Shown here: one piece after another, positions 1 through 64,000 of the stretch
Position numbering within the stretch: the first letter of the stretch is position 1
Layout of the letters: each line of letters starts with the position of its first letter
From: Trinickia sp.
GTDB taxonomy: Bacteria > Pseudomonadota > Gammaproteobacteria > Burkholderiales > Burkholderiaceae
DNA: 64,000 nucleotides
Assembly (NCBI RefSeq): GCF_051953955.1
Contig: NZ_JBQCIF010000015.1
Span: 77,017-141,016, forward strand
Direction of reading: 5' to 3'
Translations under genes and position numbers: made by a program
The notes under the pieces: model-generated
Told to the model about the DNA's origin: nothing
The model's input: the letters and a program-made list of their open reading frames with translations, nothing else
Database searches by the model: none

Positions 1-896
1 GCTATCTCTTTCTCGCCACGCCGGCCGGCGAATCGATCCTGCGGGCGAACCATGCGCTGCAAACGTCGCTCGGCGCGCAGATCCGCTACTTGCCGCAAGG
101 CGAGCTGCAAACGACGTTTCCGTGGCTGAATACGGAAGATCTCGTGGCCGGCACCTACGGCGTATCGGGTGAAGGCTGGTTCGACGGCTATGGGCTCGTG
201 CAGGCATTGCGCAAGAAGGCGCAATCGCTGGGCGCGCGCTACGTCGCGAGCGATGCCACGAGCGTGCGGCGCGCGGGCCGACGCGTGACGCACGTGATGA
301 CGGCAAGCGGCGACGCGCTCGAATGCGACGTGATGGTCAACGCGGCGGGCCCCTGGGCGCGTCGCGTAGCGGACATGCTCGGTATCGAGCTACCCGTCCA
401 TGCGCGCCGTCGCAGCATCTTCAACGTGAGCTCGCCGGCCAAGCTGGAACGTTGTCCGCTGCTGATCGATCCGACCGGCGTTTACTTCCGGCCAGAGGGA
501 AAGACCTACATCTGCGGGACGTCGCCGAGCGCCGATCGCGACCCTGACGATCTGCCGCTCGACGAAGTCGATCACGCGCTGTTCGACGACGTCATTTGGC
601 CGACGCTGGCGCATCGCGTGCCGCAATTCGAAGCGCTGCGCGTCGAGCACGCTTGGTCCGGTTACTACGAATACAACGTGTTCGACCACAACGCGATCAT
701 CGGCTACCACCCCGACGTGGAAAACTGCGTGTTCGCGAACGGGTTCAGCGGCCACGGCCTGCAACAAGGCCCCGCAACGGGGCGCGGCGTCGCAGAGCTG
801 ATCTTGCAGGGCCGCTTCGTCTCGCTCGATCTCTCGCCGCTCGGCTTCGAGCGCGTGCTGGAAAACCGTCCCGTCGTCGAGCGCAACGTCGTTTAG
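1..896 (+). CDS. FAD-dependent oxidoreductase (DAO family), 5'-truncated by window edge
   Basis: The frame is open from nt 3 with no stop before the tracked ORF at 90. The translation (…GYGLVQALRKKAQSLGARYV…VMVNAAGPWA…GFSGHGLQQGPATGRGVAELI) resembles the C-terminal two thirds of DAO-type FAD oxidoreductases. The N-terminus lies outside the window. Confidence 0.8.
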   Translation, partial: YLFLATPAGESILRANHALQTSLGAQIRYLPQGELQTTFPWLNTEDLVAGTYGVSGEGWFDGYGLVQALRKKAQSLGARYVASDATSVRRAGRRVTHVMTASGDALECDVMVNAAGPWARRVADMLGIELPVHARRRSIFNVSSPAKLERCPLLIDPTGVYFRPEGKTYICGTSPSADRDPDDLPLDEVDHALFDDVIWPTLAHRVPQFEALRVEHAWSGYYEYNVFDHNAIIGYHPDVENCVFANGFSGHGLQQGPATGRGVAELILQGRFVSLDLSPLGFERVLENRPVVERNVV

Positions 897-935
897 CGCA
901 GCGAGCATTTGAAGAATTCGTAGGAGCATTCGAGC

Positions 936-964
936 GCCGCCTCGCAACGACGAGGCGGCCTTTT
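936..964 (+). terminator. Rho-independent terminator after the oxidoreductase gene
   Basis: Perfect 9-bp stem gccgcctcg (936-944) / cgaggcggc (951-959), followed by c-tttt (961-964), about 40 nt after the stop codon. Confidence 0.6.
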
Positions 965-1189
965 GCCGCCCTCTCGCCGGTCAGCTCAGCCCCCCCCCAG
1001 TCACTCGCGACTGTCACATTCCCTTCCCACATGCGTCACGGTCGGCCGGTATCGTTGCCGGCAGTCGCTCTCGCGGCATTCACGTTCGACCCAACCACGA
1101 GCAGACGAAGACGAGGCGCAAAAGCGCCCAGACCACACCGCTACGCTTCCGATCCCCGCAGTTGTCTGTCTTAGTCAACGGAGATTTAC

Positions 1190-3220
1190 ATGAAGCGACA
1201 TGAGAAGGTCAGAGGTGGTCCCGCAATCGTGCGCGCCGGCTTGACGGTCAGCGCGCTTTCGCTCGCGCTTGCCGGCGCGTTGCTGCCCGCGCTCGCCGCG
1301 AGCCAACCGCAACAGACTGCCGATCCGTCCACGGCAACGATGACGCCGATCAAGCACGTGATCGTCATCGTCGGCGAAAACCGCACGTTCGACCAAGTGT
1401 TCGGCGCGTATAAGCCACGCGCCGGCCAGAGCATCGACAACCTGCTCTCGAAGGGCATCATCACCGCCGACGGCCGGCCGGGCCCGAACTTTGCGTTCGC
1501 CGCGCAGAACACCGCGCAAGCCGTGGATCCGACGCGCTTCGAAATGAACCCTGGCGGCAAGAAGCCGTATAGCGTATTGCCCGCGCCCAACACCGGCTCC
1601 GCCCCGACCGCCGCAAGCGATACGAACCCGCCGCCGTTCGCGACGCTCGCCGCGGCGCAAGCCGCCGAAGGCGCCGTGCTCGAACCGCAAGACGTCGCAC
1701 AACTGACGACCGGCGCGACGGGCCTGCCGAGCGGCGTGCCCGACACGCGCTTCGGCGCGAACACGTTCAATCTACCGAACGGCCCGTATCAAATCTCGCG
1801 GGTCGGCCCGAACTACGACCAATACGTGGCAAGCCCCGTGCATCGCTTCTATCAAGCTTGGCAACAAGCCGACTGCAGCATGACGCGCGCAAGCTGGAAG
1901 AATCCGAGCGGCTGCGCGATGGATCTATTCCCGTGGGTCGAAACCTCGATCGGCGCCGGCAGCAACGGCAAGCCGCAGCCGGCCAACTTCAACGATCAAA
2001 CGACCGGTGAAGGCTCGACGGCGCTCGGCTTTTACAACGTGAACACGGGCGACATGCCGTACTTCGCCGAACTCGCCCGCAAGTTCACGATCAGCGACAA
2101 CTACCACCAACCCGTCATGGGCGGCACGGGCGCGAACAGCATCATGATCGGCACCGCCGACGCGCTCTACTACACGGACGGACATGGGCACGCCACGACG
2201 CCGCCTTCGAACGAAATCGAGGATCCGCGCCCGCGCGCCGGCACGAACAACTGGTACGCGCAAGACGGCTATTCGGGCGGCTCGTACAGCAACTGCTCCG
2301 ATCTCTCGCAGCCGGGCGTCGGAGCGATCCACAGCTATCTGAATGCGCTGCCGTATCACCCCAAGGCGAACTGCGCACCCGGTGCCTACTATCTGCTGAA
2401 CAACTACAATCCCGGCTACAACGGGGACGGCACGGTCAACGCGAGCAATTTCACGATTCCGCCGTCGCCCGTGCGCACGATCGCGGACACGCTGCTCGCC
2501 AAGGGCGTTTCATGGAAGTACTACGGGGAAGGCTGGAACTCGTTCGTCGCCAATTCGCCGAAGAGTCCGTATTGCAACATCTGCAATCCGTTCCTCTATG
2601 AAACGGCGATCATGACGAAGCCCGCGCTCGTCAAGGCCCACTTGCAAGACACGACCGACCTCTATGCCGACATCGCCAGCGGCAACTTGCCGGCCGTGTC
2701 GTTCGTGAAGCCGGGCGGTCTGCTCGACGGTCACCCCGCTTCGTCGAAGTACGGCCTGTTCGAGGCATTTTCGCGCAAGCTCATCGATTCGGTGCGCAGC
2801 AATCCGAAGCTGTGGGCATCGACGGCGATCTTCATCACGAACGACGAAGGCGGCGGCTACTACGATTCGGGCTATATCCAGCCGGTCGATTACTTCGGCG
2901 ACGGCCCGCGCATTCCTCTGATCATCGTCTCGCCCTACTCGCGCGGGGGCCGCGTCGTGCACCAGTACAGCGATCACGTTTCGCTCGTGAAATTCATCGA
3001 GCGCAACTGGCAGCTCACGCCGATCACGAACCGCAGCCGCGACAATCTGCCGAACCCGGTGCAAACGTCGTGGAATCCGTATGTCCCGGTCAATGCGCCT
3101 GCGCTCGGCGACTTGTTCGACGCGTTCCGCTTCGGTCATCGGCATCACGGCGACGGCGACGGTGACGGTGACGACAACGGTCAGAGCCATCAAGGCGGTG
3201 CGGGTTGGTCGCCGTTCTGA
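1190..3220 (+). CDS. Secreted phosphoesterase-family protein (phospholipase C / AcpA acid-phosphatase type)
   Basis: 676-aa ORF with 'ggag' just upstream of the ATG and a signal-peptide-like N-terminus (…LSLALAGALLPALAASQ). The motifs 'IKHVIVIVGENRTFDQVFG' and 'FITNDEGGGYYDSG' are typical of the phosphoesterase family. The tail is odd, rich in His and Gly-Asp (HRHHGDGDGDGDD). Confidence 0.8.
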   Translation: MKRHEKVRGGPAIVRAGLTVSALSLALAGALLPALAASQPQQTADPSTATMTPIKHVIVIVGENRTFDQVFGAYKPRAGQSIDNLLSKGIITADGRPGPNFAFAAQNTAQAVDPTRFEMNPGGKKPYSVLPAPNTGSAPTAASDTNPPPFATLAAAQAAEGAVLEPQDVAQLTTGATGLPSGVPDTRFGANTFNLPNGPYQISRVGPNYDQYVASPVHRFYQAWQQADCSMTRASWKNPSGCAMDLFPWVETSIGAGSNGKPQPANFNDQTTGEGSTALGFYNVNTGDMPYFAELARKFTISDNYHQPVMGGTGANSIMIGTADALYYTDGHGHATTPPSNEIEDPRPRAGTNNWYAQDGYSGGSYSNCSDLSQPGVGAIHSYLNALPYHPKANCAPGAYYLLNNYNPGYNGDGTVNASNFTIPPSPVRTIADTLLAKGVSWKYYGEGWNSFVANSPKSPYCNICNPFLYETAIMTKPALVKAHLQDTTDLYADIASGNLPAVSFVKPGGLLDGHPASSKYGLFEAFSRKLIDSVRSNPKLWASTAIFITNDEGGGYYDSGYIQPVDYFGDGPRIPLIIVSPYSRGGRVVHQYSDHVSLVKFIERNWQLTPITNRSRDNLPNPVQTSWNPYVPVNAPALGDLFDAFRFGHRHHGDGDGDGDDNGQSHQGGAGWSPF

Positions 3221-3267
3221 TCCCCGAGGCCTGAACGACACCGTCCGGCTCACCCAGTAGAAGAAGG

Positions 3268-3300
3268 GACGCGCGGCACGGAACACTCATGCCGCGCGTC
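3268..3300. terminator. Hairpin between convergent genes (possible bidirectional terminator)
   Basis: Perfect 11-bp stem gacgcgcggca (3268-3278) / tgccgcgcgtc (3290-3300) in the 143-nt gap between two convergent stops. There is no strong T-run. Confidence 0.4.
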
Positions 3301-3363
3301 GTTCTCGGGTGGCGCCGGGGTGGCGCCGGAACGGCGCTCGAGTTGCTACCGGCCGTCTGCGAT

Positions 3364-5334
3364 TCAATGCATCGCTCGCGCGCCGATCGCCTGCACGATG
3401 ATTTGAGCCGACGTGTCGCGTTGAACGCGCACGAGCGTATCGCGCATCGCATCGAAGTCCTTCGGCGTGCAGACTTGCCCGCCGAAATCGGCCCGCAGCC
3501 GGCGCGAGATCTGAACGACGCGCGAAACGGGATCGACTACGTACTGCGCGCTGTAGTCGATCGGCCCCGCGCCGATCGCGACGTCCGAAGGGACATAGAC
3601 GAGCTTCACGTCGCGCGGCAACGTCACCGTTCCGTGCTCGGCGAACGTGCCGCCGATGCACACGTACGACTGCGTGCGCGTGGAATTGGCCAGCCAATCG
3701 CCTACCTGCGACCCGATCCCGCCCGCGAAGCTCGATAACGCCGGCAGCGCCGTCATGCCGTCGTTCCAGACGACGTGCTCGAGTGTGCCCGTCATCGCGA
3801 CGGCAAACGGGCCGCTCGTGGCACCGGCGTCGCCGGTCTCGATCGAAGCGGTCCCGCGCAACCCTGTCCTTCGCAGCCGCTCATAGGCGATTTCGGCAGC
3901 ATGCGCACGCGTGGCACGCCGAAAGACGTTGCGCTCGAGCTCGGCAGTAAAGCCGTCGTCTTCCACGCGATAGCCGTAGCGTGCATTGCCGCGCTCGTCG
4001 ATCTCGAGATCGACGCGGGCATCGCGCCCGCGCACCTGCGTGGCGGGCGTTCTCGTCAACACGCCGTCATCGACGAGCAGCGCGGGCCGATCCATTACGC
4101 TCGGGGGCAAGAACCCGAACGCAATGCCGCCGCCGGACGTCGTATCGGCGAAACGGCCAAGCTCGGGAATCCAGACGATGACGTGATTGATCGCCCCCGC
4201 GCCGTATCCGGGCACGGCCGGCAACGTATAAACCGGACCAAGGCCGATCAAGGCGGGCTCGCTGCGAATGCCGACCGCCGCGAGCAACGCGCCGAACAGC
4301 GCGACATGATCCTTGCAGTCGCCATAGCGGTGGTGCAGGACGTCGATGACACGATGCGGTTTCGCTGCCGTCTCGCCGAGAAACAGCGCGACGTAGCGGA
4401 TATTCGCCCGTGTCCAGTCGTAAAGGCGCGCGGCCTTCGTCCACTCGTCGGGGGCATCGTGCGTCAGTGCGCGCGCCAATGCGACGACCTGAGGGTCGCT
4501 CGCGGTCGGGTCCGCCGCATCGGCGCGGTATCGCGCCGCGAATGCGGCGTAGCTCGGCACCGTCGTCACCATGAGCCGGTCGCCATCGTTCGCTTCGCCG
4601 ACGGCGCCGTGCTCGATGCGCGCAAACGGCCCATGGCGATAATCGAACTCGTATCGCGTTCGCCCGCGATCGGTGACGGGATCGCGCGCGACGTAACCGC
4701 GCGCATCGGCGTAAAGCGGCATGTCGGCAGGCAAATCGAAGACGAGACGCTGATCGAGCACCGGGTCCCGGGCCGGCACCGCGAAATATTCGAATACGCC
4801 GGGCTGCATCGCCTTGCGCGATTTGCGAAACGTCAGATGCTCGCGCCAGCCCGGCTCGATCCCCGGAAAGATGACCGTGCGCAGCACGCCGTCTTCGAAC
4901 GTCGGCGCACCAGCCGCGCGCGGCTCTTGCACGTCGCGGATCGCATCGGGGCCGACCGGATGCACCCCGCCTCGCGGATCGATCGATTCGGCGGAAAGCG
5001 CATCGATGCGCTCGATGTCCTTGTTGAACCAGACATAGCGCTGCGCGATGTCGTCCACACCCGCGACGGTGTTGGCCCGCAGCGTCGTCTCGTCGTTTTC
5101 GACGACAGAGCCGTCGCGCGCGACGGTGAAGACGTGCACGTCGGACTCGATCGTCGCGGGCGCGGTGTCTTCCGCGCGTGCCTCCGACGGCGAGGCCCGA
5201 GCCGCGGTGCCGGCTTGCGCGACGATGCACGACAGCAGACAGGCGATGACGCGAAGCGCCGCCGCGCGTCGCCGGCTCGGGCTCGGGCTCAGGCTCGGGC
5301 AATGCGGACGAAAGGCCCGCTCGCACGTCTTCAT
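3364..5334 (-). CDS. DUF3857-type N-terminal domain + transglutaminase-like cysteine protease domain protein (exported)
   Basis: 'HHRYGDCKDHVALFGALLAAVGI' matches the transglutaminase-core Cys motif. There is a hydrophobic signal-like stretch, 'ALRVIACLLSCIVAQAGTAARA'. The track ORF runs to 5424, but I prefer the ATG at 5334, which overlaps the upstream araC-like stop (ATGA). Confidence 0.75.
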   Translation of the reverse strand: MKTCERAFRPHCPSLSPSPSRRRAAALRVIACLLSCIVAQAGTAARASPSEARAEDTAPATIESDVHVFTVARDGSVVENDETTLRANTVAGVDDIAQRYVWFNKDIERIDALSAESIDPRGGVHPVGPDAIRDVQEPRAAGAPTFEDGVLRTVIFPGIEPGWREHLTFRKSRKAMQPGVFEYFAVPARDPVLDQRLVFDLPADMPLYADARGYVARDPVTDRGRTRYEFDYRHGPFARIEHGAVGEANDGDRLMVTTVPSYAAFAARYRADAADPTASDPQVVALARALTHDAPDEWTKAARLYDWTRANIRYVALFLGETAAKPHRVIDVLHHRYGDCKDHVALFGALLAAVGIRSEPALIGLGPVYTLPAVPGYGAGAINHVIVWIPELGRFADTTSGGGIAFGFLPPSVMDRPALLVDDGVLTRTPATQVRGRDARVDLEIDERGNARYGYRVEDDGFTAELERNVFRRATRAHAAEIAYERLRRTGLRGTASIETGDAGATSGPFAVAMTGTLEHVVWNDGMTALPALSSFAGGIGSQVGDWLANSTRTQSYVCIGGTFAEHGTVTLPRDVKLVYVPSDVAIGAGPIDYSAQYVVDPVSRVVQISRRLRADFGGQVCTPKDFDAMRDTLVRVQRDTSAQIIVQAIGARAMH

Positions 5335-6305
5335 GACTGCCAGCGCGCTCGGTACGCGCGCGGAGCAATGCCGAACTCGGCTCTGAACGCCCGGTTGAAA
5401 TTCGACAGATCGGCGAAGCCGCAATCGAATGCGACGTCGACGATCTTGCCGGGCGCATCGGCCAGCCGCTGCGCCGCGGCCCGCAACCGCGAACGTAGAA
5501 CGTACTGATGCGGTGTCACGCCCGTCGCGCGCTCGAACGTGCGCAGGAAGTGATAAGGGCTGAGCCCGGCGTCCTCCGCCAGCGTATCCAAGCCGAACTC
5601 GCCGTCAGGACGCGCCTCGATCTGCCTCACCGTCTCGATGACGCGCGCGAGTGCGGCGGGCGCGACGCGCTTCGCATCGGTCCGCGGCACGATCCCAGTG
5701 AGCCGCACGACGCGGATCGCGAGCGCTTGCGCCATCTCGTCCCATGCCAAGCCGGGGAGTCGGTCGAGCCCCGATGCGGCCGTCGCGCCCGTGCTCGCCG
5801 CGGCAACGAACGGCGCAAGCGCCTGCGACGGCTCGATACGGGCCGCGCCGAATGCAGGCGCGGGACCGGCGCCACCGGCGTCGGCAAACAAACGCTCGAA
5901 GTATTCCGGCCGATAGCGAAACGCGATGCAGCGATCGCCGGCTCGATGGCGATGGCCGCATTCGAAACATTCGCCGGCATGGCCGAGCATGACCGCGCCG
6001 GGCGTCATCAACGCACGGCCCGTTTCCGACCGGTATTCGAATGCACCGGCGGCAACGAGCGCAATGCAGAAAGCCTCATGGTGCTCCTCGAACGCATGGT
6101 CGCCGGGGCCGCACGTGCATAGTACGTCGGCCACTTCCCAGCCCCGGCCGCGCGCGAGGGTACGCGGCTCGGTCGTCCCGGCCGCCGCGTCGCGCGCGCG
6201 CCGCACGAGCGCGCGTTCCAGATCCAGCGCAATTTTTGCCAAGATTCGCCTCGCTGAACGCCCTATCGTGATCGCACCTTCCGCGTGTGCCGCAGCATGG
6301 GACAC
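5331..6305 (-). CDS. AraC-family transcriptional regulator
   Basis: The C-terminal double HTH ('…GLSPYHFLRTFERATGVTPHQYVLRSRLRAAAQRL…DVAFDCGFADLSNFNRAFRAEFGIAPRAYR') is the AraC/XylS signature. The N-terminus is cupin-like. Confidence 0.85.
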   Translation of the reverse strand: MSHAAAHAEGAITIGRSARRILAKIALDLERALVRRARDAAAGTTEPRTLARGRGWEVADVLCTCGPGDHAFEEHHEAFCIALVAAGAFEYRSETGRALMTPGAVMLGHAGECFECGHRHRAGDRCIAFRYRPEYFERLFADAGGAGPAPAFGAARIEPSQALAPFVAAASTGATAASGLDRLPGLAWDEMAQALAIRVVRLTGIVPRTDAKRVAPAALARVIETVRQIEARPDGEFGLDTLAEDAGLSPYHFLRTFERATGVTPHQYVLRSRLRAAAQRLADAPGKIVDVAFDCGFADLSNFNRAFRAEFGIAPRAYRARWQS

Positions 6306-6339
6306 GCGGCGTCACGACACTTCGCCAAGGAGATCATCG

Positions 6340-6900
6340 ATGAGCCCTATCGAAAGCCTCACCCCCGAAGCCTTGCTGCCCGCCCTCGCCGCCCCCGGCC
6401 GCGCGGCCGGCATCGAGGAAGCCGACGACGTCTACGGTTGGCTGGTCGGCAGTTGGTCGCTACAGGTGCTGCATTATCGCGGATGCGACGTGCGTAGCGA
6501 ACGTTTGACCGCCGAAGTGCACGCCGGCTGGGTGCTCGAAGGACGCGCCATACAGGATGTCTGGATTATGCCTTGCCGCGAGGATCGCCGCGCGGGCCGG
6601 ATGGCGCGTGACCCGCTGAACGACATGTACGGCTCGACGCTGCGCATGTGGGACCCGGCCCTGCGCGCTTGGCGCATTGCGTGGAACAATCCCGCGACCG
6701 GCCATCGCGAAACGCAGATCGGCCGGCGAATCGCCGAAGAAATCGTGCAAACGGGAGCCCGCGCCGATGGTCAGGCGACGCGCTGGCGCTTCACGGAAAT
6801 CACAGCGAACGGCTTTCATTGGATCGGCGAAGCGCTCGACGCCGACGGCAAGACCTGGCGACTCGAAGGCGAGTTCATCGCCACGCGCATCAACGCGTAG
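6340..6900 (+). CDS. Hypothetical protein (186 aa), no motif recognised
   Basis: The ATG at 6340 is preceded by 'aaggag' (6327-6332). The N-terminal part of the track ORF 5926..6900 overlaps the araC-like gene and is Arg/Ser/Pro-rich junk. The protein (MSPIESLTPEALLP…WRLEGEFIATRINA) has normal composition. Confidence 0.55.
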   Translation: MSPIESLTPEALLPALAAPGRAAGIEEADDVYGWLVGSWSLQVLHYRGCDVRSERLTAEVHAGWVLEGRAIQDVWIMPCREDRRAGRMARDPLNDMYGSTLRMWDPALRAWRIAWNNPATGHRETQIGRRIAEEIVQTGARADGQATRWRFTEITANGFHWIGEALDADGKTWRLEGEFIATRINA

Positions 6901-6939
6901 CCTAGCGTAGCAGTAGCGCACTGCTTCCGATACGCATCA

Positions 6940-8166
6940 TCAGCGCGCGCCTCGAGCACCCTCCTCCAAGGCGCGGCGCAACGAGAGCCCGATGGCCAGC
7001 GCCGCCAGCTCGATCTGAGCCGGACTCGGGCAGCTCGGCGCAATGCGCAAGTGCCGATCACGCGGATCGACGCGATACGGAAACGCCGCGCCGGCGGGCG
7101 TCAGCACCACGCCTGCTTGGGCAGCCAGTTCGACGGTCCGCTTCGCATGGCCGTCGGGCACGAACAAGCTCACGAAATAGCCGCCTTTCGGCTTCGTCCA
7201 TGATACGCCGGGGACATCGCCGAGCAACGCCCGCAACGACGCATCGAGCGCTTCGAACTTCGGCTGCAAAATCGCCCGATGACGCTGCATCAACCGCTCG
7301 AGCCCGGCGCGGTCCCGCAAATGATGGACGTGCCGCAGCTGGTTCAGCTTATCGGGCCCGATGGTGCGCACGGAGACGCAGCGCTGCCACCAATCGATGT
7401 TGCCCGGCGATGAGGCGAGAAACGCAAGCCCGCCGCCTCCGAACGTCACTTTCGAAGTCGAAGCGAAGACGAGCGCGCGGTCGGGATGACCAGCCTCGGT
7501 GCAGGCAGCCACGATGTCGGGTGTGGCGTACCGCTCCTGCGTCAAATGATGAAAGCGGTAAGCGTCATCCCACAGCAGGAAAAAATCGGGCGCCGCCGCC
7601 CGCATGCGCGCAAGACGCCGCACCGTTTCATGCGAATAGATCGCCCCCGTGGGATTGCCGTAGAGCGGCGTGCACCAGATGCCCTTGATCGCGGGGTCTG
7701 CCGCGACGAGCGCCTCGACGCGCTCCATATCGGGACCGTCGTCGTTCGTCGGCACTGCGATCATGCGAATGCCGAGCGCTTCGCAGATCGCGAAGTGCCG
7801 GTCGTAGCCAGGCACCGGACACAAGAATGCGACGTCGGCGGTGCGCGCCCACGGCTCGCCCTGAGCAGTGCCCCGCAGCATCGCGAACGCGAGTGCATCG
7901 TGCATGAGCTCGAGGCTCGAATTACCGGCCGCGACGACTTGATCCGCAGGCAGCCCGAGCAATTGCGCGCCCAGCTCTCGCGCTTCGGGCAAGCCGAGCA
8001 CGTGACCATAGTTGCGGCAATCGATTCCGTCGCGCGATCGATACCCGGCCTGCCCCACGTCGTCGATCAACGCCTGCGAAAGATCGAGTTGCTCGGGGGC
8101 GGGCTTGCCGCGCGTCATATCGATCGAAAGGCGCTGCGCCTTGAATTCCTCGTAAGTCATCGTCAT
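6940..8166 (-). CDS. PLP-dependent aminotransferase (class I/II fold)
   Basis: 408-aa ORF. '…VFASTSKVTFGGGGLAFL…' has the S-x-S-K lysine context of fold-type I aminotransferases. It is divergent from a LysR gene. Confidence 0.8.
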   Translation of the reverse strand: MTMTYEEFKAQRLSIDMTRGKPAPEQLDLSQALIDDVGQAGYRSRDGIDCRNYGHVLGLPEARELGAQLLGLPADQVVAAGNSSLELMHDALAFAMLRGTAQGEPWARTADVAFLCPVPGYDRHFAICEALGIRMIAVPTNDDGPDMERVEALVAADPAIKGIWCTPLYGNPTGAIYSHETVRRLARMRAAAPDFFLLWDDAYRFHHLTQERYATPDIVAACTEAGHPDRALVFASTSKVTFGGGGLAFLASSPGNIDWWQRCVSVRTIGPDKLNQLRHVHHLRDRAGLERLMQRHRAILQPKFEALDASLRALLGDVPGVSWTKPKGGYFVSLFVPDGHAKRTVELAAQAGVVLTPAGAAFPYRVDPRDRHLRIAPSCPSPAQIELAALAIGLSLRRALEEGARGAR

Positions 8167-8302
8167 CGCTCGTCCAATGTGGAAAAGGGTCGAACCGCCC
8201 GGTGCGATCGAGTATGACGATTCCCCTGCCTTCAGACAAACGCGTTATATTGATCTTGGCCTTCAGATTTTCTGATGGCACAAAGTCATAACCTCCGACA
8301 TC

Positions 8303-9154
8303 GTGAAAACACTCGATTTGGATGTGCTGTCGATGGTCGTGGCCGTCGCCGATGCGGGCAGCTTCGTGCGCGGCGCGGCCCTCGTCCATCGCTCGCAGTC
8401 GGCCGTGAGCATGCAGGTCAAAGCCCTCGAGCAGGCACTCGGCAAGCCCCTGTTCGAGCGGCACCCACGCAGCGTCGTGCCGACGCAGGAGGGCCTCGTG
8501 CTGGCCGATTACGCGCGGCGCATGCTGGCGCTGCGCGACGAAGCGTGGGCCGCGCTCGTGCATCCGGACGTGAAGGGGCGCGTAGTCATCGGCGTGCCCG
8601 ACGACTACGCGTCATCGCTGCTGCCGCCCGTTCTGCGCAAGTTTTCGGCGATCTACCCCAAGGTGGAAATCCAGGTGATCGGGCTGCCCAGCCACGCGTT
8701 GGCTCCGCTCGTGAACGAGGACAAGGTCGATCTGGCCTGCATGACGCGCGTCAAAGGCATCCGCGGCAAACGGGTGCGGCTCGAGCCGATCGTCTGGGCC
8801 GGCGCGCCGCGCGGGTCCGCTCCCTGGCGAGAGCGCCCCCTGCCGATCGCCGTATTCGCCTCGGGCAGCGTCGCGCGAGAGAACGCGATTCGCGCACTCA
8901 AGCAAGCGCGGATTGCCCACCGAACGTCCTACGAGAGCCCAAGCCTGCTCGGTCTCTTCAGCATGGTCGAAGCGGGGCTCGCCGTGGCGCCGATCGCGCG
9001 CTGCGCCATGCCTGAACGGTTCGTCGAGCTAGGGCGCGCCCACGGGCTGCCCGCCCTGCCGCCGCTGGAAATCGTGCTCGCCCGCAGCGCACGGTCGATG
9101 CGCCCCGAGTGCGACTTTCTCGCCGAGCAGATACTTCAGGAATTGAGGATTTGA
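8303..9154 (+). CDS. LysR-family transcriptional regulator
   Basis: N-terminal wHTH 'LDLDVLSMVVAVADAGSFVRGAALVHRSQSAVSMQVKALEQALGKPLFER', followed by a LysR substrate-binding-like remainder. Confidence 0.9.
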   Translation: MKTLDLDVLSMVVAVADAGSFVRGAALVHRSQSAVSMQVKALEQALGKPLFERHPRSVVPTQEGLVLADYARRMLALRDEAWAALVHPDVKGRVVIGVPDDYASSLLPPVLRKFSAIYPKVEIQVIGLPSHALAPLVNEDKVDLACMTRVKGIRGKRVRLEPIVWAGAPRGSAPWRERPLPIAVFASGSVARENAIRALKQARIAHRTSYESPSLLGLFSMVEAGLAVAPIARCAMPERFVELGRAHGLPALPPLEIVLARSARSMRPECDFLAEQILQELRI

Positions 9155-9196
9155 AGACGCCGAGGCGGGCTGAAGACGCGAGGCGGAAGACGAGGC
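9153..9196. repeat. Three imperfect tandem copies of GAAGACG(C)(C)GAGGCGG in the gap between two convergent genes
   Basis: gaagacgccgaggcgg (9153-9168), gaagacgcgaggcgg (9172-9186) and gaagacgaggc (9186-9196), read directly from the sequence. Confidence 0.45.
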
Positions 9197-9220
9197 ATCG
9201 CCCGCTTTGTTTCCCGGCAG

Positions 9221-9526
9221 TCAGAACAACGCGCGCTGACGCTGCTGGGCCATCGAAACGACGTCGAGTTCGTCCAGACGCTTGCGGGCCTTGGCCAAAT
9301 CGTGCACTAGCTGGCGTTGCAACCAGGTTTCGGCGCCGCCGCCGAACGCCTTGTCGAGACGCAGCGCCATCTCGGGCGAAATGCCCGCCTTGCCGCTCAG
9401 GAGATTGGTCAGCGCCTGGCGGCTCACGCCGAGCACCGCCGCCCCCTCGGTCACGCTGAGGTTGTGCCGCTCGAGGCAGAGCTGGCGCACCACTGCGCCC
9501 GGATGAATGTTGTCGGTATCGGCCAT
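9221..9526 (-). CDS. higA: HigA-family antitoxin (XRE-type HTH)
   Basis: 101 aa. '[66 protein letters not shown]' is the canonical HigA/VapI antidote pattern. Confidence 0.8.
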
Positions 9527-9707
9527 GGGCCGAAACCATAGCGGCGAAGCGCTAGTCCGTCAATCGACAAGTGCCGATTGTCTACCGCGCGCATCACCGC
9601 ACCGCACGGCGGATTGACAGAATCGAGGCGTTCGGCTCAACGCGAGTTCGAACGCGCGTGCCGCCCCGTCTCGCATCGCATGGCGGCGCATTGCCGCGGC
9701 CACGCGA

Positions 9708-10520
9708 TCAAGCGGGCGGCAGCCGCGCGAGCGCCTCGTCGATCAGCGCATCGAGCAACGGCTCGATCCGTGCGGCGAGCGCATCGTCATAAGCGTAGGG
9801 ACGCGTCTCCTGCATATAGGTGATTTGCGACAGTTCCAGCTGCACGGCATGGATGCCCTGTTCCGGCCTGCCATACTGCCGTGTGATATATCCGCCCTTG
9901 AACCGTCCGTTCGCCACCGCCGTATAGCCGCCGTGTCCGTTCACGCATGCGGCCAACGCCTCGGCCATCCCGGGCGCCGCACTCGTCCCGCCCGCCGTCC
10001 CGAAGTTGAAATCGGGCAACCGGCCCTCGAAAAAGCGCGGCACCTGCGAGCGAATCGAGTGTGCCTCCCACAGCAGCACCGCGCCATGCCGCGCTTTCAT
10101 CTCGGCCAGCGTGCGCGCTAGCGCATCGTGATATGGCTGCCAGTATCGCGCGACGCGACGCGCGGCTTCGGCATCGGTCGGTTCGCCCCCGGGGTGATAA
10201 AGCAGTGCTTTCTCGAACGTATCGATCGGCAGCAAGCCCGTCGTATCCTGCCCCGGGTATAGGTTCGCGTTGTCGGGCGGACGATTGAGGTCGACGACGT
10301 ATCGCGCGTGCGACGGCACGAGCAGCGACGCGCCGCGACGTGCCGCGAACGCATAGAGGCGCTCAAGATGCCAATCGCAGTCGTCGACGTGACGAGCGAC
10401 TTCGGTCATCGTCGCGGCAATGTCGGCGGGAATGTGCGTGCCTACGTGCGGCATCGAAATCAACAGCGGCAGCGTGCCGGGCCGGACGGAAAACACGGCG
10501 GGTTCGAGCGTAGCGTTCAT
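9708..10520 (-). CDS. hutG: N-formylglutamate deformylase
   Basis: 270 aa. 'LLISMPHVGTHIP…CDWHLERLY…LVPSHARYVVDLNR' matches the FGase family. It is the last gene of the hut cluster. Confidence 0.9.
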   Translation of the reverse strand: MNATLEPAVFSVRPGTLPLLISMPHVGTHIPADIAATMTEVARHVDDCDWHLERLYAFAARRGASLLVPSHARYVVDLNRPPDNANLYPGQDTTGLLPIDTFEKALLYHPGGEPTDAEAARRVARYWQPYHDALARTLAEMKARHGAVLLWEAHSIRSQVPRFFEGRLPDFNFGTAGGTSAAPGMAEALAACVNGHGGYTAVANGRFKGGYITRQYGRPEQGIHAVQLELSQITYMQETRPYAYDDALAARIEPLLDALIDEALARLPPA

Positions 10521-10539
10521 CGTGATGGTTCGATCGAGA

Positions 10540-11931
10540 TTAAGCCTTCAATTGCGCGACGGCCTCGCGATAAGCCGCGTAAGCCTCGTCCTCGTCTTCG
10601 TGCCGGCCCTCGTGGACGACACGGCGGCCGCCCGTGTGCACTTCGGCGATCGGCGTGCCGCCGTGCTCGCAAAACACGATGCCTGAGAGCCAATCGCCCG
10701 GTTCGCGTCCGTGCAGGCTCGGATGCGCAACGTCGAGTATGAGCCAATCGGCGCGGCACCCCGGCGCCAGTGCGCCGACGGCTCGCCCGCTCGCCCTCGC
10801 ACCGCCCGCGAGCGCTGCGTGAAAGAGGCGGTCGGCCACTTGCGGCCGCGCCTCGGACGCGAGCACGTTGCGTTGCCGCAGCATGAGACGCTGCCCGTAT
10901 TCGAGCAATCGCAACTCCGCGCGCCAATCGACGGCAACGTGGCTGTCCGAGCCGATGCCGATACACCCGTTCGAGTCGAGGTACCGCCGCGCGGGAAACA
11001 GGCCGTCGCCGAGATTTGCTTCGGTCGTCGGGCAAAGCCCCGCCACGGCGCCGCTGGCCGCCAACGCGGCCGCCTCCGCCTCGTCTACGTGCGTGGCGTG
11101 CACGAGGCACCAGCGCGCGCCGACGTCGAAGCGATCGAGCAGCCAGGCGACAGGGCGTCGGCCGGTGGCGGCAACGCATTCGTCGACTTCGCCGGTCTGC
11201 TCGGCGATATGAATGTGGATCGGCGCGCCGGGCAGATGAGCGTCGAGCCCATGGAGCAGCGCTCGCAGCGAGGCTTCGGATACCGCCCGCAGCGAATGCG
11301 GCGCCACCCCGTAGGCCAATGCGCCGTTCGCCGGCCGCTCGCGCCGCAGCGTCAGCAACAGATCGAGCAGCGATTCCGGCGTATTGAGGAAGCGCCGCTG
11401 ATCGGGGCGCGGCTCGCGCTTGCCGAAGCCGCTGTACTGATAGAGCACCGGCAGCATCGTCATCCCGATGCCGGCTTGCGCTGCGGCATCGACGACACGC
11501 TGCCCGAGTTCCGCCGCGTTTGCATAACGGCTGCCGTCTTGTGCGTGATGCACGTAATGAAACTCGCAGACGGACGTGTAGCCGGCCTTGAGCATCTCGA
11601 CGTAGAGCCATCGTGCGATCGCTTCGAGCCGCTCGGGCGTGATCCGCGCGGCGAACCTGTACATCAGGTCGCGCCAGCTCCAAAAGTTCTCGCTCGCGTG
11701 CGCACGATATTCGGCGAGGCCAGCCATGGCCCGCTGAAACGCGTGCGAATGCAGGTTCGGCATGCCCGGCACGATCGGTCCATCGGCATGCCCGACACCG
11801 GCCGGCGCAGCGACGCCTGGCGTAACGGCCTCGAGGATACCTTCGTCGTTCCATTCGAGCAGCACGTCGCGCCGCCACCCCTGCGGGAGATAGGCGTGCG
11901 CCGCGAACAGCGCGTGGCGATCGTTCCTCAC
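10540..11931 (-). CDS. hutF: Formimidoylglutamate deiminase
   Basis: Amidohydrolase-fold protein ('…[20 protein letters not shown]…'). The GTG start at 11931 overlaps the hutI stop (GTGA). The track ORF extends to 12588, but that part overlaps hutI in another frame. Confidence 0.85.
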
Positions 11932-13214
11932 TTCGTCGTCCTTTCGAGCGAATCGGCCCGAGAATCGGCCCCCGCATCGGGCCGGCCTGCCGCCGATCCG
12001 GCCGGGGCGCGATGAACCGTTGCTCCCGCACGCACGACGCGTGCCGCCAGCGGACGGCCTATCCAGTAAGCGAGCTCGGCCAGCGTACTGACCGACCAAG
12101 CAACGAAGTCGGCCTGCCGGCCCGGGGCCAGCTCGCCATGATGCTCGCTTCGGCCCAATGCGCGCGCCGCATGGCGCGTGACGCCCTGCAGCACTTCGGG
12201 CACCGTCAGGCGAAATAGCGTACAGCCTAGATTCAGCATCGCGAGCAGCGACGTAGCGGGCGACGTGCCGGGGTTGCTGTCCGTCGCGAGCGCGATCGGC
12301 ACGCCGTAGCGGCGCAGCCAATCGATCGGCGGCAGTTGCGTCTCCCGGATGAAATAGTAGGCGCCCGGCAACAGCACCGCGACGGTCCCCGCCTCTTTCA
12401 TCGCCCGCACCCCGGCCTCGTCGAGAAACTCCAGGTGATCGGCCGACAACGCGCGATAGCGTGCGGCCAGCGCCGTGCCGCCCGACAGGCTCAACTGCTC
12501 GGCGTGCATCTTGACGGGCAAGCCCAACCGCTGCGCCGCCAAGAGCACGCGCTCGCTTTGCGCGAGCGTAAAGCCGATGCGCTCGCAAAAGACGTCGACG
12601 GCATCGACGAGTCCTTCATCGGCCAATGCCGGTAGCATGCGCTCGCACACTTCGTCGATGTACGCATCGGGCCGCCCCGCGAATTCGGGCGGCAACGCAT
12701 GGGCTCCGAGAAACGTCGTATAGACGGCGACGGGATACCGTTGCCCGAGCGAGCGCGCCACGCGCAGCATCTTGCGCTCGCTCGCTAGGTCGAGTCCGTA
12801 GCCCGACTTGATCTCGATCGCGCCGACGCCCTCGGCGAGTAGCGGCGTCAGCCGCGCCGCGGCCGATGCGATCAAGGTGTCCTCATCGGCCGCGCGCGTG
12901 GCGCGCACCGTCGACACGATCCCGCCTCCGCGCTGCGCGATCTCCTCGTAACTGGCTCCGGCGAGCCGCTGCGCGAATTCGTCGGCGCGATGACCGCCAT
13001 AGACGAGGTGCGTGTGACAATCGACGAGGCTCGGCGTGACCCATGCGCCGCCGAGGTCTTCGCGCGGCCACGCGTCGAACTCGCGCGGCAAATCGCGTGC
13101 GGCGCCGAGCCACGCGATCGTACCGCCGCGCACGGCCAACGCCGCATCGACGATCGACTCGCCGGGATCGCCGCGCGGGCAAAGATTCAGATGATGCCAA
13201 ACCAGGTCGCTCAT
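11928..13214 (-). CDS. hutI: Imidazolonepropionase
   Basis: '…[22 protein letters not shown]…[12 protein letters not shown]…' is the HutI metal-binding signature. 428 aa with a short Ala/Gly-rich C-terminal tail. Confidence 0.9.
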
Positions 13215-13275
13215 ATTGACCTCGAAATATTTGCCACAGAGCTCGGCGCGAGCGGCGCCCGCTCGCCGCCCCGCC

Positions 13276-13956
13276 TCATGCGTAGTGCAGCAGCACGGCC
13301 AGCGCGGCGCCGTCGCCCGTCACCTGGCATGCAAGCGCACGCGGTGCATCGAGCACGAGCGTATCGAGCGCACCGAGCGTCGCCTGCATCGGCAGCGCCT
13401 TCGCATGACCGTGCGTCGCGCTCGCACGCCGAAGACGCACATCGAGCGAACCGCGCGCGCAGAACACGAGCGCGACGTCCGCGTCGAGCGTATGCGTGCC
13501 CGCGCCCTCCCAGACCTGCAACGCACCACGCGCACGGTCGCGCCGCACCATCAGGTTGAAGTCGCGCGTCGGGCCGTCGATGAGCTGAGCATCGACCGCC
13601 GCTCCGCCGTCGAACTGCGCCGCGGAAAGCGGCACCGTCAATAGCTGCGTCGTGCCGTGGGCTTCCGTCAGATGCATCCCCGCGCCGGCCAACAGCACGA
13701 GCGTCCGATCGATGCCCGGAAAGCGCGAAAACGGCCCCGCCCGTTCGACGTCGGCCACGCTTATGCGCCAGACGAACGTATCGAGGCTGGCGCCCACCGG
13801 ATACGCGGCAATCTCGCGCGTCACGCCGCCACCGTTCTTCCAGGCCGTTGCCTTCAACGCGTTCGCGCGCACGATCCGCAGCGGCATCCGCGAAGCAAGC
13901 GCTGCCGGCACGTCATGGAGCGCGGCATCGTGCACCGCCCGCGATCGCGCACTCAT
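13276..13956 (-). CDS. hutD: HutD-family protein
   Basis: '…[18 protein letters not shown]…[10 protein letters not shown]…[16 protein letters not shown]' matches the HutD family. It sits between hutU and hutI. Confidence 0.8.
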
Positions 13957-13960
13957 CGCA

Positions 13961-15649
<1,689 letters not shown>

Positions 15650-15672
15650 GAGAGTCCTCGGCTCGGTTCGGC

Positions 15673-16386
15673 TCAAAAATGGCCCGTGAAGCGATAACGG
15701 CTGCCCGGGTGCCACAGGTCGACCACGGAAGCGACCTGTTCGCGCGACCACGTGCGCCGATGCAAGACGAGACACGGCTCGCTATCGTCCATGCACAACT
15801 GACTGCGCGTATCGGCTTCGGGCTGCGCGGCTTCGATTCGGTACTCGACGCGCTGCAGCGGCGCCACGCGCGTCAGATATTGGTTCGGCGTGACCGACGA
15901 GAAATCCTGCAGCCCGTATTCGGGGGCGACGGCCGCATTCACCCAGCGCGCCTCGAGCTGCACGGGCTCGTCGTTCTCGAAATGCAGCACGCGCGAATGA
16001 AACACGGCGCTGCCCGGCGCAACTCGCATTTCGTCGGCCAGCGTCTCGCTCGCGACGGCGGCCCCGAGTTCGAGCACCTTTGCGTGATGCCGATGGCCGC
16101 GCGCGGCGATCTCGTCCGAAATGCTGCGTATCGCCACGAGCGTCGATTCGTACTTGGGCCGCGCGACGAACGTGCCCGCGCCTTGCACACGCGTGAGCAC
16201 CTGCTCAGCCGTCAATTCGCGCAAGGCACGGTTCACCGTCATCCGTGCCACCTTGAACTCGCGCGCAAGCTCGTTCTCGGACGGCACCTGGTCACCTTCG
16301 GCCCACTCGCCCGAATGAATGCGTGCGAGGATGAAATCCTTGATGCTCTGATACGCGGGTCCGGCCATCTCTTTGACGCTACTCAT
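15673..16386 (-). CDS. hutC: Histidine utilisation repressor (GntR/HutC family)
   Basis: GntR wHTH '[27 protein letters not shown]' plus a UTRA-like C-terminal domain. It is embedded in the hut cluster. Confidence 0.9.
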
Positions 16387-16389
16387 GGC

Positions 16390-17937
16390 TCACGCGGCCA
16401 CGGCCGCTTCGGACGCGAACGAGAGCGGGCATGCCTGCGCGATCGTGCCGTGCACGACGAGTTCGGCGATGCACTCGATATCGGGCGCGAAGTAGCGATC
16501 GAGGTCGTAATGCGGCACGTGCGCGCGCAGCGTGTCCATGACGCCCTGCAGCGCGCCGCTCGTGCGGTGCGGCGCGCGCAGGTCGACGCCTTGCGCGGCG
16601 GCCAGCAACTCGATCGCGAGGATGTTCGCGGTGTTTTCGGCAATGTCGGCGAGCTTGCGCGCGGCGAACGTCGCCATCGAGACGTGATCTTCCTGATTCG
16701 CCGACGTCGGTAGCGAATCGACCGATGCCGGGTGCGCGAGCGTCTTGTTCTCGGACGCCAGCGCGGCTGCCGTGACGTGCGCGATCATGAAGCCCGAGTT
16801 GACGCCGCCGTCCTTGACGAGGAACGGGGGCAGCCCCGACAGCGTCGCGTCGATCAGCAGCGCGATGCGGCGCTCGGCCAGCGCGCCGATCTCGGCGGCA
16901 GCTAGCGCGAGGTTGTCCGCGGCGAAGGCCACGGGTTCGGCGTGGAAGTTGCCGCCCGACAGCACTTCGCCGGTATCGGGGAACACGAGCGGATTATCGG
17001 AAACCGCGTTCGCTTCGATCAACAGCACCTCGGCCGCGTGGCGCATTTGGTCCAGGCACGCGCCCATCACCTGAGGCTGGCAGCGCAGGCTGTAGGGGTC
17101 CTGCACTTTGCCGCAGTCACGGTGCGACAGGTTGATGCCCGAGCCGTCGAGCAGCGCGCGGTAGGCGGCGGCCGCTTCGATCTGGCCGCGATGGCCTCGC
17201 AGCGCGTGAATTCGGGCATCGAACGGCTTCACCGAGCCCGCGGCCGCATCGACCGACAGCGCGCCCGCGACGAGCCCCGTGCGGAACAGATCCTCGATCG
17301 CGAACATATTGAACAGCGCGAGCGCCGTCGACGCTTGCGTGCCGTTCAATAGCGCAAGTCCCTCCTTCGCCTGCAGCGCCAGCGGTGCAAGGCCCGCGAG
17401 CCGCAGCCCCTCGGTCGCGCTCATGCGCTCGCCGCCGGCCGTCACTTCGCCGATGCCGAGCAGCACGGCCGACATATGCGCGAGCGGCGCCAAATCGCCC
17501 GACGCACCGACCGAGCCCTTGACGGGGATGATCGGCAGCACGTCGGCGTTCACCAGTGTGACGAGCGCGTCCATCACTTCGCCGCGAATGCCCGAGTGCC
17601 CGCGCCCGAGACTCGAGAGCTTCAGCGCAATCAGCAGCCGCACGACGGGCGCGGACATCGGCTCGCCGACACCGACGGCGTGCGACAGCACGAGATTGCG
17701 CTGCAGCAGTTCGAGCTGATCATGCGGAATATGAGTGCTGGCAAGGCGGCCGAACCCGGTATTGATCCCGTAGGCGGGTTCCCCCTTCGCGGCGATGTCG
17801 GCCACCGCCTTGGCGCCGGCATCGATGACGGCGCGGCTGGCGGGATCGAGCGTAAGCGTGACGCGCTCGCGTGCGATGCGGCGCAGTTGGGGCAGCGTCA
17901 AATGTCCGGGGGTGAGAATCATCGTGGAAGGCGTCAT
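16390..17937 (-). CDS. hutH: Histidine ammonia-lyase
   Basis: 515 aa. '[14 protein letters not shown]' contains the Ala-Ser-Gly MIO-forming triad. The exact start is uncertain (ATG at 17937 or 17922) and neither has a clear SD. Confidence 0.95.
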
Positions 17938-17940
17938 GTT

Positions 17941-17964
17941 CGTGCTGTCGTGCTGTCGTGCTGT
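17941..17964. repeat. 3 perfect tandem copies of the 8-mer cgtgctgt, immediately upstream of hutH
   Basis: Read directly: cgtgctgt at 17941-48, 17949-56 and 17957-64, followed by a degenerate tgctg. Confidence 0.7.
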
Positions 17965-18049
17965 TGCTGACTATGTGGACGGGGCGGTGAACCGCCGCGG
18001 AAATTGCCCGCGTCGGGCTCCGATTTGTTAGCGAGTCTAGTGCGGTCAG

Positions 18050-18063
18050 CTTGTATATACAAG
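18050..18063. promoter_or_regulatory. Candidate HutC operator
   Basis: Perfect 14-bp palindrome CTTGTATATACAAG about 113 nt upstream of hutH. It contains the TGTA…TACA core known for HutC/GntR-type operators. Confidence 0.6.
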
Positions 18064-18242
18064 TCGTTTCCACCGAAATCGAACTAGGGTTATTACTAGG
18101 AAACGGCGCATTGCCGCAGTAGGTACGAGCCGTGCTCCGAGCAGGGTGGGATCGGTGCGAGGTTGAGCGCTGCGCGCCGCCGTGGCAGCCTGCCCGGCAC
18201 GGCCGAGAATCCCGGCATCACGGAGCGGCACGATCGACGACC

Positions 18243-18446
18243 ATGAACAAGACGCAAGGACAACGACAGCGGATGGACCTCATCGAACTCGCGCGCGAGT
18301 CGGGCATGGCTGTGCTGCTCGACGCCAAAATCGGCCGCGAGCAATACGTGAGCGTGAGCGGGTCGCTCAACGCACTCGCGCGCTTCGCGGACGCGGTCCG
18401 CGGCGAATCGGACGAAAACGGGCCCGACGACGACAAGGACGCTTGA
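18243..18446 (+). CDS. Small hypothetical protein (67 aa)
   Basis: In-frame ATG at 18243 within the track ORF 18132..18446. The protein (MNKTQGQRQRMDLIELARESGMAVLLDAKIGREQYVSVSG…) has plausible composition and an acidic tail. No family was recognised. Confidence 0.4.
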   Translation: MNKTQGQRQRMDLIELARESGMAVLLDAKIGREQYVSVSGSLNALARFADAVRGESDENGPDDDKDA

Positions 18447-18645
18447 CGGCGGCCCCCTCTCCGGCGCCACGCCTACCGCCCGCCGCCTCCCGGCAGCCGC
18501 TCGACGGGCGGCGCTGCGCGTGGCCAAAGGGCGCCTACCAAAGATGTCAGTTACGGATTCGCATAAGAATGGCTTAAATCCGGCACGTCCCCCCTGTGCT
18601 CCGCGCGAGCGCATTCCCCTCCGACACTTTCGCATGAGGTAGACG

Positions 18646-19461
18646 ATGGCAACGCCTCTCGTTCGACTTGCGCCGCTCGATTTGATCCGCGGCTTCGTTG
18701 CGGTCGGCCGTCGCATGAGCGTCACGCTCGCGGCCGAGGACTTGTGCTTGACGCAATCGGCGGTCAGCCGGCAAATTCATTCACTCGAAAATGCGCTCGG
18801 CGTGCCGCTGTTTCATCGCGGCTACCGCTCGATTTCCTTCACGACCGCCGGCGAGCGTCTATTCCGCACGGCCGACGGCGTCGTGCGCGAGCTGCAGGGT
18901 GCGTTCGATGCCATCATGCGCCCCGCCGAGAAGCAGCCGGTGACCATCACGGCCGGCATCGGCGTGACGGGCCTCTGGCTGCTGCCGCGCCTCTCGCAAC
19001 TGCAGCGCAGCCATCCCATGCTCGACGTGCGCGTCGCGGCCAACGACAAGGTGCTCGATTTGCGCACCGAGCGCGTCGATCTGGCGATCCGCTATGCCGA
19101 CGCCGCCGATGCGCCGACGGGCGCGACGCGCCTGTTCGACGATACGGCGCTGGCCGCCGCCGATCCCTCCGGCAGCCTCAGGCAGCCCGACGCTGATCAG
19201 GCGAAGCGCGAGCAGCACGCGTATTGGCTCGTGCAGGCGGAGGCAGCACCTCGGCAAGACGTCCGAGATGTCGCGCACTGGATCGTCGAGCAAGCGCGAG
19301 CGGCTGCGGTAGCCGCTGCGAGCACCCGCCAATCCATGCGCTCGTCACTTTCCACGGCCGGGAATGGCGCTCATGGGGCGCCGCCGCACGGTCAGCAGGG
19401 CAGCGCCGCGCAGGGTGCCGTAGACGCAGCGGTGTCCGGGGAGCGCGTGGCGCTGTCCTGA
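18646..19461 (+). CDS. LysR-family regulator with aberrant C-terminus (possible pseudogene)
   Basis: About 165 N-terminal residues are good LysR (HTH 'RRMSVTLAAEDLCLTQSAVSRQIHSLENALGVPLFHR', then 'VTITAGIGVTGLWLLPRLSQLQRSHPMLDVRVAAND…VDLAIRY'). After '…ATRLFDDTAL' the sequence becomes low-complexity Ala/Gln/Arg-rich and does not look like the rest of an effector domain. Confidence 0.55.
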   Translation: MATPLVRLAPLDLIRGFVAVGRRMSVTLAAEDLCLTQSAVSRQIHSLENALGVPLFHRGYRSISFTTAGERLFRTADGVVRELQGAFDAIMRPAEKQPVTITAGIGVTGLWLLPRLSQLQRSHPMLDVRVAANDKVLDLRTERVDLAIRYADAADAPTGATRLFDDTALAAADPSGSLRQPDADQAKREQHAYWLVQAEAAPRQDVRDVAHWIVEQARAAAVAAASTRQSMRSSLSTAGNGAHGAPPHGQQGSAAQGAVDAAVSGERVALS

Positions 19462-19966
19462 TCGTCGTCAAAACGATTACAACCCGGGACAACCCGAGCC
19501 GGCGCAGGCACGATGTGGTAACCGCGCAACGAACCGCGGGGGGCTCGGCCGGCTTCCGTGAGCCGCCGCCGTTCTAGATTCGCTCGCGCCGCGCGATACG
19601 AACCGTCTGCCACACTTTGGCACAGACGCTTCAGACCTTTCTGACGCGCCACGCATGGGCGCGTGGCAGCCGCCATTCAGCCACGGCGCCCGTCAATGCG
19701 GCCCGCGATTCGACATGACCGCGATCGCCGCTCGGTTTTGAGAACGGGACTTCAAAGTCTTTTGGTTCAATCGTTCGTCTCGTTGGATATGCCGATACGT
19801 TCGCCATATGCGAAGCCCGAGAATGGCATGTCGGCAATATCCGCCAAGCGAATTCGAGGATGCCTCGAATATCCGTGAAAACGAATTGGGACGTTCGGAA
19901 AGCCCGGCTAAGTGCGACCCAGTGCGACTAAGAGCGCGACAAACCTACCGCGATCGACGGATCGCA

Positions 19967-20680
19967 TCATTGCAACAAGCCGAGCATCGCGGCACGCACC
20001 ACGGCGGCAGTTTTGTTCGTCGTCTTCAGCTTCGTCACGGCGTTCTTGACATGAAAATTGACCGTATCGACCGAGATCACGAGGATCGTCGAAATCTCCC
20101 CTGAGGTCTTGCCGTCGGCCGCCCATTTGAGCACCTCCACCTCACGCTCGGTGAGTTCGCGCTCCGGGTCCGCCATCAAGGACGGCATCAGCACGCGCTT
20201 GAGGGATAGATGCGCCGTGCTGACGAGCCAACGCATCTTGACTTCGTTTTCGGCCAACTCCGTCGCCGTGAGCGGTTTGCTCGAACGCGCCAGCGTCAGC
20301 ATTCCGCCCACCCCGCAGCTGTCGAACGCCGACTGCGCCCACCCATGCCGCAATCCATGCGATTTCGCCTCGCGCCATAGTTCGGGCGCGCAGCTGAACA
20401 ACGCCTCGCTCCAGACGATCGGCGATTGCGAACGGCGGGCGTGCCGCACCGTTGGATCGATATCGAAGTAGCGCGCTTCCTGGTAGCGCTTTTGCCATGC
20501 TTCCGGGTAGTTGCTCAGCCAACGCATTCTCGGCTTGGATAGCGGCCACGGCGCGCGTAAGGCATACGCGCAGAACTCGAACCCCAAGCCCTCGGCCGCG
20601 GTCTCGATCTTGCCGAAGAGCTCCGTGTCGGCGTTCGCGTGATTCAAATCGTGCAGCAGTTCCTCGGCCCAACTTTTCAT
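19967..20680 (-). CDS. LuxR-family regulator (autoinducer-binding domain + LuxR HTH); no adjacent synthase (solo)
   Basis: The ATG at 20680 is preceded by 'aaggagagaaaa'. 'NYPEAWQKRYQEARYFDIDPTV…IVW' keeps the W/Y/D-P/W pocket pattern of AHL receptors. The C-terminal 'LTEREVEVLKWAADGKTSGEISTILVISVDTVNFHVKNAVTKL' is a LuxR/GerE HTH. Confidence 0.85.
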   Translation of the reverse strand: MKSWAEELLHDLNHANADTELFGKIETAAEGLGFEFCAYALRAPWPLSKPRMRWLSNYPEAWQKRYQEARYFDIDPTVRHARRSQSPIVWSEALFSCAPELWREAKSHGLRHGWAQSAFDSCGVGGMLTLARSSKPLTATELAENEVKMRWLVSTAHLSLKRVLMPSLMADPERELTEREVEVLKWAADGKTSGEISTILVISVDTVNFHVKNAVTKLKTTNKTAAVVRAAMLGLLQ

Positions 20681-21157
20681 TTTTCTCTCCTTGCCGACGC
20701 ACGCGAAATGCCATTGCATCGGCCTCGCCTTCGCATCCATCAATGCCCGCCGTCATCGATTAAATCGGCCGTATCATCTCATAATTATGGCGAATGGTTA
20801 ATCGAATCAAATTCGTGCAAGTATTCGACTTTTTCGACGGAAATTAATACCGATATTTATTTAATCAGTCGTAAAATGCGTCATATTTACGCGCAATGGC
20901 GGCATGCAAAGTACGTGGATTTAAACGAGGTGGCAGCGCGCAGCGCGCGAGGCCGCCCGGTCGCGGCCGAAAGCGACCGCGGGCGTGGCCGTTGCCGAAT
21001 CGAACCTTGGGTAGGAACACCGTCGCCACGGGCCATGCAAGCGTCGCAAAAATCATGCGTGCGATAGGGCACATCATCGTGCACAGGCGTCCGGCTCGTG
21101 ATTAAACTATGGTGAGCGTCGTCTGCGCGATGGCGACGCCGCCCACGGAGCCTCATC

Positions 21158-24100
21158 ATGAATCGGCCGATTGCTCGCCTGCCCTTGCGCTACATCACTA
21201 CGATGTCGCCTGGCTCACGATGGAAATGGCTCACGTTCGTCGCACTCGCCGCGCTGGTCGGCCTGCTCGCCTATTTCGTCTCGCTCGAAATGCAGACTTC
21301 GCGGCTCCAAGCGCGCTACTTCGCGCGAATCGGGCGGCAGGTATCGTTTTCAGTCGGATCGGGCCCCAGCAACGACATCCGCTTTCCCACGCCGGGCGGG
21401 CCTTACGATTGGCGTCTCGGCTATGCGCGAATGCCTGACTTCGAAGCGCGGCTGCGCTCTCGCGGCTACGTGATCACGAGCCAAGCACGCGATTCGTCGA
21501 TGATGATGTCGCTGGCTGACCGCGGTTTGTTCATCCCATATGCCGAGAAAGACCAAACGGGGCTACGCTTGTTCGATGAGCAGGGCGTGCCGCTGTTCAG
21601 TGCCCGCTATCCCGCGCTCGCCTATGCCGATTACGACGCCATTCCACCTATCGTCGTCAGCGCATTGACGTTCATCGAGGATCGCTATCTGCTCGATTCG
21701 AGCGAGCCCGACCGCAATCCGGCGATCGATTGGGGCCGGTTCGCCCGGGCGCTCTCCGACCAGGCGCTGCGCTTCGTCAATCACCATCAACCGACTCCCG
21801 GCGGCAGCACGCTCGCCACGCAAACGGAGAAGTTCCGCCACTCCCCCGGCGGACGCACCGCCACTCCGCCCGAAAAGCTTCGCCAGATCGCGTCGGCGTC
21901 GGTCCGCGCCTATCTTGGCGGTGAAAATACGATGGCGGCGCGCAAAAACGTCGTCGTTCACTACCTGAACACCGTACCGCTCGCCGCGAGCCCCGGCACC
22001 GGCGAAGTCCAAGGCCTCGGCGACGGCCTCACGGCCTGGTATGGACGCGACTTCGCCGAAGTCAATCGACTGCTCGCGCAGATCACCGCGAAAACCGGCA
22101 ACGGCCCCGTCGCGCCCGTCGTGCTCGCCGACGAAGCGCTCGCGTTCAAGCAAGCGCTTTCGCTCTTGATCGCACAGCGGGCACCGTCGTATTACCTCGT
22201 GCGCAACCGTCCCGCGCTCGATCGGCTGACGGACAGCTATATTCGCGTGCTCGCCGCGAATGGCGTCGTTTCGGCGCCGCTGCGCGATGCCGCACTCGAA
22301 GCTTCGCTCACGTCGAGCTCGATCAAACGCACGCCACCGCAGCCGGCCGCCTCGTTCGTCGCGCGCAAAGCCGTCACCCTCGTGCGCGCGCGCCTGCAGC
22401 AGGCGCTGGGCGTGAACGGCTTCTATGACTTGGACCGGCTCGACCTGACCGTCCATTCGACGTTGAACGATGCGGTCGAGCAGGCCGTTGCCGCGCAACT
22501 CGCCGCGGCGGGCACCGTCGAGGGCGCAAAGGCTGCCGGGCTGTACGGGTTCGAGATGCTGCGTCCCGGCGACGACCCCTCGAAGATCTCGTTCAGCTTT
22601 GCCCTTTTCGAGCATGAACCGAGCGGCCACGATGTCGTGCGCGTGCAAACGGACAGCGTGAACCAGCCGTTCGACATCAACGGCGGCGCGCGCCTCAATC
22701 TCGGCTCGACGGCGAAGCTCAGAACGGTGATCACCTATCTGCAGATCGTCTCGGCGCTGCATGCGCGCTATGCATCGCTCAGCCCCGCCGAGCTCAAACG
22801 CGTGCACGTCGACCCGCTCGACGGTTTGTCGCGCTGGGCCGTCGACTACCTCGCCCATACGAACGATCGATCGCTGCAGCCGATGCTCGAAGCCGCCGTC
22901 GAGCGCAAGTATTCAGCCAGCCCCGGCGAAACGTTCTACACCGGCGGCGGCGCGCAATCCTTCTCCAACTTCGACAAATCGGACAACGGCCGCATCCTCA
23001 CCGTGCGCGATGCCTTCCAGCATTCGGTCAACCTCGTATTCGTGCGGCTCATGCGCGATATCGTCCACTACGAGATGGTGCAAACGGCCGGGCCTTCCGC
23101 GCACTGGTTCGACGACCCCGCCGTTCGCCGCCGCTACCTCGAGCAGTTCGCCGATCGGGAAAGCCTCGTCTATCTGCACCGGTTCTTCGTGAAGTATCAC
23201 GGCAAGCACGCCGACGAAGCGCTCGATACCCTGGTGGCCGATATGCGCAAGAGCCCCCCGAAGCTCGCTACCGCCTTGCGCAGCATCGCGCCCGACGAAC
23301 CGTTCGCGTGGTTCGCGCAGCGCATGCGCACGGCGCTGAAGAACACGCCGAGCGCGTCGATTTCCGACGAAGACCTCGCCAAGCTCTACGAGAAGTACGC
23401 CGTCGACAAATTCAACCTGAACGACCGCGGCTATATCGCAGGGGTGCATCCGATCGCGCTGTGGATGCTCGCCTACCTGCGCCAGCATCCGAATGCCACG
23501 GAAGACGAGCTGCGCAAAGCCAGCCGCAACGCGCGCCTCCAATCGTATGCGTGGCTGTTCAAGACGCGCCATCATCTGACGCAGGACCGCCGCATCCGCC
23601 ACATGGTCGAATTGCAGGCCTACGACGCCATCGGCAAATCATGGCGTGCGCTCGGCTATCCGTTCGACACGATCACGCCGTCGTACGCAGCCGCCATCGG
23701 CGCATCCGGCGATCGGCCCGACGCGCTCGCTCACTTGATCGGCATCATTGCCGACGACGGCAAGATGCACCGCGCCGAGAGCATCGATACGCTCACGTTC
23801 GCCGCGGGCACCCCGTTCGAAACGCGTTTCGGCCGTGCGCCGAGCCCGGAGCATCAAGCCGTTTCGCCCGAGATCGTGACGGTCGCGCGCTCGCTGTTGC
23901 ATGCCGTCGTGGCCGGCGGCACGGGCGCGCGGCTATCGGCCGGCCTGCCGCTCGGCGACGGACGCACGCTAGCGGTATACGGCAAGACCGGCACGGGCGA
24001 TCAGCGCTACAACGTCTACGCGCGCGGCGGCGGACTCATCGAATCGCGCAAGGTCAATCGAACGGCCGTGTTCGTCTTCGTCATCGGCGACCGCTTCTAC

Positions 24101-24298
24101 GGCACGCTGACGGCCTACGCGCACGAGCCGTATGCCGCGCGCTACGACTACACGAGTGCGATGGCCGTGCAGTTGCTCAAATCGCTCGGGCCTTCGCTGG
24201 CCCCTATCCTCGAGGCGAACGACGCGCAAGCGAAAGCCGCCGCTTCGCGCACCGACGCCCGAAGCGCCGCGCCCGTCGACACGACGCCCGCCTTTTGA
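21158..24298 (+). CDS. Large bifunctional-type penicillin-binding protein-like protein (GT51 transglycosylase + transpeptidase-like domain)
   Basis: 1046 aa with an N-terminal TM segment (WKWLTFVALAALVGLLAYFV). GT51-like 'VVSALTFIEDRYLLD' and 'GGSTLATQTEKF'. Transpeptidase motifs SxxK ('GSTAKL'), SxN ('HSVNLVF') and KTG ('GKTGTG'). Confidence 0.75.
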   Translation: MNRPIARLPLRYITTMSPGSRWKWLTFVALAALVGLLAYFVSLEMQTSRLQARYFARIGRQVSFSVGSGPSNDIRFPTPGGPYDWRLGYARMPDFEARLRSRGYVITSQARDSSMMMSLADRGLFIPYAEKDQTGLRLFDEQGVPLFSARYPALAYADYDAIPPIVVSALTFIEDRYLLDSSEPDRNPAIDWGRFARALSDQALRFVNHHQPTPGGSTLATQTEKFRHSPGGRTATPPEKLRQIASASVRAYLGGENTMAARKNVVVHYLNTVPLAASPGTGEVQGLGDGLTAWYGRDFAEVNRLLAQITAKTGNGPVAPVVLADEALAFKQALSLLIAQRAPSYYLVRNRPALDRLTDSYIRVLAANGVVSAPLRDAALEASLTSSSIKRTPPQPAASFVARKAVTLVRARLQQALGVNGFYDLDRLDLTVHSTLNDAVEQAVAAQLAAAGTVEGAKAAGLYGFEMLRPGDDPSKISFSFALFEHEPSGHDVVRVQTDSVNQPFDINGGARLNLGSTAKLRTVITYLQIVSALHARYASLSPAELKRVHVDPLDGLSRWAVDYLAHTNDRSLQPMLEAAVERKYSASPGETFYTGGGAQSFSNFDKSDNGRILTVRDAFQHSVNLVFVRLMRDIVHYEMVQTAGPSAHWFDDPAVRRRYLEQFADRESLVYLHRFFVKYHGKHADEALDTLVADMRKSPPKLATALRSIAPDEPFAWFAQRMRTALKNTPSASISDEDLAKLYEKYAVDKFNLNDRGYIAGVHPIALWMLAYLRQHPNATEDELRKASRNARLQSYAWLFKTRHHLTQDRRIRHMVELQAYDAIGKSWRALGYPFDTITPSYAAAIGASGDRPDALAHLIGIIADDGKMHRAESIDTLTFAAGTPFETRFGRAPSPEHQAVSPEIVTVARSLLHAVVAGGTGARLSAGLPLGDGRTLAVYGKTGTGDQRYNVYARGGGLIESRKVNRTAVFVFVIGDRFYGTLTAYAHEPYAARYDYTSAMAVQLLKSLGPSLAPILEANDAQAKAAASRTDARSAAPVDTTPAF

Positions 24299-24438
24299 TC
24301 CGGGCGAGCATTCTCCGGGCTCCACGCCGCGCTACCCTTCGCTTTTCGCTCCCGTCCCCCTATTGCGTGCGGGGACGGGCATGGGCGTTGCAGGTCTACG
24401 GGTGTCGCACGTGCGGCACACCGTAAAAGGAGCTCAGT

Positions 24439-24645
24439 ATGAACAAGGACCAAGTGAAGGGCGTAACCGAGAAAGCGAAGGGCAAGGTCAACCAGGCCGT
24501 CGGCAATGTAACCAACGACCCGGCCCGCCAAGCCAAGGGCGACCTCCAAGAAGCGGCGGGGGAAGTCCGCAAGGGCTATGGCGACGCCAAGGAAGATCTG
24601 AAGGACGAGCTCGATCGCGACCGTGACGTGAAGAAGCATCACTGA
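24439..24645 (+). CDS. CsbD-family stress-response protein
   Basis: 68 aa. 'MNKDQVKGVTEKAKGKVNQAVGNVTNDPARQAKGDLQEAAGEVRKGYGDAKEDLK' is the classic CsbD repeat pattern. 'aaaggag' lies upstream of the ATG. Confidence 0.9.
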   Translation: MNKDQVKGVTEKAKGKVNQAVGNVTNDPARQAKGDLQEAAGEVRKGYGDAKEDLKDELDRDRDVKKHH

Positions 24646-24703
24646 AAGCACTGAAGGTAAGCGCGTACTTCGCTGGGCGCGCAGGACTGGGCGGGTCATG
24701 GCG

Positions 24704-25612
24704 TCACCGGGCCCGCCCCGTCCGTCTCGCTTGCTCGAGAATGAAATCGATGAATGCCGCGGCGGCGCGGGTTTGATGCCGATCGGGCATATAGAGCAAG
24801 TACATATGCGTGCCGAAGATACTGAGCCGCCATGCGTCGAGCGTCGTCACGACCTCGCCGCTGCGGATGTCGTCTTGCACGACGTAGTCCGGCACGATGC
24901 CGACGCCAAGTCCCGCGAGCACCGCTTGGCGCAGAAACAGGAAGTTCTCCGAGATGAGCGTGGGCTCGAGCAACACCTCGTGTCGTTCCTCCCGAAGATA
25001 GGCTGCGACGCGCAGTTGGCGGCCGACGACCGTGGCCGTGATGAGCGGCGTCGTACGCAAGGCGTCGAGTTCCACAGGCAGCCCATGCGCTTGCGCATAA
25101 GCCTTTGATGCACAGGCCACGTACCGCACGGCGCCCATGTCCCGCGCGACGAGATTCTGCGGCGGCTCGGACATGACGCGCACCGCGATGTCGACCTCGT
25201 CGCGCAGCAGGTCCTCCACACGGTTTTCGAACATGACGTCGAGCACGATGCCCGGATGCAGGCGCTTGAATTCCAACAGCCATTCGGCCATCACGAGCTG
25301 GCCGTAGCCGCTCGGCACGGAAAGGCGAACGCGCCCCTGCGGGGTTTGGCCCAGCGTCTCGACCGTTTCCTGCGCCGCCTCGAGCGCGCGCCGAATCGCA
25401 CGGCCGTGCTCGACCAAGCGCAGCCCCGCCTCGGTCGGCTCGACGCGCCGAGTGGTGCGCCGCACGAGTTGCAGCCCGAGCGTGCGCTCGAACTGATTGA
25501 GGTGATAACTGACGTTGGCCCGCGTCATCTTGAGCCGGCGCGCCGCCTCGCTCAGATTGCCCGCCTCCAATATCTCGACGAGCAGCGACAGGCCGTTCAA
25601 ATCCATGGGCAT
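24704..25612 (-). CDS. LysR-family transcriptional regulator
   Basis: wHTH 'LLVEILEAGNLSEAARRLKMTRANVSYHLNQFERTLGLQLVRR'. It is divergent from the fadB-like gene. Confidence 0.9.
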   Translation of the reverse strand: MPMDLNGLSLLVEILEAGNLSEAARRLKMTRANVSYHLNQFERTLGLQLVRRTTRRVEPTEAGLRLVEHGRAIRRALEAAQETVETLGQTPQGRVRLSVPSGYGQLVMAEWLLEFKRLHPGIVLDVMFENRVEDLLRDEVDIAVRVMSEPPQNLVARDMGAVRYVACASKAYAQAHGLPVELDALRTTPLITATVVGRQLRVAAYLREERHEVLLEPTLISENFLFLRQAVLAGLGVGIVPDYVVQDDIRSGEVVTTLDAWRLSIFGTHMYLLYMPDRHQTRAAAAFIDFILEQARRTGRAR

Positions 25613-25743
25613 GGTGTCTTGCGCCGCGCTACGCTAAGCGCTGTCAAGGAAATTTTTACAGTCTGTCAACTCGCGCTTCAATTGTCAATTTCGGCTATCC
25701 GCTCGACAATCGCACGATCTCCCACCCGCCCTTCCGTCCCGCC

Positions 25744-27867
25744 ATGACCGCCTCGACTCAAGCTCCCGTCGTCTCTCGCGCGCTGCACGGCAACGTGCTC
25801 GTCGTCACCATCGATCACCCGCCGGTCAACGCGTTGAGCGTCGACGTGCGGCGCGGGCTCGTCGACGCGATCGACGCCGCCGAAGCCGATGCGGCAGTCG
25901 CCGCCGTGCTGATCGTCGGTGCGGGCCGCAATTTCATTGCCGGCGCCGATATCCGCGAATTCGGCAAGCCGCCGCTACCGCCGCTGCTGCCCGCGGTTTG
26001 CAATCGCATCGAAGCCTGCGGCAAGCTCGTCGTTGCCGCGGTCCACGGCGCGGCGCTCGGCGGCGGCCTGGAAGTCGCGCTCGCGGCGCATTATCGCCTC
26101 GCCGTGCGGGGAGCCAAGCTCGGCTTACCGGAAGTGCAACTCGGGTTGCTGCCCGGCGCCGGCGGTACGCAGCGCGCCCCTCGCCTCATCGGTGCGGCGG
26201 CGGCCCTCGATTTGATGCTGTCGGGCCGCCATGCGCGCGCCGAAGAAGCGCTGACGCTCGGGCTCGTCGATCGGCTCGGCGCGACGGACGACGTACTCGG
26301 CGAAGGCCTAGCCTACGCGCGCGAATTGCTCGCCGGGAAAGCCGGCACGCGGCCCACTCGGGCAGCCAAAGCGCTGGCCGATACCGAGGCGGCCCGCGCG
26401 GCGATCGATGCGGCGCGCAACGATACGGTCAAGCGTGCACGCGGGCTCTTTTCGCCGTTGAAGATCGTCGAGGCGGTTGAAGCCGCGGCGACGCTGCCGT
26501 TCGACGAAGGCCTCGTCCTCGAACGGAAGCTGTTCATGGAATGCCTCGAAAGCCCGCAGCGCGCAGGGCTCATCCACGCATTCTTCGCCGAGCGCGAAGT
26601 CGTCAAGGCCCCCGAAACGAAAGCGGCCGCGCCGCGTCCCATCGCGACGGTCGGCGTCGTCGGCGGCGGCACCATGGGAGCGGGCATCGCGGTGGCCGTG
26701 CTCGACGCCGGGCTCCCGGTCACGATGATCGAGCGCGACGATGCGGCGCTCGCGCGCGGCCGCGCGCATGTCGAGCGCGTCTACGACGGTCTCGTAAGCA
26801 AAGGCCGCATCAAACCCGAGGTGAAAGACGCCGCCCTTGCCCGCTTCACGGGCAGCACGTCGTACGAGGCGCTCTCGACCGTCGATCTCGTCATCGAAGC
26901 GGTATTCGAAGACATGGCCGTCAAGAAGGCCGTCTTCACCGAGCTCGATCGCGTCTGCAAGGCGGGCGCGATCTTGGCGACGAACACCTCGTATCTCGAC
27001 ATCGACGAGATCGCCGGCACGACCTCACGGCCGGCCGACGTCATCGGCCTGCATTTCTTCTCGCCGGCCAACATCATGAAGCTGCTCGAAATCGTCGTCC
27101 CCGCGCGTGTCGGTGCCGACGTCGTCGCCACCGCGTTCGAACTCGCGAAGCAATTGCGCAAGGTGCCCGTGCGTGCAGGCGTATGCGACGGTTTCATCGG
27201 CAACCGTCTGCTCGCCGTGTATCGCACGGCGGCCGATTATCTGATGGAAGACGGCGCCTCCCCGTATCAAATCGACCGTGCCATGCGCGAGTTCGGCTAT
27301 CCGATGGGCCCGTATCAAGTCGTCGATCTGGCAGGCGGCGACATCGGCTGGGCGGCGCGCAAGCGGCGTGCACCGACGCGCGATCCGCACATGCGCTACG
27401 TCGAAATCGCCGATCGGCTCTGCGAGCGCGGTTGGTTCGGCCAGAAAACGGGCCGCGGGTTCTACCGATACGAGCCAGGCGCCCGCACGGGCACGCCCGA
27501 TCCTGAAGTCGAGGCCATCGTCGAGAGCGAACGCTCGCGCGCGGGCGTGTCGCCACGTAGCTTCACGGACGACGAGATCGTGCGTCGCCTCATGTGCGCG
27601 GTCATCAACGAAGCAGCGAACGTGGTGCGCGAAGGGATCGCGCTGCGCCCGCTCGACATCGACGTCACGCTGATCTACGGTTACGGCTTCCCGCGCTATC
27701 GCGGCGGCCCCATGAAGTACGCCGACATGCTGGGCCTGCCGAACGTGCTGGCCGAACTCGAGCGCTTGGCGGCCGAGGACGCGTTCTTTTGGCAGCCCTC
27801 GCCGCTCATCGTCGAACTGGTCGGGCGCGGCGCCGATTTTTCGAGCCTGAACGGGGCCGCGTCGTAA
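25744..27867 (+). CDS. Bifunctional enoyl-CoA hydratase / 3-hydroxyacyl-CoA dehydrogenase (FadB/FadJ-like)
   Basis: 707 aa. N-terminal crotonase fold ('…NFIAGADIREF…AAVHGAALGGGLEVALAAHYR') and a central NAD Rossmann motif 'VGVVGGGTMGAGIAVA'. Confidence 0.9.
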   Translation: MTASTQAPVVSRALHGNVLVVTIDHPPVNALSVDVRRGLVDAIDAAEADAAVAAVLIVGAGRNFIAGADIREFGKPPLPPLLPAVCNRIEACGKLVVAAVHGAALGGGLEVALAAHYRLAVRGAKLGLPEVQLGLLPGAGGTQRAPRLIGAAAALDLMLSGRHARAEEALTLGLVDRLGATDDVLGEGLAYARELLAGKAGTRPTRAAKALADTEAARAAIDAARNDTVKRARGLFSPLKIVEAVEAAATLPFDEGLVLERKLFMECLESPQRAGLIHAFFAEREVVKAPETKAAAPRPIATVGVVGGGTMGAGIAVAVLDAGLPVTMIERDDAALARGRAHVERVYDGLVSKGRIKPEVKDAALARFTGSTSYEALSTVDLVIEAVFEDMAVKKAVFTELDRVCKAGAILATNTSYLDIDEIAGTTSRPADVIGLHFFSPANIMKLLEIVVPARVGADVVATAFELAKQLRKVPVRAGVCDGFIGNRLLAVYRTAADYLMEDGASPYQIDRAMREFGYPMGPYQVVDLAGGDIGWAARKRRAPTRDPHMRYVEIADRLCERGWFGQKTGRGFYRYEPGARTGTPDPEVEAIVESERSRAGVSPRSFTDDEIVRRLMCAVINEAANVVREGIALRPLDIDVTLIYGYGFPRYRGGPMKYADMLGLPNVLAELERLAAEDAFFWQPSPLIVELVGRGADFSSLNGAAS

Positions 27868-27979
27868 CCTTAGGACGCAACGGCACCGGCGAGAAACATC
27901 ACAGCGGGGAGCGGTTGTCCGTTTTCCCGCCGCTCGACATGCGACATTCGATGTTCGATCATCCGCGAGGACCGAAGCG

Positions 27980-29188
27980 ATGGATCTAAGCCTCACAGCC
28001 GACGAGGAAGCCTTTCGTGGTGAAGTCCGGCGCTTTCTCGATGAGCGGCTGCCGGCGCGCACGGCACATAAAGTCAAGCACGGGCTGCGTCTCACGCGCG
28101 AGGACATGGCCGAGTGGCATGCGATTCTGAACGCGCGCGGCTGGCTGGCGAGCCACTGGCCGCGCGAATACGGCGGCACGGGATGGAGTGCGGTGGAGCG
28201 CTTCGTTTTCGACAACGAATGCGCGCTGGCCGGCGCCCCGCGCATCGTACCGTTCGGCGTGAACATGCTCGGGCCCGTGCTGATCAAGTACGGCAGCGAG
28301 GCGCAAAAGCGCCACTACCTGCCGCGCATTCTCGACGGCACCGACTGGTGGTGCCAAGGGTACTCCGAGCCCGGCGCCGGCTCCGATCTCGCATCGCTGA
28401 CGACACGCGCGGTGCGCGCGGTCGACGCCGAAGGCGAGCACTACGTCGTCAACGGCCAGAAAACGTGGACGACGCTCGGCCACTACGCCAATCGGATCTT
28501 CTGCCTCGTACGCACGGCTACGGACGTACGCAAGCAAGAAGGCATCAGTTTCTTGCTGATCGACATGGACACGCCCGGCATCGAGGTACGCCCCATCGTC
28601 ACGCTGGACGGCGAACATGAAGTCAACGAAGTATTTTTTACGGACGTGCGCGTGCCGGCGGCGAACCTCGTCGGCGAAGAAAACCGCGGCTGGACCTACG
28701 CCAAATACCTGCTCACTTACGAACGCACGAACATCGCCGGCATCGGCTTCTCGGTGGCCGCGCTCGCCCGGCTCGAACGCGTCGCCGCAAAGATCATGCA
28801 GGGCGGGCGCCCGCTCGACGAAGACCCGCTATTCGCAGCGCGCATGGCGCGCATCGCGATCGATCTCGAAAACATGAAGACGACGAACCTGCGCACGATC
28901 GCGGCCGCCGCGAGCGGCGCAGCGCCGGGCGCGCAAAGCTCGATGCTCAAGGTGCGCGGCACGCAGATCCGCCAGGAAATCGCTGCGCTGATGCGTCGGG
29001 CGATGGGTCCGTACGCGCAGCCGTTCATCGACGAAGCATTCGACGAGGCCTACGACGGCACCCCCCTCGGCCCATACGATGCGCCCGATGCCGCCAAGAG
29101 CGACTTCAACAACTACAAACTGTCGATCTTCGGCGGATCGAACGAGATTCAGAAGAACATCATCGCGAAAGCGATCCTCGACCTGTGA
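27980..29188 (+). CDS. Acyl-CoA dehydrogenase family protein
   Basis: 402 aa. '…DWWCQGYSEPGAGSDLASL…VVNGQKTWTT…' and the C-terminal '…SIFGGSNEIQKNIIAK' are ACAD hallmarks. Confidence 0.9.
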   Translation: MDLSLTADEEAFRGEVRRFLDERLPARTAHKVKHGLRLTREDMAEWHAILNARGWLASHWPREYGGTGWSAVERFVFDNECALAGAPRIVPFGVNMLGPVLIKYGSEAQKRHYLPRILDGTDWWCQGYSEPGAGSDLASLTTRAVRAVDAEGEHYVVNGQKTWTTLGHYANRIFCLVRTATDVRKQEGISFLLIDMDTPGIEVRPIVTLDGEHEVNEVFFTDVRVPAANLVGEENRGWTYAKYLLTYERTNIAGIGFSVAALARLERVAAKIMQGGRPLDEDPLFAARMARIAIDLENMKTTNLRTIAAAASGAAPGAQSSMLKVRGTQIRQEIAALMRRAMGPYAQPFIDEAFDEAYDGTPLGPYDAPDAAKSDFNNYKLSIFGGSNEIQKNIIAKAILDL

Positions 29189-29212
29189 TTCTTGAACGGC
29201 TGCGAACCGACG

Positions 29213-30388
29213 ATGAACTTCGAACTGACCGAAGAACAGCGAATGCTGGCTGACACGCTCTCGCGCTTCGTCGCGCAGGAGTACGGTTTCGCGGCGCGCG
29301 AGCGCATCGCGCGCTCACCCGAAGGTTTCGATCGCGCGATGTGGCGACGCTTCGGAGAATTGGGGGCCATCGGCGCATTGTTCGCGCCCGAGCACGGCGG
29401 CTTCGGCGGCACCGGCGACGACATTGCCATCGTCTTCGAGCATCTCGGGCGGGCGCTCGTCGCCGAGCCGTTCTTGTCCGCACTCGTTGCCGGGCGCGCC
29501 ATCGCGCTGGCAGGCAACGCTCGCCAACGTGTGTGCTTGACGCCACTGATCGACGGCGAGACCGTGCTCGCGTTCGCCCATGGCGAACCTGATTCGCGCT
29601 ACGAACTGAGCCGTGTTGCGACGACGGCGACGCAAACTAGCGACGGCTGGCGCTTGAATGGAACGAAAGCCGTCGTGCTCTTCGGCGAGGCGGCCGAGGG
29701 CTTCGTCATCTCCGCGCGCACGAGCGGCGCCGTCGATGCCGAGCGCGGCATCACGCTCTTTTGCGTGCCGCGCGACACAGCAGGGCTCACGCTGCGCGGC
29801 TATGCGCTGATCGACGGCGGCCGCGGCGCGGAACTCGTGCTGCGCGACGCCACGCTGCCTGCCGAGGCCCTGCTCGGCCAATTGGACGATGGCTTCGACA
29901 CGCTCGAAGCGGCGCTCGGCTGCGGCGTGCTGGCGCTCTCGGCGGAAGCGCTGGGCGCAATGGAGGCGACCTTCGCGGCAACGCTCGACTATCTGCGCAC
30001 GCGCCGCCAATTCGGCACGCCAATCGGCAGCTTCCAGGCCCTGCAGCATCGCATGGCCGACGCTGCGATCGATCTGGAGCAGGTGCGCTCCGCGGTGATC
30101 AATGCGGCGTCAGCGCTCGAAGGCCCGCGCATTGCGCGAGAACGCGCGCTTTCCGCGGCCAAGTACACGGTCGGCAGAGTCGGGACCCACCTGTCTCGCG
30201 AAGCGGTGCAACTGCACGGCGGCATCGGCATGACGTGGGAACTGCCGCTCTCGCATTATGCGAAGCGGCTCGTGATGATCGATCATCAACTCGGCGACGA
30301 AGACCATCATTTGGCGCGCTACATCGCGCTGGGCCGTGCGCCCTGCACCGCGGACGGCGTGAGCGAAGCGACCGCCTGCTCGCGGTAA
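29213..30388 (+). CDS. Acyl-CoA dehydrogenase family protein (second, tandem)
   Basis: I prefer the ATG at 29213 ('MNFELTEEQRMLAD…', a typical ACAD N-terminus), 24 nt after the previous stop. 'RQFGTPIGSFQALQHRMAD' is the ACAD middle/C-terminal signature. Confidence 0.85.
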   Translation: MNFELTEEQRMLADTLSRFVAQEYGFAARERIARSPEGFDRAMWRRFGELGAIGALFAPEHGGFGGTGDDIAIVFEHLGRALVAEPFLSALVAGRAIALAGNARQRVCLTPLIDGETVLAFAHGEPDSRYELSRVATTATQTSDGWRLNGTKAVVLFGEAAEGFVISARTSGAVDAERGITLFCVPRDTAGLTLRGYALIDGGRGAELVLRDATLPAEALLGQLDDGFDTLEAALGCGVLALSAEALGAMEATFAATLDYLRTRRQFGTPIGSFQALQHRMADAAIDLEQVRSAVINAASALEGPRIARERALSAAKYTVGRVGTHLSREAVQLHGGIGMTWELPLSHYAKRLVMIDHQLGDEDHHLARYIALGRAPCTADGVSEATACSR

Positions 30389-31218
30389 GCGCGTAACGCG
30401 TCTCCTGTGGCTGCGTCGGCGGGAAAAAAGGCCTCGATTGCGAGCTCGGAGAGCGTCACGTCGACAGGTGAGCCGAATACGGTCGTCGTGCTGAAGAACG
30501 ACAGCACCCCAATATCGGTGCGCAGCCGAAACGGCACGACGACGTCCGCGAGCGGTGCAGGCTCGCGACTCGGTTCGAGATCGGCGCCGCTGGGTGCCGG
30601 ATAGGCGGCCAACTCTTCGACGAGCGCCGCAAGCGTGGCGTCGCCACTGGCGTGTGCCTGGCGCTCGACTCTCTGAAGCGAATGCGCGCGCCAGCCGGCC
30701 CAATCCACGAGATGCGGCGCGAGCCCATCGGGGTGCAGCGAAAGACGCAGCACGTTGACGGGCGGTTCGAGCAATCGCGGATCGGCGCGTGCGACGAGCG
30801 GCGCGAGGGCACCGTTCGCGGCCACCATCGTCCAATGCCGATCGATCGCGAGGGCCGGATACGGCTCGTGTCCTTGCAGCACGAGTTGCACGGCGTCGCG
30901 CGCGGCATCGAGTTGCGGATCGGACAGCGTCCGCTCCGCGTAGAGCGGCGCGTAGCCGGCGGCAACGAGCAGCGCATTGCGCGCGCGCAGCGGCACGTCG
31001 AGTTGCTCAGCCAGATGGATGAGCATTTCTCGGCTCGGCTGGGCGCGGCCCGATTCGACGAAGCTCAAATGCCGCGTCGAGATCTGCGCTTCGGTGGCCA
31101 GCACGAGCTGGCTCATGCGTCGGCGCTGGCGCCATTCCCGCAGCAAATCGCCCACGGAGCGGCTCGCGCGTTGAGTGACGGGGGGCGCGGCGCGTGCTGG
31201 GGTAAAGGTCTGGTTCAT
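30319..31218 (-). CDS. MmyB-like XRE-family transcriptional regulator
   Basis: 'LLREWRQRRRMSQLVLATEAQISTRHLSFVESGRAQPSREMLIHLAEQLDVPLRARNALLVAAGY' is the XRE HTH plus MmyB-type extension. Its 3' end overlaps the convergent ACAD gene by about 70 nt. Confidence 0.8.
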   Translation of the reverse strand: MNQTFTPARAAPPVTQRASRSVGDLLREWRQRRRMSQLVLATEAQISTRHLSFVESGRAQPSREMLIHLAEQLDVPLRARNALLVAAGYAPLYAERTLSDPQLDAARDAVQLVLQGHEPYPALAIDRHWTMVAANGALAPLVARADPRLLEPPVNVLRLSLHPDGLAPHLVDWAGWRAHSLQRVERQAHASGDATLAALVEELAAYPAPSGADLEPSREPAPLADVVVPFRLRTDIGVLSFFSTTTVFGSPVDVTLSELAIEAFFPADAATGDALRAYREQAVASLTPSAVQGARPSAM

Positions 31219-31409
31219 GAAAGACGATCATAGCCAATCGCAGCGCTGTTTCCATTACCTCACACGTAATCGACGAGCGGCGCGAGTTGGCCGAAGCTTC
31301 GATCCAAGCGCTGAGCGGCTCCGATGCAAGAGACGGCGCCGATGATGCGCTTGAGTGTTGCGGCAGGTGCCGCCCAATCGATCAACTGGCTTTGGATTTG
31401 GAGAAAGTG

Positions 31410-31778
31410 ATGACTGCCCATCTTGAACTCGTCGACCGCTATTTTGCCGCTTGGAACGAAATGGATGCCGTGCGCCGGCGCGCGTTGATCGCGGACACTT
31501 GGGCCGAGGATGCGTCCTATGTCGATCCGCTGCTTGCGGGGAAGGGGCACGACGGCATCGACGCGATGATCGGTGCGGTGCACGAACGATTTCCGCAACA
31601 TCGATTTCGGTTGAATGCGGGAGCCGACGGATTCGGCAACTACGTTCGGTTTTCCTGGGATCTCGTGGCGCCAGGCGGGGAAGCGATCGTGAAAGGTTCG
31701 GATTTTGGGGTGATTGACGCGGCCGGCAGGTTCGCCAGCGTCACCGGGTTCTTGGACGCGGTGCCGCAGCCGGTATGA
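31410..31778 (+). CDS. SnoaL/NTF2-like fold protein
   Basis: ATG at 31410 after 'ggagaaag'. 'LVDRYFAAWNEMD…RRALIADTWAEDASYVDPL' is a typical SnoaL-like N-terminus. Confidence 0.65.
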   Translation: MTAHLELVDRYFAAWNEMDAVRRRALIADTWAEDASYVDPLLAGKGHDGIDAMIGAVHERFPQHRFRLNAGADGFGNYVRFSWDLVAPGGEAIVKGSDFGVIDAAGRFASVTGFLDAVPQPV

Positions 31779-31906
31779 GGTGAAGTCGATCGGGCGCGAA
31801 GTGGCACCCCCGGCAACAGCAGACGCCACACCGACCGCCGAAAGTACGCCTACGGCGTCCGCGCCATCCTTCCCAGCCCGAAGCCCGAGGCTTGCCGCGC
31901 ACCTGG

Positions 31907-32581
31907 TCAATCGGACCCGTACCTCGGCGACCTCGGACCATACAACAACCCGTTCGGCGGGCCGGCCGACAATAAACGGCGGCTGGTCAGCCCCGCGACG
32001 TCATGGGCTTCGTCCGTCAGCGAATGGGCAATCTGCTTGACCGCGGACTGCACGAGCATGCCGACAATTCCGAAACCACCCACGTTCACATTGGTGCCGA
32101 GTTCCTTGCCGGTCGCGTGGCCCGTGCCTTGCCATAGCACGTCGCCCGCCTTCAGGTCCACGAGCTTCGCCGATGCCGTCACGATCGTCGTGCTGTCGAT
32201 CACCTGATAGACGGAGCCGTACTGCGAGACCTTCGCGTACAGCGCGGCATCCGCGCCGAAGATCTCGCGCAGCTTCGCGGGCGGCACGCCCTGAATCTCG
32301 GCCGCGTTGGTCAGGCCGTTTTGCTTGAACGTCTCATCCATAACCGCGACTGGAACCACGTAATAGCCCGATTCGGCGAGTGGTAGCGTCATCTGTGACA
32401 ACATGCCGTAAGTGGCCGCGACGTCGGATGTTTCGTTGATAGGCGGCAACACGAGAATCGAGCGCGGCTGGCTCTTCTTGAAGGCCGTGTAGTCGGGGCG
32501 CGTGACGGTCGGCGCACAAGCGCTCAGCAGAGCAGCAATCGACAGCACTGACAGCAGCTTCAATGAAATGGTCTTGAACAT
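31907..32581 (-). CDS. DUF799 (GNA1162-like) lipoprotein
   Basis: Lipobox 'ALLSAC'. 'SILVLPPINETSDVAATYGMLSQMTLPLAESGYYVVPVAVMDETFKQNG' matches my memory of the DUF799 family. Third gene of a lipoprotein operon. Confidence 0.75.
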   Translation of the reverse strand: MFKTISLKLLSVLSIAALLSACAPTVTRPDYTAFKKSQPRSILVLPPINETSDVAATYGMLSQMTLPLAESGYYVVPVAVMDETFKQNGLTNAAEIQGVPPAKLREIFGADAALYAKVSQYGSVYQVIDSTTIVTASAKLVDLKAGDVLWQGTGHATGKELGTNVNVGGFGIVGMLVQSAVKQIAHSLTDEAHDVAGLTSRRLLSAGPPNGLLYGPRSPRYGSD

Positions 32582-32591
32582 GGCTGGCGTC

Positions 32592-32951
32592 TCACTCCTG
32601 AGTGGCTTGTTTCTTCTTCATCAGGAAGTCCATAAAGGCCGTCGACTCCGCAAACAGCTGTCTTTCAGCCTGCAGTTCCTGTTCGGCACGATGCTCATCC
32701 CCAACGCTCACGTAGAGCATGCCGAGATGCGCATGGAAACCCGGAGGCGTCTGATTGCCTTTCCCGCGGATTTCTTGCAGTGCCTTTTCAAGCGCGTCAA
32801 TCTGCTCCTGCGGTGACGTCTTTCCTTTGAAGTATTCGTATACCTGCGGCTGATAGGCGTTCCACTGATAGAGCGGCGGCGTAGTCGTCGTTGCACAGCC
32901 CGAAAACAGTAACGCAGCCGTCGTCGCCGGCAGCCAAATACCCTCTTTCAT
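32592..32951 (-). CDS. DUF4810-like small lipoprotein
   Basis: Lipobox 'LLFSGC'. 119 aa and helical/TPR-like ('…HAHLGMLYVSVGDEHRAEQELQAERQLF'). It sits between the CsgG-like and DUF799 genes, as is usual for this family. Confidence 0.65.
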   Translation of the reverse strand: MKEGIWLPATTAALLFSGCATTTTPPLYQWNAYQPQVYEYFKGKTSPQEQIDALEKALQEIRGKGNQTPPGFHAHLGMLYVSVGDEHRAEQELQAERQLFAESTAFMDFLMKKKQATQE

Positions 32952-32996
32952 CTTCTTTTACTCTCAGGTTATGTAGTAGAACGAATCGTATGGTGT

Positions 32997-33674
32997 CTAT
33001 TGCGCTGTTTTCAGCGCGCCCGCGTCGACCTGCTCGGCGAGATGGTTGACCGCTTGCTGAATCGCGAGGTCGAGCACTTTGCCGTTGAGCGTGGAGTCGT
33101 AGCTCGCGGTACCGCCGAAGCCGATGATTTCGCGATTGGAGAGGCTAAACTCGCCTGCTCCCTGGCTCGACGCGATCACTTCGGATGTGATTGTGTCGAC
33201 GATGTTCAAATTGACCTTCGCATACGCGACTTGTGTCTTACCGCGGCCGAGGATGCCGAACAGCTCATGATCACCGACGTCTCTGCGGCCGAACTCGGTC
33301 ACGTCGCCAGTGACGACATAATTCGCGCCTTTGACCGCCGGCGCCTTGTTCATGAAACCCGCTTCCTGCCTGATCTCCTCGAGATTCTCGCGATCGAGCA
33401 CGTTGAAGCGCCGGCTCTGCTGCAGGCGCGTAACGAGAATTGTCTTCGCCTGGCCACCGAGACGATCGATGCCATCGGAGAAGATGCCGCGCATGTAGCT
33501 CGAACGGTTATCGAACTTGCCGACAGCGATCGGGAGGGGCTTGCCCGCGTAGGGCTTCTGTGCGCTGCCGACGACAGGCACGTCGAGCGTGCGAGACGAT
33601 TCGGTTGCGCACGCGCTCAACCCGAGAGCGAGAACGGCTGCGGTTATAACTGGGTACTTTCCACGTCTACTCAT
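32997..33674 (-). CDS. CsgG/HfaB-family outer-membrane lipoprotein
   Basis: Lipobox 'ALGLSAC'. 'PIAVGKFDNRS…GGQAKTILVTRLQQSRRFNVLDRENLEEIRQE…' resembles the CsgG secretion-channel family. 'gaggaa' lies upstream of the ATG. Confidence 0.75.
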   Translation of the reverse strand: MSRRGKYPVITAAVLALGLSACATESSRTLDVPVVGSAQKPYAGKPLPIAVGKFDNRSSYMRGIFSDGIDRLGGQAKTILVTRLQQSRRFNVLDRENLEEIRQEAGFMNKAPAVKGANYVVTGDVTEFGRRDVGDHELFGILGRGKTQVAYAKVNLNIVDTITSEVIASSQGAGEFSLSNREIIGFGGTASYDSTLNGKVLDLAIQQAVNHLAEQVDAGALKTAQ

Positions 33675-33758
33675 CCCAAGTTCCTCGTTGGGTTAAAAAT
33701 GCTTTCTGTTATGGGCTAGCCGCGCCTGAATCAGGCGTGCCATCGGCGATTCCCTCAA

Positions 33759-33964
33759 TCACACGACACGCCCTATTGCCCGCCGTTGGGCTGTCGTATC
33801 GCACGCGGAGTACGCTTGCCGGCCGCCGGGCCGGCCATAGCCTTGTTGGAGCGAAGTACAAATCCAGGAATAGTCGAGCGTCAATCCATTTCGTTTGGCA
33901 CATGCTTCCTTGCGTCGATCGACGTCCTTTCTACCGAATGAAGCCGCCGATCAAACCGATCCGC
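33759..33964 (-). pseudogene. Orphan cdiA pretoxin/CT-junction fragment (frameshifted, truncated)
   Basis: It starts about 26 nt after the cdiI-candidate stop. It translates to ADRFDRRLHSVERTSID…, versus the parental ADRFNRQLAPVERASIDRRKEAYAKRNGLTL. A 4-nt deletion shifts the frame, and the corrected frame stops at 33759. Confidence 0.55.
33875..33964. repeat. Copy B of a 90-94-nt direct repeat (partner at 35108-35201 inside cdiA)
   Basis: Hand alignment gives about 77/90 identical positions plus one 4-nt gap. The ends are shared: cgagcgtcaatccatttcg… and …aaaccgatccgc. Confidence 0.85.
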
Positions 33965-33990
33965 CCGTTTTGTGGGATGACTGCGCATGG

Positions 33991-34215
33991 TCAAGAACGC
34001 CGCCCCATGCCCAGGCACGCAGCGAAGACAAATGCGCACATCACCCCTCCCAGAAGTAAGCCGTAGACAAGGATGCCCTTAGCATCCTGTCGGCTCCATT
34101 CATACGCAACGCCGTAAAATAGTTGTACGAGATACACAACAGAAATCTTTATCGACGCCACTCCCAGCAATGAAATAACTAGGGCATACACCGTGAGAAG
34201 TAGAGGCCGCGTCAC
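33991..34215 (-). CDS. cdiI: Candidate CdiI immunity protein (74 aa, two predicted TM helices)
   Basis: The GTG start overlaps the cdiA stop (GTGA). Two hydrophobic stretches are present: 'LLLTVYALVISLLGVASIKISVVYLV' and 'GILVYGLLLGGVMCAFVFAACLG'. GC is 45-47% in the two 60-nt lines I counted. Confidence 0.6.
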   Translation of the reverse strand: MTRPLLLTVYALVISLLGVASIKISVVYLVQLFYGVAYEWSRQDAKGILVYGLLLGGVMCAFVFAACLGMGRRS

Positions 34216-37200
34216 TTTTTCCCACCCTCACCGTTTCTGACATTATTGATTCCTGCGGCTCCGAATTCCGATCCAATGCTGCCACCAACCGAAGAACCGA
34301 TTGCTGGCACGTTGTTAGGCGTAAATAGCCTCAATCCAGATGATCCCGACCATTTTCCAACATCGGCCCAACCGAAACCGTTGATCGTCGGTTTCGTGAG
34401 TGATCCGACTCCAGCTTCGACCCCCTTGCCCACACCGTAACCGAACATTGAGCCCGCACCGCTTACAGCCCCACCGAGTACGACACTGTCGCTCTTTCCC
34501 TGCAAGAAGTTGTTGAGCGCCGTTGTTGTCGCGCCTCCGAGGATGTTGAGTCCCACGTTGCTAACGAGGCTGCGATAGATGGAGCCGGCGTAGCCAGTCC
34601 CGAACGCGCCGACTACGTCCACTGGATTGATTGTCCCATTCTGCATGTACTGCGCTCCCGCGTTGATCGTAGCTGTAATTACTCCACTACCGACCGACGA
34701 GGCCAGTGCGCTCGAACCGAGCGCACCGTTCGTGCTCAGGATCGGCGTTCCAGGCAATGCGGCAATCGGTCCGCCTACCGCTATCGTCGCCGCGCCAACT
34801 GCCGCCCCGATTGTGCCCTTCGTGTAGGCATCGCGATACGCCTGCTCGCGATTCACCGAATTCGCGATGTCTTGCGACCCCGGCACGTTCATGCCGGCGC
34901 CGTTCGCGTAATGCCCCGCGTACATACTCGGATTCGCCTTCTGATCAGGCGTCGCATAAAACATATAGCCGGGCCCGCTATTGCCATCAGCCGGGAGCAT
35001 TCCGCGTTCTTGACGCAAGAATGCCGCAGCGCGCTCATTCCATGGCCCGGGTGAGCCGTTCTGAACCATCAGATTCGCTTGTGTTAGAAGCTCCTGTTCC
35101 GCTTGTGCGAGCGTCAATCCATTTCGCTTGGCATACGCTTCCTTGCGTCGATCGATCGACGCCCTTTCCACCGGAGCCAACTGCCGGTTAAACCGATCCG
35201 CAGCAGCAGCCGTCAGCGCCCCCGTCGAGCCACCGACCAACGCGCCCGCGCCACCGGCCAACACGTTCGCGGTGACGTTACCAATGAGTTGATCGACGTT
35301 CGCGTTACCCGTCGGCCCCGCCTCCTTGATCGATCTCGCGAGCGCATCGAACTTCGGCGCGAGCTTAGCCGACATCCCCGCGCCCGCCGCTCCACCTACT
35401 GCGCCCAGTCCGCCGCCGGTCAATCCCCCCGTGAGCGCACCGCCCGCGATATGCAGCTTCCTCCGGTTCGTACCGCCCTCTGCCCAGCTTGCCGCCTCTT
35501 GCTGATATTGCACCTTCAGCTTCGGATCGGTTTCAGCCTTCGCCGCCGTGAGCGCTTCATCCCGCTTTTTCTCGGCATACTTCCCAACCTGCTTAGCAAC
35601 CGCTTCCGCCGCCGCCTGCGCCGCGTCGATCAAATCTGCTTGGTTGCTCAAGGTGGCCTGCAAATCCGGCAGTTGATCGACGATCCCGTTCAGGTTCGTC
35701 GCATCGCGGTTGAGCATCGCAATGTCTTGCTTTTGGTTGGCCTCATCGGTGATCGTGATGCCGCCCGCGCTTATCGCACTCCTCGTGAGCGCCTCACTGC
35801 TTCCGCGCTCGCTCACCGCCAGCGGCAGCGCGCCACCTGAGTTCTTGCCCGAGCTCGGCCCATGCGTCGCGTAGTTGCTGCCACCATCGCCGAAACCACC
35901 GCCCGCGCTGATCCCAACGCTGCGCGCGCTGTAACTTGAACTGTTTTGCACGTCCGAGAACGAGAGCGTGCCCGTCCTCAATCTGTTTTTATCTGGGTCC
36001 GCCGTGCTCGCGATATACGTCCCCTTCAAATCGGTGTTGCCCTTGACCGTAATGTCGAAACCGCCGTCGCCCACGGCAATGCCCGACTGCTCGCCTACAC
36101 CGGCGTAGTTTCCGCTTGCGCGACCACTGCGAGCGCTGAAGCTGGCGCTGCCTCCGCCCTGGCTCACGCTGAAGCCGCCGCCCACGCTGCTCTGGCGCGA
36201 GGCGCTGCGCACCGTGTCCTGCTCCGATGCGATATTCAAATCGCCGCCGATGTCCCCCATCACCCGCTTCGCGCTCACATTGGCGCCCACGATGTTCGTG
36301 TCGCCCCCGCTCTTGATCGTCACCGTGTTGCCCGCCTGAACATGCGTGTTGTTGTGCGTCACCGCATCGCTGTTCGCATCGCCCTTTGCCCGCGACATCG
36401 CAGCCGATACGCCCCAACCACTCGATCCAAACGACACACCGGCGCTCGCACTCGTCGACTCGTTCGTGCTGCGCGTCTTATCCGTATCGGTGCTGCTCAG
36501 CAAATTGACTCGATCGGTCGCTTGCAACAGCACGTCACCCGCCGTCACCGCCGAGCCCTCGATCGTCACGTTGCCTTGCCCCGCCGCCTTCTCGCCCGTC
36601 GCGATGAATGCAGCGCGTCCACCGGCCCTCACCGTGCTGCCGCTCTGCCGCGTACTGTCCTCGGTGAACGTCGTCTTGCTGCGCGACGCACCGAAGCTCA
36701 GTTCGATCTTCGCTTCAGGCTTGCCATTGCCGTTCAAGGGACCGCCCATCGCCCCCGCGGCGCCCGCCAGATCGGCCACGCCGCCGGCTGCCGCCATCGC
36801 ATGCAGCGCCGCCGCGCGCCCATCCCCACTGGCTGCCGCCCCCCGTGCCTGCCGATTGACGTTCTGGATCGCATCGATCACGGGCGACTTCACCGCCAAG
36901 GTGAAGCCCGAGCTTTTCATCTCGTGCGTTTCCTCATGATGGCGCGCCGTGCCCGACGCCTGCACCTTGACCTCCTTGGCGATGCCCGTCACGTCTTGCG
37001 CCGCTAGAATGTCCGAACCCGTCACATGCAGGGTATTGCCGGCTTGCAGCACGACGCTGCCGCCCGTGCTGCCGATCAAGCTGCCCCGTGCGCCCTTCAT
37101 AGTGTCGCGGCTCGAATCGCTCGTTTGATGCGTGCCGTAAGAGATCCCCGCGCCGGCGCTGCCCAAGCCCGACTTCTTGACCTCCTTGTAGTGGTATTCG

Positions 37201-40200
37201 CTCGATGCCGTTTGCGCCGTCGTCACCCTCAAGTCATGACCGGCTTGAAGCGTCACGTCGCCCGTTCCCGCGATCGTCGCGGCCTCTGCCGTCAGGTCGT
37301 TGCCGGCCGCAACGCTGACCGTGTCGCCCGAGAACGTCGTGCCGATCGCATCGGTGTAACTGCTCGCGTCGACCGTATGTGTCGATTTCGACGAGAGCAA
37401 CCCGCGCTCGCTGCTCGCCTGCTCGTCATACGCGCTCGCGCTTTGCTCACCGGCCCGCAGGTTCACGTCGCGCCCCGCGACCGCACCGAGCGCCTGTTGC
37501 GCACTGACGCTTGCCGCCGTCGCGTTCAAATCCCGCCCGGCGACGATCCCGATGCGCCCGCCCGATGTGATGGCCGTGCCCGTATCGATCGATGCGCTGC
37601 GCACCGTTCGGTTCTTCTCGTCCCACTGCACCTGGTCTTCGCGGCTCTGGCGAATGGCGCCCAAGCTCACGTCTCGCGCAGCCGATAGCGATACATCGCC
37701 GCTCGTATCGATCCGGGCGGCATCCGCATTCAGATCGCGCCCGGCTTGCACCGCGAGCGTTCCGGCGTTGATTGCCGCCACGCGATCGATGACGGTGGCC
37801 GATCCGTTCGCCGTCACTGCCGAGCTCGTCGTGCTCGATAGGTTCACATCGCGCCCCGCGCTCAGGCTCACTGCATCGCCTTGAATCAGCCCGCCCAGAT
37901 TGTGAAGATCCTGTTTCGCCTTGGCGCGTACCCTGGAGCCCGCCATCGTCCCCACGTTCGTGATCGAATCGGCCGTGATGATCGTCACGCGTCGGCTCGC
38001 GATCGTGCCTGTGTTCGCCAATGCGCCCTTGTTGCGCAGCTCGACGCTTTCTCCCGCAACGATCGATCCCGTGCCGGTCACGTCCGCCGCATGCGCGCGC
38101 ATATATACCTGCGGCACGAGCACTGCCTGTTGCGTGCCGTCGGACAACGTCACCTCCTTGTTCACCAGCCAGACGATGTCGTCCGTGAGCGCCGCCATCT
38201 GCGCATCGGTGAGCGCCGTGCCGACGTTCATCTGGAAGCGTTCAGCCGCCTTCACGCCATTGGCCATCAACGCCTGGTATTGCGTCTGGTTGTCGGTGTA
38301 GTCGCCGATGAAGCGCTGCCCAGTCGCCTCGACGATCTGCCGCTGGACTAATTGCTGCTCATAAAAGCCGTCGCCCAAGCGCTTTTGCACCGAGCCGGGG
38401 TTTCTACCGAGCGCCGCCATCATCGTCTCGCTCGAGAGCCATTGCCGTCGGTTCGTGAAGCGCGGGTCCGTCTCGATCAGATAACGGCTGCCCGGGTCCG
38501 TCACCACTTGATAGAGCGCATTGCTCGGCAGCTTCACGTTCGGCTGCACCGTGCGGATTTCGATCGGGCCGAGCTTCGCTCGCGCCTGTGCGGTCGCGGC
38601 GGCACCCGGCACCCCGATGCCCGATACGCCCTGCGCAGCCAACGCCTCGGCCAAGACGCGATTAACCGGCGCCTGGTTTGCCGGTGCGACCGAAGCAATA
38701 GGCAAATCGATTTCCCGTGCGGGCATGGGCGCGACATAGGGTTTGGCGTCGAACTTGCGCTCATCGCCACGGAATCTGCGTCCCGATACCCAGGTCGTGA
38801 TCGCGCGGCCCGATGCCGTGAATGTCTCGACGCCCTTGGGCTGACTGTTATCCTGGATGGCGTCGTTCAGGTAGGCTTGGCCGCCCGCCAAGATCTGACT
38901 TTTGTCATTGACGCCCGAACTCGCCTTGATGTCGACGGTTCGCCCCGCCGTGATCCTGCCTGGCTGGCTCGCGATGACGACATCCTTGGTGGACGTTACA
39001 TTGACGTCGTAGGTCGTCCAGCGCGGAGCGATCCGGCTCATCACGTCATTGTTGTAGTCGGACACCGCTCGATTGAGCGCGTCATACGACTGCGTGAGCT
39101 TGCCGTACCACTGGTTGAACGGCCGGCAAAGCTCAGCCGCTGACGTCAAGCACGACTGGCGTTGCGGCATGGCGTTGCCTGTTTGCCGCTCACTGGGCTC
39201 GCTCACGGACGGCACGTTCAGCAAGTACCAGTCGCTGCCTAGCTTGCGCGTGCCCACCCAAGGCGCGCTCACCGTCATCTCGCCTCGCTTGATATAAGAA
39301 GGCTCCGGCGGCGGGGGCGGCGGGGCGACGCCAAACTTCGCCCACATGTCCTCGGGCACCGTCCGGTATGCGCCCGCTTCGCCCGCCCGGTCAGCATCGA
39401 CCTTGACGCCGAAGGGATTGTTCGATGAGCGCGGCGTTGCGCGGTAATGCACCTTCTCGATTTGTCCCGCGTTGCCGTTCATCGTGTACTTCGCGTAGTC
39501 GGCAAACGGATAGGTGCTCGACGGTAGCAGCAATCCCTTCTGATCGTCGTCCAGCGCCCACTCGTAATCGGCGCCGGACTTGGCCTCATGCCCACTGCGG
39601 TGATAGAACCGAACATCGGACGGCTCGAGGCGCTCGGTTGCGCCCGGAACGGTGTGCCAAATCTGCCGCCCCGAATCGGTGGTCACCTTTTGCGTTTGGA
39701 AGTTCGCGTTCACGTTCTCAAAGCGCTCGGCCGCGATCTTGACGTCGCCGCCGGTATCGATCGACGCGCCTTCGTTCCTGAAACGATCCGACAAGACCTT
39801 CGAGGCCCGGCCATCCGCATCGAGGCTGCGCCCCGCCCGAAGGTCGTTCGATGCATAGATCAGGCTCTCGCTGCGATTCTCGATCACCGTTGCACCGATA
39901 TCGACGTCGCCACGCGATGCGATCACCCCGCCCACGCCTTGCGCATTCGCTTGGTTGCGCATGAGCTGGCCACCGATCGAGACCGAATCGCCGTAAATGC
40001 GCCCGTGGTTCGCAACCGTCTCGGCCGCTTCCACACGCGTGGCACCGCCGTCGATCAGGCCTTCGTTAGAGAGCGACTGCCGGGCGAGAACTCGCGTTCC
40101 GTGCGTGCCCGCGATATCCCCGCCTGCCTGGTTATCGATCCGCTCACCGGAGACGCTTGCGACGTTGCCGGCCGTCATCGCGCCGCCGTTATCCACATTG

Positions 40201-42107
40201 CCTTGCGCGCGGGCCTCGAGATCGTGTCCGGCGTGCATCGCGCCGCGCGTGTTGTCGATCGCGGCGCCTGCGATCGTCACGTCTGCGTCGCCGGCGATCT
40301 GGCCGGCGATATTCGATATGTCGCCGGCACCTTCGAGCGTCAGCGCCTCGTGCGACAGGATTGCGCCTCGATCGTTCGTGACCGATTGCGCCGACACGGC
40401 TGTCGTATGCGAGGACGATATGACGCCGCCGGCGTTCTCGAGCGCACCCGCCGCCAGCGTCACCCCTTTGCCGATCACCCGGCCACCGGCCTGGCTGCCC
40501 TCGGCTGCTCGGTTATCGAATAGGCCACCTTGCATATCAAGCTTTGCTGCATCACCCGATTGAATCACGCCCGAGCGGTTCGAAACCGATCGCGCGTTGA
40601 TGCTGGCTTTGGCCACGGCATCCAGCGCGCCAGCGTCGTTGACGAACACGCCATGGGATCGCAGCGTCGCGTTCAACGCGGCTGCCGTGATTGCGCGCAT
40701 CGAAATCGACTGTTCGCCCGCCACATTCAACGCGCTGGCCGCGAACACCTGGCTGCCGTCGAGCGACACGCTCGTGCCGCTCACGTTGACGTTGTCGCCC
40801 GCTGCAAGCGAGCCGCTGCTGGCAATGCGTTCCCCTGTGAGCGTGACGCTACCCGGCCCCGAAGGCAGATCGCGACCGTTCACACCCGCCATGACGACGC
40901 CGCGGCTCGTCAGATCGCGCGCGCTCAGATCGGCGTTGGAGCGGGCCGCCACCACACCGTCATTGCGCAGCGTGTCCACCGCGCTCAGGCGGGCCGTTTG
41001 AAGACTCGTGATCGTCCCCTCGTTCTTGATGGTCGGCGCGTCGATGCGTATGGAGCCGGCCGCCTGGATGCGCCCTGCCGGCTCGATGGTGACGTCCCCG
41101 TTCGCCGACACTTCGATCGTGCCCGTCAGCGAATCGAGCTCACCCGAATGCCGCACGCCGACACCCGCTTCCGTACCGATCAGAAACACGCTATTGGCGT
41201 ACATGCTGCCCAGCGCATGCACATCGATCGCAACCGTGGGCCTCTCGCCTTCGCCAGCCTGCCTCATGACGATGCCGTCGGCATAGCCGACTTGGTTCGC
41301 GCCGGCCACCGCGTGAACGGAATCGGCCCATATTTGCGCGTTGATCCGCTCGGCCCGTGCGATCAAATCCAACACGCTGCCGCGTGCGTCGAGCCCCCCG
41401 CCACCCACGCTGAGCCTGCCGCGCGTCACGTCGAACCCGGCCAGCGACCCATCCGCATTCAAGCGCGTGCGGCCGGTTGCCAGCGAAACGCGCGGGACGT
41501 TGATGAAGCCACAGCCTGCGCAGGCGATGCCGGCTGGGTTCGCGATCACGAGGTTGGCACGGTTGCCGGCGATTTCGGTCATGCCGAGCAATCGCGTTGG
41601 ATTGCCCGACGTCACTTGATTGATGATCACGCGTGCGGGCGAATTGCCCATCAACGGGTTGCCCTGCACCCAGCCAGCGATTTGCGTTTGCGCACTTCTG
41701 GGGGTGTTGACGATGACGGCCCCCTTGGTGCCGACGTTGTAGTGCGTGAAGTTGTTCAGCGACACACCGGCTCTGTTCGGCGCCACGATGTTCACCAACG
41801 GCACGCCCGACGACGAGACCCCGACCACCGGGTGGTGCGAGCTGCTGCGATCAGGCGTCATTGACAGCGTGGCTTGCGCCGCCACACTAGAGGGCTGCAT
41901 GCCGAGCGCGCAAAGCGCGGCGAAGGCGCTTGCGCGTGCGGCACGCCACGGCGATATTCCGGATCGATGCGATGCAGGTGCGCCAGCGCTTCTCGCGCTT
42001 CGCGCGAGCGAGCGCGTGCCGCGCCGGCGTGACGATGCACACTCGCTCGCAGGCACCCACAGGCCGCGCGAAGCGCTGAACACCAATCGGTAGAGTCCGG
42101 AATTCAC
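34212..42107 (-). CDS. cdiA: CdiA/TpsA filamentous-haemagglutinin-type exoprotein with a polymorphic C-terminal toxin domain
   Basis: 2631 aa with a GTG start 9 nt after 'gaggaa'.
- Extended signal peptide region: 'MNSGLYRLVFSASRGLWVPASE'.
- TPS domain: 'LVNIVAPNRAGVSLNNFTHYNVG…VIINQVTSGNPTRLLG…NLVIANPAGIACAGCGFIN'.
- Long degenerate FHA repeats.
- Conserved block: 'LPSNALYQV…DPRFTNRRQWLSS…KRLGDGFYEQ'.
- Gly-rich variable C-terminus. Confidence 0.9.
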   Translation of the reverse strand: MNSGLYRLVFSASRGLWVPASECASSRRRGTRSLARSARSAGAPASHRSGISPWRAARASAFAALCALGMQPSSVAAQATLSMTPDRSSSHHPVVGVSSSGVPLVNIVAPNRAGVSLNNFTHYNVGTKGAVIVNTPRSAQTQIAGWVQGNPLMGNSPARVIINQVTSGNPTRLLGMTEIAGNRANLVIANPAGIACAGCGFINVPRVSLATGRTRLNADGSLAGFDVTRGRLSVGGGGLDARGSVLDLIARAERINAQIWADSVHAVAGANQVGYADGIVMRQAGEGERPTVAIDVHALGSMYANSVFLIGTEAGVGVRHSGELDSLTGTIEVSANGDVTIEPAGRIQAAGSIRIDAPTIKNEGTITSLQTARLSAVDTLRNDGVVAARSNADLSARDLTSRGVVMAGVNGRDLPSGPGSVTLTGERIASSGSLAAGDNVNVSGTSVSLDGSQVFAASALNVAGEQSISMRAITAAALNATLRSHGVFVNDAGALDAVAKASINARSVSNRSGVIQSGDAAKLDMQGGLFDNRAAEGSQAGGRVIGKGVTLAAGALENAGGVISSSHTTAVSAQSVTNDRGAILSHEALTLEGAGDISNIAGQIAGDADVTIAGAAIDNTRGAMHAGHDLEARAQGNVDNGGAMTAGNVASVSGERIDNQAGGDIAGTHGTRVLARQSLSNEGLIDGGATRVEAAETVANHGRIYGDSVSIGGQLMRNQANAQGVGGVIASRGDVDIGATVIENRSESLIYASNDLRAGRSLDADGRASKVLSDRFRNEGASIDTGGDVKIAAERFENVNANFQTQKVTTDSGRQIWHTVPGATERLEPSDVRFYHRSGHEAKSGADYEWALDDDQKGLLLPSSTYPFADYAKYTMNGNAGQIEKVHYRATPRSSNNPFGVKVDADRAGEAGAYRTVPEDMWAKFGVAPPPPPPEPSYIKRGEMTVSAPWVGTRKLGSDWYLLNVPSVSEPSERQTGNAMPQRQSCLTSAAELCRPFNQWYGKLTQSYDALNRAVSDYNNDVMSRIAPRWTTYDVNVTSTKDVVIASQPGRITAGRTVDIKASSGVNDKSQILAGGQAYLNDAIQDNSQPKGVETFTASGRAITTWVSGRRFRGDERKFDAKPYVAPMPAREIDLPIASVAPANQAPVNRVLAEALAAQGVSGIGVPGAAATAQARAKLGPIEIRTVQPNVKLPSNALYQVVTDPGSRYLIETDPRFTNRRQWLSSETMMAALGRNPGSVQKRLGDGFYEQQLVQRQIVEATGQRFIGDYTDNQTQYQALMANGVKAAERFQMNVGTALTDAQMAALTDDIVWLVNKEVTLSDGTQQAVLVPQVYMRAHAADVTGTGSIVAGESVELRNKGALANTGTIASRRVTIITADSITNVGTMAGSRVRAKAKQDLHNLGGLIQGDAVSLSAGRDVNLSSTTSSAVTANGSATVIDRVAAINAGTLAVQAGRDLNADAARIDTSGDVSLSAARDVSLGAIRQSREDQVQWDEKNRTVRSASIDTGTAITSGGRIGIVAGRDLNATAASVSAQQALGAVAGRDVNLRAGEQSASAYDEQASSERGLLSSKSTHTVDASSYTDAIGTTFSGDTVSVAAGNDLTAEAATIAGTGDVTLQAGHDLRVTTAQTASSEYHYKEVKKSGLGSAGAGISYGTHQTSDSSRDTMKGARGSLIGSTGGSVVLQAGNTLHVTGSDILAAQDVTGIAKEVKVQASGTARHHEETHEMKSSGFTLAVKSPVIDAIQNVNRQARGAAASGDGRAAALHAMAAAGGVADLAGAAGAMGGPLNGNGKPEAKIELSFGASRSKTTFTEDSTRQSGSTVRAGGRAAFIATGEKAAGQGNVTIEGSAVTAGDVLLQATDRVNLLSSTDTDKTRSTNESTSASAGVSFGSSGWGVSAAMSRAKGDANSDAVTHNNTHVQAGNTVTIKSGGDTNIVGANVSAKRVMGDIGGDLNIASEQDTVRSASRQSSVGGGFSVSQGGGSASFSARSGRASGNYAGVGEQSGIAVGDGGFDITVKGNTDLKGTYIASTADPDKNRLRTGTLSFSDVQNSSSYSARSVGISAGGGFGDGGSNYATHGPSSGKNSGGALPLAVSERGSSEALTRSAISAGGITITDEANQKQDIAMLNRDATNLNGIVDQLPDLQATLSNQADLIDAAQAAAEAVAKQVGKYAEKKRDEALTAAKAETDPKLKVQYQQEAASWAEGGTNRRKLHIAGGALTGGLTGGGLGAVGGAAGAGMSAKLAPKFDALARSIKEAGPTGNANVDQLIGNVTANVLAGGAGALVGGSTGALTAAAADRFNRQLAPVERASIDRRKEAYAKRNGLTLAQAEQELLTQANLMVQNGSPGPWNERAAAFLRQERGMLPADGNSGPGYMFYATPDQKANPSMYAGHYANGAGMNVPGSQDIANSVNREQAYRDAYTKGTIGAAVGAATIAVGGPIAALPGTPILSTNGALGSSALASSVGSGVITATINAGAQYMQNGTINPVDVVGAFGTGYAGSIYRSLVSNVGLNILGGATTTALNNFLQGKSDSVVLGGAVSGAGSMFGYGVGKGVEAGVGSLTKPTINGFGWADVGKWSGSSGLRLFTPNNVPAIGSSVGGSIGSEFGAAGINNVRNGEGGKK
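35108..35201. repeat. Copy A of the direct repeat (encodes the ADRFN…RNGLTL junction of cdiA)
   Basis: See copy B. This region encodes the boundary between the conserved CdiA body and the variable C-terminal domain. Confidence 0.85.
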
Positions 42108-42113
42108 TGCCGT

Positions 42114-43058
42114 TTATTCCTCGAGGTCAGCCAATACCGGCGAAGCGACGCTGGCGGCCGCTTCTTGCTCGACCTGCTGCAACGCGGGTCGGGCGCAACT
42201 GAACACGGCAATACCGTTGATCAATCCAACGGTCGGCGCGTGCACGCCATACGACACGACGAGATAGGGCTTGGATGCATCCGGCCCGAAGAAGGTCGTG
42301 GCCAAGGAAGATCGGGTTGCCCCCGTCAAAACCATCGCTCCCAGGGAGACATCGTCGGTGAACGTTTGATCGTGATCGCTGCCAATGGAATAGCGCAGCT
42401 TCAAGGATGCAACGTTGCGGGATTGGCCAAACGGATCGGTGCCTTCCGTCAGATCGGCCGAAGCGCTAGCCAGGGCGCCGGGGGCCGTGTTGCCGTCACT
42501 CGCGGTCGGGCGCGTTGCGGCTGCCAATTCACAGCGCATCCCCTCGCCGACCGTCACAGGCTCGGAGAGCGGTGCGCCGAGCGCCCAAACCCGACCTTGA
42601 TTGACGTTGTATGAATACCCTGCCGAATCGCTGCCCGCCGTCCAGCGCCCAATGGCGAAGTGCCCATTGCCCCCGATATCGGTAACGATCCCCCGGGAAA
42701 GGCTGAGCGCCCCTCCATCGAACGGCAATGTCGTATAGGCGCCCGGTGAGATCGCTTGCAACACGGACGGGTTCTCTTCGGTTCCGATCCGGGCCTTGCC
42801 TTGGGGCATCGAACCATCGGCACTCCAAGTCACCGGTGGGTGCAGCACCTTCACGGTAGTCAATTCGCTCGACAGGGGCGTTGCCTTCCCTTCCGCCGCG
42901 ATGTGCGCAGTTGCCGCGCTCTCCTGCGCCTTAGCGGGTGCCGGGTTAGCCTCACCGCCGCCCCCGCCTCCGCACGCCGCGAGCCCGAACGCCGATAACA
43001 CGGCAGCGGTCGCCGCCGCCAGCTTGAAGAACATGCGCTGCTTGTTCCTATCTTCCAT
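42114..43058 (-). CDS. Lipoprotein of unknown function encoded between cdiB and cdiA
   Basis: Signal peptide plus lipobox 'AVLSAFGLAAC', followed by a poly-Gly linker (CGGGGGGE). The remainder looks beta-rich. The stop is 6 nt before the cdiA start, and the last codons (GAGGAATAA) supply the cdiA SD. The start is ATG 43058 or 43034. Confidence 0.7.
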   Translation of the reverse strand: MEDRNKQRMFFKLAAATAAVLSAFGLAACGGGGGGEANPAPAKAQESAATAHIAAEGKATPLSSELTTVKVLHPPVTWSADGSMPQGKARIGTEENPSVLQAISPGAYTTLPFDGGALSLSRGIVTDIGGNGHFAIGRWTAGSDSAGYSYNVNQGRVWALGAPLSEPVTVGEGMRCELAAATRPTASDGNTAPGALASASADLTEGTDPFGQSRNVASLKLRYSIGSDHDQTFTDDVSLGAMVLTGATRSSLATTFFGPDASKPYLVVSYGVHAPTVGLINGIAVFSCARPALQQVEQEAAASVASPVLADLEE

Positions 43059-43144
43059 ACGTCTATCGCCTTTATTGCCACTTGGTTAAGGGACGGTGCC
43101 GTGTACGCCAAGCGCACGAAGCGAGCACCGGTTGATGAATCCGC

Positions 43145-44884
43145 CTAAAACAGCGAACTGATTTGAAATAAGAACGTGGGTGAACCGCTTACCCCTACCG
43201 GCTTGGATAAGGGCCAGCCCACCGAGACGTCGTAGTGGATCGATGCTGCCAAGACGCTTTTCGACGTGACTTGCCCCCGCATTCCGAGCACGGCGCCCAC
43301 CAACGTCTGCCCCGTGAGAAACTCGGCCGCCGGGCCGCGAACCCGGCCGGCATCGATGCCGCCATAGATGGCCTGAGTGCCGATTTCCGTCGGCACGTAC
43401 CAATCCAATTCGTTTGAAATGACCCAGCCGCTCTCGGCGGCCAGCGTCGTTTGTTGGTCGAAGCCGCGGACCGAATAACGTGTGCCAATCGCGAAATAGT
43501 TGGCTGGCGTGAGCGGCGTTCGTGCGTTTTGCGTATTCCAATCGAATCGGTACGAGAACGGCTGATCGCCTACCCTGAAGGGCACCTGCATTCCGGCGCT
43601 CGCCAACGCGACTTCTGTCTTGCCGTCGAAGTCGGGTTCGCCCAATACCATGCCGATGTTTCTGGACCATCCAGGCACCGACGCGCGCCACGCCAGCCCA
43701 CCGGTGAACATGACGTCGCCGACGTATTGACGATGAGACACGCCCAACTCGTAACCGAGGACGTCGCGCGTCTGGGCCGGCAACTCGACGCCGTCGTAGG
43801 TATTGCCGTTGATTTCGCGATACAGATCGCCGCGCACTTCGGTTTGCGCCTGGGCATTGCGAAAGACGACGGCAGACAAGCCGGCCTGGAGCCTCGATTG
43901 CACGCCGCTGTAGAGCACGGGGCCTTCGAATCCCGGAACAGACTGCTTGTACCTCGACCGACTCGCGCTGGCCGCAAGCAACGCGTAGCCGATCGGCACG
44001 TTGTAGTTGGCGAGGACGGACTGGTTCCCCTCGCCGGGAGCGCCAAAGTTCGCGTTGGTCGTGCCGGCGAGCTGCAGTTGGTCGTATAGATGGAGCGGCG
44101 AATCGTAGGTGAGCGATCCGAATAGCGATGTCTTGCCCGTGGCATTCAAGCCTGCGTTGTCGACTCCGACGATCGCGTGCCAGCGCTTGCCGGTTCCCGG
44201 ACGCAACACGAGTTCGGACTCTCCCGGATTCGCGCCCGGAGCGACATCGAACATCGCATCGGCTTGGGACTGCAGGCGGCGCACATTCTCCAGCCCTTGA
44301 TCGATGTCTCGCTGATTCAACAACGCGCGGGCGGAGGTGGGCAACGCCATGCGCAACGAGCCGATCGCCGGTTCGCCAGTTCGAACGCGACTGACGAGCC
44401 CCGGCAACAAACGCAGCGTCAGCCTTCCGGATTGCAGCGACTGCGCGGGCGCGAGCAAACGCGACGTGACGTACCCGCGCTCGATCAGTGCCCTATTGGC
44501 GGCATCCTGAATCCGAGCGAGCGCGGCCTTGCCGACGCATTGGCCCGCTATCGGCTGTAGGAAGCGCGCAAGCCACTGGAACTCGCTCTCTTCGAGCACG
44601 ACTTCCCTGATCGGGAAACAGGGTGTCTCGACCGGCAGGCTCGCCACGCTTTTCAGCAGTGCCGGTTCGCCAGCCGGCGATAGGACCCTCGGCTGAGGGT
44701 TCAGTGCTTTCGCCGCTTCGATCTGCTGCTGTTGGAGACGCTGGATTTGAGCGCCCGGCGGTCCTTCCGCGGGCGAAGCGACGTGCGCACTCGCCACCGC
44801 GCTCGCGCACGCGCAAGCGATCAGTGCGAATGCTTGCCGCCAAGTAAGCGCGCCCTTACGGCGAAATACGCAGATGGAGTGCAA
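43145..44884 (-). CDS. cdiB: TpsB/CdiB outer-membrane transporter (ShlB/FhaC/HecB family)
   Basis: 579 aa with a signal peptide ('FALIACACASAVASAHV'). POTRA-like 'CVGKAALARIQDAANRALIERGYVTSRLLAPAQSLQSGRLTLRLLPG'. The C-terminal beta-barrel ends '…TFLFQISSLF'. Confidence 0.9.
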   Translation of the reverse strand: MHSICVFRRKGALTWRQAFALIACACASAVASAHVASPAEGPPGAQIQRLQQQQIEAAKALNPQPRVLSPAGEPALLKSVASLPVETPCFPIREVVLEESEFQWLARFLQPIAGQCVGKAALARIQDAANRALIERGYVTSRLLAPAQSLQSGRLTLRLLPGLVSRVRTGEPAIGSLRMALPTSARALLNQRDIDQGLENVRRLQSQADAMFDVAPGANPGESELVLRPGTGKRWHAIVGVDNAGLNATGKTSLFGSLTYDSPLHLYDQLQLAGTTNANFGAPGEGNQSVLANYNVPIGYALLAASASRSRYKQSVPGFEGPVLYSGVQSRLQAGLSAVVFRNAQAQTEVRGDLYREINGNTYDGVELPAQTRDVLGYELGVSHRQYVGDVMFTGGLAWRASVPGWSRNIGMVLGEPDFDGKTEVALASAGMQVPFRVGDQPFSYRFDWNTQNARTPLTPANYFAIGTRYSVRGFDQQTTLAAESGWVISNELDWYVPTEIGTQAIYGGIDAGRVRGPAAEFLTGQTLVGAVLGMRGQVTSKSVLAASIHYDVSVGWPLSKPVGVSGSPTFLFQISSLF

Positions 44885-44994
44885 AGCCGTTCACGTTCGA
44901 CCGAAAATGCGAACGTTACGTGCTTGCGAAAGCGCTCAAAACAAAGCAACCGAAAATTCAGACCAACGGAAAGGCCGCTAGCCCCTGAACGCAT

Positions 44995-45483
44995 TCAATC
45001 CCCCACCGAGATCGTCAGCGTCTCCTTGATCTCTTCCATGACGACATAGCTCTTGGACTGCACGGCGCCGGGCAGCTGCAGCAGGATGTCGCCGAGCAGC
45101 TTGCGGTAGTCGGCCATCTCGCCGATGCGCGCCTTGATGAGATAGTCGAATTCCCCTGAAACGAGATGGCATTCGAGCACTTCGGAGATCTTATTCACTT
45201 CGCGCCGGAACTGATCGAACATGTTGCCGCTCTTGTTGCCGAGCGTGATCTCGACGAACACGAGCAGCGCGGCGCCAAGCTGCGCCGGATCGACCCGCGC
45301 GTAATAACCGGTGATGACCTGGTCGCGCTCCATGCGCTTCACGCGCTCGATGCACGGCGTCACGGTCAGCCCCACCCGTTCGGCCAGGTCCTTCATCGCG
45401 ATGCGGCCGTCCTCCTGCAACACCTTCAATATCTTGCGATCGAGCTTGTCGAGCTTACGAACCGGTTGACGTTCTGTTCTCAT
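44995..45483 (-). CDS. lrp: Leucine-responsive regulatory protein (Lrp/AsnC family)
   Basis: 'LDKLDRKILKVLQEDGRIAMKDLAERVGLTVTPCIERVKRMERDQVITGY' plus a RAM domain. I prefer the ATG at 45483 (MRTERQ…). Confidence 0.9.
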   Translation of the reverse strand: MRTERQPVRKLDKLDRKILKVLQEDGRIAMKDLAERVGLTVTPCIERVKRMERDQVITGYYARVDPAQLGAALLVFVEITLGNKSGNMFDQFRREVNKISEVLECHLVSGEFDYLIKARIGEMADYRKLLGDILLQLPGAVQSKSYVVMEEIKETLTISVGD

Positions 45484-45594
45484 CGCGCATCCATCGTTTT
45501 TAAACCAAAAATCCAAAAATTACAGGAACAAAAACTGCTTTTGTAGCAATAGTATAGCGACATCAACTGGACTTATCGGTGTTTGGGAGCAACC
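45484..45594. promoter_or_regulatory. AT-rich divergent lrp/dadA control region
   Basis: A 111-nt, A/T-rich gap (…tttttaaaccaaaaatccaaaaattacaggaacaaaaactgcttttgtagcaatagtatagc…) between divergent lrp and dadA. Lrp-type control of dadA is well known. No individual site was called. Confidence 0.4.
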
Positions 45595-46881
45595 ATGCGA
45601 GTCATCGTTCTGGGTAGCGGCGTTGTCGGCGTAACGAGTGCCTATTACCTGGCGCGCGCGGGGCATGAAGTCACGGTCGTCGATCGCGCAGCGGGTCCGG
45701 CGCTCGAAACGAGCTTCGCGAACGCCGGCCAGATCTCGCCCGGCTATGCCTCGCCGTGGGCGGCTCCCGGCGTGCCGCTCAAAGCAGTCAAGTGGATGTT
45801 CCAAAAGCACGCGCCTCTCGCAATCCGTCTGGACGGCACTCAGTTCCAGTTGCGCTGGATGTGGCAGATGTTGCAAAACTGCACCGCCGAGCGCTATGCC
45901 GTCAATAAAGGCCGCATGGTGCGCCTCGCCGAATACAGCCGCGACTGTTTGCAGGCATTGCGCGCCGATACCGGCATCCAATACGAAGGCCGTACGGGTG
46001 GCACGCTGCAGGTGTTTCGCACGCAGCAGCAACTCGACGGCGCACAAAAAGACATCGCCGTGCTGAAGGAAGCCAACGTCGCGCACGAACTGTTGAGCGC
46101 CGCCGAACTCGTGCGGGCTGAGCCGGCACTCGCAGCCGTCTCTCACAAGCTCACGGGCGGCCTGCGACTGCCGGGCGACGAAACGGGCGACTGCCAACTG
46201 TTCACCACGCGCCTGGCAGCGCTCGCCGAATCGCTCGGCGTGACGTTCCGCTTCAATACGCCGATCGACGCGCTCGAAATGGCCGGCGGCCGAATCGCCG
46301 GCGTGCGTTGCGGCTCGGACACGCTGCGCGCCGACGCTGTCGTGGTAGCGCTCGGGTCCTACTCCACGCAGTTGTTGTCGAGCATCGTGAAGATTCCCGT
46401 CTATCCGCTCAAGGGTTATTCGATCACGGCACCGATCGTCGATGCGGCCAAGGCCCCTGTGTCGACCGTGCTCGACGAAACGTACAAGATCGCGATCACG
46501 CGCTTCGACGATCGCATTCGCGTCGGCGGCATGGCCGAAATCGTCGGCTTCGACAAGAAGCTGCGCCAGGCGCGTCGCGAGACGCTCGAAATGTGCGTCA
46601 ACGATCTGTTCCCCGGCGGCGGCGATACGTCGCAGGCATCGTTCTGGACGGGGCTACGCCCGATGACGCCCGACGGCACGCCGGTGGTCGGCCGCACGCC
46701 GGTGTCGAATCTGTTTTTGAACACGGGGCACGGCACGCTCGGCTGGACGATGTCGTGCGGTTCAGGCCAGCTGCTCGCCGATCTCATCTCGGGCCGCCGG
46801 CCGGCGATCCAAGCGGACGATCTCTCGGTTCATCGCTACCTCGGCGAACTCGGCCGCACCCCGCAACCCGCTTACGCGTAA
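45595..46881 (+). CDS. dadA: D-amino-acid dehydrogenase
   Basis: '[31 protein letters not shown]' FAD fold. Full-length similarity to DadA (…[14 protein letters not shown]…[11 protein letters not shown]…). Confidence 0.95.
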
Positions 46882-46916
46882 CGGCTCGCGCATACCCAAA
46901 GAAGCCGGCAGCACGA

Positions 46917-46948
46917 CAGCGGCGCCCTAACCGGGGTGCCGCTGTTTT
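46917..46948 (+). terminator. Rho-independent terminator after dadA
   Basis: Stem cagcggc (46917-23) / gccgctg (46938-44), followed by tttt (46945-48). Confidence 0.6.
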
Positions 46949-47121
46949 GCGTGCGGATTGAGAACGGGGTCCATCGGCTACAACGAATTAGCGAAGTTAT
47001 CCGAGAAAGATAACCCCATTAACTTTCGTATACATCGCCTTCCGACGGAACGCGCGCGTCAGCTGGTCAATGCCTGCGCCTACTTGCTTGCGCGACATTC
47101 AACGATTGCGGGCGAGATATG

Positions 47122-47149
47122 GAAAGGGGCACGCAAGCGTGCCCCATTT
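47122..47149 (-). terminator. Rho-independent terminator after etfA
   Basis: Stem ggggcacgc (47126-34) / gcgtgcccc (47137-45). On the minus strand it is followed by a T-rich run (tttcc), about 40 nt after the etfA stop. Confidence 0.55.
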
Positions 47150-47187
47150 ACGGTGCCGTTAGGCGCCCGCTTTTACGGCGCCGCCGG

Positions 47188-48123
47188 TTACCCCAACGCG
47201 CTGACCAGTTCCGGCACGAGCGAGAACAGATCGCCGACGAGGCCGTAGTCGGCCACGCTGAAGATCGGGGCTTCGGGATCCTTGTTGATCGCCACGATCA
47301 CCTTCGAATCCTTCATCCCGGCCAAGTGCTGAATCGCACCCGAGATGCCGACCGCGACATACAGCTGCGGCGCGACGATCTTGCCCGTCTGCCCCACTTG
47401 GTAGTCGTTCGGCACGTACCCCGCGTCCACGGCCGCGCGCGAAGCGCCCAGCGCAGCCCCGAGCTTGTCGGCCAGCGGCTCGAGCACCTTCGTATAATTC
47501 TCGCCGCTACCGAGGCCTCGGCCGCCCGAGACGATGATGTTCGCGCTCGTCAACTCCGGGCGATCGAGCTTCGTCACTTCCCGGTTCACGAACTGCGAGA
47601 TCCCGCGGTCAGCCGCCGCTTCGATCTTCTCGACCGACGCGTTGCCGCCCTCCGCCGCCACTGCGTCGAAGCCCGTCGCACGCACGGTGATCACCTTGAT
47701 CGCATCGCCCGATTGCACCGTGGCGATCGCGTTGCCCGCGTAGATCGGGCGCTCGAACGTATCGCTCGAAACCACGGCCGTGATCTCGCTGATCTGCGCC
47801 ACATCGAGCTTCGCCGCCACGCGCGGCGCCACGTTCTTGCCGTAAGCCGTGGCAGGCGCCACGATGTGCGAGTAATCCTTCGCGATGTTCAGCACGGTGG
47901 CTTCGACGTTTTCCGCAAGCCCTTCAGCCAATTGCGGCGCATCGGCCAGCAGCACCTTCGCCACGCCGGCGATCTTCGCCGCCGCATCGGCCGCGCCTTG
48001 CGCGTTGTGCCCCGCGACCAGCACGTGCACGTCACCACCGATCTGCCCTGCGGCTGCAACGGTGTTCAGCGTCGCGCCCTTGATCGACGCGTTGTCATGT
48101 TCGGCAATTACCAGAATCGTCAT
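47188..48123 (-). CDS. etfA: Electron transfer flavoprotein subunit alpha
   Basis: '[20 protein letters not shown]…' and the C-terminal '[37 protein letters not shown]' EtfA signature. The ATG at 48123 follows 'ggagagagaag'. Confidence 0.95.
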
Positions 48124-48148
48124 TTCTTCTCTCTCCACGCACCGTTGC

Positions 48149-48898
48149 TCACAGCACCTTGGCTTCGGTCTTCAGCTTCTCGACCAGCGTCTGAACGTCC
48201 GGCACCATCACGCCGGCACTGCGCTTCGGCGGCTCGGCTACCTTCAGCGTCTTCAGGCGCGGCGCCACGTCCACGCCGAGGTCCTCGGGCTTGATCGTCT
48301 CCAGCGGCTTCTTCTTCGCCTTCATGATGTTGGGCAGCGTGACGTAGCGGGGCTCGTTCAGGCGCAGGTCCGTCGTCACGACGGCCGGCAGCGTCAACGT
48401 CAGCGTCTCCGCCCCGCCGTCCACTTCGCGCGCAACCGTTGCCTTGCCGTCCGCCACCGTCACCTTCGAGGCGAACGTCGCCTGCGGCAAGCCCGCCAAA
48501 GCCGCCAGCATTTGGCCCGTTTGGTTCGAGTCGTCGTCGATCGCCTGCTTGCCCAGGATCACGAGCTGAGGCTGCTCTTTGTCGACGAGGGCTTTCAGCA
48601 GCTTCGCCACGGCCAGCGGCTGCAGATCTTCATTCGATTCGATCAGGATCGCGCGATCGGCACCGATCGCCAGCGCCGTGCGCAGCGTTTCTTGGCACTG
48701 CGCCACTCCGGCCGACACCGCCACCACTTCCGTGGCCACGCCCGCTTCCCTCAGTCGAACCGCTTCTTCCACCGCGATTTCGTCGAACGGATTCATCGAC
48801 ATCTTCACATTCGCAATGTCGACGCCCGTGCCGTCCGACTTCACCCGGACCTTGACGTTGTAATCGACCACGCGCTTGACAGGCACCAGAATTTTCAT
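48149..48898 (-). CDS. etfB: Electron transfer flavoprotein subunit beta
   Basis: '[49 protein letters not shown]' is the canonical EtfB N-terminus. Confidence 0.95.
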
Positions 48899-49352
48899 GC
48901 ACACGCTCCAAAGTTACGAATACGTCAACCCAGCGGCCATTATAGCGACAGCCCGTGCGGCGACCGCACTCACCGACGGTCCGGCAAAGCCCCTATGGGC
49001 AAATTCGCCGACTCCAAATCGGGGCCGGCCCCGCCGGGGCGCGCCCGGACACCGCCGCCGGCCTGATGCTCAGGCCATCAGGTACCTCGGCCTAAACGCT
49101 CTGCCCGCCAGCTACCGGGATTGTTCCACGGACTCAGGCTTCCGAATAACGAACGATCGTTTTATTTTATGAGCAAGCCGCCAGGGCGCCAAGTCCGGGT
49201 TTCGACCTGAACCTCTAACATCCCCGCTCATCGATGGCTCAGCCTGCGCACGCGCCAATCCCCGAACGACCGGACGAGCGGTAAGTTCGATCATGAACAC
49301 GGCAGCGGCGGACTGAGCCCGCGGATGCGACGCGCCTGCGCGCCCGTTCGCC

Positions 49353-49393
49353 GCGATTGCTGCGATTACCGCGATTACCGCGATTACCGCGAT
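49353..49393. repeat. 9-bp tandem repeat (about 4.5 copies of gcgattacc)
   Basis: gcgattgct, gcgattacc, gcgattacc, gcgattacc, gcgat, read directly. It lies between etfB and the hydrolase gene. Confidence 0.8.
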
Positions 49394-49567
49394 GAGAGGA
49401 AATGGGCGACACGCGATTTTATCGCGCCGCACAAATGCCATTTAATAATTAATATGCAATCGTTAATGACTTTTTGAAATTAGAGGAGCCTACCCTTTCG
49501 GATTCGCCGTGAGCCGGCGACCCGCGGTTATGATCGAGCGCAAAACAGGCAAACCAGGGGGAAAGCG

Positions 49568-50482
49568 ATGTCGACCAGGACTGCGCCTCGGGACGGATCT
49601 CGAGACGCTGCGACGAACAACGGCACGACGGCGTCATCCGTGTTCATCGGCGCGGTTCGGGCGGCCGACGGTCTCGAACTGGCGCTCTACCGCTGGCCCT
49701 GCGCCGCGCCCGTGCGTGCGACCGTCGCCCTGCTGCACGGGCTGGCCGAGCACGCGGGCCGCTACGCACCGCTAGCCCAGCGATTAGCGGCCGCGGGCAT
49801 CGAATTGGTCGCGATCGATTTGCGCGGCCATGGGCGGTCGCCGGGCGAGCGCGCCTGGGTCGCCCGCTTCGAGGCGTATCTGGATGATGCGCGCGCACTG
49901 CTCGAAGCTGCGTCGCGTCCCGGTACACCGCTGTTCCTGATGGGCCACAGCATGGGCGGCACGATCGCGGCGCTGTTCGCGATCGAACGGCTCGATGCAT
50001 TCGTGAGCGACGGCTACCCCGTGGCGGGCCTCGTCCTCTCGAGCCCCGCCCTCGCGCCCGGCCAGGACGTCCCGCGCTGGATGCTGGCGGCCAGCCGCAT
50101 CGTCAGCCGCATATGGCCGCGCTATCCAGCGATGAAAATCGAGCCCGCGCTACTTTCGCGCGATGCACTCGTCGTCGAAGCCAACCGCAACGATCCGCTC
50201 GTTCATCATGCCGCCGTTCCCGCACGCACCGGTGCTGAAATCCTCGCCGCGATGGGCCGCATCGAACGAGGCCGCGGCGCGCTGCGCTTGCCGGTGCTCG
50301 TCTATCACGGCACGGCCGACAAACTGACCGAGCCCGAGGGCAGCCGAGCGTTCGTCGCACACGTGGGCTCACCCGATCGCACGCTGGCGCTCTACGACGG
50401 GGCCTACCACGAGACGATGAACGACCTCGAGCGCGACTGCGTCATCGAAGCGTTGATGCAATGGATACTGGCCCACGCATGA
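49568..50482 (+). CDS. Alpha/beta hydrolase (lysophospholipase / monoacylglycerol-lipase-like)
   Basis: 'VALLHGLAEHAGRY…' and the nucleophile elbow 'LMGHSMGG'. 304 aa. Confidence 0.8.
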   Translation: MSTRTAPRDGSRDAATNNGTTASSVFIGAVRAADGLELALYRWPCAAPVRATVALLHGLAEHAGRYAPLAQRLAAAGIELVAIDLRGHGRSPGERAWVARFEAYLDDARALLEAASRPGTPLFLMGHSMGGTIAALFAIERLDAFVSDGYPVAGLVLSSPALAPGQDVPRWMLAASRIVSRIWPRYPAMKIEPALLSRDALVVEANRNDPLVHHAAVPARTGAEILAAMGRIERGRGALRLPVLVYHGTADKLTEPEGSRAFVAHVGSPDRTLALYDGAYHETMNDLERDCVIEALMQWILAHA

Positions 50483-50518
50483 CGGCAGTTGCGGCGTCAC
50501 ACTCGATCGCCGCACCGC

Positions 50519-51349
50519 TTACGCGTTCCAGTTCGGCTTACGCTTTTCGATGAACGCTTGCATGCCTTCCTGTGCAACCGGATCGGCCGCATTGCACGCG
50601 ATCGTCTGCCCGGCCATCTGATAGGCCGCCTCGATGCCGGCTTCCAACTGACGGTAGAACAGCGATTTGCCCATGCGGACCGCGGCGGCCGGCTTGTCGC
50701 AGATGCGCTTGGCCAGGGCCGCAACGTCGGCGTCGAGCGCATCGAGCGGCGTCATGTGGTTGATGAGGCCTAACTCGCGCGCCTTCGCCGCGTCGATGAA
50801 GTCGCCGGTCATGAGCATCTCGAACGCCGCCTTGCGAGGGATGTTGCGCGAAAGCGGCACGGCCGGCGTGGCGCAGAACAGGCCGTAGTGAATGCCCGAG
50901 GTGGCGAACCTGGCCGTATCAGCGGCGACGGCCAAATCGCACATTGCGACGAGTTGGCAACCGGCAGCCGTCGCGATGCCCTGCACGCGCGCGATGACGG
51001 GCTGCGGCATTCGCTGAATCGTCATCATCATTGCCGAGCAACGCGCGAACAGCGACTGATAGAACTCGAGCGACGGCGTCGCACGCAGCTCTTTCAAATC
51101 GTGTCCGGCGCAGTAGGCGCGACCTTCGGCGGCGAGCACGACGACGCGCTCGTCGGACGCGGCGATCGCCGACAGCGTCGCCTGCAGTTCGCCGATCGTC
51201 TGCGCCGACAACGCGTTGAAAGCATCGGGACGGTTGAGCGTGACGCGCACGACCCCTGGCAGCCCGAACGCGGCGTGCTCGACGAGCAGCGTCTCGGAAG
51301 ACGGTATCGCTGAAGCTGAAGCAGAGGGAGACGACGTAGTGCGATCCAT
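50519..51349 (-). CDS. Enoyl-CoA hydratase/isomerase family protein
   Basis: Crotonase-fold motifs '…RAYCAGHDLKEL…' and 'VIARVQGIATAAGCQLVAMCDLAVA'. Confidence 0.85.
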   Translation of the reverse strand: MDRTTSSPSASASAIPSSETLLVEHAAFGLPGVVRVTLNRPDAFNALSAQTIGELQATLSAIAASDERVVVLAAEGRAYCAGHDLKELRATPSLEFYQSLFARCSAMMMTIQRMPQPVIARVQGIATAAGCQLVAMCDLAVAADTARFATSGIHYGLFCATPAVPLSRNIPRKAAFEMLMTGDFIDAAKARELGLINHMTPLDALDADVAALAKRICDKPAAAVRMGKSLFYRQLEAGIEAAYQMAGQTIACNAADPVAQEGMQAFIEKRKPNWNA

Positions 51350-51466
51350 GATGAGCTGACTCCTAGATGCGACCGATGGCGGCCGGCCGTCTACCGCACC
51401 GGCTGTTTCGGCCTCGGTTGATGCCCGATGCGCTTTGCCGCAGGCGAATGGCCCTCGGAATGGTCA

Positions 51467-52396
51467 TCAAATAGCGGCCAATGCGCGCACGTGCGCGACG
51501 ACGCTGCGCCCGAGCGCGGACAAGTTGTAGCCGCCCTCGAGACAACTCACGATGCGTCCGCGCGCGTGGCGCTCGGCGATACGGCGAATTTGCTCGGTAA
51601 TCCACGCGTAGTCGTTCTCGACGAGCGCCATATTGCCGAGGTCGTCTTCGCGATGGGCGTCGAAGCCCGCCGAAATGAAGATCATCTCGGGCTTGAACGC
51701 CTCGAGCCGCGGCAACCAGACGAGGTCGATCGCCTCGCGCACGGAAGCGCCCGGCGTGCGCGCCGGCATGGGGAGATTGACCATGTTCGACGCCTGATTG
51801 TCGGCCCCGCTGAACGGATAGAACGGATGCTGAAAAAAGCTGCACATCAGCACGCGCTCGTCGCCGGCGAACGCGGCTTCGGTCCCGTTGCCGTGGTGCA
51901 CGTCGAAATCGACGATGGCCACGCGGGCAAGGCCGCGCACTTCGAGCGCATGGCGGGCGGCGATTGCCACGTTGTTGAAGAAGCAAAAGCCCATCGCACG
52001 CGCGGGCTCCGCATGATGGCCCGGTGGACGCACGCTGCAAAACGCGTTGTCGTAACGGGCGTCGATCACAGCGTCGGTCGCCGCCACCGCGGCGCCGGCC
52101 GCTCGCAGCGCCGCTTGCCACGTATGCGGATTCATCGCGGTATCCGGATCGATCCACGCGTGGCCTTCGCTTGGGGCGCTACGCTCGATGAACTCGATGT
52201 GCGCCCGCGTATGCACGCGAGCGAGGTCGGCGATCTCGGCCAGCGGCGCGCTTTCACGCTCGATCAACTCCGCGATCCGGCTCGCGATCAATTGATCCTC
52301 GATCGCGGAAAGACGCTCCGGGCATTCGGGATGCCCCTGCCCCATCTCGTGCAGCAAGCAATCCGGGTGTGAGTAGAAAGCGGTCGCCATGATCAT
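51467..52396 (-). CDS. Histone-deacetylase-family (acetoin utilisation / acetylpolyamine amidohydrolase-like) protein
   Basis: 'RPPGHHAE…' and 'VAIVDFDVHHGNGTE' are the HDAC zinc-site signatures. The start could be ATG 52396 or 52390, or the track's 52417. Confidence 0.85.
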   Translation of the reverse strand: MIMATAFYSHPDCLLHEMGQGHPECPERLSAIEDQLIASRIAELIERESAPLAEIADLARVHTRAHIEFIERSAPSEGHAWIDPDTAMNPHTWQAALRAAGAAVAATDAVIDARYDNAFCSVRPPGHHAEPARAMGFCFFNNVAIAARHALEVRGLARVAIVDFDVHHGNGTEAAFAGDERVLMCSFFQHPFYPFSGADNQASNMVNLPMPARTPGASVREAIDLVWLPRLEAFKPEMIFISAGFDAHREDDLGNMALVENDYAWITEQIRRIAERHARGRIVSCLEGGYNLSALGRSVVAHVRALAAI

Positions 52397-52641
52397 TCTT
52401 CGCCGCGGGCGCGGCATGTCTCCTGAGTTGCTTTGTCCGCGAGCGGCTGGGCTCGCGATCAGCTTACGTTACCACAGGCGGGCGGCCGCGCTTCGCCGGG
52501 CTGCGGCACGAACAGGCACCGTCGTTTCCGCCCGCCGGACGTCGGCAGTCGACTGCACGCAGTGGGCCGATTCGGTCGGAGAAGGTTCCGCCGCTCACGG
52601 CCGTTCGTTATACTGCGCCGAACCCTTGCCTTTGCCCTCAT

Positions 52642-53943
52642 ATGACCGGTCACCACGCTTCACCCGCAACACGCGCGCGGCGCCTCGCCGTGCTCCTCGC
52701 CATGGCGCTCGGCGCCACCGTCTCCTGGCACGATGCCTGCGCTCAGGGCGCCGCACGGCCGGCGCAGGCCAAGCGCTCCGCCCGCCTCGCGCAGAACCAG
52801 CCCCCGCAGGGGGCGCAATCGAACGCCACGTTCGAAGAAGAAATCATCCCTCAGCGCTACGCCGACAACGCCGACGTCAACGCGTTCATCGACGACATGG
52901 TCGCTCGCTACGACTTCGACGCGACGGCACTGCATGCGCTCTTCGCCGGCGTGAACTACTCGGCTACGGCGGTCAAGCTCGTCACGCCGGCGCCGAAGCC
53001 GTTCGTCAAGAACTGGCGCGTCTACCAGGCGCGCTTTCTCGACGCGGTGCGCATCAATGCGGGCGTGAAATTCTGGCGCGAAAATCGCGCGACGCTGCAG
53101 CGCGCCTACGAGCAGTATGGCGTGCCGCCCGAAGTCATCATCGGCATCATCGGCGTGGAGACGATGTACGGCCGCTACATGGGCAACTTCCGCGTGCTCG
53201 ACGTGTTGACGACGCTTGCGTTCGACTACCCGAATACGCCGAATCGCGCCGAGCGCGAAATGACGTTCCGAAAGAATCTCGAAGACTATCTCGTCTGGAC
53301 GCGCGACGCTCAGATCGATCCCACGACGGTGTCCGGATCGTACACGGGTGCCATCGGCATTCCGCAGTTCCTGCCGAGCAGCATCGTCAAGTATGCGGTC
53401 GACTACGAAGGCAATCGGCATATCGATCTGCGTGCCAGCCCGGCCGATGCGATCGGCAGCGTGGCCAATTACCTCGCGCAGAACGGTTGGGAGAACGGGC
53501 GTCCCGTGGTGTGGCGCATCGGGCAAGACGCCGGCAGTCTCGGCATCGCTCAGGCCGCGGCCGACGGGCAGCCCGAGCCGCACTGGCCGCTCGCGCAACT
53601 GCTGCGCGCGGGGATGGTGCTCGACGAGCCGAAACTCGATCTCGCATCGGAAGACAGCACGCCCGTTACCGTGATCGACTTGCCGACGCCCGGCCAGCCG
53701 ACTCAATACATGCTGGGGCTGCAAAATTTCTACGTGCTGACGCGCTACAACCGGAGCTTCTTCTACGCGCTCGCCGTCTATGAACTGGGCCAGCGCGTGA
53801 AGGCGCGCATCGAAGAAGAAGGCGGCGTGCAAACACCGGCCCCAGCGCCGGCACCCACACCGGGGCAGGCCGCACCGGCCGCGCCAGCCGTATCAGCACC
53901 AGCCGCGCCTGCGCCGCTGCAGCCACAGCAGCAACCGCACTAG
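52642..53943 (+). CDS. mltB: Lytic murein transglycosylase B-like
   Basis: Signal peptide (LAVLLAMALGATVSWHDACAQ). 'GIIGVETMYGRYMG…', 'GAIGIPQFLPSS' and 'YNRSFFYALAVYEL' match the MltB/Slt35 family. The C-terminal tail is Pro/Ala-rich. Confidence 0.85.
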   Translation: MTGHHASPATRARRLAVLLAMALGATVSWHDACAQGAARPAQAKRSARLAQNQPPQGAQSNATFEEEIIPQRYADNADVNAFIDDMVARYDFDATALHALFAGVNYSATAVKLVTPAPKPFVKNWRVYQARFLDAVRINAGVKFWRENRATLQRAYEQYGVPPEVIIGIIGVETMYGRYMGNFRVLDVLTTLAFDYPNTPNRAEREMTFRKNLEDYLVWTRDAQIDPTTVSGSYTGAIGIPQFLPSSIVKYAVDYEGNRHIDLRASPADAIGSVANYLAQNGWENGRPVVWRIGQDAGSLGIAQAAADGQPEPHWPLAQLLRAGMVLDEPKLDLASEDSTPVTVIDLPTPGQPTQYMLGLQNFYVLTRYNRSFFYALAVYELGQRVKARIEEEGGVQTPAPAPAPTPGQAAPAAPAVSAPAAPAPLQPQQQPH

Positions 53944-53960
53944 CACCGCGGCTTCAGCGC

Positions 53961-53997
53961 GCGATCCCTGCCCAACGCGACGATGGGCAGGGATCGC
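53961..53997. terminator. Hairpin between convergent mltB and cysM (possible bidirectional terminator)
   Basis: Perfect 13-bp stem gcgatccctgccc (53961-73) / gggcagggatcgc (53985-97). Confidence 0.5.
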
Positions 53998-54002
53998 TTG
54001 CG

Positions 54003-54905
54003 TCAAGCGGGAAAGACGCCCGACGACAGATAACGATCGCCGCGGTCGCAGACGATGAATACGATGGTAGCGTTCTCGACTTGATGTGCGACGCGCAATG
54101 CAACCTCGCACGCGCCGCCCGATGAAATGCCGCAAAAGATCCCTTCGACGGAGGCCAACCGGCGAGCGGCCGCCTCGGCCGCGGCTTGCGAGACGTTCTC
54201 CGTGCGATCAACGCGCGTGCGATCGAAGATCTTCGGCAGGTAGGCCTCGGGCCACTTGCGGATGCCGGGAATGCGCGAACCATCTTCGGGCTGCGCGCCG
54301 ATGATTTCGACGGCCGGGTTCTGCTCCTTCAGATACTGCGACGTTCCCATGATCGTGCCGGTCGTGCCCATCGACGAGACGAAATGCGTGATGCGCCCTT
54401 CCGTATCGCGCCAGATTTCCGGGCCGGTGCCTTCGTAATGTGCGACCGGGTTGTCCGGATTCGCGAATTGATCGAGGATGATGCCCCGGCCGTCGCGTTG
54501 CATTTGCTCGGCGAGATCGCGCGCGTATTCCATGCCGCCTTTCACGGGCGTAAGCACGATTTCGGCGCCGTAAGCGGCCATGCTTTGCCGCCGCTCGACG
54601 GTCAGATCCTCGGGCATGAGCAAGACCATCTTGTAGCCGCGGATGGCCGCCGCCATCGCTAGCGCAATGCCGGTATTGCCGCTCGTCGCTTCGATGAGCG
54701 TATCGCCCGGCTTGATGCGCCCGCGCGCCTCGGCCTTTTTGATCATCGACAAGGCCGGGCGGTCCTTCACCGAGCCCGCGGGGTTGTTGCCCTCCAGCTT
54801 GGCGAGCACGACGTTGTTCCGGCTGCGGATCTCGTCGTCGATCAAACGGACGAGTTGAACGAGCGGCGTGTTGCCGATCGTATCTTCAATGGTTTTGTAA
54901 GGCAT
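54003..54905 (-). CDS. cysM: Cysteine synthase B
   Basis: 'NPAGSVKDRPALSMI' contains the PLP-lysine motif. Full-length CysM/CysK-like, 300 aa. Confidence 0.9.
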   Translation of the reverse strand: MPYKTIEDTIGNTPLVQLVRLIDDEIRSRNNVVLAKLEGNNPAGSVKDRPALSMIKKAEARGRIKPGDTLIEATSGNTGIALAMAAAIRGYKMVLLMPEDLTVERRQSMAAYGAEIVLTPVKGGMEYARDLAEQMQRDGRGIILDQFANPDNPVAHYEGTGPEIWRDTEGRITHFVSSMGTTGTIMGTSQYLKEQNPAVEIIGAQPEDGSRIPGIRKWPEAYLPKIFDRTRVDRTENVSQAAAEAAARRLASVEGIFCGISSGGACEVALRVAHQVENATIVFIVCDRGDRYLSSGVFPA

Positions 54906-54926
54906 GGGCGTGTGCGCGATGCGCCG

Positions 54927-55304
54927 TTATCTTGAGCAAGGAGAAGAATCCGCCCGATTGTAAAGCACCGGGCAATCGGCCGCTGTGTAGGGTCTTTCCG
55001 CGAATTGCGCGCCCCTCACGGCGCCGCCGACGATGAGCCCCTCGGCCCGTAGCCGCTCGACCGCCTGGCCCCCGAGGCCTTTGACGCGCCGGCCAAGATC
55101 GCCGGCATCCTTGAATGGGCCGCCCGCGCCACGCTCGTCGACGATCGCACGAGCCTTGGCCGGGCCGATGCCTTTGACCGCACGCAACGCAGCTTCGTCG
55201 GCCGTATTCACGTCGACGCCGAATTGCGCGGCCTGCGCCACGATAGCGGGACACGCGGCCGCCATTGCCGCCGCGAACAAAAGAAAGAAGAAGCGCTTGA
55301 GCAT
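54927..55304 (-). CDS. comEA: ComEA-family helix-hairpin-helix DNA-binding protein
   Basis: Signal peptide (FFLLFAAAMAAACPAIVAQA) plus the HhH region 'VNTADEAALRAVKGIGPAKARAIVDER'. Confidence 0.75.
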   Translation of the reverse strand: MLKRFFFLLFAAAMAAACPAIVAQAAQFGVDVNTADEAALRAVKGIGPAKARAIVDERGAGGPFKDAGDLGRRVKGLGGQAVERLRAEGLIVGGAVRGAQFAERPYTAADCPVLYNRADSSPCSR

Positions 55305-55376
55305 GTGGCCTCCGAAAAGAACCGGCCGGCGAGCGCCGACCGTGAGGCCTTCAGTGTAGGAACGACGCGCGGCTCG

Positions 55377-56369
55377 TTACAGTTGGCCGGACAGCCAACG
55401 CACGTATCGATCGACGCCCTCTTGCACCGTCAGGAACGGCGCGTCGTAGCCGGCCGCGCGCAGGCGCGCCGGGTCGGCTTGCGTGAAGCATTGATACTTG
55501 CCGCGCAGCGCGTCGGGAAACGGAACGTATTCGATGAGCCCACGCTGAACCATCTCCGCGAGCGAGAGGGCCGGCTGATTCTCCAAGGCACGCAGCGTGT
55601 TGACGACCGAGGTGGCGATATCGTTGAACGGTTGCGCGCGGCCGGTCCCCAAATTGAAAATGCCCGACTTTTCCGGATGATCGAAGAAGAACAGATTCAC
55701 CTTCGCGACATCCTCGACCGAGACGAAATCGCGCGTTTGCTCGCCGGCCGCATAGCCGTTGTACTCGCCGAACAGCTTAACCTTGCCCTCGGCGCGAAAC
55801 TGATTGAAGTTGTGGAATGCGACCGACGCCATGCGGCCTTTATGGGCCTCGCGGGGCCCATAAACGTTGAAATAACGAAAGCCCGCGATCTGGCTTTTTG
55901 CGCTCGGCAAAACGCGGCGAACGATCTGATCGAACAAGAACTTCGAATAGCCGTAGACGTTCAGCGGCGCCTCGACCTCGCGCTCTTCCACGAAACGGGT
56001 GGAGCCGCCGTAGATCGCCGCCGATGACGCATAAAGAAACTGCGCGCCTTGCGCCAGGCACGCGTCGAGCACGGCGCGGCTATAGCGGAAGTTGTTCTCC
56101 ATCATGTAGCGGCCGTCCGTCTCCATCGTGTCCGAGCAGGCGCCCTCGTGAAACACGGCACGCACCTTGCCGAACTCGCCGCGAGCGAAGCGTTCGACGA
56201 ACTCCGTCTTGTCGAGGTAATCGTCGATCTCGCAATCGACGAGGTTCTTGAACTTGTCGGCGCGCGTGAGGTTGTCGACGGCGATGATGCGCGTTTCGCC
56301 GCGCGCGTTCAGCGCTTTGACGATATTTGCGCCGATGAAGCCGGCGGCTCCGGTGACGATGAGAGTCAT
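55377..56369 (-). CDS. hldD: ADP-L-glycero-D-manno-heptose 6-epimerase
   Basis: '[24 protein letters not shown]' Rossmann motif and full-length similarity to RfaD/HldD. The start overlaps the hldA stop (ATGA). Confidence 0.95.
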
Positions 56370-57415
56370 GGTCGTGATGAGGATGGTTCGATAAAAAGCT
56401 CGTCATAATCGACGGTGGCCGTGCCGAGCTTGCCGACGACGATGCCCGCGGCGCGATTGGCCGCCGCAACGGCATCCACGAGTGGCTGCTTCGCGGCGAG
56501 CATGACGGCCAATGTGGCGATGACCGTGTCGCCGGCGCCCGACACGTCGTAGACTTCGCGCGCGACCGCCGGCGCGTTCAGCGATTCGCCGTCGGCCGTG
56601 AATAGCGTCATGCCCTCTTCGGAACGCGTCAGCAGCAGCGCATCGATTTCGAGCGAGGCACGCAGCGCCTGGACGCGCGCGCGCAAGTCGTCTTCCGACT
56701 TCCACTGCCCCACCACCTCGCGCAGCTCCGCGCGGTTCGGCGTAATCAGCGTGGCGCCGCGATAGCGCTCCCAATCGTCGCCCTTCGGATCGACGAGCAC
56801 GGGCTTGCCGGCCGCGCGCGCTTTGGCGATCATCTGCGTCACATGCGTGAGACCGCCCTTCGCATAATCGGACATCAGAATCACGTCGTGCGACGCGAGC
56901 AGCGAATCGAAGCGCGCCAACCCCGCCAGCAACGCTTCGTGCGCCGGCGTGTTTTCGAAATCGACGCGCAGCAGCTGCTGCTGACGCGAGAGCACGCGTA
57001 GCTTGATCGTCGTCGACAGCTCGGGATCGCGCTCCAGATGGGTCGCGACGCCGCTGTCCTTGAGCAGTTCGACGATGCGCTCGCCGGGCTCGTCGCGCCC
57101 GACGACGCACAGCAGCCCCGCGCTCGCGCCCAGCGCCGCCGCATTGCGCGCGACGTTCGCGGCGCCGCCGAGGCGATCCTCTTGCCGCTGGACGTGCACG
57201 ACGGGCACGGGCGCTTCGGGCGAGATGCGATTGACGTCGCCGAACCAATAGCGATCGAGCATGACGTCGCCGACGATCAGCACGCGCGCCTGCCCGAGCC
57301 GCTCGCGCGGCACGTTCGCGACTTCGGCCGGGACTGCCACGGCAGCGCGCGCTTGCGACACCGGCTCCGTCACCTGGTCAGGCGCGCGCAGCGGTTGCGG
57401 TATCGAGTTGGACAT
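56366..57415 (-). CDS. hldA: D-glycero-beta-D-manno-heptose-7-phosphate kinase (monofunctional RfaE domain I)
   Basis: Ribokinase-like: '[15 protein letters not shown]…[11 protein letters not shown]…' and '[14 protein letters not shown]'. The start is uncertain: ATG 57415 overlaps the ugd 3' end, while GTG 57373 lies 4 nt after the ugd stop. Confidence 0.8.
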
Positions 57416-58784
57416 AGGGACGTCCGATTGCATAGTAGTCGATGCCCAATTCGGCCATCGCCTGCGGTTCGTAGAGATTGCGCCCGTCGAAAATCAACGG
57501 CGCCTTCAGCACCGACTTCAAGTGGACGAAGTCGGGGCTCTTGAATTCCTTCCATTCGGTGACGATCACGAGCGCATCCGCGCCGGCAAGCGTCTCCTCT
57601 TGCGTCGCCACGAACGCCAGGCGCGCGAGCGCATCGGGCGCATCGGCTAGATCGAGCGCGAAGACGCGGCGCGCTTCCTCGATCGCCACCGGATCGTAAG
57701 CGCGCACGCGTGCGCCGCGCGCGAGCAGCGCGGCGATCAAGCGCCGGCTCGGCGCCTCGCGCATGTCGTCGGTATTCGGCTTGAACGCAAGCCCCCATAC
57801 CGCGAAAGTGCGGCCGGTCAAGTCCTCGCCGAGGCGCGCCACGATCTTGTCGACGAGCACTTCCTTTTGGTCGTGATTGACCGCCTCGACCGCTTCGAGA
57901 ATGCGCAGACGATGACCGTTCTCGCCGGCCGTGCGCACGAGCGCTTGGACGTCCTTCGGGAAGCACGAACCGCCGTAGCCGACACCCGCATACAGGAAGT
58001 GATAGCCGATGCGCGGATCGGAGCCGATGCCGCGGCGCACTTGCTCGATGTCGGCACCGACGCGGTCGGCCAGGTTCGACATTTCGTTCATGAATGAAAT
58101 GCGCGTGGCGAGCATCGCATTGGCCGCGTACTTCGTGAACTCGGCCGAGCGCACGTCCATGTAAAGCGTGCGTTCGTGATTGCGATTGAACGGCGCGTAC
58201 AGGCGCTTCATCTTCTCGCGTGCGACGAGGCCCGCTTCGTCGTCGTCGATGCCGATCACGATGCGGTCGGGCCGCATGAAATCGTCGACGGCCGCGCCTT
58301 CCTTCAAGAACTCGGGATTCGAAACGACCGAAAACCGATGAACTGCGCTTGCGCCGAGCCCGCGACCGTCGAGCTCGGCGGCGATGACGGCACGCACGCG
58401 CTCGGCGGTGCCGACCGGTACCGTCGATTTGTCGACGACGACCTTGAAGCCATTCGAATAGCGCCCGATGTTGCGCGCGGCTTCGAGCACGTATTGCAGA
58501 TCGGCCGAGCCGTCCTCGTCGGGCGGCGTGCCGACGGCGATGAATTGCACGTCGCCGTGCTCGACGCTCGCCTTCACGTCGGTCGAGAACGTGATGCGGC
58601 CATGCGCGCGCGTGCGTGCGATGATCTCCTGCAGACCGGGCTCGTGAATCGGCACGCCGCCGCTGTTCAATATATCGATCTTGCGCGGATCGACGTCGAG
58701 ACAGAAAACGTCATTGCCGATTTCGGCCAGACAAGCGCCTGTCACGAGACCGACGTAGCCGGTGCCGATGATGGTGATTTTCAT
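57378..58784 (-). CDS. ugd: UDP-glucose 6-dehydrogenase
   Basis: '[32 protein letters not shown]' and 'GGSCFPKD' catalytic-Cys motif. ATG at 58784. Confidence 0.95.
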
Positions 58785-58832
58785 ACGCGTTCCACAGTTT
58801 TGTGCCGGCAGCAAAAACACCGGCGCTCAGCA

Positions 58833-60011
58833 TCAGGCCTGCCCCGCCGCAATCGGCTCGACGCGGCGCGGCGCATACGTTTCCCAGCCGCTACAGCCCG
58901 GGCACTGCCAATAGAACAGCCGCGCCCGGAAACCGCAATTTTGGCATGTGTAACGTGGCAAATTTTTGGTGCGCTGCTTGATCAGCGTGCGCATGAGGTC
59001 GAGTTCGGCCCGGCGGGGCTCCTCGGCCGCCTCGATCTGCGCGTCGAGCAGGCGCGTCATGCCGGCCAAGTTGGGCGCCGCTTGCATCTGCTTGCGAGCC
59101 AACGCGTGCGCCGCTTCGGCGCCGCACAGCTGCGCGACGTGCGGATAGGCGACGTCGAGCAGATCGTTCGAGCCGTAATGCTCGACGTAGCCCGCCAGCA
59201 GCGCGGCCCCCTCTTGGGGGCGCGATAGCGCGGCATACGCCTTCATCAGCTTTTCGGCGACGAGCGGCAGGTACGACGGATTCTGCGATTCCACGCGGCG
59301 CCATGCTTCGATGGCCGCCGTCTGATCGCCTCTTGCCGCGGCGACGTCGCCCGCGAGGATCGTCGCTCGGACATTGCTCGGATTGGCGCTCAGGGCAAGC
59401 TCGAGCTGAGCGGCCGCTTCCGCGGCGTCCTTGCGGTGCAGCGCTTCTTGCGCGAGCTCGCAGTGAAATTGGGCGATCTCTTTCGAGAGCGGCTCGCCGC
59501 CCATCGTCTCGAGGCGCCCGGCCGCGTCGATTGCCTTGCCCCACTCTTTCTCGATCTCGTAGATCGTCAGCAGCGCGCGCTGGGCGTCGCGCGCGTACTC
59601 GCCCGCGTCGAGCCTGCCGAGCGCCTCCTCGGCGCGGTCGAGCAGCCCGGCTTTCAGAAAGTCCTGACCGAGCTCGAACAGTGCGTGGTCACGCTCGCTC
59701 GCGGGAAGATCCGCTCGGCTCAGCAGGTTTTGATGGATGCGGATGGCGCGGTCGGTCTCGCCGCGCCGGCGAAACAAGTTGCCGAGCGCAAAGTGCAGCT
59801 CGACCGTTTCCGGGTCGAGTTTGACGACTTCGATGAACGCATCGATCGCTTGGTCGGGCTGTTCGTTCAGCAGAAAGTTCAAGCCGCGAAAGTACGAGCG
59901 CGGCAGGTTCGCACTCTCGGACAGCAGCGCTTTGAGGTCGTAGCGCGAAGCCATCCATCCGAGCGCGAACGCGACGGGAACGACGAGCAGCCACCAAAAA
60001 TCGAGATCCAT
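58833..60011 (-). CDS. lapB: Lipopolysaccharide assembly protein B (YciM)
   Basis: N-terminal TM segment, TPR repeats and a C-terminal rubredoxin-like 'YTCQNCGFRARLFYWQCPGCSGWETY'. Confidence 0.9.
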   Translation of the reverse strand: MDLDFWWLLVVPVAFALGWMASRYDLKALLSESANLPRSYFRGLNFLLNEQPDQAIDAFIEVVKLDPETVELHFALGNLFRRRGETDRAIRIHQNLLSRADLPASERDHALFELGQDFLKAGLLDRAEEALGRLDAGEYARDAQRALLTIYEIEKEWGKAIDAAGRLETMGGEPLSKEIAQFHCELAQEALHRKDAAEAAAQLELALSANPSNVRATILAGDVAAARGDQTAAIEAWRRVESQNPSYLPLVAEKLMKAYAALSRPQEGAALLAGYVEHYGSNDLLDVAYPHVAQLCGAEAAHALARKQMQAAPNLAGMTRLLDAQIEAAEEPRRAELDLMRTLIKQRTKNLPRYTCQNCGFRARLFYWQCPGCSGWETYAPRRVEPIAAGQA

Positions 60012-60058
60012 GCGAAGGTCGGAAAAGCGAGGATGTAAATGCGAGCGACGACACGCGC

Positions 60059-60352
60059 TCAGATGACGGGCGGCATCGGCGGCTCGACGGTGACCGGGGG
60101 CGTCTCTTCACGCGCGGCACGCAGCTCGCGCTTCAAACGCCCGCTCTCGAGCTTGAGCCTCACCACGGCCGGCAGCGCGCTCAGCAGTCCCGCGAGCAAG
60201 CCCACCGCAAAAAAAGCCAAGCCGATCAGGATGAGCGGCGCCTGCCAGACATATCCAGCGAAGTGCAGCGCCGCGTTGTCCTGGTTGGCCAATGCAAGCA
60301 CGAGCAGTACGACGAACACGAGCACGCGCAACACCCAGACGATAAATTTCAT
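60059..60352 (-). CDS. lapA: LapA-family (DUF1049) inner-membrane protein
   Basis: ATG at 60352 gives a 97-aa two-TM protein ('MKFIVWVLRVLVFVVLLVLALAN…LILIGLAFFAVGLLAGLL'), immediately upstream of lapB. The track ORF to 60742 is over-extended. Confidence 0.75.
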   Translation of the reverse strand: MKFIVWVLRVLVFVVLLVLALANQDNAALHFAGYVWQAPLILIGLAFFAVGLLAGLLSALPAVVRLKLESGRLKRELRAAREETPPVTVEPPMPPVI

Positions 60353-60586
60353 AGAGGGTCTCTCGACGACGGCTACGGCCGGTAGGGTCGGTTTACGTGG
60401 GGTCGGTCGGCCGTGGCAATGCGCGGGCGTTGCCGCGAGAAAGCCGATCGCGAACCCACGGCGCCCCTGAACCAAAGTGCCCGTATTGTAATGGAAAGGA
60501 TGCGGAACCGGCCGTGGCGCGGAGCTCCCCGGTTCGGAACGTGCCCGCCGTTCGAGCGAAGCGTCCGCAGATACGCAAGCCGATAT

Positions 60587-60614
60587 GAAAAAAGCGCCCG
60601 AAGGCGCTTTTTTC
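60587..60614 (-). terminator. Rho-independent (bidirectional-looking) terminator after ihfB
   Basis: aaaaaagcgcc-cgaa-ggcgctttttt: a perfect GC stem flanked by an A-run and a T-run, about 100 nt downstream of the ihfB stop. Confidence 0.7.
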
Positions 60615-60716
60615 CCAATCTTTTTGCCGGTCTTCACTGTCGGCGTGGACGACGCAAGGGGCACCGACTTTCCCGTGCCCCGCGCATCGCCCCGAAAAGC
60701 GAGGCATACCGCGAGT

Positions 60717-61040
60717 TCAGAGATCGTCGTCGGTCCGGTCAACCGTCAAAGGCTCACCGGCCCGGCCGTCCACCCGCTCGCGCAATTCCTTGCCGGGTTT
60801 GAAGTGAGGCACGTGCTTTTCGGGCACGAGCACCTTCTCCCCCGATTTCGGATTACGCCCGACGCGGGACGGGCGGCGATTCAGACCGAAGCTGCCGAAG
60901 CCGCGAATTTCGATACGATGCCCTCTGGCCAACGCCTCGGACATCGCATCGAGCATCGTCTTGACCGCGAAATCCGCGTCCTTGAGAACAAGTTGCGGAA
61001 ATCGCGCTGCCAACTGGGCGACCAATTCCGATTTGGTCAT
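60717..61040 (-). CDS. ihfB: Integration host factor subunit beta
   Basis: '[11 protein letters not shown]…[48 protein letters not shown]' is the canonical IHF-beta sequence. Confidence 0.95.
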
Positions 61041-61063
61041 ACTGCGGCAGACCTCTCAAAGGC

Positions 61064-62776
61064 TTACTGATTCTGGCCGTCGAGCTTGGCCTTGAGCAGC
61101 GCGCCAAGGTTCGTCGTACCCGAAGCCGCGGAGCTCGTGTCAGCCGCCAGGCCGCGCATCGCCTCTTGCTGCTCGGCCGAATCCTTCGCCTTGATCGACA
61201 GGTTGATGCCACGCGACTTGCGATCGATGTTGATGATCATCGCGTTGACCTTGTCGCCTTCCTTCAGCACGTTGCGGGCGTCTTCCACGCGGTCTTGCGC
61301 GATTTCCGAAGCACGCAGGTAGCCTTCGACGTCGGCCGAGAGGGCAACGACCGCACCCTTGGCGTCCACCGACTTCACCGTGCCGTCGACGATCGAACCC
61401 TTATCGTTCAGCGCAACGAAGTTGCTGAACGGATCGCCTTCGAGCTGCTTGATGCCGAGCGAAATGCGTTCCTTCTCGACGTCGATACCGAGCACGACCG
61501 CTTCCACTTCGTCGCCCTTCTTGTACTTGCGAACGGCTTCTTCGCCGGCTTCGCTCCACGACAGATCCGACAGATGGACCAGACCGTCGATGCCGCCGGG
61601 CAGACCGATGAACACGCCGAAGTCGGTGATGGACTTGATGGCGCCCGTGATCTTGTCGCCCTTCTTGAAGTTGCGGCTGAAGTCATCCCACGGATTCGGC
61701 TTGCACTGCTTCATGCCGAGGCTGATACGACGACGGTCTTCGTCGATCTCGAGCACCATGACTTCGACTTCGTCGCCAAGTTGAACGACCTTCGACGGAG
61801 CGACGTTCTTGTTCGTCCAGTCCATTTCCGAAACGTGCACCAAGCCTTCGATGCCCGATTCGACTTCGACGAACGCGCCGTAGTCGGTAATGTTCGTGAC
61901 CTTGCCGAACAGGCGCGTGCCCGACGGATAGCGGCGCGAGATGCCTTCCCACGGATCGTCGCCCAGTTGCTTGATGCCGAGCGAGACGCGGTTCTTCTCT
62001 TGGTCGAACTTGAGGATCTTGGCCGTGACTTCTTGGCCGACCGACAGCACTTCGCTCGGGTGACGCACGCGGCGCCACGCGATGTCGGTGATGTGCAGCA
62101 GGCCGTCGATGCCGCCGAGGTCGACGAACGCACCGTAATCGGTGATGTTCTTGACCACGCCGTTCACGATCGCGCCTTCCTTCAGCGTCTCGAGCAGCTT
62201 CGCGCGCTCTTCGCCTTGCGTCGCCTCGATGACGGCGCGGCGCGACAGCACGACGTTGTTACGCTTGCGGTCGAGCTTGATGACGCGGAATTCGAGCGTC
62301 TTGCCTTCGTACGGCGTCGTGTCCTTGACGGGACGCGTATCGACGAGCGAGCCGGGCAGGAACGCGCGGATGCCGTTGACCATGACCGTCATGCCGCCCT
62401 TGACCTTGCCCGTGATCGTGCCGGTCACGAGCTCGTTGTTGTCGAGCGCCTTTTCCAGCGACAGCCACGAAGCGAGGCGCTTCGCCTTGTCGCGCGACAG
62501 GATCGTATCGCCATAGCCGTTTTCGAGCGCGTCGATCGCGACCGAAACGAAGTCGCCCGCCTGCACTTCTACCTCGCCCGCGTCGTTCAGGAATTCTTCG
62601 AGCGGAATGTAGGCTTCGGACTTGAGACCCGCGTTGACGACCACGAAGTTGTGGTCGACACGCACGACTTCGGCGGAGATCACTTCGCCGGCGCGCATGT
62701 CTTGCTTGGTCAGCGACTCTTCGAAGAGGGCCGCGAAAGATTCGGTATTCGGGTTGGAGGTTTGCAGGTCGGACAT
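61064..62776 (-). CDS. rpsA: 30S ribosomal protein S1
   Basis: 570 aa with six S1 repeats ('…[14 protein letters not shown]…', '…[15 protein letters not shown]…'). Confidence 0.97.
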
Positions 62777-62909
62777 AAAAATGCGTCATTGCATGGCTTC
62801 GCGCTGTCAGTGCCGGTCACCACGACCGGGCATGCTGCAAGATCGATCGAACGCCATACGGGGTTGAGGGTGAATACCACGCTTGGGGCCGCCAAAGGCT
62901 CCCAAGCAC

Positions 62910-63584
62910 CTACCGCTCCCTATACCACTTCACCACTTCGTCGACCGCTTGGTCGACCGAAAGGCTCGAGGTATCGAGCAGCATTGCGTCTGCCGCGGGC
63001 TTCAGCGGTGCGACGGCGCGATTGCTGTCGCGTTCGTCGCGCTCGCGCAAATCCCGGAGCAAGTCATCCATATTAGCAGAAAACCCTTTTTGGATCAATT
63101 GCTTATACCGCCGGGCCGCGCGGGCCTCCACGCTGGCCGTCAGAAACACCTTCAAGACGGCATCGGGGAAGATCACCGTGCCCATGTCGCGACCGTCGGC
63201 GACGAGGCCCGGCTCCTTGCGGAAGGCCCGCTGGCGCGCCACGAGTGCCGCGCGCACGCTCTGATGGACGGCGATCGCCGAGGCCCGGTTGCCGATTTCC
63301 TCGGCGCGGATCTCGCTCGAGACATCGACGCCGTCGAGCTGCGCGCACCCTTCCCGAAACGTGATGTGCAAGTCGTTCACGAGGACGGCCAGTGCTTCGG
63401 CATCGCTCGCCGCGATGCCGTAACGCACACTGGCGAGCGCCGCGAGCCGATACAGCGCGCCGCTGTCGAGCAAGTGAAAGCCCAGTTGAGCGGCCACGAG
63501 CGCCGCGACGGTCCCTTTGCCGGACGCAGTCGGGCCGTCGATGGCGATGACGGGAGTCTGGTGAAACGGGCGAGTCGGTTTCAT
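62910..63584 (-). CDS. cmk: Cytidylate kinase
   Basis: '[16 protein letters not shown]' P-loop and typical cmk-rpsA synteny. I prefer the ATG at 63584. Confidence 0.9.
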
Positions 63585-63684
63585 GTCGGTACGCGCCGAG
63601 CCGCCCCGCGCGTGCCGCTCGCCCCTGCGGGGCACGGCGAACGCAGCGAGCGGGCGGACGCTGAATCAAAAAATAGGGGGCAGA

Positions 63685-64000
63685 TCAACTGACGAGCGCC
63701 TTGAAACGGTCGAAATAGTCGGGGAACGTCTTGCCGACGCACTTCGGATCGTTGATCCGCACCGGGACGCCGCCGAGCGAAACGAGCGAGAAGCACATCG
63801 CCATGCGGTGATCGTCGTAGGTGTCGATCGCGGCGTTCGGTGTCAGCCGGGCCGGCGGCGTCACGACGAGAAAATCCTCGCCCTCCTCGATCGTCGCGCC
63901 GACCTTGCGCAGTTCCGTCGCCATCGCCGCGATCCGGTCGGTCTCCTTCACGCGCCAGCTCGCGATGTTGCGCAAGGTCGTCGTGCCGCGCGCGAACAGA
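63685..64000 (-). CDS. aroA: 3-phosphoshikimate 1-carboxyvinyltransferase, 3' end only (truncated by window edge)
   Basis: '…[31 protein letters not shown]…[18 protein letters not shown]…[15 protein letters not shown]' is the EPSP synthase C-terminus. Confidence 0.9.

Follow-up and report, generated by a model that had tools for sequence, protein, structure and literature searches.

Organization of the locus

Four tightly packed minus-strand genes in the window (the whole 64,000-nt stretch of DNA analysed) raise the question of whether they form a CDI system, and of what a lipoprotein gene might be doing between a transporter and its exoprotein. All four orfs and their coordinates, as proposed in the sequence-only reading, were borne out by orf positions and translations, and the main features of the locus are as follows.

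43145–44884, minus strand: cdiB, TpsB/Omp85-type outer-membrane transporter (Pfam ShlB, POTRA_2, POTRA_3)
42114–43058, minus strand: accessory gene for a predicted 314-aa outer-membrane lipoprotein (lipobox, no family match, AF2 model)
34212–42107, minus strand: cdiA, 2631-aa TpsA exoprotein, GTG start, TGA stop (Pfam domains)
41088–41858, minus strand: TPS secretion domain, aa 84–340 (Pfam PF05860, E 7e-46; PDB matches)
38208–39707, minus strand: central non-repeat Tyr/Pro/Trp-rich region, aa ~801–1300 (composition; candidate receptor-binding/YP region)
36186–36692, minus strand: FHA-2 repeat, best Pfam stretch, aa 1806–1974 (PF13332, Fil_haemagg_2, E 1.5e-45)
35199–35810, minus strand: pre-toxin region, Gly/Ala-rich, aa ~2100–2303 (identity to orthologues and LYN-type modules)
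35178–35198, minus strand: DRFNRQL boundary motif, aa 2304–2310 (body/toxin border; invariant in 10 orthologues)
34215–35198, minus strand: CdiA-CT, aa 2304–2631 (charged helical N-part, Gly-rich hydrophobic helical C-part)
33991–34215, minus strand: cdiI, predicted 74-aa two-transmembrane immunity protein, GTG start (hydropathy, homology)
33875–33964, minus strand: relic of the cdiA-CT 5′ end (ADRFDRRLHSVERTSIDARK...), frame-broken and truncated (local alignment to cdiA)

The 579-aa cdiB orf opens at TTG, but translation may actually begin a few codons downstream. It is separated by 86 nt from the lipoprotein gene, whose stop codon lies 6 nt from the cdiA GTG (GAGGA just upstream), and the GTG of cdiI overlaps the cdiA TGA as GTGA. 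Pfam matches of the encoded proteins are strong and far beyond chance: the transporter, proposed to be of ShlB/FhaC type, matches ShlB (E 1.7e-68), POTRA_2 (4e-15) and POTRA_3 (3e-8), and the exoprotein, proposed to carry ESPR, TPS and FHA repeats, matches ESPR (5e-8) and Fil_haemagg in addition to the TPS and Fil_haemagg_2 profiles listed above. Domain order in CdiA is canonical (ESPR, TPS, FHA-1, Tyr/Pro-rich centre, FHA-2, pre-toxin), and orthologues span 2610–3226 aa. The centre contains 20 Tyr, 35 Pro and 9 Trp per 500 aa, compared with almost none in the flanking repeats, and PPPPPP at aa 929; conservation along the CdiA body is also lowest within it (0.40 at aa 901–975 and 0.49 at aa 1126–1200). 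By its position, and by analogy with E. coli CdiA, it is a candidate receptor binder. Identities of 92–96% for DadA and Lrp suggest a host within or close to Trinickia rather than in Burkholderia proper, which narrows the Burkholderia-like background originally suggested.

Conserved CdiA body and variable C-termini

In every orthologue the CdiA body, including the pre-toxin region, is 58–76% identical up to DRFNRQL, invariance of which was scored on the 10 orthologues read through to the stop codon. Among 10 orthologues, mean pairwise identity falls from 0.6–0.8 to about 0.3 just past residue 2304, matching the divergent C-terminus noticed in the sequence-only reading. C-termini beyond the motif belong to at least six unrelated families, each followed by its own small orf, overlapping by 4 nt and co-varying with the CT family. 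A Peptidase_C39 toxin domain is found on a DRFNRQL-type orthologue (L007), and Ntox22, Ntox43, CdiA_C and DUF6883 on LYN-type Burkholderia fragments with pre-toxin regions 39–51% identical to that of the window CdiA. Orphan CT/I modules begin at DRFNRQL in two other loci (L014, nt 14802; L015, nt 19914), and the 90-nt relic in the window matches cdiA codons 2303–2333 (77/90 nt identical, one 4-nt gap; local score 104 vs 24.9 ± 2.5, maximum 35, for 100 shuffles). Orthologous cdiA genes are broken by a stop codon in L007 and by a frameshift in L011, and the copy in B. pseudomultivorans has been reduced by internal deletion to a 560-aa remnant, so some copies of cdiA are decaying.

It is the conserved body followed by unrelated C-terminal families, each with its own overlapping orf, and the orphan modules that mark the locus as a probable CDI system, and more than 20 orthologous loci support the CDI-type two-partner-secretion assignment. 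A functional-looking CDI (type Vb secretion) operon is thus very probably the best explanation of the locus as a whole, with the last 328 residues of CdiA, past DRFNRQL, acting by comparison as an exchangeable toxin module. A ShlA/HpmA-type cytolysin, or an FHA-type adhesin for eukaryotic hosts or surfaces, next to an incidental small orf would fit the best solved relatives of the TPS domain, the crystal-structure sequences of HpmA (HpmA265, 1e-35) and FHA (Fha30, 1e-27), and the labels ‘hemolysin’ or ‘filamentous hemagglutinin’ on some database fragments. However, C-termini that are polymorphic behind an invariant motif, not conserved as the sequence-only reading had allowed for, downstream orfs that co-vary with them, orphan modules, and recognised polymorphic-toxin domains on homologous pre-toxin regions are all unexpected for ShlA or FHA, making this explanation highly improbable.

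Toxin/immunity pair

In the C-part of CdiA-CT, Gly makes up 21.7% of residues and charged residues 7.9%, and small-xxx-small motifs are frequent; GC drops to 0.56–0.57 over the CdiA-CT stretch, and the AF2 model is all-alpha, at low confidence (pLDDT 57). The 74-aa protein has two hydrophobic segments, in line with the sequence-only reading of it as a membrane protein. The suggestion that toxin and immunity protein are a new pair did not hold. Homologues of the CT number 65, and Pfam assigns none of them to a family; the CT family is also found on BcpA of classical A-I-B order in B. gladioli and B. stagnalis, and in A-I-B-order loci of B. multivorans. The toxin domain also matches a VENN-delimited orphan CT of Enterobacter (hhalign probability 97.5%). 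CdiI is 40% identical (E 8e-14) to a BcpI orf following a homologous CT on a B. gladioli plasmid and shares 42% identity with the orf that follows a homologous orphan CT in B. multivorans.

A helical C-part rich in Gly and low in charge, together with a CdiI that is a tiny hydrophobic peptide, makes CdiA-CT a probable membrane ionophore. In the proposed mechanism CdiB, by its family an Omp85-type barrel with two POTRA domains, would export the CdiA filament via the TPS domain, and the charged helical part of the CT would serve as the ‘entry’ part. The Gly-rich helical part would then, somewhat more plausibly than otherwise, insert in the target inner membrane and dissipate membrane potential, while CdiI, a predicted two-helix membrane protein, would protect sibling cells, as its co-variation with the CT suggests.

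The lipoprotein between cdiB and cdiA

The lipobox of the lipoprotein is LAAC; its Cys29 is conserved without exception in 45 homologues and is followed by Gly at +2, and two further cysteines, C176 and C288, are also invariant. No match was found in Pfam, NCBIfam or PDB sequences. Its AF2 model is confident (pLDDT 86) and all-beta, with TbpB as the best Foldseek match (probability 0.99, E 1e-3, TM 0.2–0.3), followed by lipocalins. Homologues at least 46% identical lie between cdiB and cdiA, and nearly all close homologues occupy this position (>20 loci sampled from Trinickia, Burkholderia, Paraburkholderia and metagenomes), including at other chromosomal sites (L007, L060). The lipoprotein diverges faster (53–61% identity) than CdiB (66–71%), compared with 92–96% for the flanking DadA. 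Two related cdiB-cdiA loci (L050, L052) lack it. At the lrp/MmyB-regulator site, occupied by the complete locus in relatives, Trinickia soli has the lipoprotein gene alone and intact; no trace of cdiB or cdiA is left there. On these comparisons the gene is apparently dispensable in the CdiB-CdiA lineage. More remote homologues stand alone on 23 plasmids (17/23 conjugative), and the one in pMOL28 lies next to the genes for the type IV pilus adhesin and pilin. As a member of an uncharacterised family conserved in these loci, the lipoprotein is a new element of the locus, and its description as a new accessory component stands.

A flexible linker of roughly 25 residues would tether the protein to the outer membrane, where it would present a disulphide-bearing, all-beta binding domain. 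It occurs alongside every toxin type, and this independence implies that its target is not the toxin but the conserved machinery, either CdiB or the body of CdiA. The favoured reading, by analogy with BcpO and held tentatively, is that it acts in cis in export, arrest or presentation of CdiA. A role in core biogenesis fits poorly given the loci without the lipoprotein, the T. soli solo copy and its faster divergence than CdiB. The main alternative, somewhat less likely, is a toxin-independent exclusion or self-protection factor, kept even without toxin genes, that would block docking or outer-membrane passage of same-lineage CdiA, much as surface-exclusion lipoproteins of conjugative plasmids do. 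The T. soli copy, intact where nothing of cdiB or cdiA is left, the solo plasmid homologues, association with every toxin type, a rate of evolution matching that of the putative receptor-binding region in CdiA and a fold weakly resembling binding lipoproteins such as TbpB all point this way. Against it, the 6-nt coupling to cdiA suggests co-production with the exoprotein, exclusion of this kind has no known precedent in CDI, no Slam-like translocon was found among the neighbouring genes scanned, and its divergence correlates only moderately with that of the CdiA central region (r 0.58), a relation confounded by phylogeny. The gene could also be a passenger without a role in CDI, brought by a mobile element into the cdiB/cdiA interval of a single ancestor and carried along ever since, as the loci lacking it, the solo copy and a wider family unlinked to TPS genes might suggest. 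This is unlikely, however: more than 20 diverged loci, drawn from three genera and found in no fewer than three chromosomal contexts, have kept an intact lipoprotein gene in an unchanged place and orientation, with Cys residues and core motifs invariant in the protein, whereas cdiA itself sometimes decays.

Comparison with known systems

On its sequence, the locus is an intact CDI operon of a known general kind. Its layout, cdiB-lipoprotein-cdiA-cdiI, recurs in Trinickia, Burkholderia and Paraburkholderia, and no description of it as a CDI class was found in the searchable literature; bcpO and cdiC are the only accessory CDI genes named in a 2012 paper (PMC3415462) and a 2022 review. Class IV cdiBCAI loci have an accessory gene in the same slot, the cdiB/cdiA interval, encoding CdiC, a small cytosolic HlyC-like lysine acyltransferase (PMC8510554, PMC9086364). 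The window protein, with a lipobox signal peptide, an all-beta model and no acyltransferase family match, is not CdiC-like, as the sequence-only reading had held. TbpB-like lipoproteins (handle plus eight-stranded barrel) and lipocalins share its N-terminal lipid anchor, flexible linker and all-beta character, but TM-scores are low, sequence similarity is lacking and the neighbours scanned include no Slam translocon gene.

CT-EC93-type ionophore toxins pair with small hydrophobic CdiI proteins, and relatives have been reported in Burkholderiales (Halvorsen et al. 2024, PMC11630599). Compared by features rather than sequence, they resemble the window pair in the two-part CT (entry part plus helical, glycine-zipper-rich membrane part), the tiny hydrophobic immunity peptide and high within-family divergence (CT about 60% identical, CdiI about 40%). 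The boundary differs (DRFNRQL, not VENN), and the AF2 model of the window CT is too weak to confirm the five-helix bundle.

The arrangement, described earlier as E. coli-type, is so in gene order but not in ancestry. As in cdiBAI loci, transporter, exoprotein and immunity genes follow in that order, the exoprotein has the ESPR/TPS/FHA-1/central/FHA-2/pre-toxin/CT layout and orphan CT modules lie downstream. The window locus differs in the extra gene between cdiB and cdiA, and its CdiA lacks the VENN motif and a PT-VENN or DUF637 domain; its pre-toxin region is homologous to that of Burkholderia BcpA (39–51% identical to LYN-type modules), with DRFN aligning with (D/Q)LYN and the Asn invariant.

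Locus comparison confirmed an order (B-lipoprotein-A-I) unlike the A-I-O-B of bcpAIOB (Anderson et al. 2012, PMC3415462). The accessory lipoprotein is shared as a concept, but BcpO is 81–172 aa and lies between I and B, and the window protein is 314 aa and lies between B and A. CdiB is 62–75% identical to transporters of orthologous loci, but identity drops to 30% against BcpB from a B. multivorans locus of A-I-B order, and the TPS domain is 38% identical to the Bcp protein compared. The two systems share a host family, and the FHA-2 and pre-toxin regions are 58% and 44–46% identical, respectively, to those of a B. multivorans BcpA; boundary motifs are homologous, DRFNRQL itself occurring in some A-I-B-order loci, and toxin/immunity cassettes come from a common pool. 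Judged by these comparisons, the window system is a distinct TPS lineage sharing its FHA-2/pre-toxin end and toxin cassette pool with Burkholderia-type BcpA.

Organisation and setting of the locus

All four minus-strand ORFs described in the sequence-only reading were located at the coordinates claimed, and the Pfam check that it had called for matched ShlB/POTRA, TPS (two-partner secretion), ESPR and FHA-repeat domains.

43145-44884, minus strand: cdiB, Omp85-type TpsB transporter (Pfam ShlB, POTRA_2, POTRA_3)
42114-43058, minus strand: lipoprotein gene, 314 aa, with a classical lipobox (LAAC, Cys29) and without a Pfam or NCBIfam match
34212-42107, minus strand: cdiA, exoprotein of 2631 aa (Pfam ESPR, TPS, Fil_haemagg_2)
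33991-34215, minus strand: cdiI, 74 aa, two hydrophobic segments, with a GTG start overlapping the cdiA TGA as GTGA

Fil_haemagg was also matched in the cdiA product at a permissive Pfam threshold. The four-gene block is operon-like by its spacing, with gaps of 86 nt (cdiB/lipoprotein gene), 6 nt (lipoprotein gene/cdiA) and -4 nt (cdiA/small ORF), and GAGGA lies just 5′ of the cdiA start. A scan for promoters and terminators was uninformative: it found no promoter, and terminator-like sites were fewer than in shuffled sequences. G+C content falls from ~0.64 to 0.56-0.57 over cdiI and the C-terminal toxin part of CdiA (CT; aa 2304-2631).

The locus is flanked upstream by lrp and dadA and downstream by a CsgG/DUF4810/GNA1162-type lipoprotein operon and an MmyB-type regulator gene. 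Across Trinickia-group genomes (window 30319-46881 compared with loci L008, L014-L020, L056 and L058), the lrp/dadA flank proteins are 92-96% identical, while identity drops to 53-73% for the CDI (contact-dependent inhibition) genes enclosed by these flanks, identifying an island that is hypervariable but fixed in chromosomal position. From the match of DadA and Lrp to Trinickia species (92-96%), the host is Trinickia or closely related to it. The three-gene lipoprotein operon directly downstream of the CDI locus (31907-33674, minus strand; CsgG-like, DUF4810 and GNA1162-like/DUF799) has a G+C content of 0.57-0.59, against a window average of ~0.64, and is absent from the equivalent site in Trinickia soli; it may belong to this island as well.

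Genomic signatures of contact-dependent inhibition

Orthologous loci were gathered by three routes: via the lipoprotein, via CdiB and via the C-terminus. With the CT and pre-toxin queries, the word-index protein search gave nothing but short proteins; full-length carriers were counted from the retrieved loci instead. Among orthologues the exoprotein body is conserved over its whole length (mean pairwise identity 0.5-0.8), with length variation limited to the FHA-1 repeats. The motif DRFNRQL, at residue 2304, is invariant in 11 proteins (the window CdiA and 10 orthologues read to their stop codon); identity is 0.6-0.8 before it and ~0.3 after it. Sequences after the motif are unrelated and form at least six CT families, so that the conserved, non-polymorphic C-terminus named beforehand as a refuting outcome was not seen. 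The window CT family is common to two orthologous loci (L011 and L022), and the CT of L007, from Burkholderia stagnalis, has a Peptidase_C39-like domain. The first ~110 residues of the L007 and L017 CTs are common to both and the remainder differs, which is the usual modularity of entry and toxin domains.

Each orthologous cdiA is followed by a small ORF, usually with a 4-nt overlap, and these ORFs are similar inside one CT family and unrelated across families. Orphan CT/immunity modules were found downstream in L014 and L015, where they begin exactly at DRFNRQL (nt 14802 and 19914, respectively), and also in L043. In the window itself, a relic at 33875-33964 is identical to cdiA codons 2303-2333 at 77 of 90 positions, lacks 4 nt and ends prematurely (local score 104, compared with 25 +/- 2.5 for shuffled sequences). 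Variable CTs, co-varying immunity ORFs, orphans and the relic are together the defining genomic signatures of CDI, by which the window locus can be classed as a CDI system, and the proposal of a CDI-type locus is thus borne out by the boundary motif, the polymorphic CTs, the co-varying small ORFs and the orphan modules. The closest solved relatives of the window TPS domain are HpmA and FHA; a ShlA/HpmA-like cytolysin or an FHA-like adhesin was rejected on the polymorphic C-termini and the other CDI signatures.

The toxin/immunity pair

The window CT has 65 homologues, none with a Pfam family, in Burkholderia, Paraburkholderia, Mycetohabitans, Pandoraea, Herbaspirillum and Collimonas. Its N-terminal ~125 residues are helical and 21.6% charged; small-xxx-small motifs are numerous in the other ~200 residues, of which 21.7% are Gly and 7.9% charged, and for which AF2 gave a low-confidence model (pLDDT 57) of five to six long helices. 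The BcpA of Burkholderia gladioli ends in a domain homologous to the window CT (47% identity) and is followed by a 71-aa ORF 40% identical to the window CdiI (E 8e-14), and an orphan pair in Burkholderia multivorans is 36% (CT) and 42% (CdiI) identical. An Enterobacter asburiae plasmid carries a VENN-delimited orphan CT, related to the window CT family by profile comparison (hhalign probability 97.5%, E 5e-12) and followed by a 77-aa two-helix ORF; at the DNA level, the related Enterobacter cassette had no match in the 5,426 E. coli genomes searched.

The earlier suggestion of a new toxin/immunity pair did not survive these comparisons, given the 65 CT homologues and the CdiI relatives (40-42% identical) in B. 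gladioli and B. multivorans: the pair belongs to an existing, widely exchanged and unannotated family, and is no new invention. A polymorphic class of CDI ionophores (CT-EC93-like), whose immunity peptides are tiny and hydrophobic, has been described, with relatives reported in Burkholderiales (Halvorsen et al. 2024, PMC11630599). The window CdiI is likewise short and hydrophobic (74 aa, two hydrophobic segments), and a Gly-rich, poorly charged CT, predicted to be helical, with a tiny hydrophobic CdiI fits these ionophores; the window pair would be a putative member of that class, and the one sequence link made beyond Burkholderiales is to the VENN-delimited Enterobacter orphan.

Orphan CT and small-immunity cassettes of the window toxin family also lie directly downstream of a gene pair encoding a ~1020-aa primase (Zn-ribbon/Toprim) and a tyrosine recombinase in two unrelated hosts, Paraburkholderia hayleyella (L012:4924-11292) and the E. 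asburiae plasmid (L054:4279-10254). The primase/recombinase/cassette unit is duplicated in L012, and the primase and recombinase may mark a mobile element carrying CDI cassettes.

The lipoprotein: family and predicted fold

The lipoprotein family numbered 59 matches by word-index search and 187 by exhaustive profile search. The mature protein starts with a Gly/Ala/Pro-rich linker of ~25 residues, followed by a domain predicted to be all-beta (AF2 pLDDT 86). Beyond the lipobox, cysteines C176 and C288 are invariant, and the conserved motifs include AIGRWT, NQG and ATRPT..DGN. Sequence searches of Pfam, NCBIfam and PDB returned signal-peptide noise only, with no solved or curated relative. The best PDB matches of the model in Foldseek were weak, TbpB (E 1e-3, probability 0.99, TM 0.2-0.3) followed by lipocalins, and give a hint of resemblance to these folds; no Slam (DUF560) translocon was found among the ten flanking ORFs scanned.

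A central stretch of ~100 aa in the lipoprotein (GRW..NQG..ATxPT..DG..PG) is repeated as a module, in two to five copies, within unannotated proteins of ~640-2100 aa retrieved by the profile search (P0181, P0184-P0187, P0193 and P0201), some from sphingomonads (Qipengyuania, Sphingomonas antarctica), which suggests an undescribed beta-domain family.

The lipoprotein: genomic context and divergence

Close homologues (≥46% identity) were found in Trinickia, Burkholderia, Paraburkholderia and metagenomes, and lie between cdiB and cdiA in all readable contexts but two. The same cdiB-lipoprotein-cdiA arrangement also occurs at other chromosomal sites (L060, and L007, where it is beside a prophage). 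The first exception is a rearranged contig of an uncultured Burkholderia MAG, L023, in which a truncated cdiB is followed by a CT-like ORF of the window toxin family and then by the lipoprotein gene (L023:2732-5739); the rearrangement may be genuine or may have arisen in MAG assembly. The second is an intact solo gene in T. soli GP25-8 (L020:9911-10786; product 58% identical), situated between lrp and the MmyB-type regulator gene, the site occupied by the whole CDI locus in relatives; no remnants of cdiB, cdiA or cdiI were found there. Distant homologues (≤41% identity) stand alone, in Cupriavidus, Caballeronia and Paraburkholderia and also on plasmids of certain Burkholderia strains. The plasmids with distant homologues, mostly from Cupriavidus and Burkholderia, are conjugative in 17 of 23 cases, and the homologue in pMOL28 (L044:6734-7555) is convergent with adjoining genes for a type IV pilus 'adhesin' and major pilin.

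In a CdiB-seeded scan, unbiased as to the presence of the lipoprotein, five loci had the lipoprotein gene and two related loci (CdiB 58-64% identical) had cdiA directly after cdiB; the latter two are metagenomic, and both contigs stop before any immunity gene. The extra gene noticed in the window thus recurs in the cdiB/cdiA slot of more than 20 loci but is not universal, being absent from these two relatives. The window lipoprotein is 53-61% identical to its Trinickia-group alleles, compared with 66-71% for CdiB and 92-96% for the flanking DadA, and therefore diverges faster than CdiB and far faster than DadA. Its co-divergence with CdiA segments gave moderate correlations only (0.24-0.59).

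In three Burkholderia pseudomultivorans assemblies (L004:10972-12654, and L005 and L006), cdiA after the lipoprotein gene is a remnant of 552-560 aa, identical in kind in all three, in which ~100 N-terminal residues are fused to the FHA-2/pre-toxin end and most of the filament is deleted.

Possible roles of the lipoprotein

The lipoprotein is present with every toxin type, so it is no toxin-specific immunity protein, and its site of action must be either the conserved machinery or the cell surface. It is tentatively proposed to be a cis-acting accessory that works at the outer membrane in the export, arrest or presentation of CdiA. In favour of such a role, the gene is tightly coupled to cdiA and moves together with cdiB and cdiA, and BcpO offers a precedent; the existence of lipoprotein-less relatives and the fast evolution of the protein argue against it. 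A toxin-independent exclusion or recognition factor, a reading that we consider somewhat doubtful, would accord with the lone T. soli gene, the relatives on plasmids, the binding-type fold suggested by the model and the fast divergence. That the gene is a mere passenger is improbable: over 20 diverged loci have kept it, whereas cdiA has decayed in some.

The action of an outer-membrane lipoprotein with a weakly TbpB-like model beside CdiB and CdiA could bear on arrest and resumption of CdiA export or on kin avoidance by producers. It is unlikely, on present evidence, that the lipoprotein constitutes a new layer of CDI, namely an operon-encoded, toxin-independent outer-membrane exclusion or recognition factor derived from a conjugative-plasmid lipoprotein family. 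If it did, it would set which cells a CdiA lineage docks on or enters, and could persist by itself as an 'orphan shield', of which the T. soli gene would be an example.

Comparison with known CDI systems

The window locus shares the order cdiB, cdiA, cdiI with E. coli cdiBAI but has the extra lipoprotein gene, and its CdiA lacks VENN, the boundary being DRFNRQL; PT-VENN/DUF637 had no match in the window CdiA even at E ≤ 10 (Pfam). The pre-toxin query instead matched Burkholderia fragments, some with DRFNRQL and others with NADLYN or VQLYN followed by Ntox22, Ntox43, CdiA_C or DUF6883. The window pre-toxin region is 39-51% identical to the aligned LYN-type fragments, and DRFN aligns in the (D/Q)LYN columns, with the last Asn invariant. 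Thus, of the E. coli-type arrangement put forward earlier, only the gene order stands; E. coli-type ancestry was rejected on the absence of VENN and the Burkholderia-like pre-toxin region.

With the transporter gene first, the order is reversed relative to Burkholderia bcpA-bcpI-(bcpO)-bcpB (A-I-B order; Anderson et al. 2012, PMC3415462). The literal Nx(E/Q)LYN of the bcpAIOB systems is absent from the window CdiA, which has the homologous AADRFN in the same columns. DRFNRQL also occurs in loci of A-I-B order, one in B. multivorans that is disrupted by an IS and one encoding the 3092-aa BcpA of B. gladioli plasmid pls1, and so is not tied to the cdiB-lipoprotein-cdiA-cdiI layout; an equivalent of the B. 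gladioli gene, of the same length and CT family, is present on the 873-kb replicon of B. stagnalis YJ-2. Compared with B. multivorans Bcp proteins, the window CdiB is 30%, the TPS domain 38% and the FHA-2 part 58% identical, which makes the system a separate TPS lineage that has its C-terminal delivery end and cassette pool in common with BcpA. Toxin cassettes are common to the window lineage and to A-I-B-order loci that also use DRFNRQL, and the occurrence of the window toxin domain behind a VENN boundary in the Enterobacter orphan points to cassette exchange across boundary motifs.

Reviews sort CDI loci into two layouts, cdiBAI and bcpAIOB, one or the other per species. L007 (B. stagnalis YJ-2, CP156685) is a cdiB-lipoprotein-cdiA locus, whose cdiA encodes a Peptidase_C39-like toxin and is interrupted by an in-frame TAG (L007 nt 17929-17931), and L055 (CP156687) is a bcp locus of A-I-B order. 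YJ-2 therefore appears to carry both layouts, a single strain being inferred from the consecutive accessions; if it is one strain, this would oppose the published generalisation of one layout per species.

No description of the cdiB-lipoprotein-cdiA-cdiI layout was found in the searchable literature; the locus is a conserved CDI variant with a new accessory lipoprotein. The initial interpretation as a variant CDI architecture accordingly holds for the layout and the accessory lipoprotein and fails for E. coli-like ancestry and for the toxin/immunity pair, which itself adds little novelty; the main interest is the lipoprotein. The locus type is a third conserved CDI layout, in Burkholderiaceae, beside cdiBAI and bcpAIOB, and the lipoprotein a third accessory candidate after cdiC and bcpO, the accessory genes named for CDI loci. 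BcpO is smaller (81-172 aa, against 314 aa) and its gene sits between bcpI and bcpB. In class IV cdiBCAI the cdiB/cdiA slot is occupied by cdiC, encoding an HlyC-like acyltransferase; here it holds a lipoprotein gene, and identity with CdiC was rejected, the product having an all-beta model, no acyltransferase match and no acyltransferase features, as the sequence-only reading had anticipated in judging it unlike CdiC.

Follow-up and report, generated by a model that had tools for sequence, protein, structure and literature searches.

A probable alpha-helical CDI ionophore and its predicted two-helix immunity protein in a Burkholderiaceae cdiB-cdiA-cdiI locus

The CdiA protein encoded in the 64,000-nt window analysed here, a continuous stretch of Trinickia sp. 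DNA, most probably carries a two-domain C-terminal toxin (CT) of the alpha-helical CDI ionophore family, together with cdiB and the immunity gene cdiI. We put the probability of this reading at roughly 85%. The family corresponds to CdiA-CT 'type 10' of E. coli, with groups 1-6 and CdiA-CT EC93 and its CdiI EC93 as founders (Halvorsen et al., PLoS Genet 2024, PMC11630599). An earlier reading of this DNA, made from the sequence only, had proposed a glycine-zipper membrane-active toxin paired with an immunity protein of two transmembrane helices. Homology to the EC93 family, a five-helix model of the toxin domain and a hydrophobic ORF found behind the toxin in 29 of 34 related loci support this proposal.

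Locus, junction and base composition

All features described here lie on the reverse strand (-). The gene order is cdiB-(lipoprotein ORF)-cdiA-cdiI, and by its predicted products the locus is a cdiB-cdiA-cdiI contact-dependent growth inhibition (CDI) system of a Burkholderiaceae bacterium. The cdiB gene (43145..44884) encodes the 579-aa outer-membrane transporter of the two-partner secretion (TPS) pair, with Pfam matches to ShlB (E 1.7e-68), POTRA_2 and POTRA_3. The product of cdiA (34212..42107, stop codon included) is a 2631-aa protein composed of an ESPR signal, a TPS domain, hemagglutinin repeats and the variable CT (Pfam ESPR, TPS and Fil_haemagg_2). Its N-terminus and pre-toxin region are collinear with those of a B. 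territorii CdiA (L003), which reaches 3157 aa and is thus about 500 aa longer. The cdiI gene (33991..34215) begins with a GTG codon overlapping the TGA of cdiA by 4 nt (GTGA), and a Shine-Dalgarno-like run, GAGGGTGGG, lies upstream of it. Both cdiA, including its CT, and cdiI are uninterrupted ORFs, and the overlap couples them translationally; a scan for a promoter and a terminator around cdiI found neither.

The CT occupies the extreme C-terminus of the CdiA/TPS exoprotein, behind a conserved non-VENN junction, ADRFNRQL (35178..35201; residues 2303-2310 of CdiA). Counting from the N|R junction, the CT comprises 324 residues, in agreement with the sequence-only reading, which had placed some 325 residues downstream of ADRFN|RQL. 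The VENN motif is absent from the sequence, and PT-VENN (PF04829) was unmatched in a Pfam search of the last 562 residues of CdiA. As the predicted boundary between pre-toxin and CT, ADRFNRQL takes the role that VENN has in enterobacterial CdiA. The B. territorii protein reads ...GAAVDRFNRQLHPEEK and then continues into an unrelated CT. Likewise, orphan modules start at (D)RFNRQLH, and CTs diverge after NRQLH.

The last 210 residues of the CT had been described as Gly/Ala/Ser/Thr/Asn-rich and hardly charged, with many GxxxG spacings. Both features were recovered on counting: G+A+S+T+N amounts to 57%, D+E+K+R to 8.6% (18.4% in the CdiA body), and GxxxG occurs 10 times, at 4.8% of positions (1.7% in the body); the three Gly-rich strings quoted in that description were all found. 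The segment is enriched, yet the reference is itself already Gly/Ala/Ser-rich, because G+A+S+T+N makes up 49% of the CdiA body.

Recounting the G+C content gave 28/60 for 34081-34140 and 27/60 for 34141-34200, the same values as reported before. The lowest 200-nt G+C was 0.485, at 34100-34299, against a window mean of 0.647. GC3 fell from 0.786 in the body of cdiA through 0.62 for the CT to 0.55 for cdiI; no stretch of 324 or 74 codons of the cdiA body reached values so low. The drop in G+C had been thought to start in the last few hundred nucleotides of cdiA; the drop itself is present, but GC3 already breaks at the junction (about residue 2310, nt ~35180). The CT and immunity genes had also been called compositionally foreign. 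Their GC3 is below that of the cdiA body, but the nearby CsgG/DUF4810 genes, with a G+C of 0.55-0.60, are also below average; therefore low G+C is not peculiar to the cassette. The same CT and immunity module is also present in orphan form downstream of other cdiA genes, and orphan CT/cdiI pairs are found in B. territorii and B. multivorans. Together with the GC3 break at the junction, these modules support the horizontal exchange suggested earlier. They fit a CT and cdiI pair that behaves as a mobile cassette, for which recombination at the conserved junction is the presumed means of exchange.

Homology and predicted fold of the ionophore domain

The CT is predicted to be made of two domains, a modular entry domain of about 150 residues and then a domain of about 170 residues, and only the latter is the ionophore. 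Compared directly by BLASTP, the window toxin and EC93-CT showed no significant similarity, nor did the window-family profile match the single EC93 sequence significantly; the EC93 homology surfaced only with profiles on both sides. In hhalign, 32 family members aligned with 62 EC93-family sequences over 129 columns (P 92.8%, E 4e-7, score 49.1). The score of the reversed control was 15.9, and none of 40 column shuffles exceeded 18.2, a result that argues against a composition artefact. The case for homology is built from profiles and intermediates, and the domain itself is compositionally biased (Gly/Ala/Ser-rich).

The intermediates were numerous. Searching 1.84 billion representatives with the HMM of the C-terminal domain gave 258 matches at E<=1e-3, including 107 at E<=1e-10, and 30 of the 146 matches examined also fitted the EC93-family HMM over the same residues. 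Hemagglutinin-type domains (Fil_haemagg_2 and/or DUF637) were present in eight of the ten long matches scanned, some with TPS, DUF6862 or PT-VENN; the remaining two showed either LysM alone or no family at all. The CdiA of E. coli M8 (WP_073535323), labelled 'group 4' in S1 Appendix (PMC11630599), fitted the HMM of the window family at E 2.2e-11, with an hhalign P of 86.5%. By tblastn, VENN-type CTs of Erwinia and Pantoea were 34-35% identical to the C-terminal domain. The tblastn search against plasmids returned Burkholderia cdiA genes only and none from E. coli, and the link to E. coli plasmids was reached via the Erwinia-type CT. Identity between the ionophore domain and the E. coli members is 16-22% over aligned columns, and the near-invariant residues of the family are all retained in the window CT. 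These comparisons support a remote homology between the last ~170 residues of the CT and the alpha-helical CDI ionophore domain of E. coli EC93.

The ionophore domain (34215..34724; CT residues 155-324) is predicted to form five helices, at CT positions 164-183, 188-203, 207-229, 235-264 and 293-320. When this domain was modelled alone with AF2 (50 sequences), the result was all-alpha, with five helices of 16-30 residues and moderate confidence (pLDDT 73.1, pTM 0.52); this model was read for its helices. The model of the full CT was poor (pLDDT 58) but displayed the same helices. Helix 4 contains a glycine zipper, G245-SMF-G249-YGV-G253 (34428..34454), in which G249, Y250 and G253 are conserved at >= 90% in the A1 family set. 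In the profile alignment, counted by hand, G245/G249/G253 fall on G172/G176/G180 of EC93. The published EC93 zipper is G168/G172/G176 (PMC11630599); the window zipper is thus one helical turn off the published triplet, and two of the three glycines overlap. The ionophore helices are weakly hydrophobic, and because their 19-residue Kyte-Doolittle means are mostly below 1.3, membrane spanning is not evident by hydropathy alone.

No enzymatic family or fold emerged from structure and family searches. Foldseek, run with both AF2 models against the PDB, returned none at E<=0.001, the weak matches being helical membrane channels and transporters. A profile search of PDB sequences gave chance matches to lumazine synthase only. 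In Pfam and NCBIfam, CdiI and the C-terminal 562 residues of CdiA yielded sub-threshold noise only (DUF7216, MCE, Tetraspanin and teneurin FN-plug).

Entry domain, immunity protein and alternative readings

The predicted entry, or translocation, domain (34725..35186; CT residues 1-154) comprises three confident helices, a GPGYMFYATP motif and one hydrophobic helix (CT ~120-145). Its first 40 residues were modelled with a pLDDT of 80-97, and it is the best-conserved part of the family. Elsewhere this domain is joined to other C-terminal domains, including an EndoU nuclease in locus L048, and with a globular toxin the downstream gene encodes a soluble protein of 106-154 aa. Profile alignments revealed no similarity to the entry domains of EC93 (AcrB) and M8 (YciB). 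We consider the chances to be about even that the window domain (NRQLHP...GPGYMFYATP... and the hydrophobic helix) defines a Burkholderiales-specific import route, via an inner-membrane receptor other than the seven that E. coli ionophores are known to use (AcrB, SecY, YciB, PuuP/PlaP and DtpA/DtpB). Such a route would serve both the insertion of ionophores into the membrane and the carriage of EndoU-type nucleases into the cytoplasm. If so, this locus would be a handle for finding the receptor.

The 74-aa product of cdiI is a predicted two-helix membrane hairpin. It has one hydrophobic stretch at about residues 1-35 and a second at about 45-72, with 19-residue Kyte-Doolittle means reaching 2.2-2.3, a profile that agrees with the earlier description of this ORF as essentially two hydrophobic helices. 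A polar loop, AYEWSRQDAKG, links the two stretches, and basic residues are found at both ends of the protein. A word search in 5.8 billion proteins gave just one cluster besides that of the window, and the immunity family was therefore gathered by synteny. CdiI is 32-50% identical to five ORFs of the same type, 71-74 aa long, located right behind related CTs (L007, L008, L012, L013 and L047); four of them are 74 aa long. The hydrophobic ORFs of the 29 loci measure 71-110 aa, mostly 71-92, and nearly all have two hydrophobic segments. In these 29 loci the ORF lies at an offset of -10 to +12 nt relative to the stop codon of the CT, the majority overlapping it by 4 nt; in one further locus the immunity ORF is fused to the CT. 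Immunity proteins diverge faster than toxins, with 18-50% identity in 10 pairs (32-50% within the same immunity type) compared to ~48-62% for the toxins. Faster divergence of the immunity proteins has likewise been reported for the E. coli family (PMC11630599). A cdiI identical to that of the window was found only on five metagenome contigs from JGI, with the same gene order at the three of these places listed.

Other readings of these data were considered. A very unlikely one is that the cassette has decayed or lost its function, leaving an orphan-like module on a shortened cdiA that delivers no toxin. The protein is indeed about 500 aa shorter than its B. territorii homologue, and several related loci (L011, L016, L017, L026 and L038) are degenerate or frameshifted. 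However, cdiA with its CT and cdiI are intact and joined by GTGA, the near-invariant residues are in place, and an identical cdiI occurs on five metagenome contigs, in the same gene order at the three places listed. Less probable still is an enzyme, or another toxin acting in the cytoplasm, whose Gly-rich hydrophobic segment serves just for translocation and whose small neighbour is not its immunity protein. This reading draws on the entry domain, which is common to cytoplasm-acting toxins such as EndoU, and on the fact that depolarisation by the window CT is argued by analogy. Against it, the searches found no catalytic family, motif or fold, and the whole CT contains one His and no Cys. This agrees with the earlier statement that no catalytic motif of nuclease or deaminase type was seen in the CT, and homology to an enzymatic toxin fold, named at that time as a possible refutation, was found neither in Pfam and NCBIfam nor by Foldseek or the PDB profile search. 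Moreover, the soluble neighbours of globular partners are replaced behind this C-terminal domain by a small hydrophobic protein, nearly always with two segments, and the domain has homologues among toxins with demonstrated depolarising activity on cells (PMC11630599).

The least probable reading is that the Gly-rich C-terminal domain forms a beta-barrel, like the Ntox25/Tse4 ionophores; it would then have the same depolarising activity with another fold and family. Membrane beta-barrels too are typically Gly/Ser/Thr/Asn-rich and weakly hydrophobic, and Ntox25 CDI toxins also have membrane immunity, a hydrophobic ORF being found behind EC93 cdiA2. Nevertheless, Ntox25 (PF15530) was unmatched, like every other Pfam family, both AF2 models are wholly helical, and the profile homology goes to the alpha-helical EC93 CT1 family and not to CT2.

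Related toxins and proposed action

The alpha-helical ionophore proposed here has much in common with the type 10 toxins of E. coli. In both, the toxin lies at the C-terminus of CdiA and the CT is bipartite, with an entry domain followed by a five-helix Gly-zipper domain of ~160-170 residues; the gene for a two-helix CdiI hairpin follows directly downstream (72-100 aa in the E. coli family, 74 aa here); immunity diverges faster than the toxins, and orphan modules are present. Homology at the profile level extends to group 1 (EC93) and group 4 (M8/magpie_fecal). Unlike the E. coli members, the window CdiA has (D)RFNRQLH instead of VENN, with no PT-VENN match in Pfam, and an entry domain dissimilar to those of EC93 and M8, and its host is a Burkholderiaceae bacterium. 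In the 2024 description of the family, Burkholderiales matches are mentioned in passing and none was tested (PMC11630599).

Ntox25 (E. coli type 14, e.g. EC93 CdiA2-CT) and P. aeruginosa Tse4 share with the window toxin a hydrophobic immunity partner and, by analogy, depolarisation of the target membrane between bacteria. Both are predicted to be beta-barrels, Tse4 having been modelled as such (PMC11630599), whereas the window models are all-helical and Ntox25 gave no match at E<=1. With the T6SS toxins Ssp6 and Tse5-CT and the pore-forming colicins, the common ground is membrane-embedded immunity and killing by depolarisation, the latter again presumed by analogy for the window toxin. Their descriptions set them apart: they use other delivery systems and have unrelated sequences, form cation-selective channels, and are active from the periplasmic side only, except Tse5-CT. 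They also need no receptor for insertion; CDI ionophores, by contrast, require inner-membrane protein receptors (PMC11630599). Where the sequence-only reading had likened the toxin to EC93 CdiA-CT and to Tse4, Ssp6 and Tse5-CT, the likeness to EC93 goes beyond resemblance to homology, and that to the T6SS toxins is a functional analogy only.

The bcp class of Burkholderia, described by Anderson et al. in 2012 (cited in PMC11630599), reportedly has the gene order bcpAIOB and the junction NxxLYN. The window locus is like bcpAIOB-type CDI in its Burkholderiaceae host and in having a TPS exoprotein with a polymorphic CT/immunity cassette. It differs in its order, cdiB-(lipoprotein ORF)-cdiA-cdiI, and in its junction, RFNRQLH.

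By analogy with the family described in E. coli (PMC11630599), we infer a depolarising activity of the window toxin, protection by CdiI and use of a receptor. On cell contact the CT would be delivered to the periplasm of the target cell and cut at RFN|RQL. Its entry domain would then engage an inner-membrane protein of the target and help the five-helix domain to insert into the cytoplasmic membrane, where the inserted domain would dissipate the membrane potential. In sibling cells, the 74-aa CdiI would be an inner-membrane protein with its N- and C-termini in the cytoplasm, and it would bind the helices of the ionophore and block them specifically; in the published models, CdiI contacts alpha1, alpha4 and alpha5 (PMC11630599).

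This kind of toxin has been known since 2024, and the window adds a further, Burkholderia-type member, with little conceptual gain. It extends the family to a well-populated Burkholderiaceae branch, comprising Burkholderia, Paraburkholderia, Trinickia, Pandoraea, Caballeronia and Mycetohabitans, whose junction is not of the VENN type and whose entry domain is uncharacterised. Many 'hypothetical' proteins of ~330 aa and unannotated ORFs of 71-92 aa in such genomes can be recognised as orphan ionophore/immunity modules. The practical value lies in a ready annotation and in a candidate for receptor hunting in Burkholderia. Related loci were also observed in Herbaspirillum and Collimonas.

The cdi locus and its variable cassette

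The minus strand of the window carries a contact-dependent inhibition locus of three genes: cdiB (43145-44884; Pfam ShlB, POTRA_2 and POTRA_3), cdiA (34212-42107; 2631 aa; Pfam ESPR, TPS and Fil_haemagg_2) and a 74-codon ORF, cdiI (33991-34215). The GTG start of cdiI overlaps the cdiA stop (GTGA) and is preceded by GAGGGTGGG. The junction motif ADRFNRQL occupies CdiA residues 2303-2310, and 324 residues, the variable C-terminal region (CT), follow its N|R boundary. No PT-VENN domain was detected by Pfam in the C-terminal part of CdiA. CdiA of B. territorii (locus L003) is collinear with the window protein until ...GAAVDRFNRQLHPEEK, and thereafter has an unrelated CT; an orphan module behind the cdiI gene of the same locus begins with RFNRQ and is 61% identical to the window CT. 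Thus, (D)RFNRQLH is a true demarcation, with the role of VENN in enterobacteria.

The sequence-only reading had described a Gly-rich CT, a junction, a 74-aa ORF with two hydrophobic stretches and a low G+C content, and all of these are present. The Gly-rich strings quoted were all found in the CdiA sequence. The last 210 CdiA residues are 57% G+A+S+T+N and 8.6% D+E+K+R, versus 49% and 18.4% for the CdiA body, and GxxxG occurs at 4.8% of positions versus 1.7%. The whole CT contains one His and no Cys. On recount, the reported G+C values of 28/60 and 27/60 were exact. The G+C minimum in 200-nt windows is 0.485, compared to a mean of 0.647 for the whole window. Third-position G+C (GC3) is 0.786 in the cdiA body, 0.62 in the CT and 0.55 in cdiI, and no stretch of equal length in the cdiA body has a GC3 as low as the CT or cdiI. 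Across the CT junction, GC3 drops immediately from 0.77 to 0.55. G+C is likewise below average in the adjoining CsgG-like and DUF4810 genes; the CT/cdiI cassette is the sharpest low-GC feature of the region, though not the only one.

These adjoining genes belong to a three-gene lipoprotein operon (CsgG-like, DUF4810, GNA1162-like; 31907-33674, minus strand) directly downstream of cdiI, with a G+C of 0.55-0.62, also under the average. The same gene order, starting from cdiI, was observed on a JGI metagenome contig. The gap between cdiB and cdiA holds an ORF of 314 aa (42114-43058, minus strand) that bears a lipoprotein signal, LAAC|GGGGGG, and matched no Pfam family. It has a homologue, a lipoprotein ORF of 297 aa, beside a degenerate CT module on an uncultured Burkholderia contig (L011:4819-5712), and no counterpart in the cdiB-cdiA gap of the B. 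territorii locus. This ORF may be a CDI accessory gene.

Relationship of the C-terminal domain to EC93-type ionophores

The EC93 CdiA-CT and CdiI were taken from plasmid pCP127, and 67 relatives were collected. Pairwise comparison of the window CT with the EC93 CT gave no significant similarity. Profile-profile comparison with the EC93 family gave a probability of 92.8% (E 4e-7, score 49.1, 129 columns); positions 26-157 of the EC93 ionophore domain (160 residues) pair with CT 163-322. A reversed template scored only 15.9, and 40 column shuffles reached 18.2 at most (median 11.6), indicating that the match is not explained by composition alone.

An exhaustive search of 1.84 billion representatives with an HMM of the C-terminal domain (C-domain) returned 258 proteins at E<=1e-3. 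Among 146 hits examined, 30 also matched the EC93-family HMM on the same residues, and thus bridge the two groups. Hemagglutinin-type domains (Fil_haemagg_2 and/or DUF637) were found in 8 of the 10 long hits scanned, some with additional TPS, DUF6862 or PT-VENN; in the remaining two, LysM was the sole domain or no family matched. Halvorsen et al. 2024 (PMC11630599) list CdiA of E. coli M8 plasmid A (WP_073535323) under 'group 4' in their S1 Appendix. This protein matched the C-domain HMM with an E of 2.2e-11, and hhalign gave a probability of 86.5%, the Trp-rich helix 4-5 loop lying inside the alignment. Its gene precedes an ORF for an 80-aa two-helix protein.

A model of the complete CT was of poor quality (pLDDT 58), yet all-helical. 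For CT 155-324 alone, modeled with 50 diverse sequences (pLDDT 73.1, pTM 0.52), five long helices were predicted, at CT 164-183, 188-203, 207-229, 235-264 and 293-320. This agrees with the five-helix architecture reported for EC93-type ionophores (PMC11630599). G249, Y250 and G253 are almost invariant in the CT family and form, with G245, a GxxxGxxxG motif within helix 4. When counted on the profile alignment, G245/G249/G253 align with EC93 G172/G176/G180, which partly coincide with the zipper published for EC93 (G168/G172/G176; PMC11630599). Foldseek and PDB sequence searches returned no enzyme and no significant match of any kind.

Altogether, profile homology places the C-terminal domain of the window CT among the EC93-type ionophores. 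The proposal of a membrane-active toxin with a membrane immunity protein is upheld, and the profile match and bridging proteins turn the comparison with EC93 from analogy into homology; the T6SS toxins cited alongside are functional analogues only. Because the ionophore family was published in 2024 with mention of Burkholderiales relatives (PMC11630599), the window CT/cdiI is a new, uncharacterised member rather than a new kind of system. Both its junction motif and its entry domain are distinct.

Entry domain, putative immunity gene and proposed mechanism

CT 1-~150 is the best conserved portion of the CT family, and its start was modeled confidently (pLDDT 80-97). Elsewhere it is joined to very different C-terminal regions, some globular and others of the Ala/Gly-rich membrane type. 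In a Ramlibacter locus (L048, 647-1900) its partner is a bacterial nuclease of the EndoU type (Pfam E 1e-17), and over eight loci (L025, L039, L042-L045, L048 and L049) it is fused to EndoU and at least three other, unassigned globular domains. In five of these globular-fusion loci, the downstream ORF detected encodes a soluble protein of 106-154 aa. It is thus a single import module shared by several toxin types, and CT 1-~150 behaves as a CDI entry (translocation) domain. Profile alignments revealed no similarity to the EC93 (AcrB) and M8 (YciB) entry domains.

The cdiI product (74 aa) has two strongly hydrophobic stretches separated by a polar loop (AYEWSRQDAKG), and basic residues at either end. 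A hydrophobic ORF of 71-110 aa (mostly 71-92) follows the toxin in 29 of the 34 loci with a C-domain, offset by -10 to +12 nt relative to the stop of the toxin (a 4-nt overlap in the majority); in one additional locus it is fused to the toxin. Nearly all of the 29 have two hydrophobic segments. Many of these ORFs are unannotated, and they fall into several sequence types. Five counterparts of the same type are 32-50% identical to the window product, and their toxins ~44-62% identical to the window CT, the same pattern of rapidly diverging cognate pairs as in the E. coli ionophore family (PMC11630599).

By homology, the CT would be delivered to the target periplasm, freed at the junction, and inserted into the inner membrane, aided by a receptor to which the entry domain binds. 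Once inserted, it would dissipate the membrane potential, and CdiI would block it inside the membrane.

Distribution of CT relatives

A word-indexed search found 53 CT relatives, every one of them from Burkholderiales; the majority are ~320-400 aa long and labelled 'hypothetical proteins' or 'filamentous hemagglutinin' fragments. The genome scan gave 49 loci, with Burkholderia, Paraburkholderia, Trinickia, Pandoraea, Caballeronia, Mycetohabitans, Herbaspirillum and Collimonas among the genera. In ~15, the CT ends an ORF that extends to the upstream limit of the sequence fetched, which would fit a full-length CdiA; others carry orphan CTs. Three loci, from Pantoea and Erwinia, encode VENN-type CTs matching only the C-terminal ~155 residues of the window CT (34-35% identity).

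The EC93 plasmid pCP127 itself contains, downstream of cdiA2 (L001:21103-21756), an orphan module that shares 53% identity with the Erwinia-type ionophore CT, which is in turn 34-35% identical to the window C-domain; the record annotates this module merely as two hypothetical proteins. In B. territorii, the main CT of the L003 CdiA also has a hydrophobic Gly-rich end domain and a 91-aa two-helix immunity protein. Behind this cdiA-cdiI pair lies an orphan array (L003:9720-12900) composed of an ionophore CT with an unannotated 74-aa cdiI, a 267-aa CT with a 93-aa two-helix ORF, and the C-terminal piece of another, third ionophore with a 65-aa membrane ORF. Finally, toxin and immunity frames are fused in a single ORF in B. 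multivorans WS-FJ9 (L017) and in a B. territorii protein (P0028), either through a frameshift or as a natural fusion, which might inactivate or self-neutralise the module.

Follow-up and report, generated by a model that had tools for sequence, protein, structure and literature searches.

On the minus strand of the window, by which we mean the whole 64,000-nucleotide stretch of DNA analysed here, a gene for a lipoprotein (lip) lies between a cdiB-type outer-membrane transporter gene and a gene for a cdiA-like TpsA (Table 1). CDI systems are usually described as having three parts, CdiB, CdiA and CdiI, and judged by sequence the genes that flank lip appear to make up such a system, with a TpsB, a TpsA, a polymorphic C-terminus and a downstream candidate immunity gene. 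Nothing resembling a terminator was found between cdiB, lip and cdiA on the minus strand, and it is well supported that the operon reads cdiB-lip-cdiA-cdiI, followed by orphan C-terminal modules, with lip as a co-transcribed third gene.

Table 1. Features of the cdiB-lip-cdiA-cdiI locus in the window, with the protein segments of lip.
Feature	Positions	Strand	Basis or remark
cdiB/tpsB outer-membrane transporter, 579-aa ORF (start may be further in)	43145..44884	minus	ShlB E 1.7e-68, POTRA_2, POTRA_3
cdiB-lip spacer, 86 nt	43059..43144	minus	sequence
Lipoprotein gene lip, 314 aa + stop, ATG start	42114..43058	minus	ORF and translation
lip signal peptide and lipobox (residues 1-29, LAAC, Cys29)	42972..43058	minus	conservation in 36 homologues
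lip Gly/Ala/Pro-rich flexible tether (residues 30-52)	42903..42971	minus	AF2 pLDDT 43-55
lip N-terminal beta-rich handle domain (residues 53-161, 8 strands)	42576..42902	minus	AF2, pLDDT >90
lip C-terminal 8-stranded beta-barrel (residues 174-289)	42192..42539	minus	AF2 of residues 160-292
lip lineage-specific C-terminal tail, about 25-26 residues	42117..42191	minus	homologue alignment
cdiA-like TpsA, 2631 aa	34212..42107	minus	ESPR, TPS, Fil_haemagg_2 domains
DRFNRQL motif of cdiA (residues 2304-2310)	35178-35198	minus	alignment
Candidate cdiI, 74 aa, two hydrophobic segments	33991..34215	minus	GTG start overlaps cdiA stop (AAGTGA)
Orphan cdiA-CT remnant	33881..34039	minus	ADRFDRRLHSVERTSIDARK resembles CdiA ADRFNRQLAPVERASIDRRK

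Nine aligned CdiA orthologues are conserved up to the DRFNRQL motif and diverge right after it, and the C-terminal domain beyond is polymorphic and Gly-rich. The C-terminal part of cdiA has a GC content of 0.58 against 0.65 for the rest of the gene, and the candidate cdiI one of 0.52. The cdiI slot at other loci holds different small hydrophobic ORFs, and orphan DRFNRQL modules also lie 3' of cdiA at three of them (L002, L003 and L005); in CdiA there is no PT-VENN match in Pfam. On the other side of lip, the TpsB proteins encoded 5' of it in 11 genome loci are 59-71% identical to that of the window.

The lip protein begins MEDRNKQRMFFKLAAATAAVLSAFGLAAC29, in which a positive n-region and a hydrophobic core lead up to a lipobox of the [LVI][ASTVI][GAS]C type, and continues with six glycines and an Ala/Pro/Glu-rich run, so that the lipobox, glycine run and linker claimed by an earlier, sequence-only reading of this DNA are borne out by the translation. 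Since positions +2 to +7 are Gly, the inner-membrane retention signal of the E. coli rule, an Asp at +2, is absent, with the proviso that this rule may differ in Burkholderiaceae. The same reading had placed a lipoprotein lacking this Asp between cdiB and cdiA, and by sequence and Pfam domains its neighbours are indeed a TpsB and a polymorphic toxin of the CdiA type. Among 36 homologues Cys29 is invariant and L26, G30 and G31 are nearly so, while the tether that follows varies in both length and sequence. The only other cysteines are C176, in barrel strand 1, and C288, in strand 8, the latter closing the C-terminal body (...SLATTFFGPDASKPYLVVSYGVHAPTVGLINGIAVFSC288). Most homologues terminate at or just past Cys288 and some carry a shorter, different tail; the tail of the window protein recurs in the homologue alignment only in a 90%-identical relative.

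Downstream, the stop codon TAA (42116-42114) lies 6 nt before the GTG start (42107) of the 2631-aa TpsA, and GAGGAA, the final two sense codons of lip, stands 10 nt 5' of that GTG and supplies the Shine-Dalgarno sequence of cdiA. The coupling of lip to cdiA that had been proposed thus holds for this locus in its short gap and embedded Shine-Dalgarno sequence, but not for the family, since the corresponding gap at other loci is 50-95 nt; the tight overlap is accordingly not family-wide, and the predicted translational coupling is specific to this lineage.

That lip is a real gene follows from 59 homologous clusters, restricted to Burkholderiaceae, from 27 invariant columns in the homologue alignment, and from dN/dS values of 0.13-0.34, which indicate purifying selection. 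We therefore rejected the possibility of a chance ORF in GC-rich DNA.

Predicted fold and distant relatives

In the AF2 model of the whole protein (pLDDT 85) a flexible tether leads to a beta domain of 8 strands, which is followed by an 8-stranded barrel, and the barrel modelled alone (residues 160-292) has a pLDDT of 93.8 and again 8 strands. The predicted arrangement of a handle followed by a C-terminal 8-stranded barrel is that of a TbpB-like fold. C176 and C288 are invariant among homologues, and it is well supported that this pair closes the barrel, stapling strands 1 and 8. Within the handle, G130, G132, I136, G137, R138, W139, Q154 and G155 are invariant, and two motifs of the superfamily, GNGxFAIGRWTxGSD and NQG, lie in this domain. 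Because these most conserved motifs also occur in relatives that are not associated with CDI, they cannot be CdiA-specific contacts; the handle motif recurs both in relatives linked to Slam and in relatives with several lobes. Relatives with 2-5 tandem lobes do exist: an exhaustive search returned large proteins with several hits each, and the suspicion that biased composition explained them was rejected when their sequences proved to contain true tandem repeats of the module.

Direct searches with lip gave no Pfam match at E ≤ 1 and no NCBIfam match, phmmer and hmmsearch against PDB sequences returned signal-peptide noise only, and the profiles A1 (the lip family) and A4 had no PDB match. The A1 profile aligns to that of a second family, A3, over residues 104-289 (hhalign 98.4%, E 6.7e-15); the two families are clearly homologous, and the barrel region of lip falls on the barrel of A3. 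The genes of A3 adjoin Slam (PF04575) genes at L037, where the two genes overlap, and at L033 and L035. The sole PDB match of A3 is TbpB (5kkx, E 0.0017), in an alignment that spans the 'GFF/YGPxAxE' ('FFGPxA') strand, and PF01298 is matched by 5 of its 33 members, below threshold. Where the lip family has its invariant cysteine pair, A3 has Tyr and Lys. We regard it as well supported that lip belongs, as a diverged member, to a superfamily of betaproteobacteria in which the genes of the other branch directly follow Slam genes, and equally so that it is built like the surface lipoproteins that depend on Slam/T11SS (TbpB, HpuA and the lobes of fHbp).

How far does this bear out the resemblance to TbpB, fHbp and HpuA that the first reading had suggested? 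In its favour are the model with 8+8 strands, the homology to A3, and the match of A3 to TbpB over the FFGPxA strand. On the other side, lip itself has no PF01298 match in Pfam, and Foldseek, run with the full model and with the barrel alone, did not retrieve TbpB, fHbp or HpuA; its top matches were 8-stranded meander barrels of the lipocalin type, at E values of at least 0.012, which speak for the barrel as such, but the structural comparison that had been suggested as a check did not support the TbpB and fHbp assignment. In hhalign, A1 matched neither a TbpB fragment nor a shallow alignment of Neisseria TbpB, and A3 matched TbpB with an E of 0.01 at a probability of only 4%, with a profile that is too shallow, as the fragment search gave just 14 narrow matches; merging A1 and A3 lost the TbpB match. 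Finally, tblastn found no Slam (DUF560/PF04575) homologue in the window or within 10 kb of the gene at L001-L027.

Genomic contexts and co-variation

The order cdiB-lip-cdiA is found, in one orientation, in 16 of the 20 loci examined in a Burkholderia/Trinickia/Paraburkholderia clade (11 of 13 from genomes, 5 of 7 from metagenomes). This linkage holds at a syntenic site, with flanks that are 92-98% identical, although lip itself has diverged to 47-62% identity. The flanks of the window locus are nearest to a Trinickia MAG, and the exact lip protein occurs only in contigs derived from SRA. Among the conserved genes of the island lip evolves fastest, the corresponding TpsB range being 59-71%, and has the higher dN/dS, a comparison from which some TpsB values were left out because of alignment problems. 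Two related cdiB-cdiA pairs (L042 and L044) have no lip, which means that lip is dispensable for such TpsB/TpsA proteins. Conversely, Trinickia soli carries an intact lip without working cdiBA at the same chromosomal site (9 contigs), and at L010 lip is retained beside decayed cdiBA. Distant homologues in Cupriavidus, Pararobbsia and some Paraburkholderia are likewise not linked to TPS genes. The co-occurrence with cdiBA that had been put forward as a test therefore holds for most loci of the clade, but the T. soli orthologue and the distant homologues show, in part, the scattering away from TPS genes that had been named as evidence against it.

On conjugative plasmids such as pMOL28, the Cupriavidus homologues adjoin, and converge with, genes for a type IVb pilus adhesin and pilin, so that the lip family accompanies two unrelated contact filaments. 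Of 23 plasmid records 17 are conjugative, and the neighbourhood of the homologue on pBVIE01 is unrelated to any adhesin. Elsewhere, family members stand alone, on plasmids, beside Slam, TPR/GT41 and FecR genes, or within multi-lobe giants.

Over 9 loci, and with genetic linkage as a confounder, the pairwise divergence of lip tracks that of TpsB (r 0.65) and of the TPS domain (r 0.74), and also that of the least conserved central segment of CdiA, residues 900-1180 (r 0.61-0.66). With the CdiA C-terminus pairwise identity is uncorrelated (r about 0.1). The suggestion that lip might be a second layer of self-protection is consequently not supported in its toxin-specific form. We rejected immunity of the CdiI type, since lip lies 5' of cdiA, does not co-vary with the CdiA C-terminus, and leaves the cdiI slot to a 74-aa membrane ORF.

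Possible roles of lip

It is well supported that lip is an outer-membrane-anchored lipoprotein with a flexible tether, a beta-rich handle and a C-terminal 8-stranded barrel. What might such a protein do between CdiB and CdiA? The reading that we prefer, to which we give not quite an even chance, is that lip is a recruited binding module of the surface-lipoprotein type, working at the outer membrane together with CdiA/CdiB. It is well supported that one Burkholderia/Trinickia/Paraburkholderia lineage acquired the module between cdiB and cdiA and kept it as a third operon gene. In TbpB-TbpA, a surface lipoprotein pairs with an outer-membrane protein of its own operon, and lip would by this likeness be an outer-membrane binding partner of the CdiB/CdiA machine. 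It could dock to the base of the CdiA filament, to the receptor-binding part of CdiA, or to a surface ligand shared with CdiA, and such docking would tune the presentation of CdiA and cell-cell contact. Extra CDI components have precedents in BcpO and CdiC (PMC3415462, PMC9086364), and the pairing with an outer-membrane protein has one in TbpB-TbpA. In favour of this reading are also the operon order, kept in spite of the divergence of lip, and the co-variation with TpsB and the TPS domain; against it count the cdiB-cdiA pairs that have no lip, the lip genes kept where cdiBA are lost or decayed, the distant homologues away from TPS genes, and the handle motifs shared with relatives outside CDI. 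We infer that lip is neither a core secretion component nor a toxin-specific immunity protein.

Self-exclusion would give lip a different task on the surface of the producer: there it would block the CdiA of siblings, either by masking the receptor or by capping the receptor-binding region, which strikes us as possible, if on the unlikely side. With the same reservation, and by analogy with TraT, exclusion of this kind would precede the toxin-specific immunity conferred by CdiI and would not depend on it. We know of no receptor-level exclusion in CDI. Survival of an intact lip after loss or decay of cdiBA in T. soli and at L010 is what orphan immunity genes do, and the position of plasmid homologues beside pilus adhesin and pilin genes, mostly on conjugative replicons, fits the same idea, as do the rapid evolution of lip within its island and its architecture, which in the model is that of a surface lipoprotein. 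The moderate co-variation with CdiA residues 900-1180 points the same way, although the correlation is weak and the receptor-binding role of that segment is itself inferred. Further points against self-exclusion are that lip sits 5' of cdiA and not with cdiI, that its surface location is putative, there being no Slam gene near it, and that the pBVIE01 context involves no adhesin.

The lack of a nearby Slam gene argues, on the other hand, for a role on the periplasmic side, in which lip would assist CdiB or hold the periplasmic C-terminal half of export-arrested CdiA. The location between cdiB and cdiA would suit this, and the invariant long-range pair Cys176-Cys288, which the Slam-linked branch lacks, suggests that the protein folds and is oxidized in the periplasm; moreover, BcpO, a predicted inner-leaflet lipoprotein of the outer membrane, is required for full CDI in Burkholderia (PMC3415462), and the present operon is without bcpO. 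Yet lip is four times the size of BcpO and differs from it in where the gene lies and in operon order (PMC3415462), it survives without cdiBA while sister cdiBA pairs do without it, and beyond its own family it is most closely related to Slam-linked cargo, all of which makes such a role quite improbable in our estimation. Its stability by itself in T. soli, the many contexts of the family and the independence of the conserved motifs from context would also be expected of an unrelated passenger, a general lipoprotein, surface or periplasmic, that binds a nutrient, a metal or an envelope ligand and rides in the island with no role in CDI. We find this very doubtful, since a neutral gene in mid-operon would not be expected to stay in one place and one orientation at 16 of 20 loci from three genera, while diverging to about 50% identity under purifying selection.

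The preferred reading of lip as a binding module working with CdiA/CdiB can also be pushed further. It is conceivable, but in our judgement unlikely, that a lipoprotein of the Slam-cargo type was captured by the type Vb CdiB/CdiA pair and became a third surface component of CDI, as a cis-acting exclusion shield or as a co-adhesin. The plasmid relatives might then exert the same exclusion against type IVb mating pili, for which our expectation is as low, and in the boldest form, to which we would give no more credence, CdiB itself or a distant Slam would display lip on the surface. If that were true, it would be the first cargo link between T5bSS and T11SS.

More generally, a conserved lipoprotein of about 300 residues encoded between cdiB and cdiA would add a third type of accessory to those known for CDI, and would define a Burkholderiaceae class of CDI by its B-lip-A-I order and DRFNRQL toxin boundary. 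Its kinship with Slam-dependent lipoproteins, in a gene whose neighbour is TpsB, raises the question of how the surface is reached without an adjoining Slam, if it is reached. Retention of lip after the loss of cdiBA, together with relatives beside the pilus adhesins of conjugative plasmids, hints at receptor-level exclusion, a layer of protection that would be new for CDI. Experiments on lip are feasible, as there are cultivable carriers: B. pseudomultivorans LMG 26883, B. theae GS2Y, Trinickia sp. NRRL B-1857, T. soli GP25-8 and C. metallidurans CH34.

Comparison with known systems

The slot between cdiB and cdiA is occupied in class IV cdiBCAI loci by the accessory gene for CdiC, a cytoplasmic lysine acyltransferase of the HlyC type that lipidates the receptor-binding domain of CdiA (PMC8510554, PMC9086364). 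Gene position is the sole match with lip, whose sequence starts with a signal peptide and lipobox, whose predicted fold is all-beta, and which in Pfam and NCBIfam shows no HlyC/TAAT acyltransferase domain; on these grounds, and on that of size, we rejected an identity with CdiC. BcpO is closer in kind, since like lip it is an extra outer-membrane lipoprotein component of a Burkholderiaceae CDI operon: it is predicted to be an outer-membrane lipoprotein without a Lol-avoidance signal, located in the inner leaflet, and is encoded between bcpI and bcpB in the order A-I-O-B (PMC3415462). By its description, however, BcpO has 73-74 residues (PMC3415462) against the 314 of lip, whose order is B-lip-A-I, and its loci have an Nx(E/Q)LYN toxin boundary where the CdiA studied here uses DRFNRQL, so that we also rejected BcpO, by size and gene position, as the identity of lip. 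These are the only two accessories that we found in the CDI literature (PMC9086364, PMC3415462), neither of the kind of lip, in agreement with the earlier statement that none had been described.

With the Slam/T11SS lipoproteins TbpB, LbpB, HpuA and the lobes of fHbp, which include the TbpBBD-barrel (PF01298) family of surface lipoproteins as defined in PMC5449769, lip shares the lipobox, the Gly-rich tether and, in the model, the beta handle and the 8-stranded barrel, and the two lobes of TbpB are comparable to the tandem lobes among the relatives of lip. It differs from them in that its outer-membrane transporter neighbour is a TpsB rather than a Slam, and in the cysteine pair of its own that staples the first and last barrel strands. 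Surface exclusion of the TraT type offers a further likeness, an outer-membrane lipoprotein encoded beside the genes of a contact apparatus, just as the plasmid homologues of lip adjoin type IVb pilus adhesin genes; this analogy would be a functional one, and we offer it as speculation.

The lipoprotein and its predicted fold

The lipoprotein gene, lip, is a real gene. Its product starts with MEDRNKQRMFFKLAAATAAVLSAFGLAAC29, after which come six glycines and a stretch rich in Ala, Pro and Glu, and its C-terminal part reads ...TTFFGPDASKPYLVVSYGVHAPTVGLINGIAVFSC288 before a 26-residue tail. Searched with this product, Pfam gave no match at E ≤ 1, NCBIfam only noise at the level of the signal peptide, and the PDB sequences no match. 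A search of 5.8 billion proteins returned 59 homologous clusters, the named ones all "hypothetical" or "putative lipoprotein transmembrane" and all from Burkholderiaceae, with 47-90% identity in Burkholderia, Trinickia and Paraburkholderia and 30-41% in Cupriavidus and others. An alignment of 36 family members has 27 invariant columns, which include Cys29, the motifs G-x-G-x(3)-IGRW, QG and TxPT, and C176 and C288, the only cysteines in the product besides Cys29. Pairwise dN/dS ranges over 0.13-0.34 in lip, 0.07-0.14 in TpsB and 0.03-0.17 in the TPS domain.

AlphaFold2, run with the family alignment, gave a full-length model (mean pLDDT 85, pTM 0.77) in which residues 10-50 (signal peptide and tether) are disordered and residues 53-161 and 174-289 each form eight strands; residues 160-292 modelled separately gave the same eight strands at pLDDT 93.8. 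Cys176 opens barrel strand 1 and Cys288 closes strand 8, and since these two ends adjoin in a closed antiparallel barrel, a disulfide between them likely closes the predicted barrel. Foldseek against the PDB found nothing below E 0.01; its top matches, at TM 0.36-0.43, were without exception 8-stranded up-and-down barrels (lipocalins, PsbO, avidin, odorant-binding proteins). The resemblance to TbpB, fHbp and HpuA barrels suggested in the sequence-only reading did not surface here, none of the three being among the top 50. An outer-membrane lipoprotein of handle-plus-barrel build is well supported.

Kinship with Slam-linked cargo and an indirect link to TbpB

When 1.84 billion representatives were searched exhaustively with the family profile, 188 proteins matched at E ≤ 1e-3, about 35 of them full-length lipoproteins. 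In proteins of 700-2100 aa the middle of the profile is repeated two to five times, and the three large repeat proteins that we read consist of tandem whole-module copies, each ending ...GFLxGxxAxxxGxxYxI...ISGAAAFxK. Proteins with such tandem handle-plus-barrel modules include P0100, P0101, P0111 and P0094, and Pfam found no domains in them except a stray Phage_int_SAM_1 match in two. Among 71 remote members, four matched Pfam TbpB_B_D (the best, at E 2.9e-4, not reaching the curated cut-off) and five have FecR domains, some relatives being fused to FecR.

Direct comparisons of the window family with TbpB gave no match. The bridge is P0162, a remote relative that matches the lip family profile at E 4e-7 and, by hhalign, the same family (A1) with 96.8% probability. 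TbpB_B_D falls on its residues 128-213, and among PDB sequences it matches TbpB 5kkx best (E 0.0047), with QGFFAGTSAERAGLAY of P0162 lying on GGFYGPKAEELGGWFAY of TbpB. P0162 belongs to family A3, whose 33 sequences come from uncultured Burkholderiales and Gallionella. Over window residues 104-289, A3 aligns with the window family (98.4% probability, E 6.7e-15), and in this alignment the window segment TTFFGPDASKPYLVVSY falls on the same strand as the P0162/TbpB match. The sole PDB match of the A3 profile is TbpB (E 0.0017), and 5 of the 33 members match PF01298 below threshold.

Slam-dependent surface lipoproteins are defined by lipobox, handle, 8-stranded barrel and adjacent Slam, the known ones sharing no sequence similarity (PMC5449769; also PMC12282271). 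Wherever upstream DNA is visible, a Slam gene (PF04575, SlipAM) adjoins A3 genes: it overlaps the A3 gene in locus L037, lies two genes upstream in L033 and is found as a partial gene upstream in L035; a weak relative, L028, also has one. Downstream lie a TPR/Glyco_transf_41 gene and FecR-domain genes. This recurring cluster of Slam, cargo, TPR/Glyco_transf_41 and FecR (L033, 1566-6601; L037, 3-5791; L035, 2-5641; L034, 1-2675) seems to be a hitherto undescribed neighbourhood for T11SS cargo in uncultured Burkholderiales and Gallionella. No Slam homologue was found within 10 kb in the window and 27 related loci, or on Burkholderiaceae plasmids. Since A3 is homologous to the window family and adjoins Slam, the likeness to TbpB proposed in the sequence-only reading has a real basis, Slam-linked cargo being the other branch of the superfamily, and it is well supported that the lip product is a diverged relative of such cargo.

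The CDI module and its genomic setting

Features of the CDI island and its flanks in the window
Feature	Position	Strand	Remarks
Island flank	29192-31218		acyl-CoA dehydrogenase and MmyB-like regulator
Three lipoprotein genes	31907-33674	minus	downstream of the CDI module, same variable island; CsgG-like (PF03783), DUF4810, GNA1162-like (PF05643)
Putative orphan cdiA-CT remnant	33881..34039	minus	short ORF with ADRFDRRLHSVERTSIDARK, resembling CdiA boundary region ADRFNRQLAPVERASIDRRK
Candidate cdiI	33991..34215	minus	74 aa; two hydrophobic segments; GTG overlaps cdiA stop (AAGTGA); GC 0.52 vs window 0.65
CdiA C-terminal domain	34212-35198	minus	residues 2304-2631, after DRFNRQL boundary
TpsA/CdiA-like ORF	34212..42107	minus	2631 aa; GTG start; Pfam ESPR, TPS, Fil_haemagg_2
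lip	42114..43058	minus	314 aa; ATG start; ORF and translation
Spacer, TpsB ORF to lip			86 nt
TpsB ORF	43145..44884	minus	579 aa; upstream of lip; Pfam ShlB (E 1.7e-68), POTRA_2, POTRA_3
Island flank	44995-46881		Lrp/AsnC and DadA

No minus-strand terminator-like sites were found between tpsB, lip and tpsA. The TAA stop of lip and the GTG at which cdiA starts are 6 nt apart, and GAGGAA, the last two sense codons of lip, is a plausible Shine-Dalgarno sequence for cdiA. The proposed coupling of cdiA expression to lip is not family-wide: most homologues end at Cys288 or just beyond, with gaps to cdiA of 50-95 nt at other loci. As the tail is lineage-specific, so is the tight coupling.

Over the C-terminal 800 residues, nine aligned TpsA orthologues are all conserved through DRFNRQL (window residues 2304-2310) and then diverge completely; this boundary motif differs both from VENN and from the Nx(E/Q)LYN of Burkholderia (PMC3415462). 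The window's C-terminal domain is Gly/Ala-rich and glycine-zipper-like (GC 0.58 vs 0.65), has no Pfam match, and is about 66% identical to that of Burkholderia theae locus L009, those of L006 and L011 being more distant; it is possibly a membrane-permeabilising toxin, and the 74-aa ORF is likely the CdiI for a membrane-acting toxin. Other loci hold different, unrelated small hydrophobic ORFs in the cdiI slot, then orphan DRFNRQL modules (3' of cdiA in L002, L003 and L005). The divergence, the candidate immunity ORF and the orphan modules therefore make the cdiB and cdiA labels, which the Pfam domains also bear out, reasonable.

Our context survey covered 28 genome loci, at 13 of which (Burkholderia, Trinickia, Paraburkholderia) lip is at least 40% identical. 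The order tpsB-lip-tpsA, in the same orientation, is kept at 11 of these 13 and at five of seven metagenome loci reached by a reverse search from TpsB, so that co-occurrence with cdiB and cdiA, asked of the family as a whole, holds among close relatives but fails at 14 more distant loci (Cupriavidus, Pararobbsia, some Paraburkholderia) and in Trinickia soli, which lack TPS genes. That lip is fixed as the third gene of one CDI operon class is well supported. In the other two metagenome loci, L042 (4944-4986) and L044 (472-589), where TpsB is 58-64% identical to that of the window, tpsA directly follows tpsB with no gene between, so that loci with the lipoprotein gene can be compared with these naturally lip-free pairs.

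At most of the 14 distant loci lip and a type IVb pilus cluster (PilS-like pilin, T2SSF, T2SSE, PilN-family secretin) converge. Among plasmids, 23 records carry a homologue (16 from Cupriavidus, 17 conjugative). That of pMOL28 (L046, NC_007972.2; 8734-9555) faces an annotated pilus "adhesin"; both it and the one in L020 (10013-10834) run towards a type IVb pilus operon (adhesin, pilin, ATPase, PilN secretin) in convergent orientation, and each is preceded by two genes of ~390 aa, of which one bears an FlhC-family annotation. C. metallidurans CH34 has a copy on both pMOL28 and pMOL30, and the pBVIE01 homologue stands in an unrelated context.

The island occupies one chromosomal position (dadA-lrp, island, mmyB-acd) in the window and in the Trinickia/Paraburkholderia group. 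This site is a hypervariable hotspot bracketed by conserved housekeeping genes: the flanks are 80-98% identical across Trinickia/Paraburkholderia genomes (92-98% in the synteny comparison), against 50-70% for island genes (TpsB 66-71%, TPS domain 62-72%, lip 53-62%). In T. soli the site reads lrp-lip-mmyB only, identical in nine contigs from different samples, with lip intact, its lipobox present and the CsgG-like/DUF4810/GNA1162-like trio missing. The decayed locus L010 (2744-5733) has tpsB fragments, next a CdiA mid fragment and last a CdiA C-terminal fragment, which lies directly upstream of an intact lip with an altered lipobox (GFAGC), an order that implies rearrangement. Across nine loci (36 pairs; a small sample of genetically linked neighbours), pairwise identities of lip correlate with those of TpsB (r 0.65), the TPS domain (r 0.68-0.74) and CdiA residues 900-1180, the least conserved central segment (r 0.61-0.66), and clearly have no tie to the toxin region (r about 0.1).

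Possible roles and known CDI accessories

We tentatively favor a partner of CdiA/CdiB, one that would work together with them by binding a target at the outer membrane. Because sister cdiBA pairs lack lip, lip stands alone in T. soli and the family occurs in wider, non-TPS contexts, we argue that the product stands outside the basic secretion machinery and is of use in its own right. The same three observations, together with the pilus-adhesin neighbourhood on conjugative plasmids, also leave room for a role in self-exclusion, which we consider rather unlikely. A periplasmic helper like BcpO is less probable: BcpO is a lipoprotein of 73-74 aa in the order A-I-O-B (PMC3415462), whereas lip encodes 314 aa in the order B-lip-A-I. 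That lip is an unrelated passenger seems slightly more doubtful still. The association of lip with CDI is robust and is testable in cultivable strains.

Reviews list BcpO and CdiC as the only CDI accessories (PMC9086364), and our literature text searches found no description of the window lipoprotein or of the B-lip-A-I arrangement. Two things are new, then: a TbpB-like lipoprotein family, divergent and found in a setting new to such proteins, and a class of CDI loci whose accessory gene is of a new kind. This gene shares the slot between cdiB and cdiA with CdiC, which is a cytoplasmic acyltransferase (PMC9086364) whereas the lip product is a lipoprotein.
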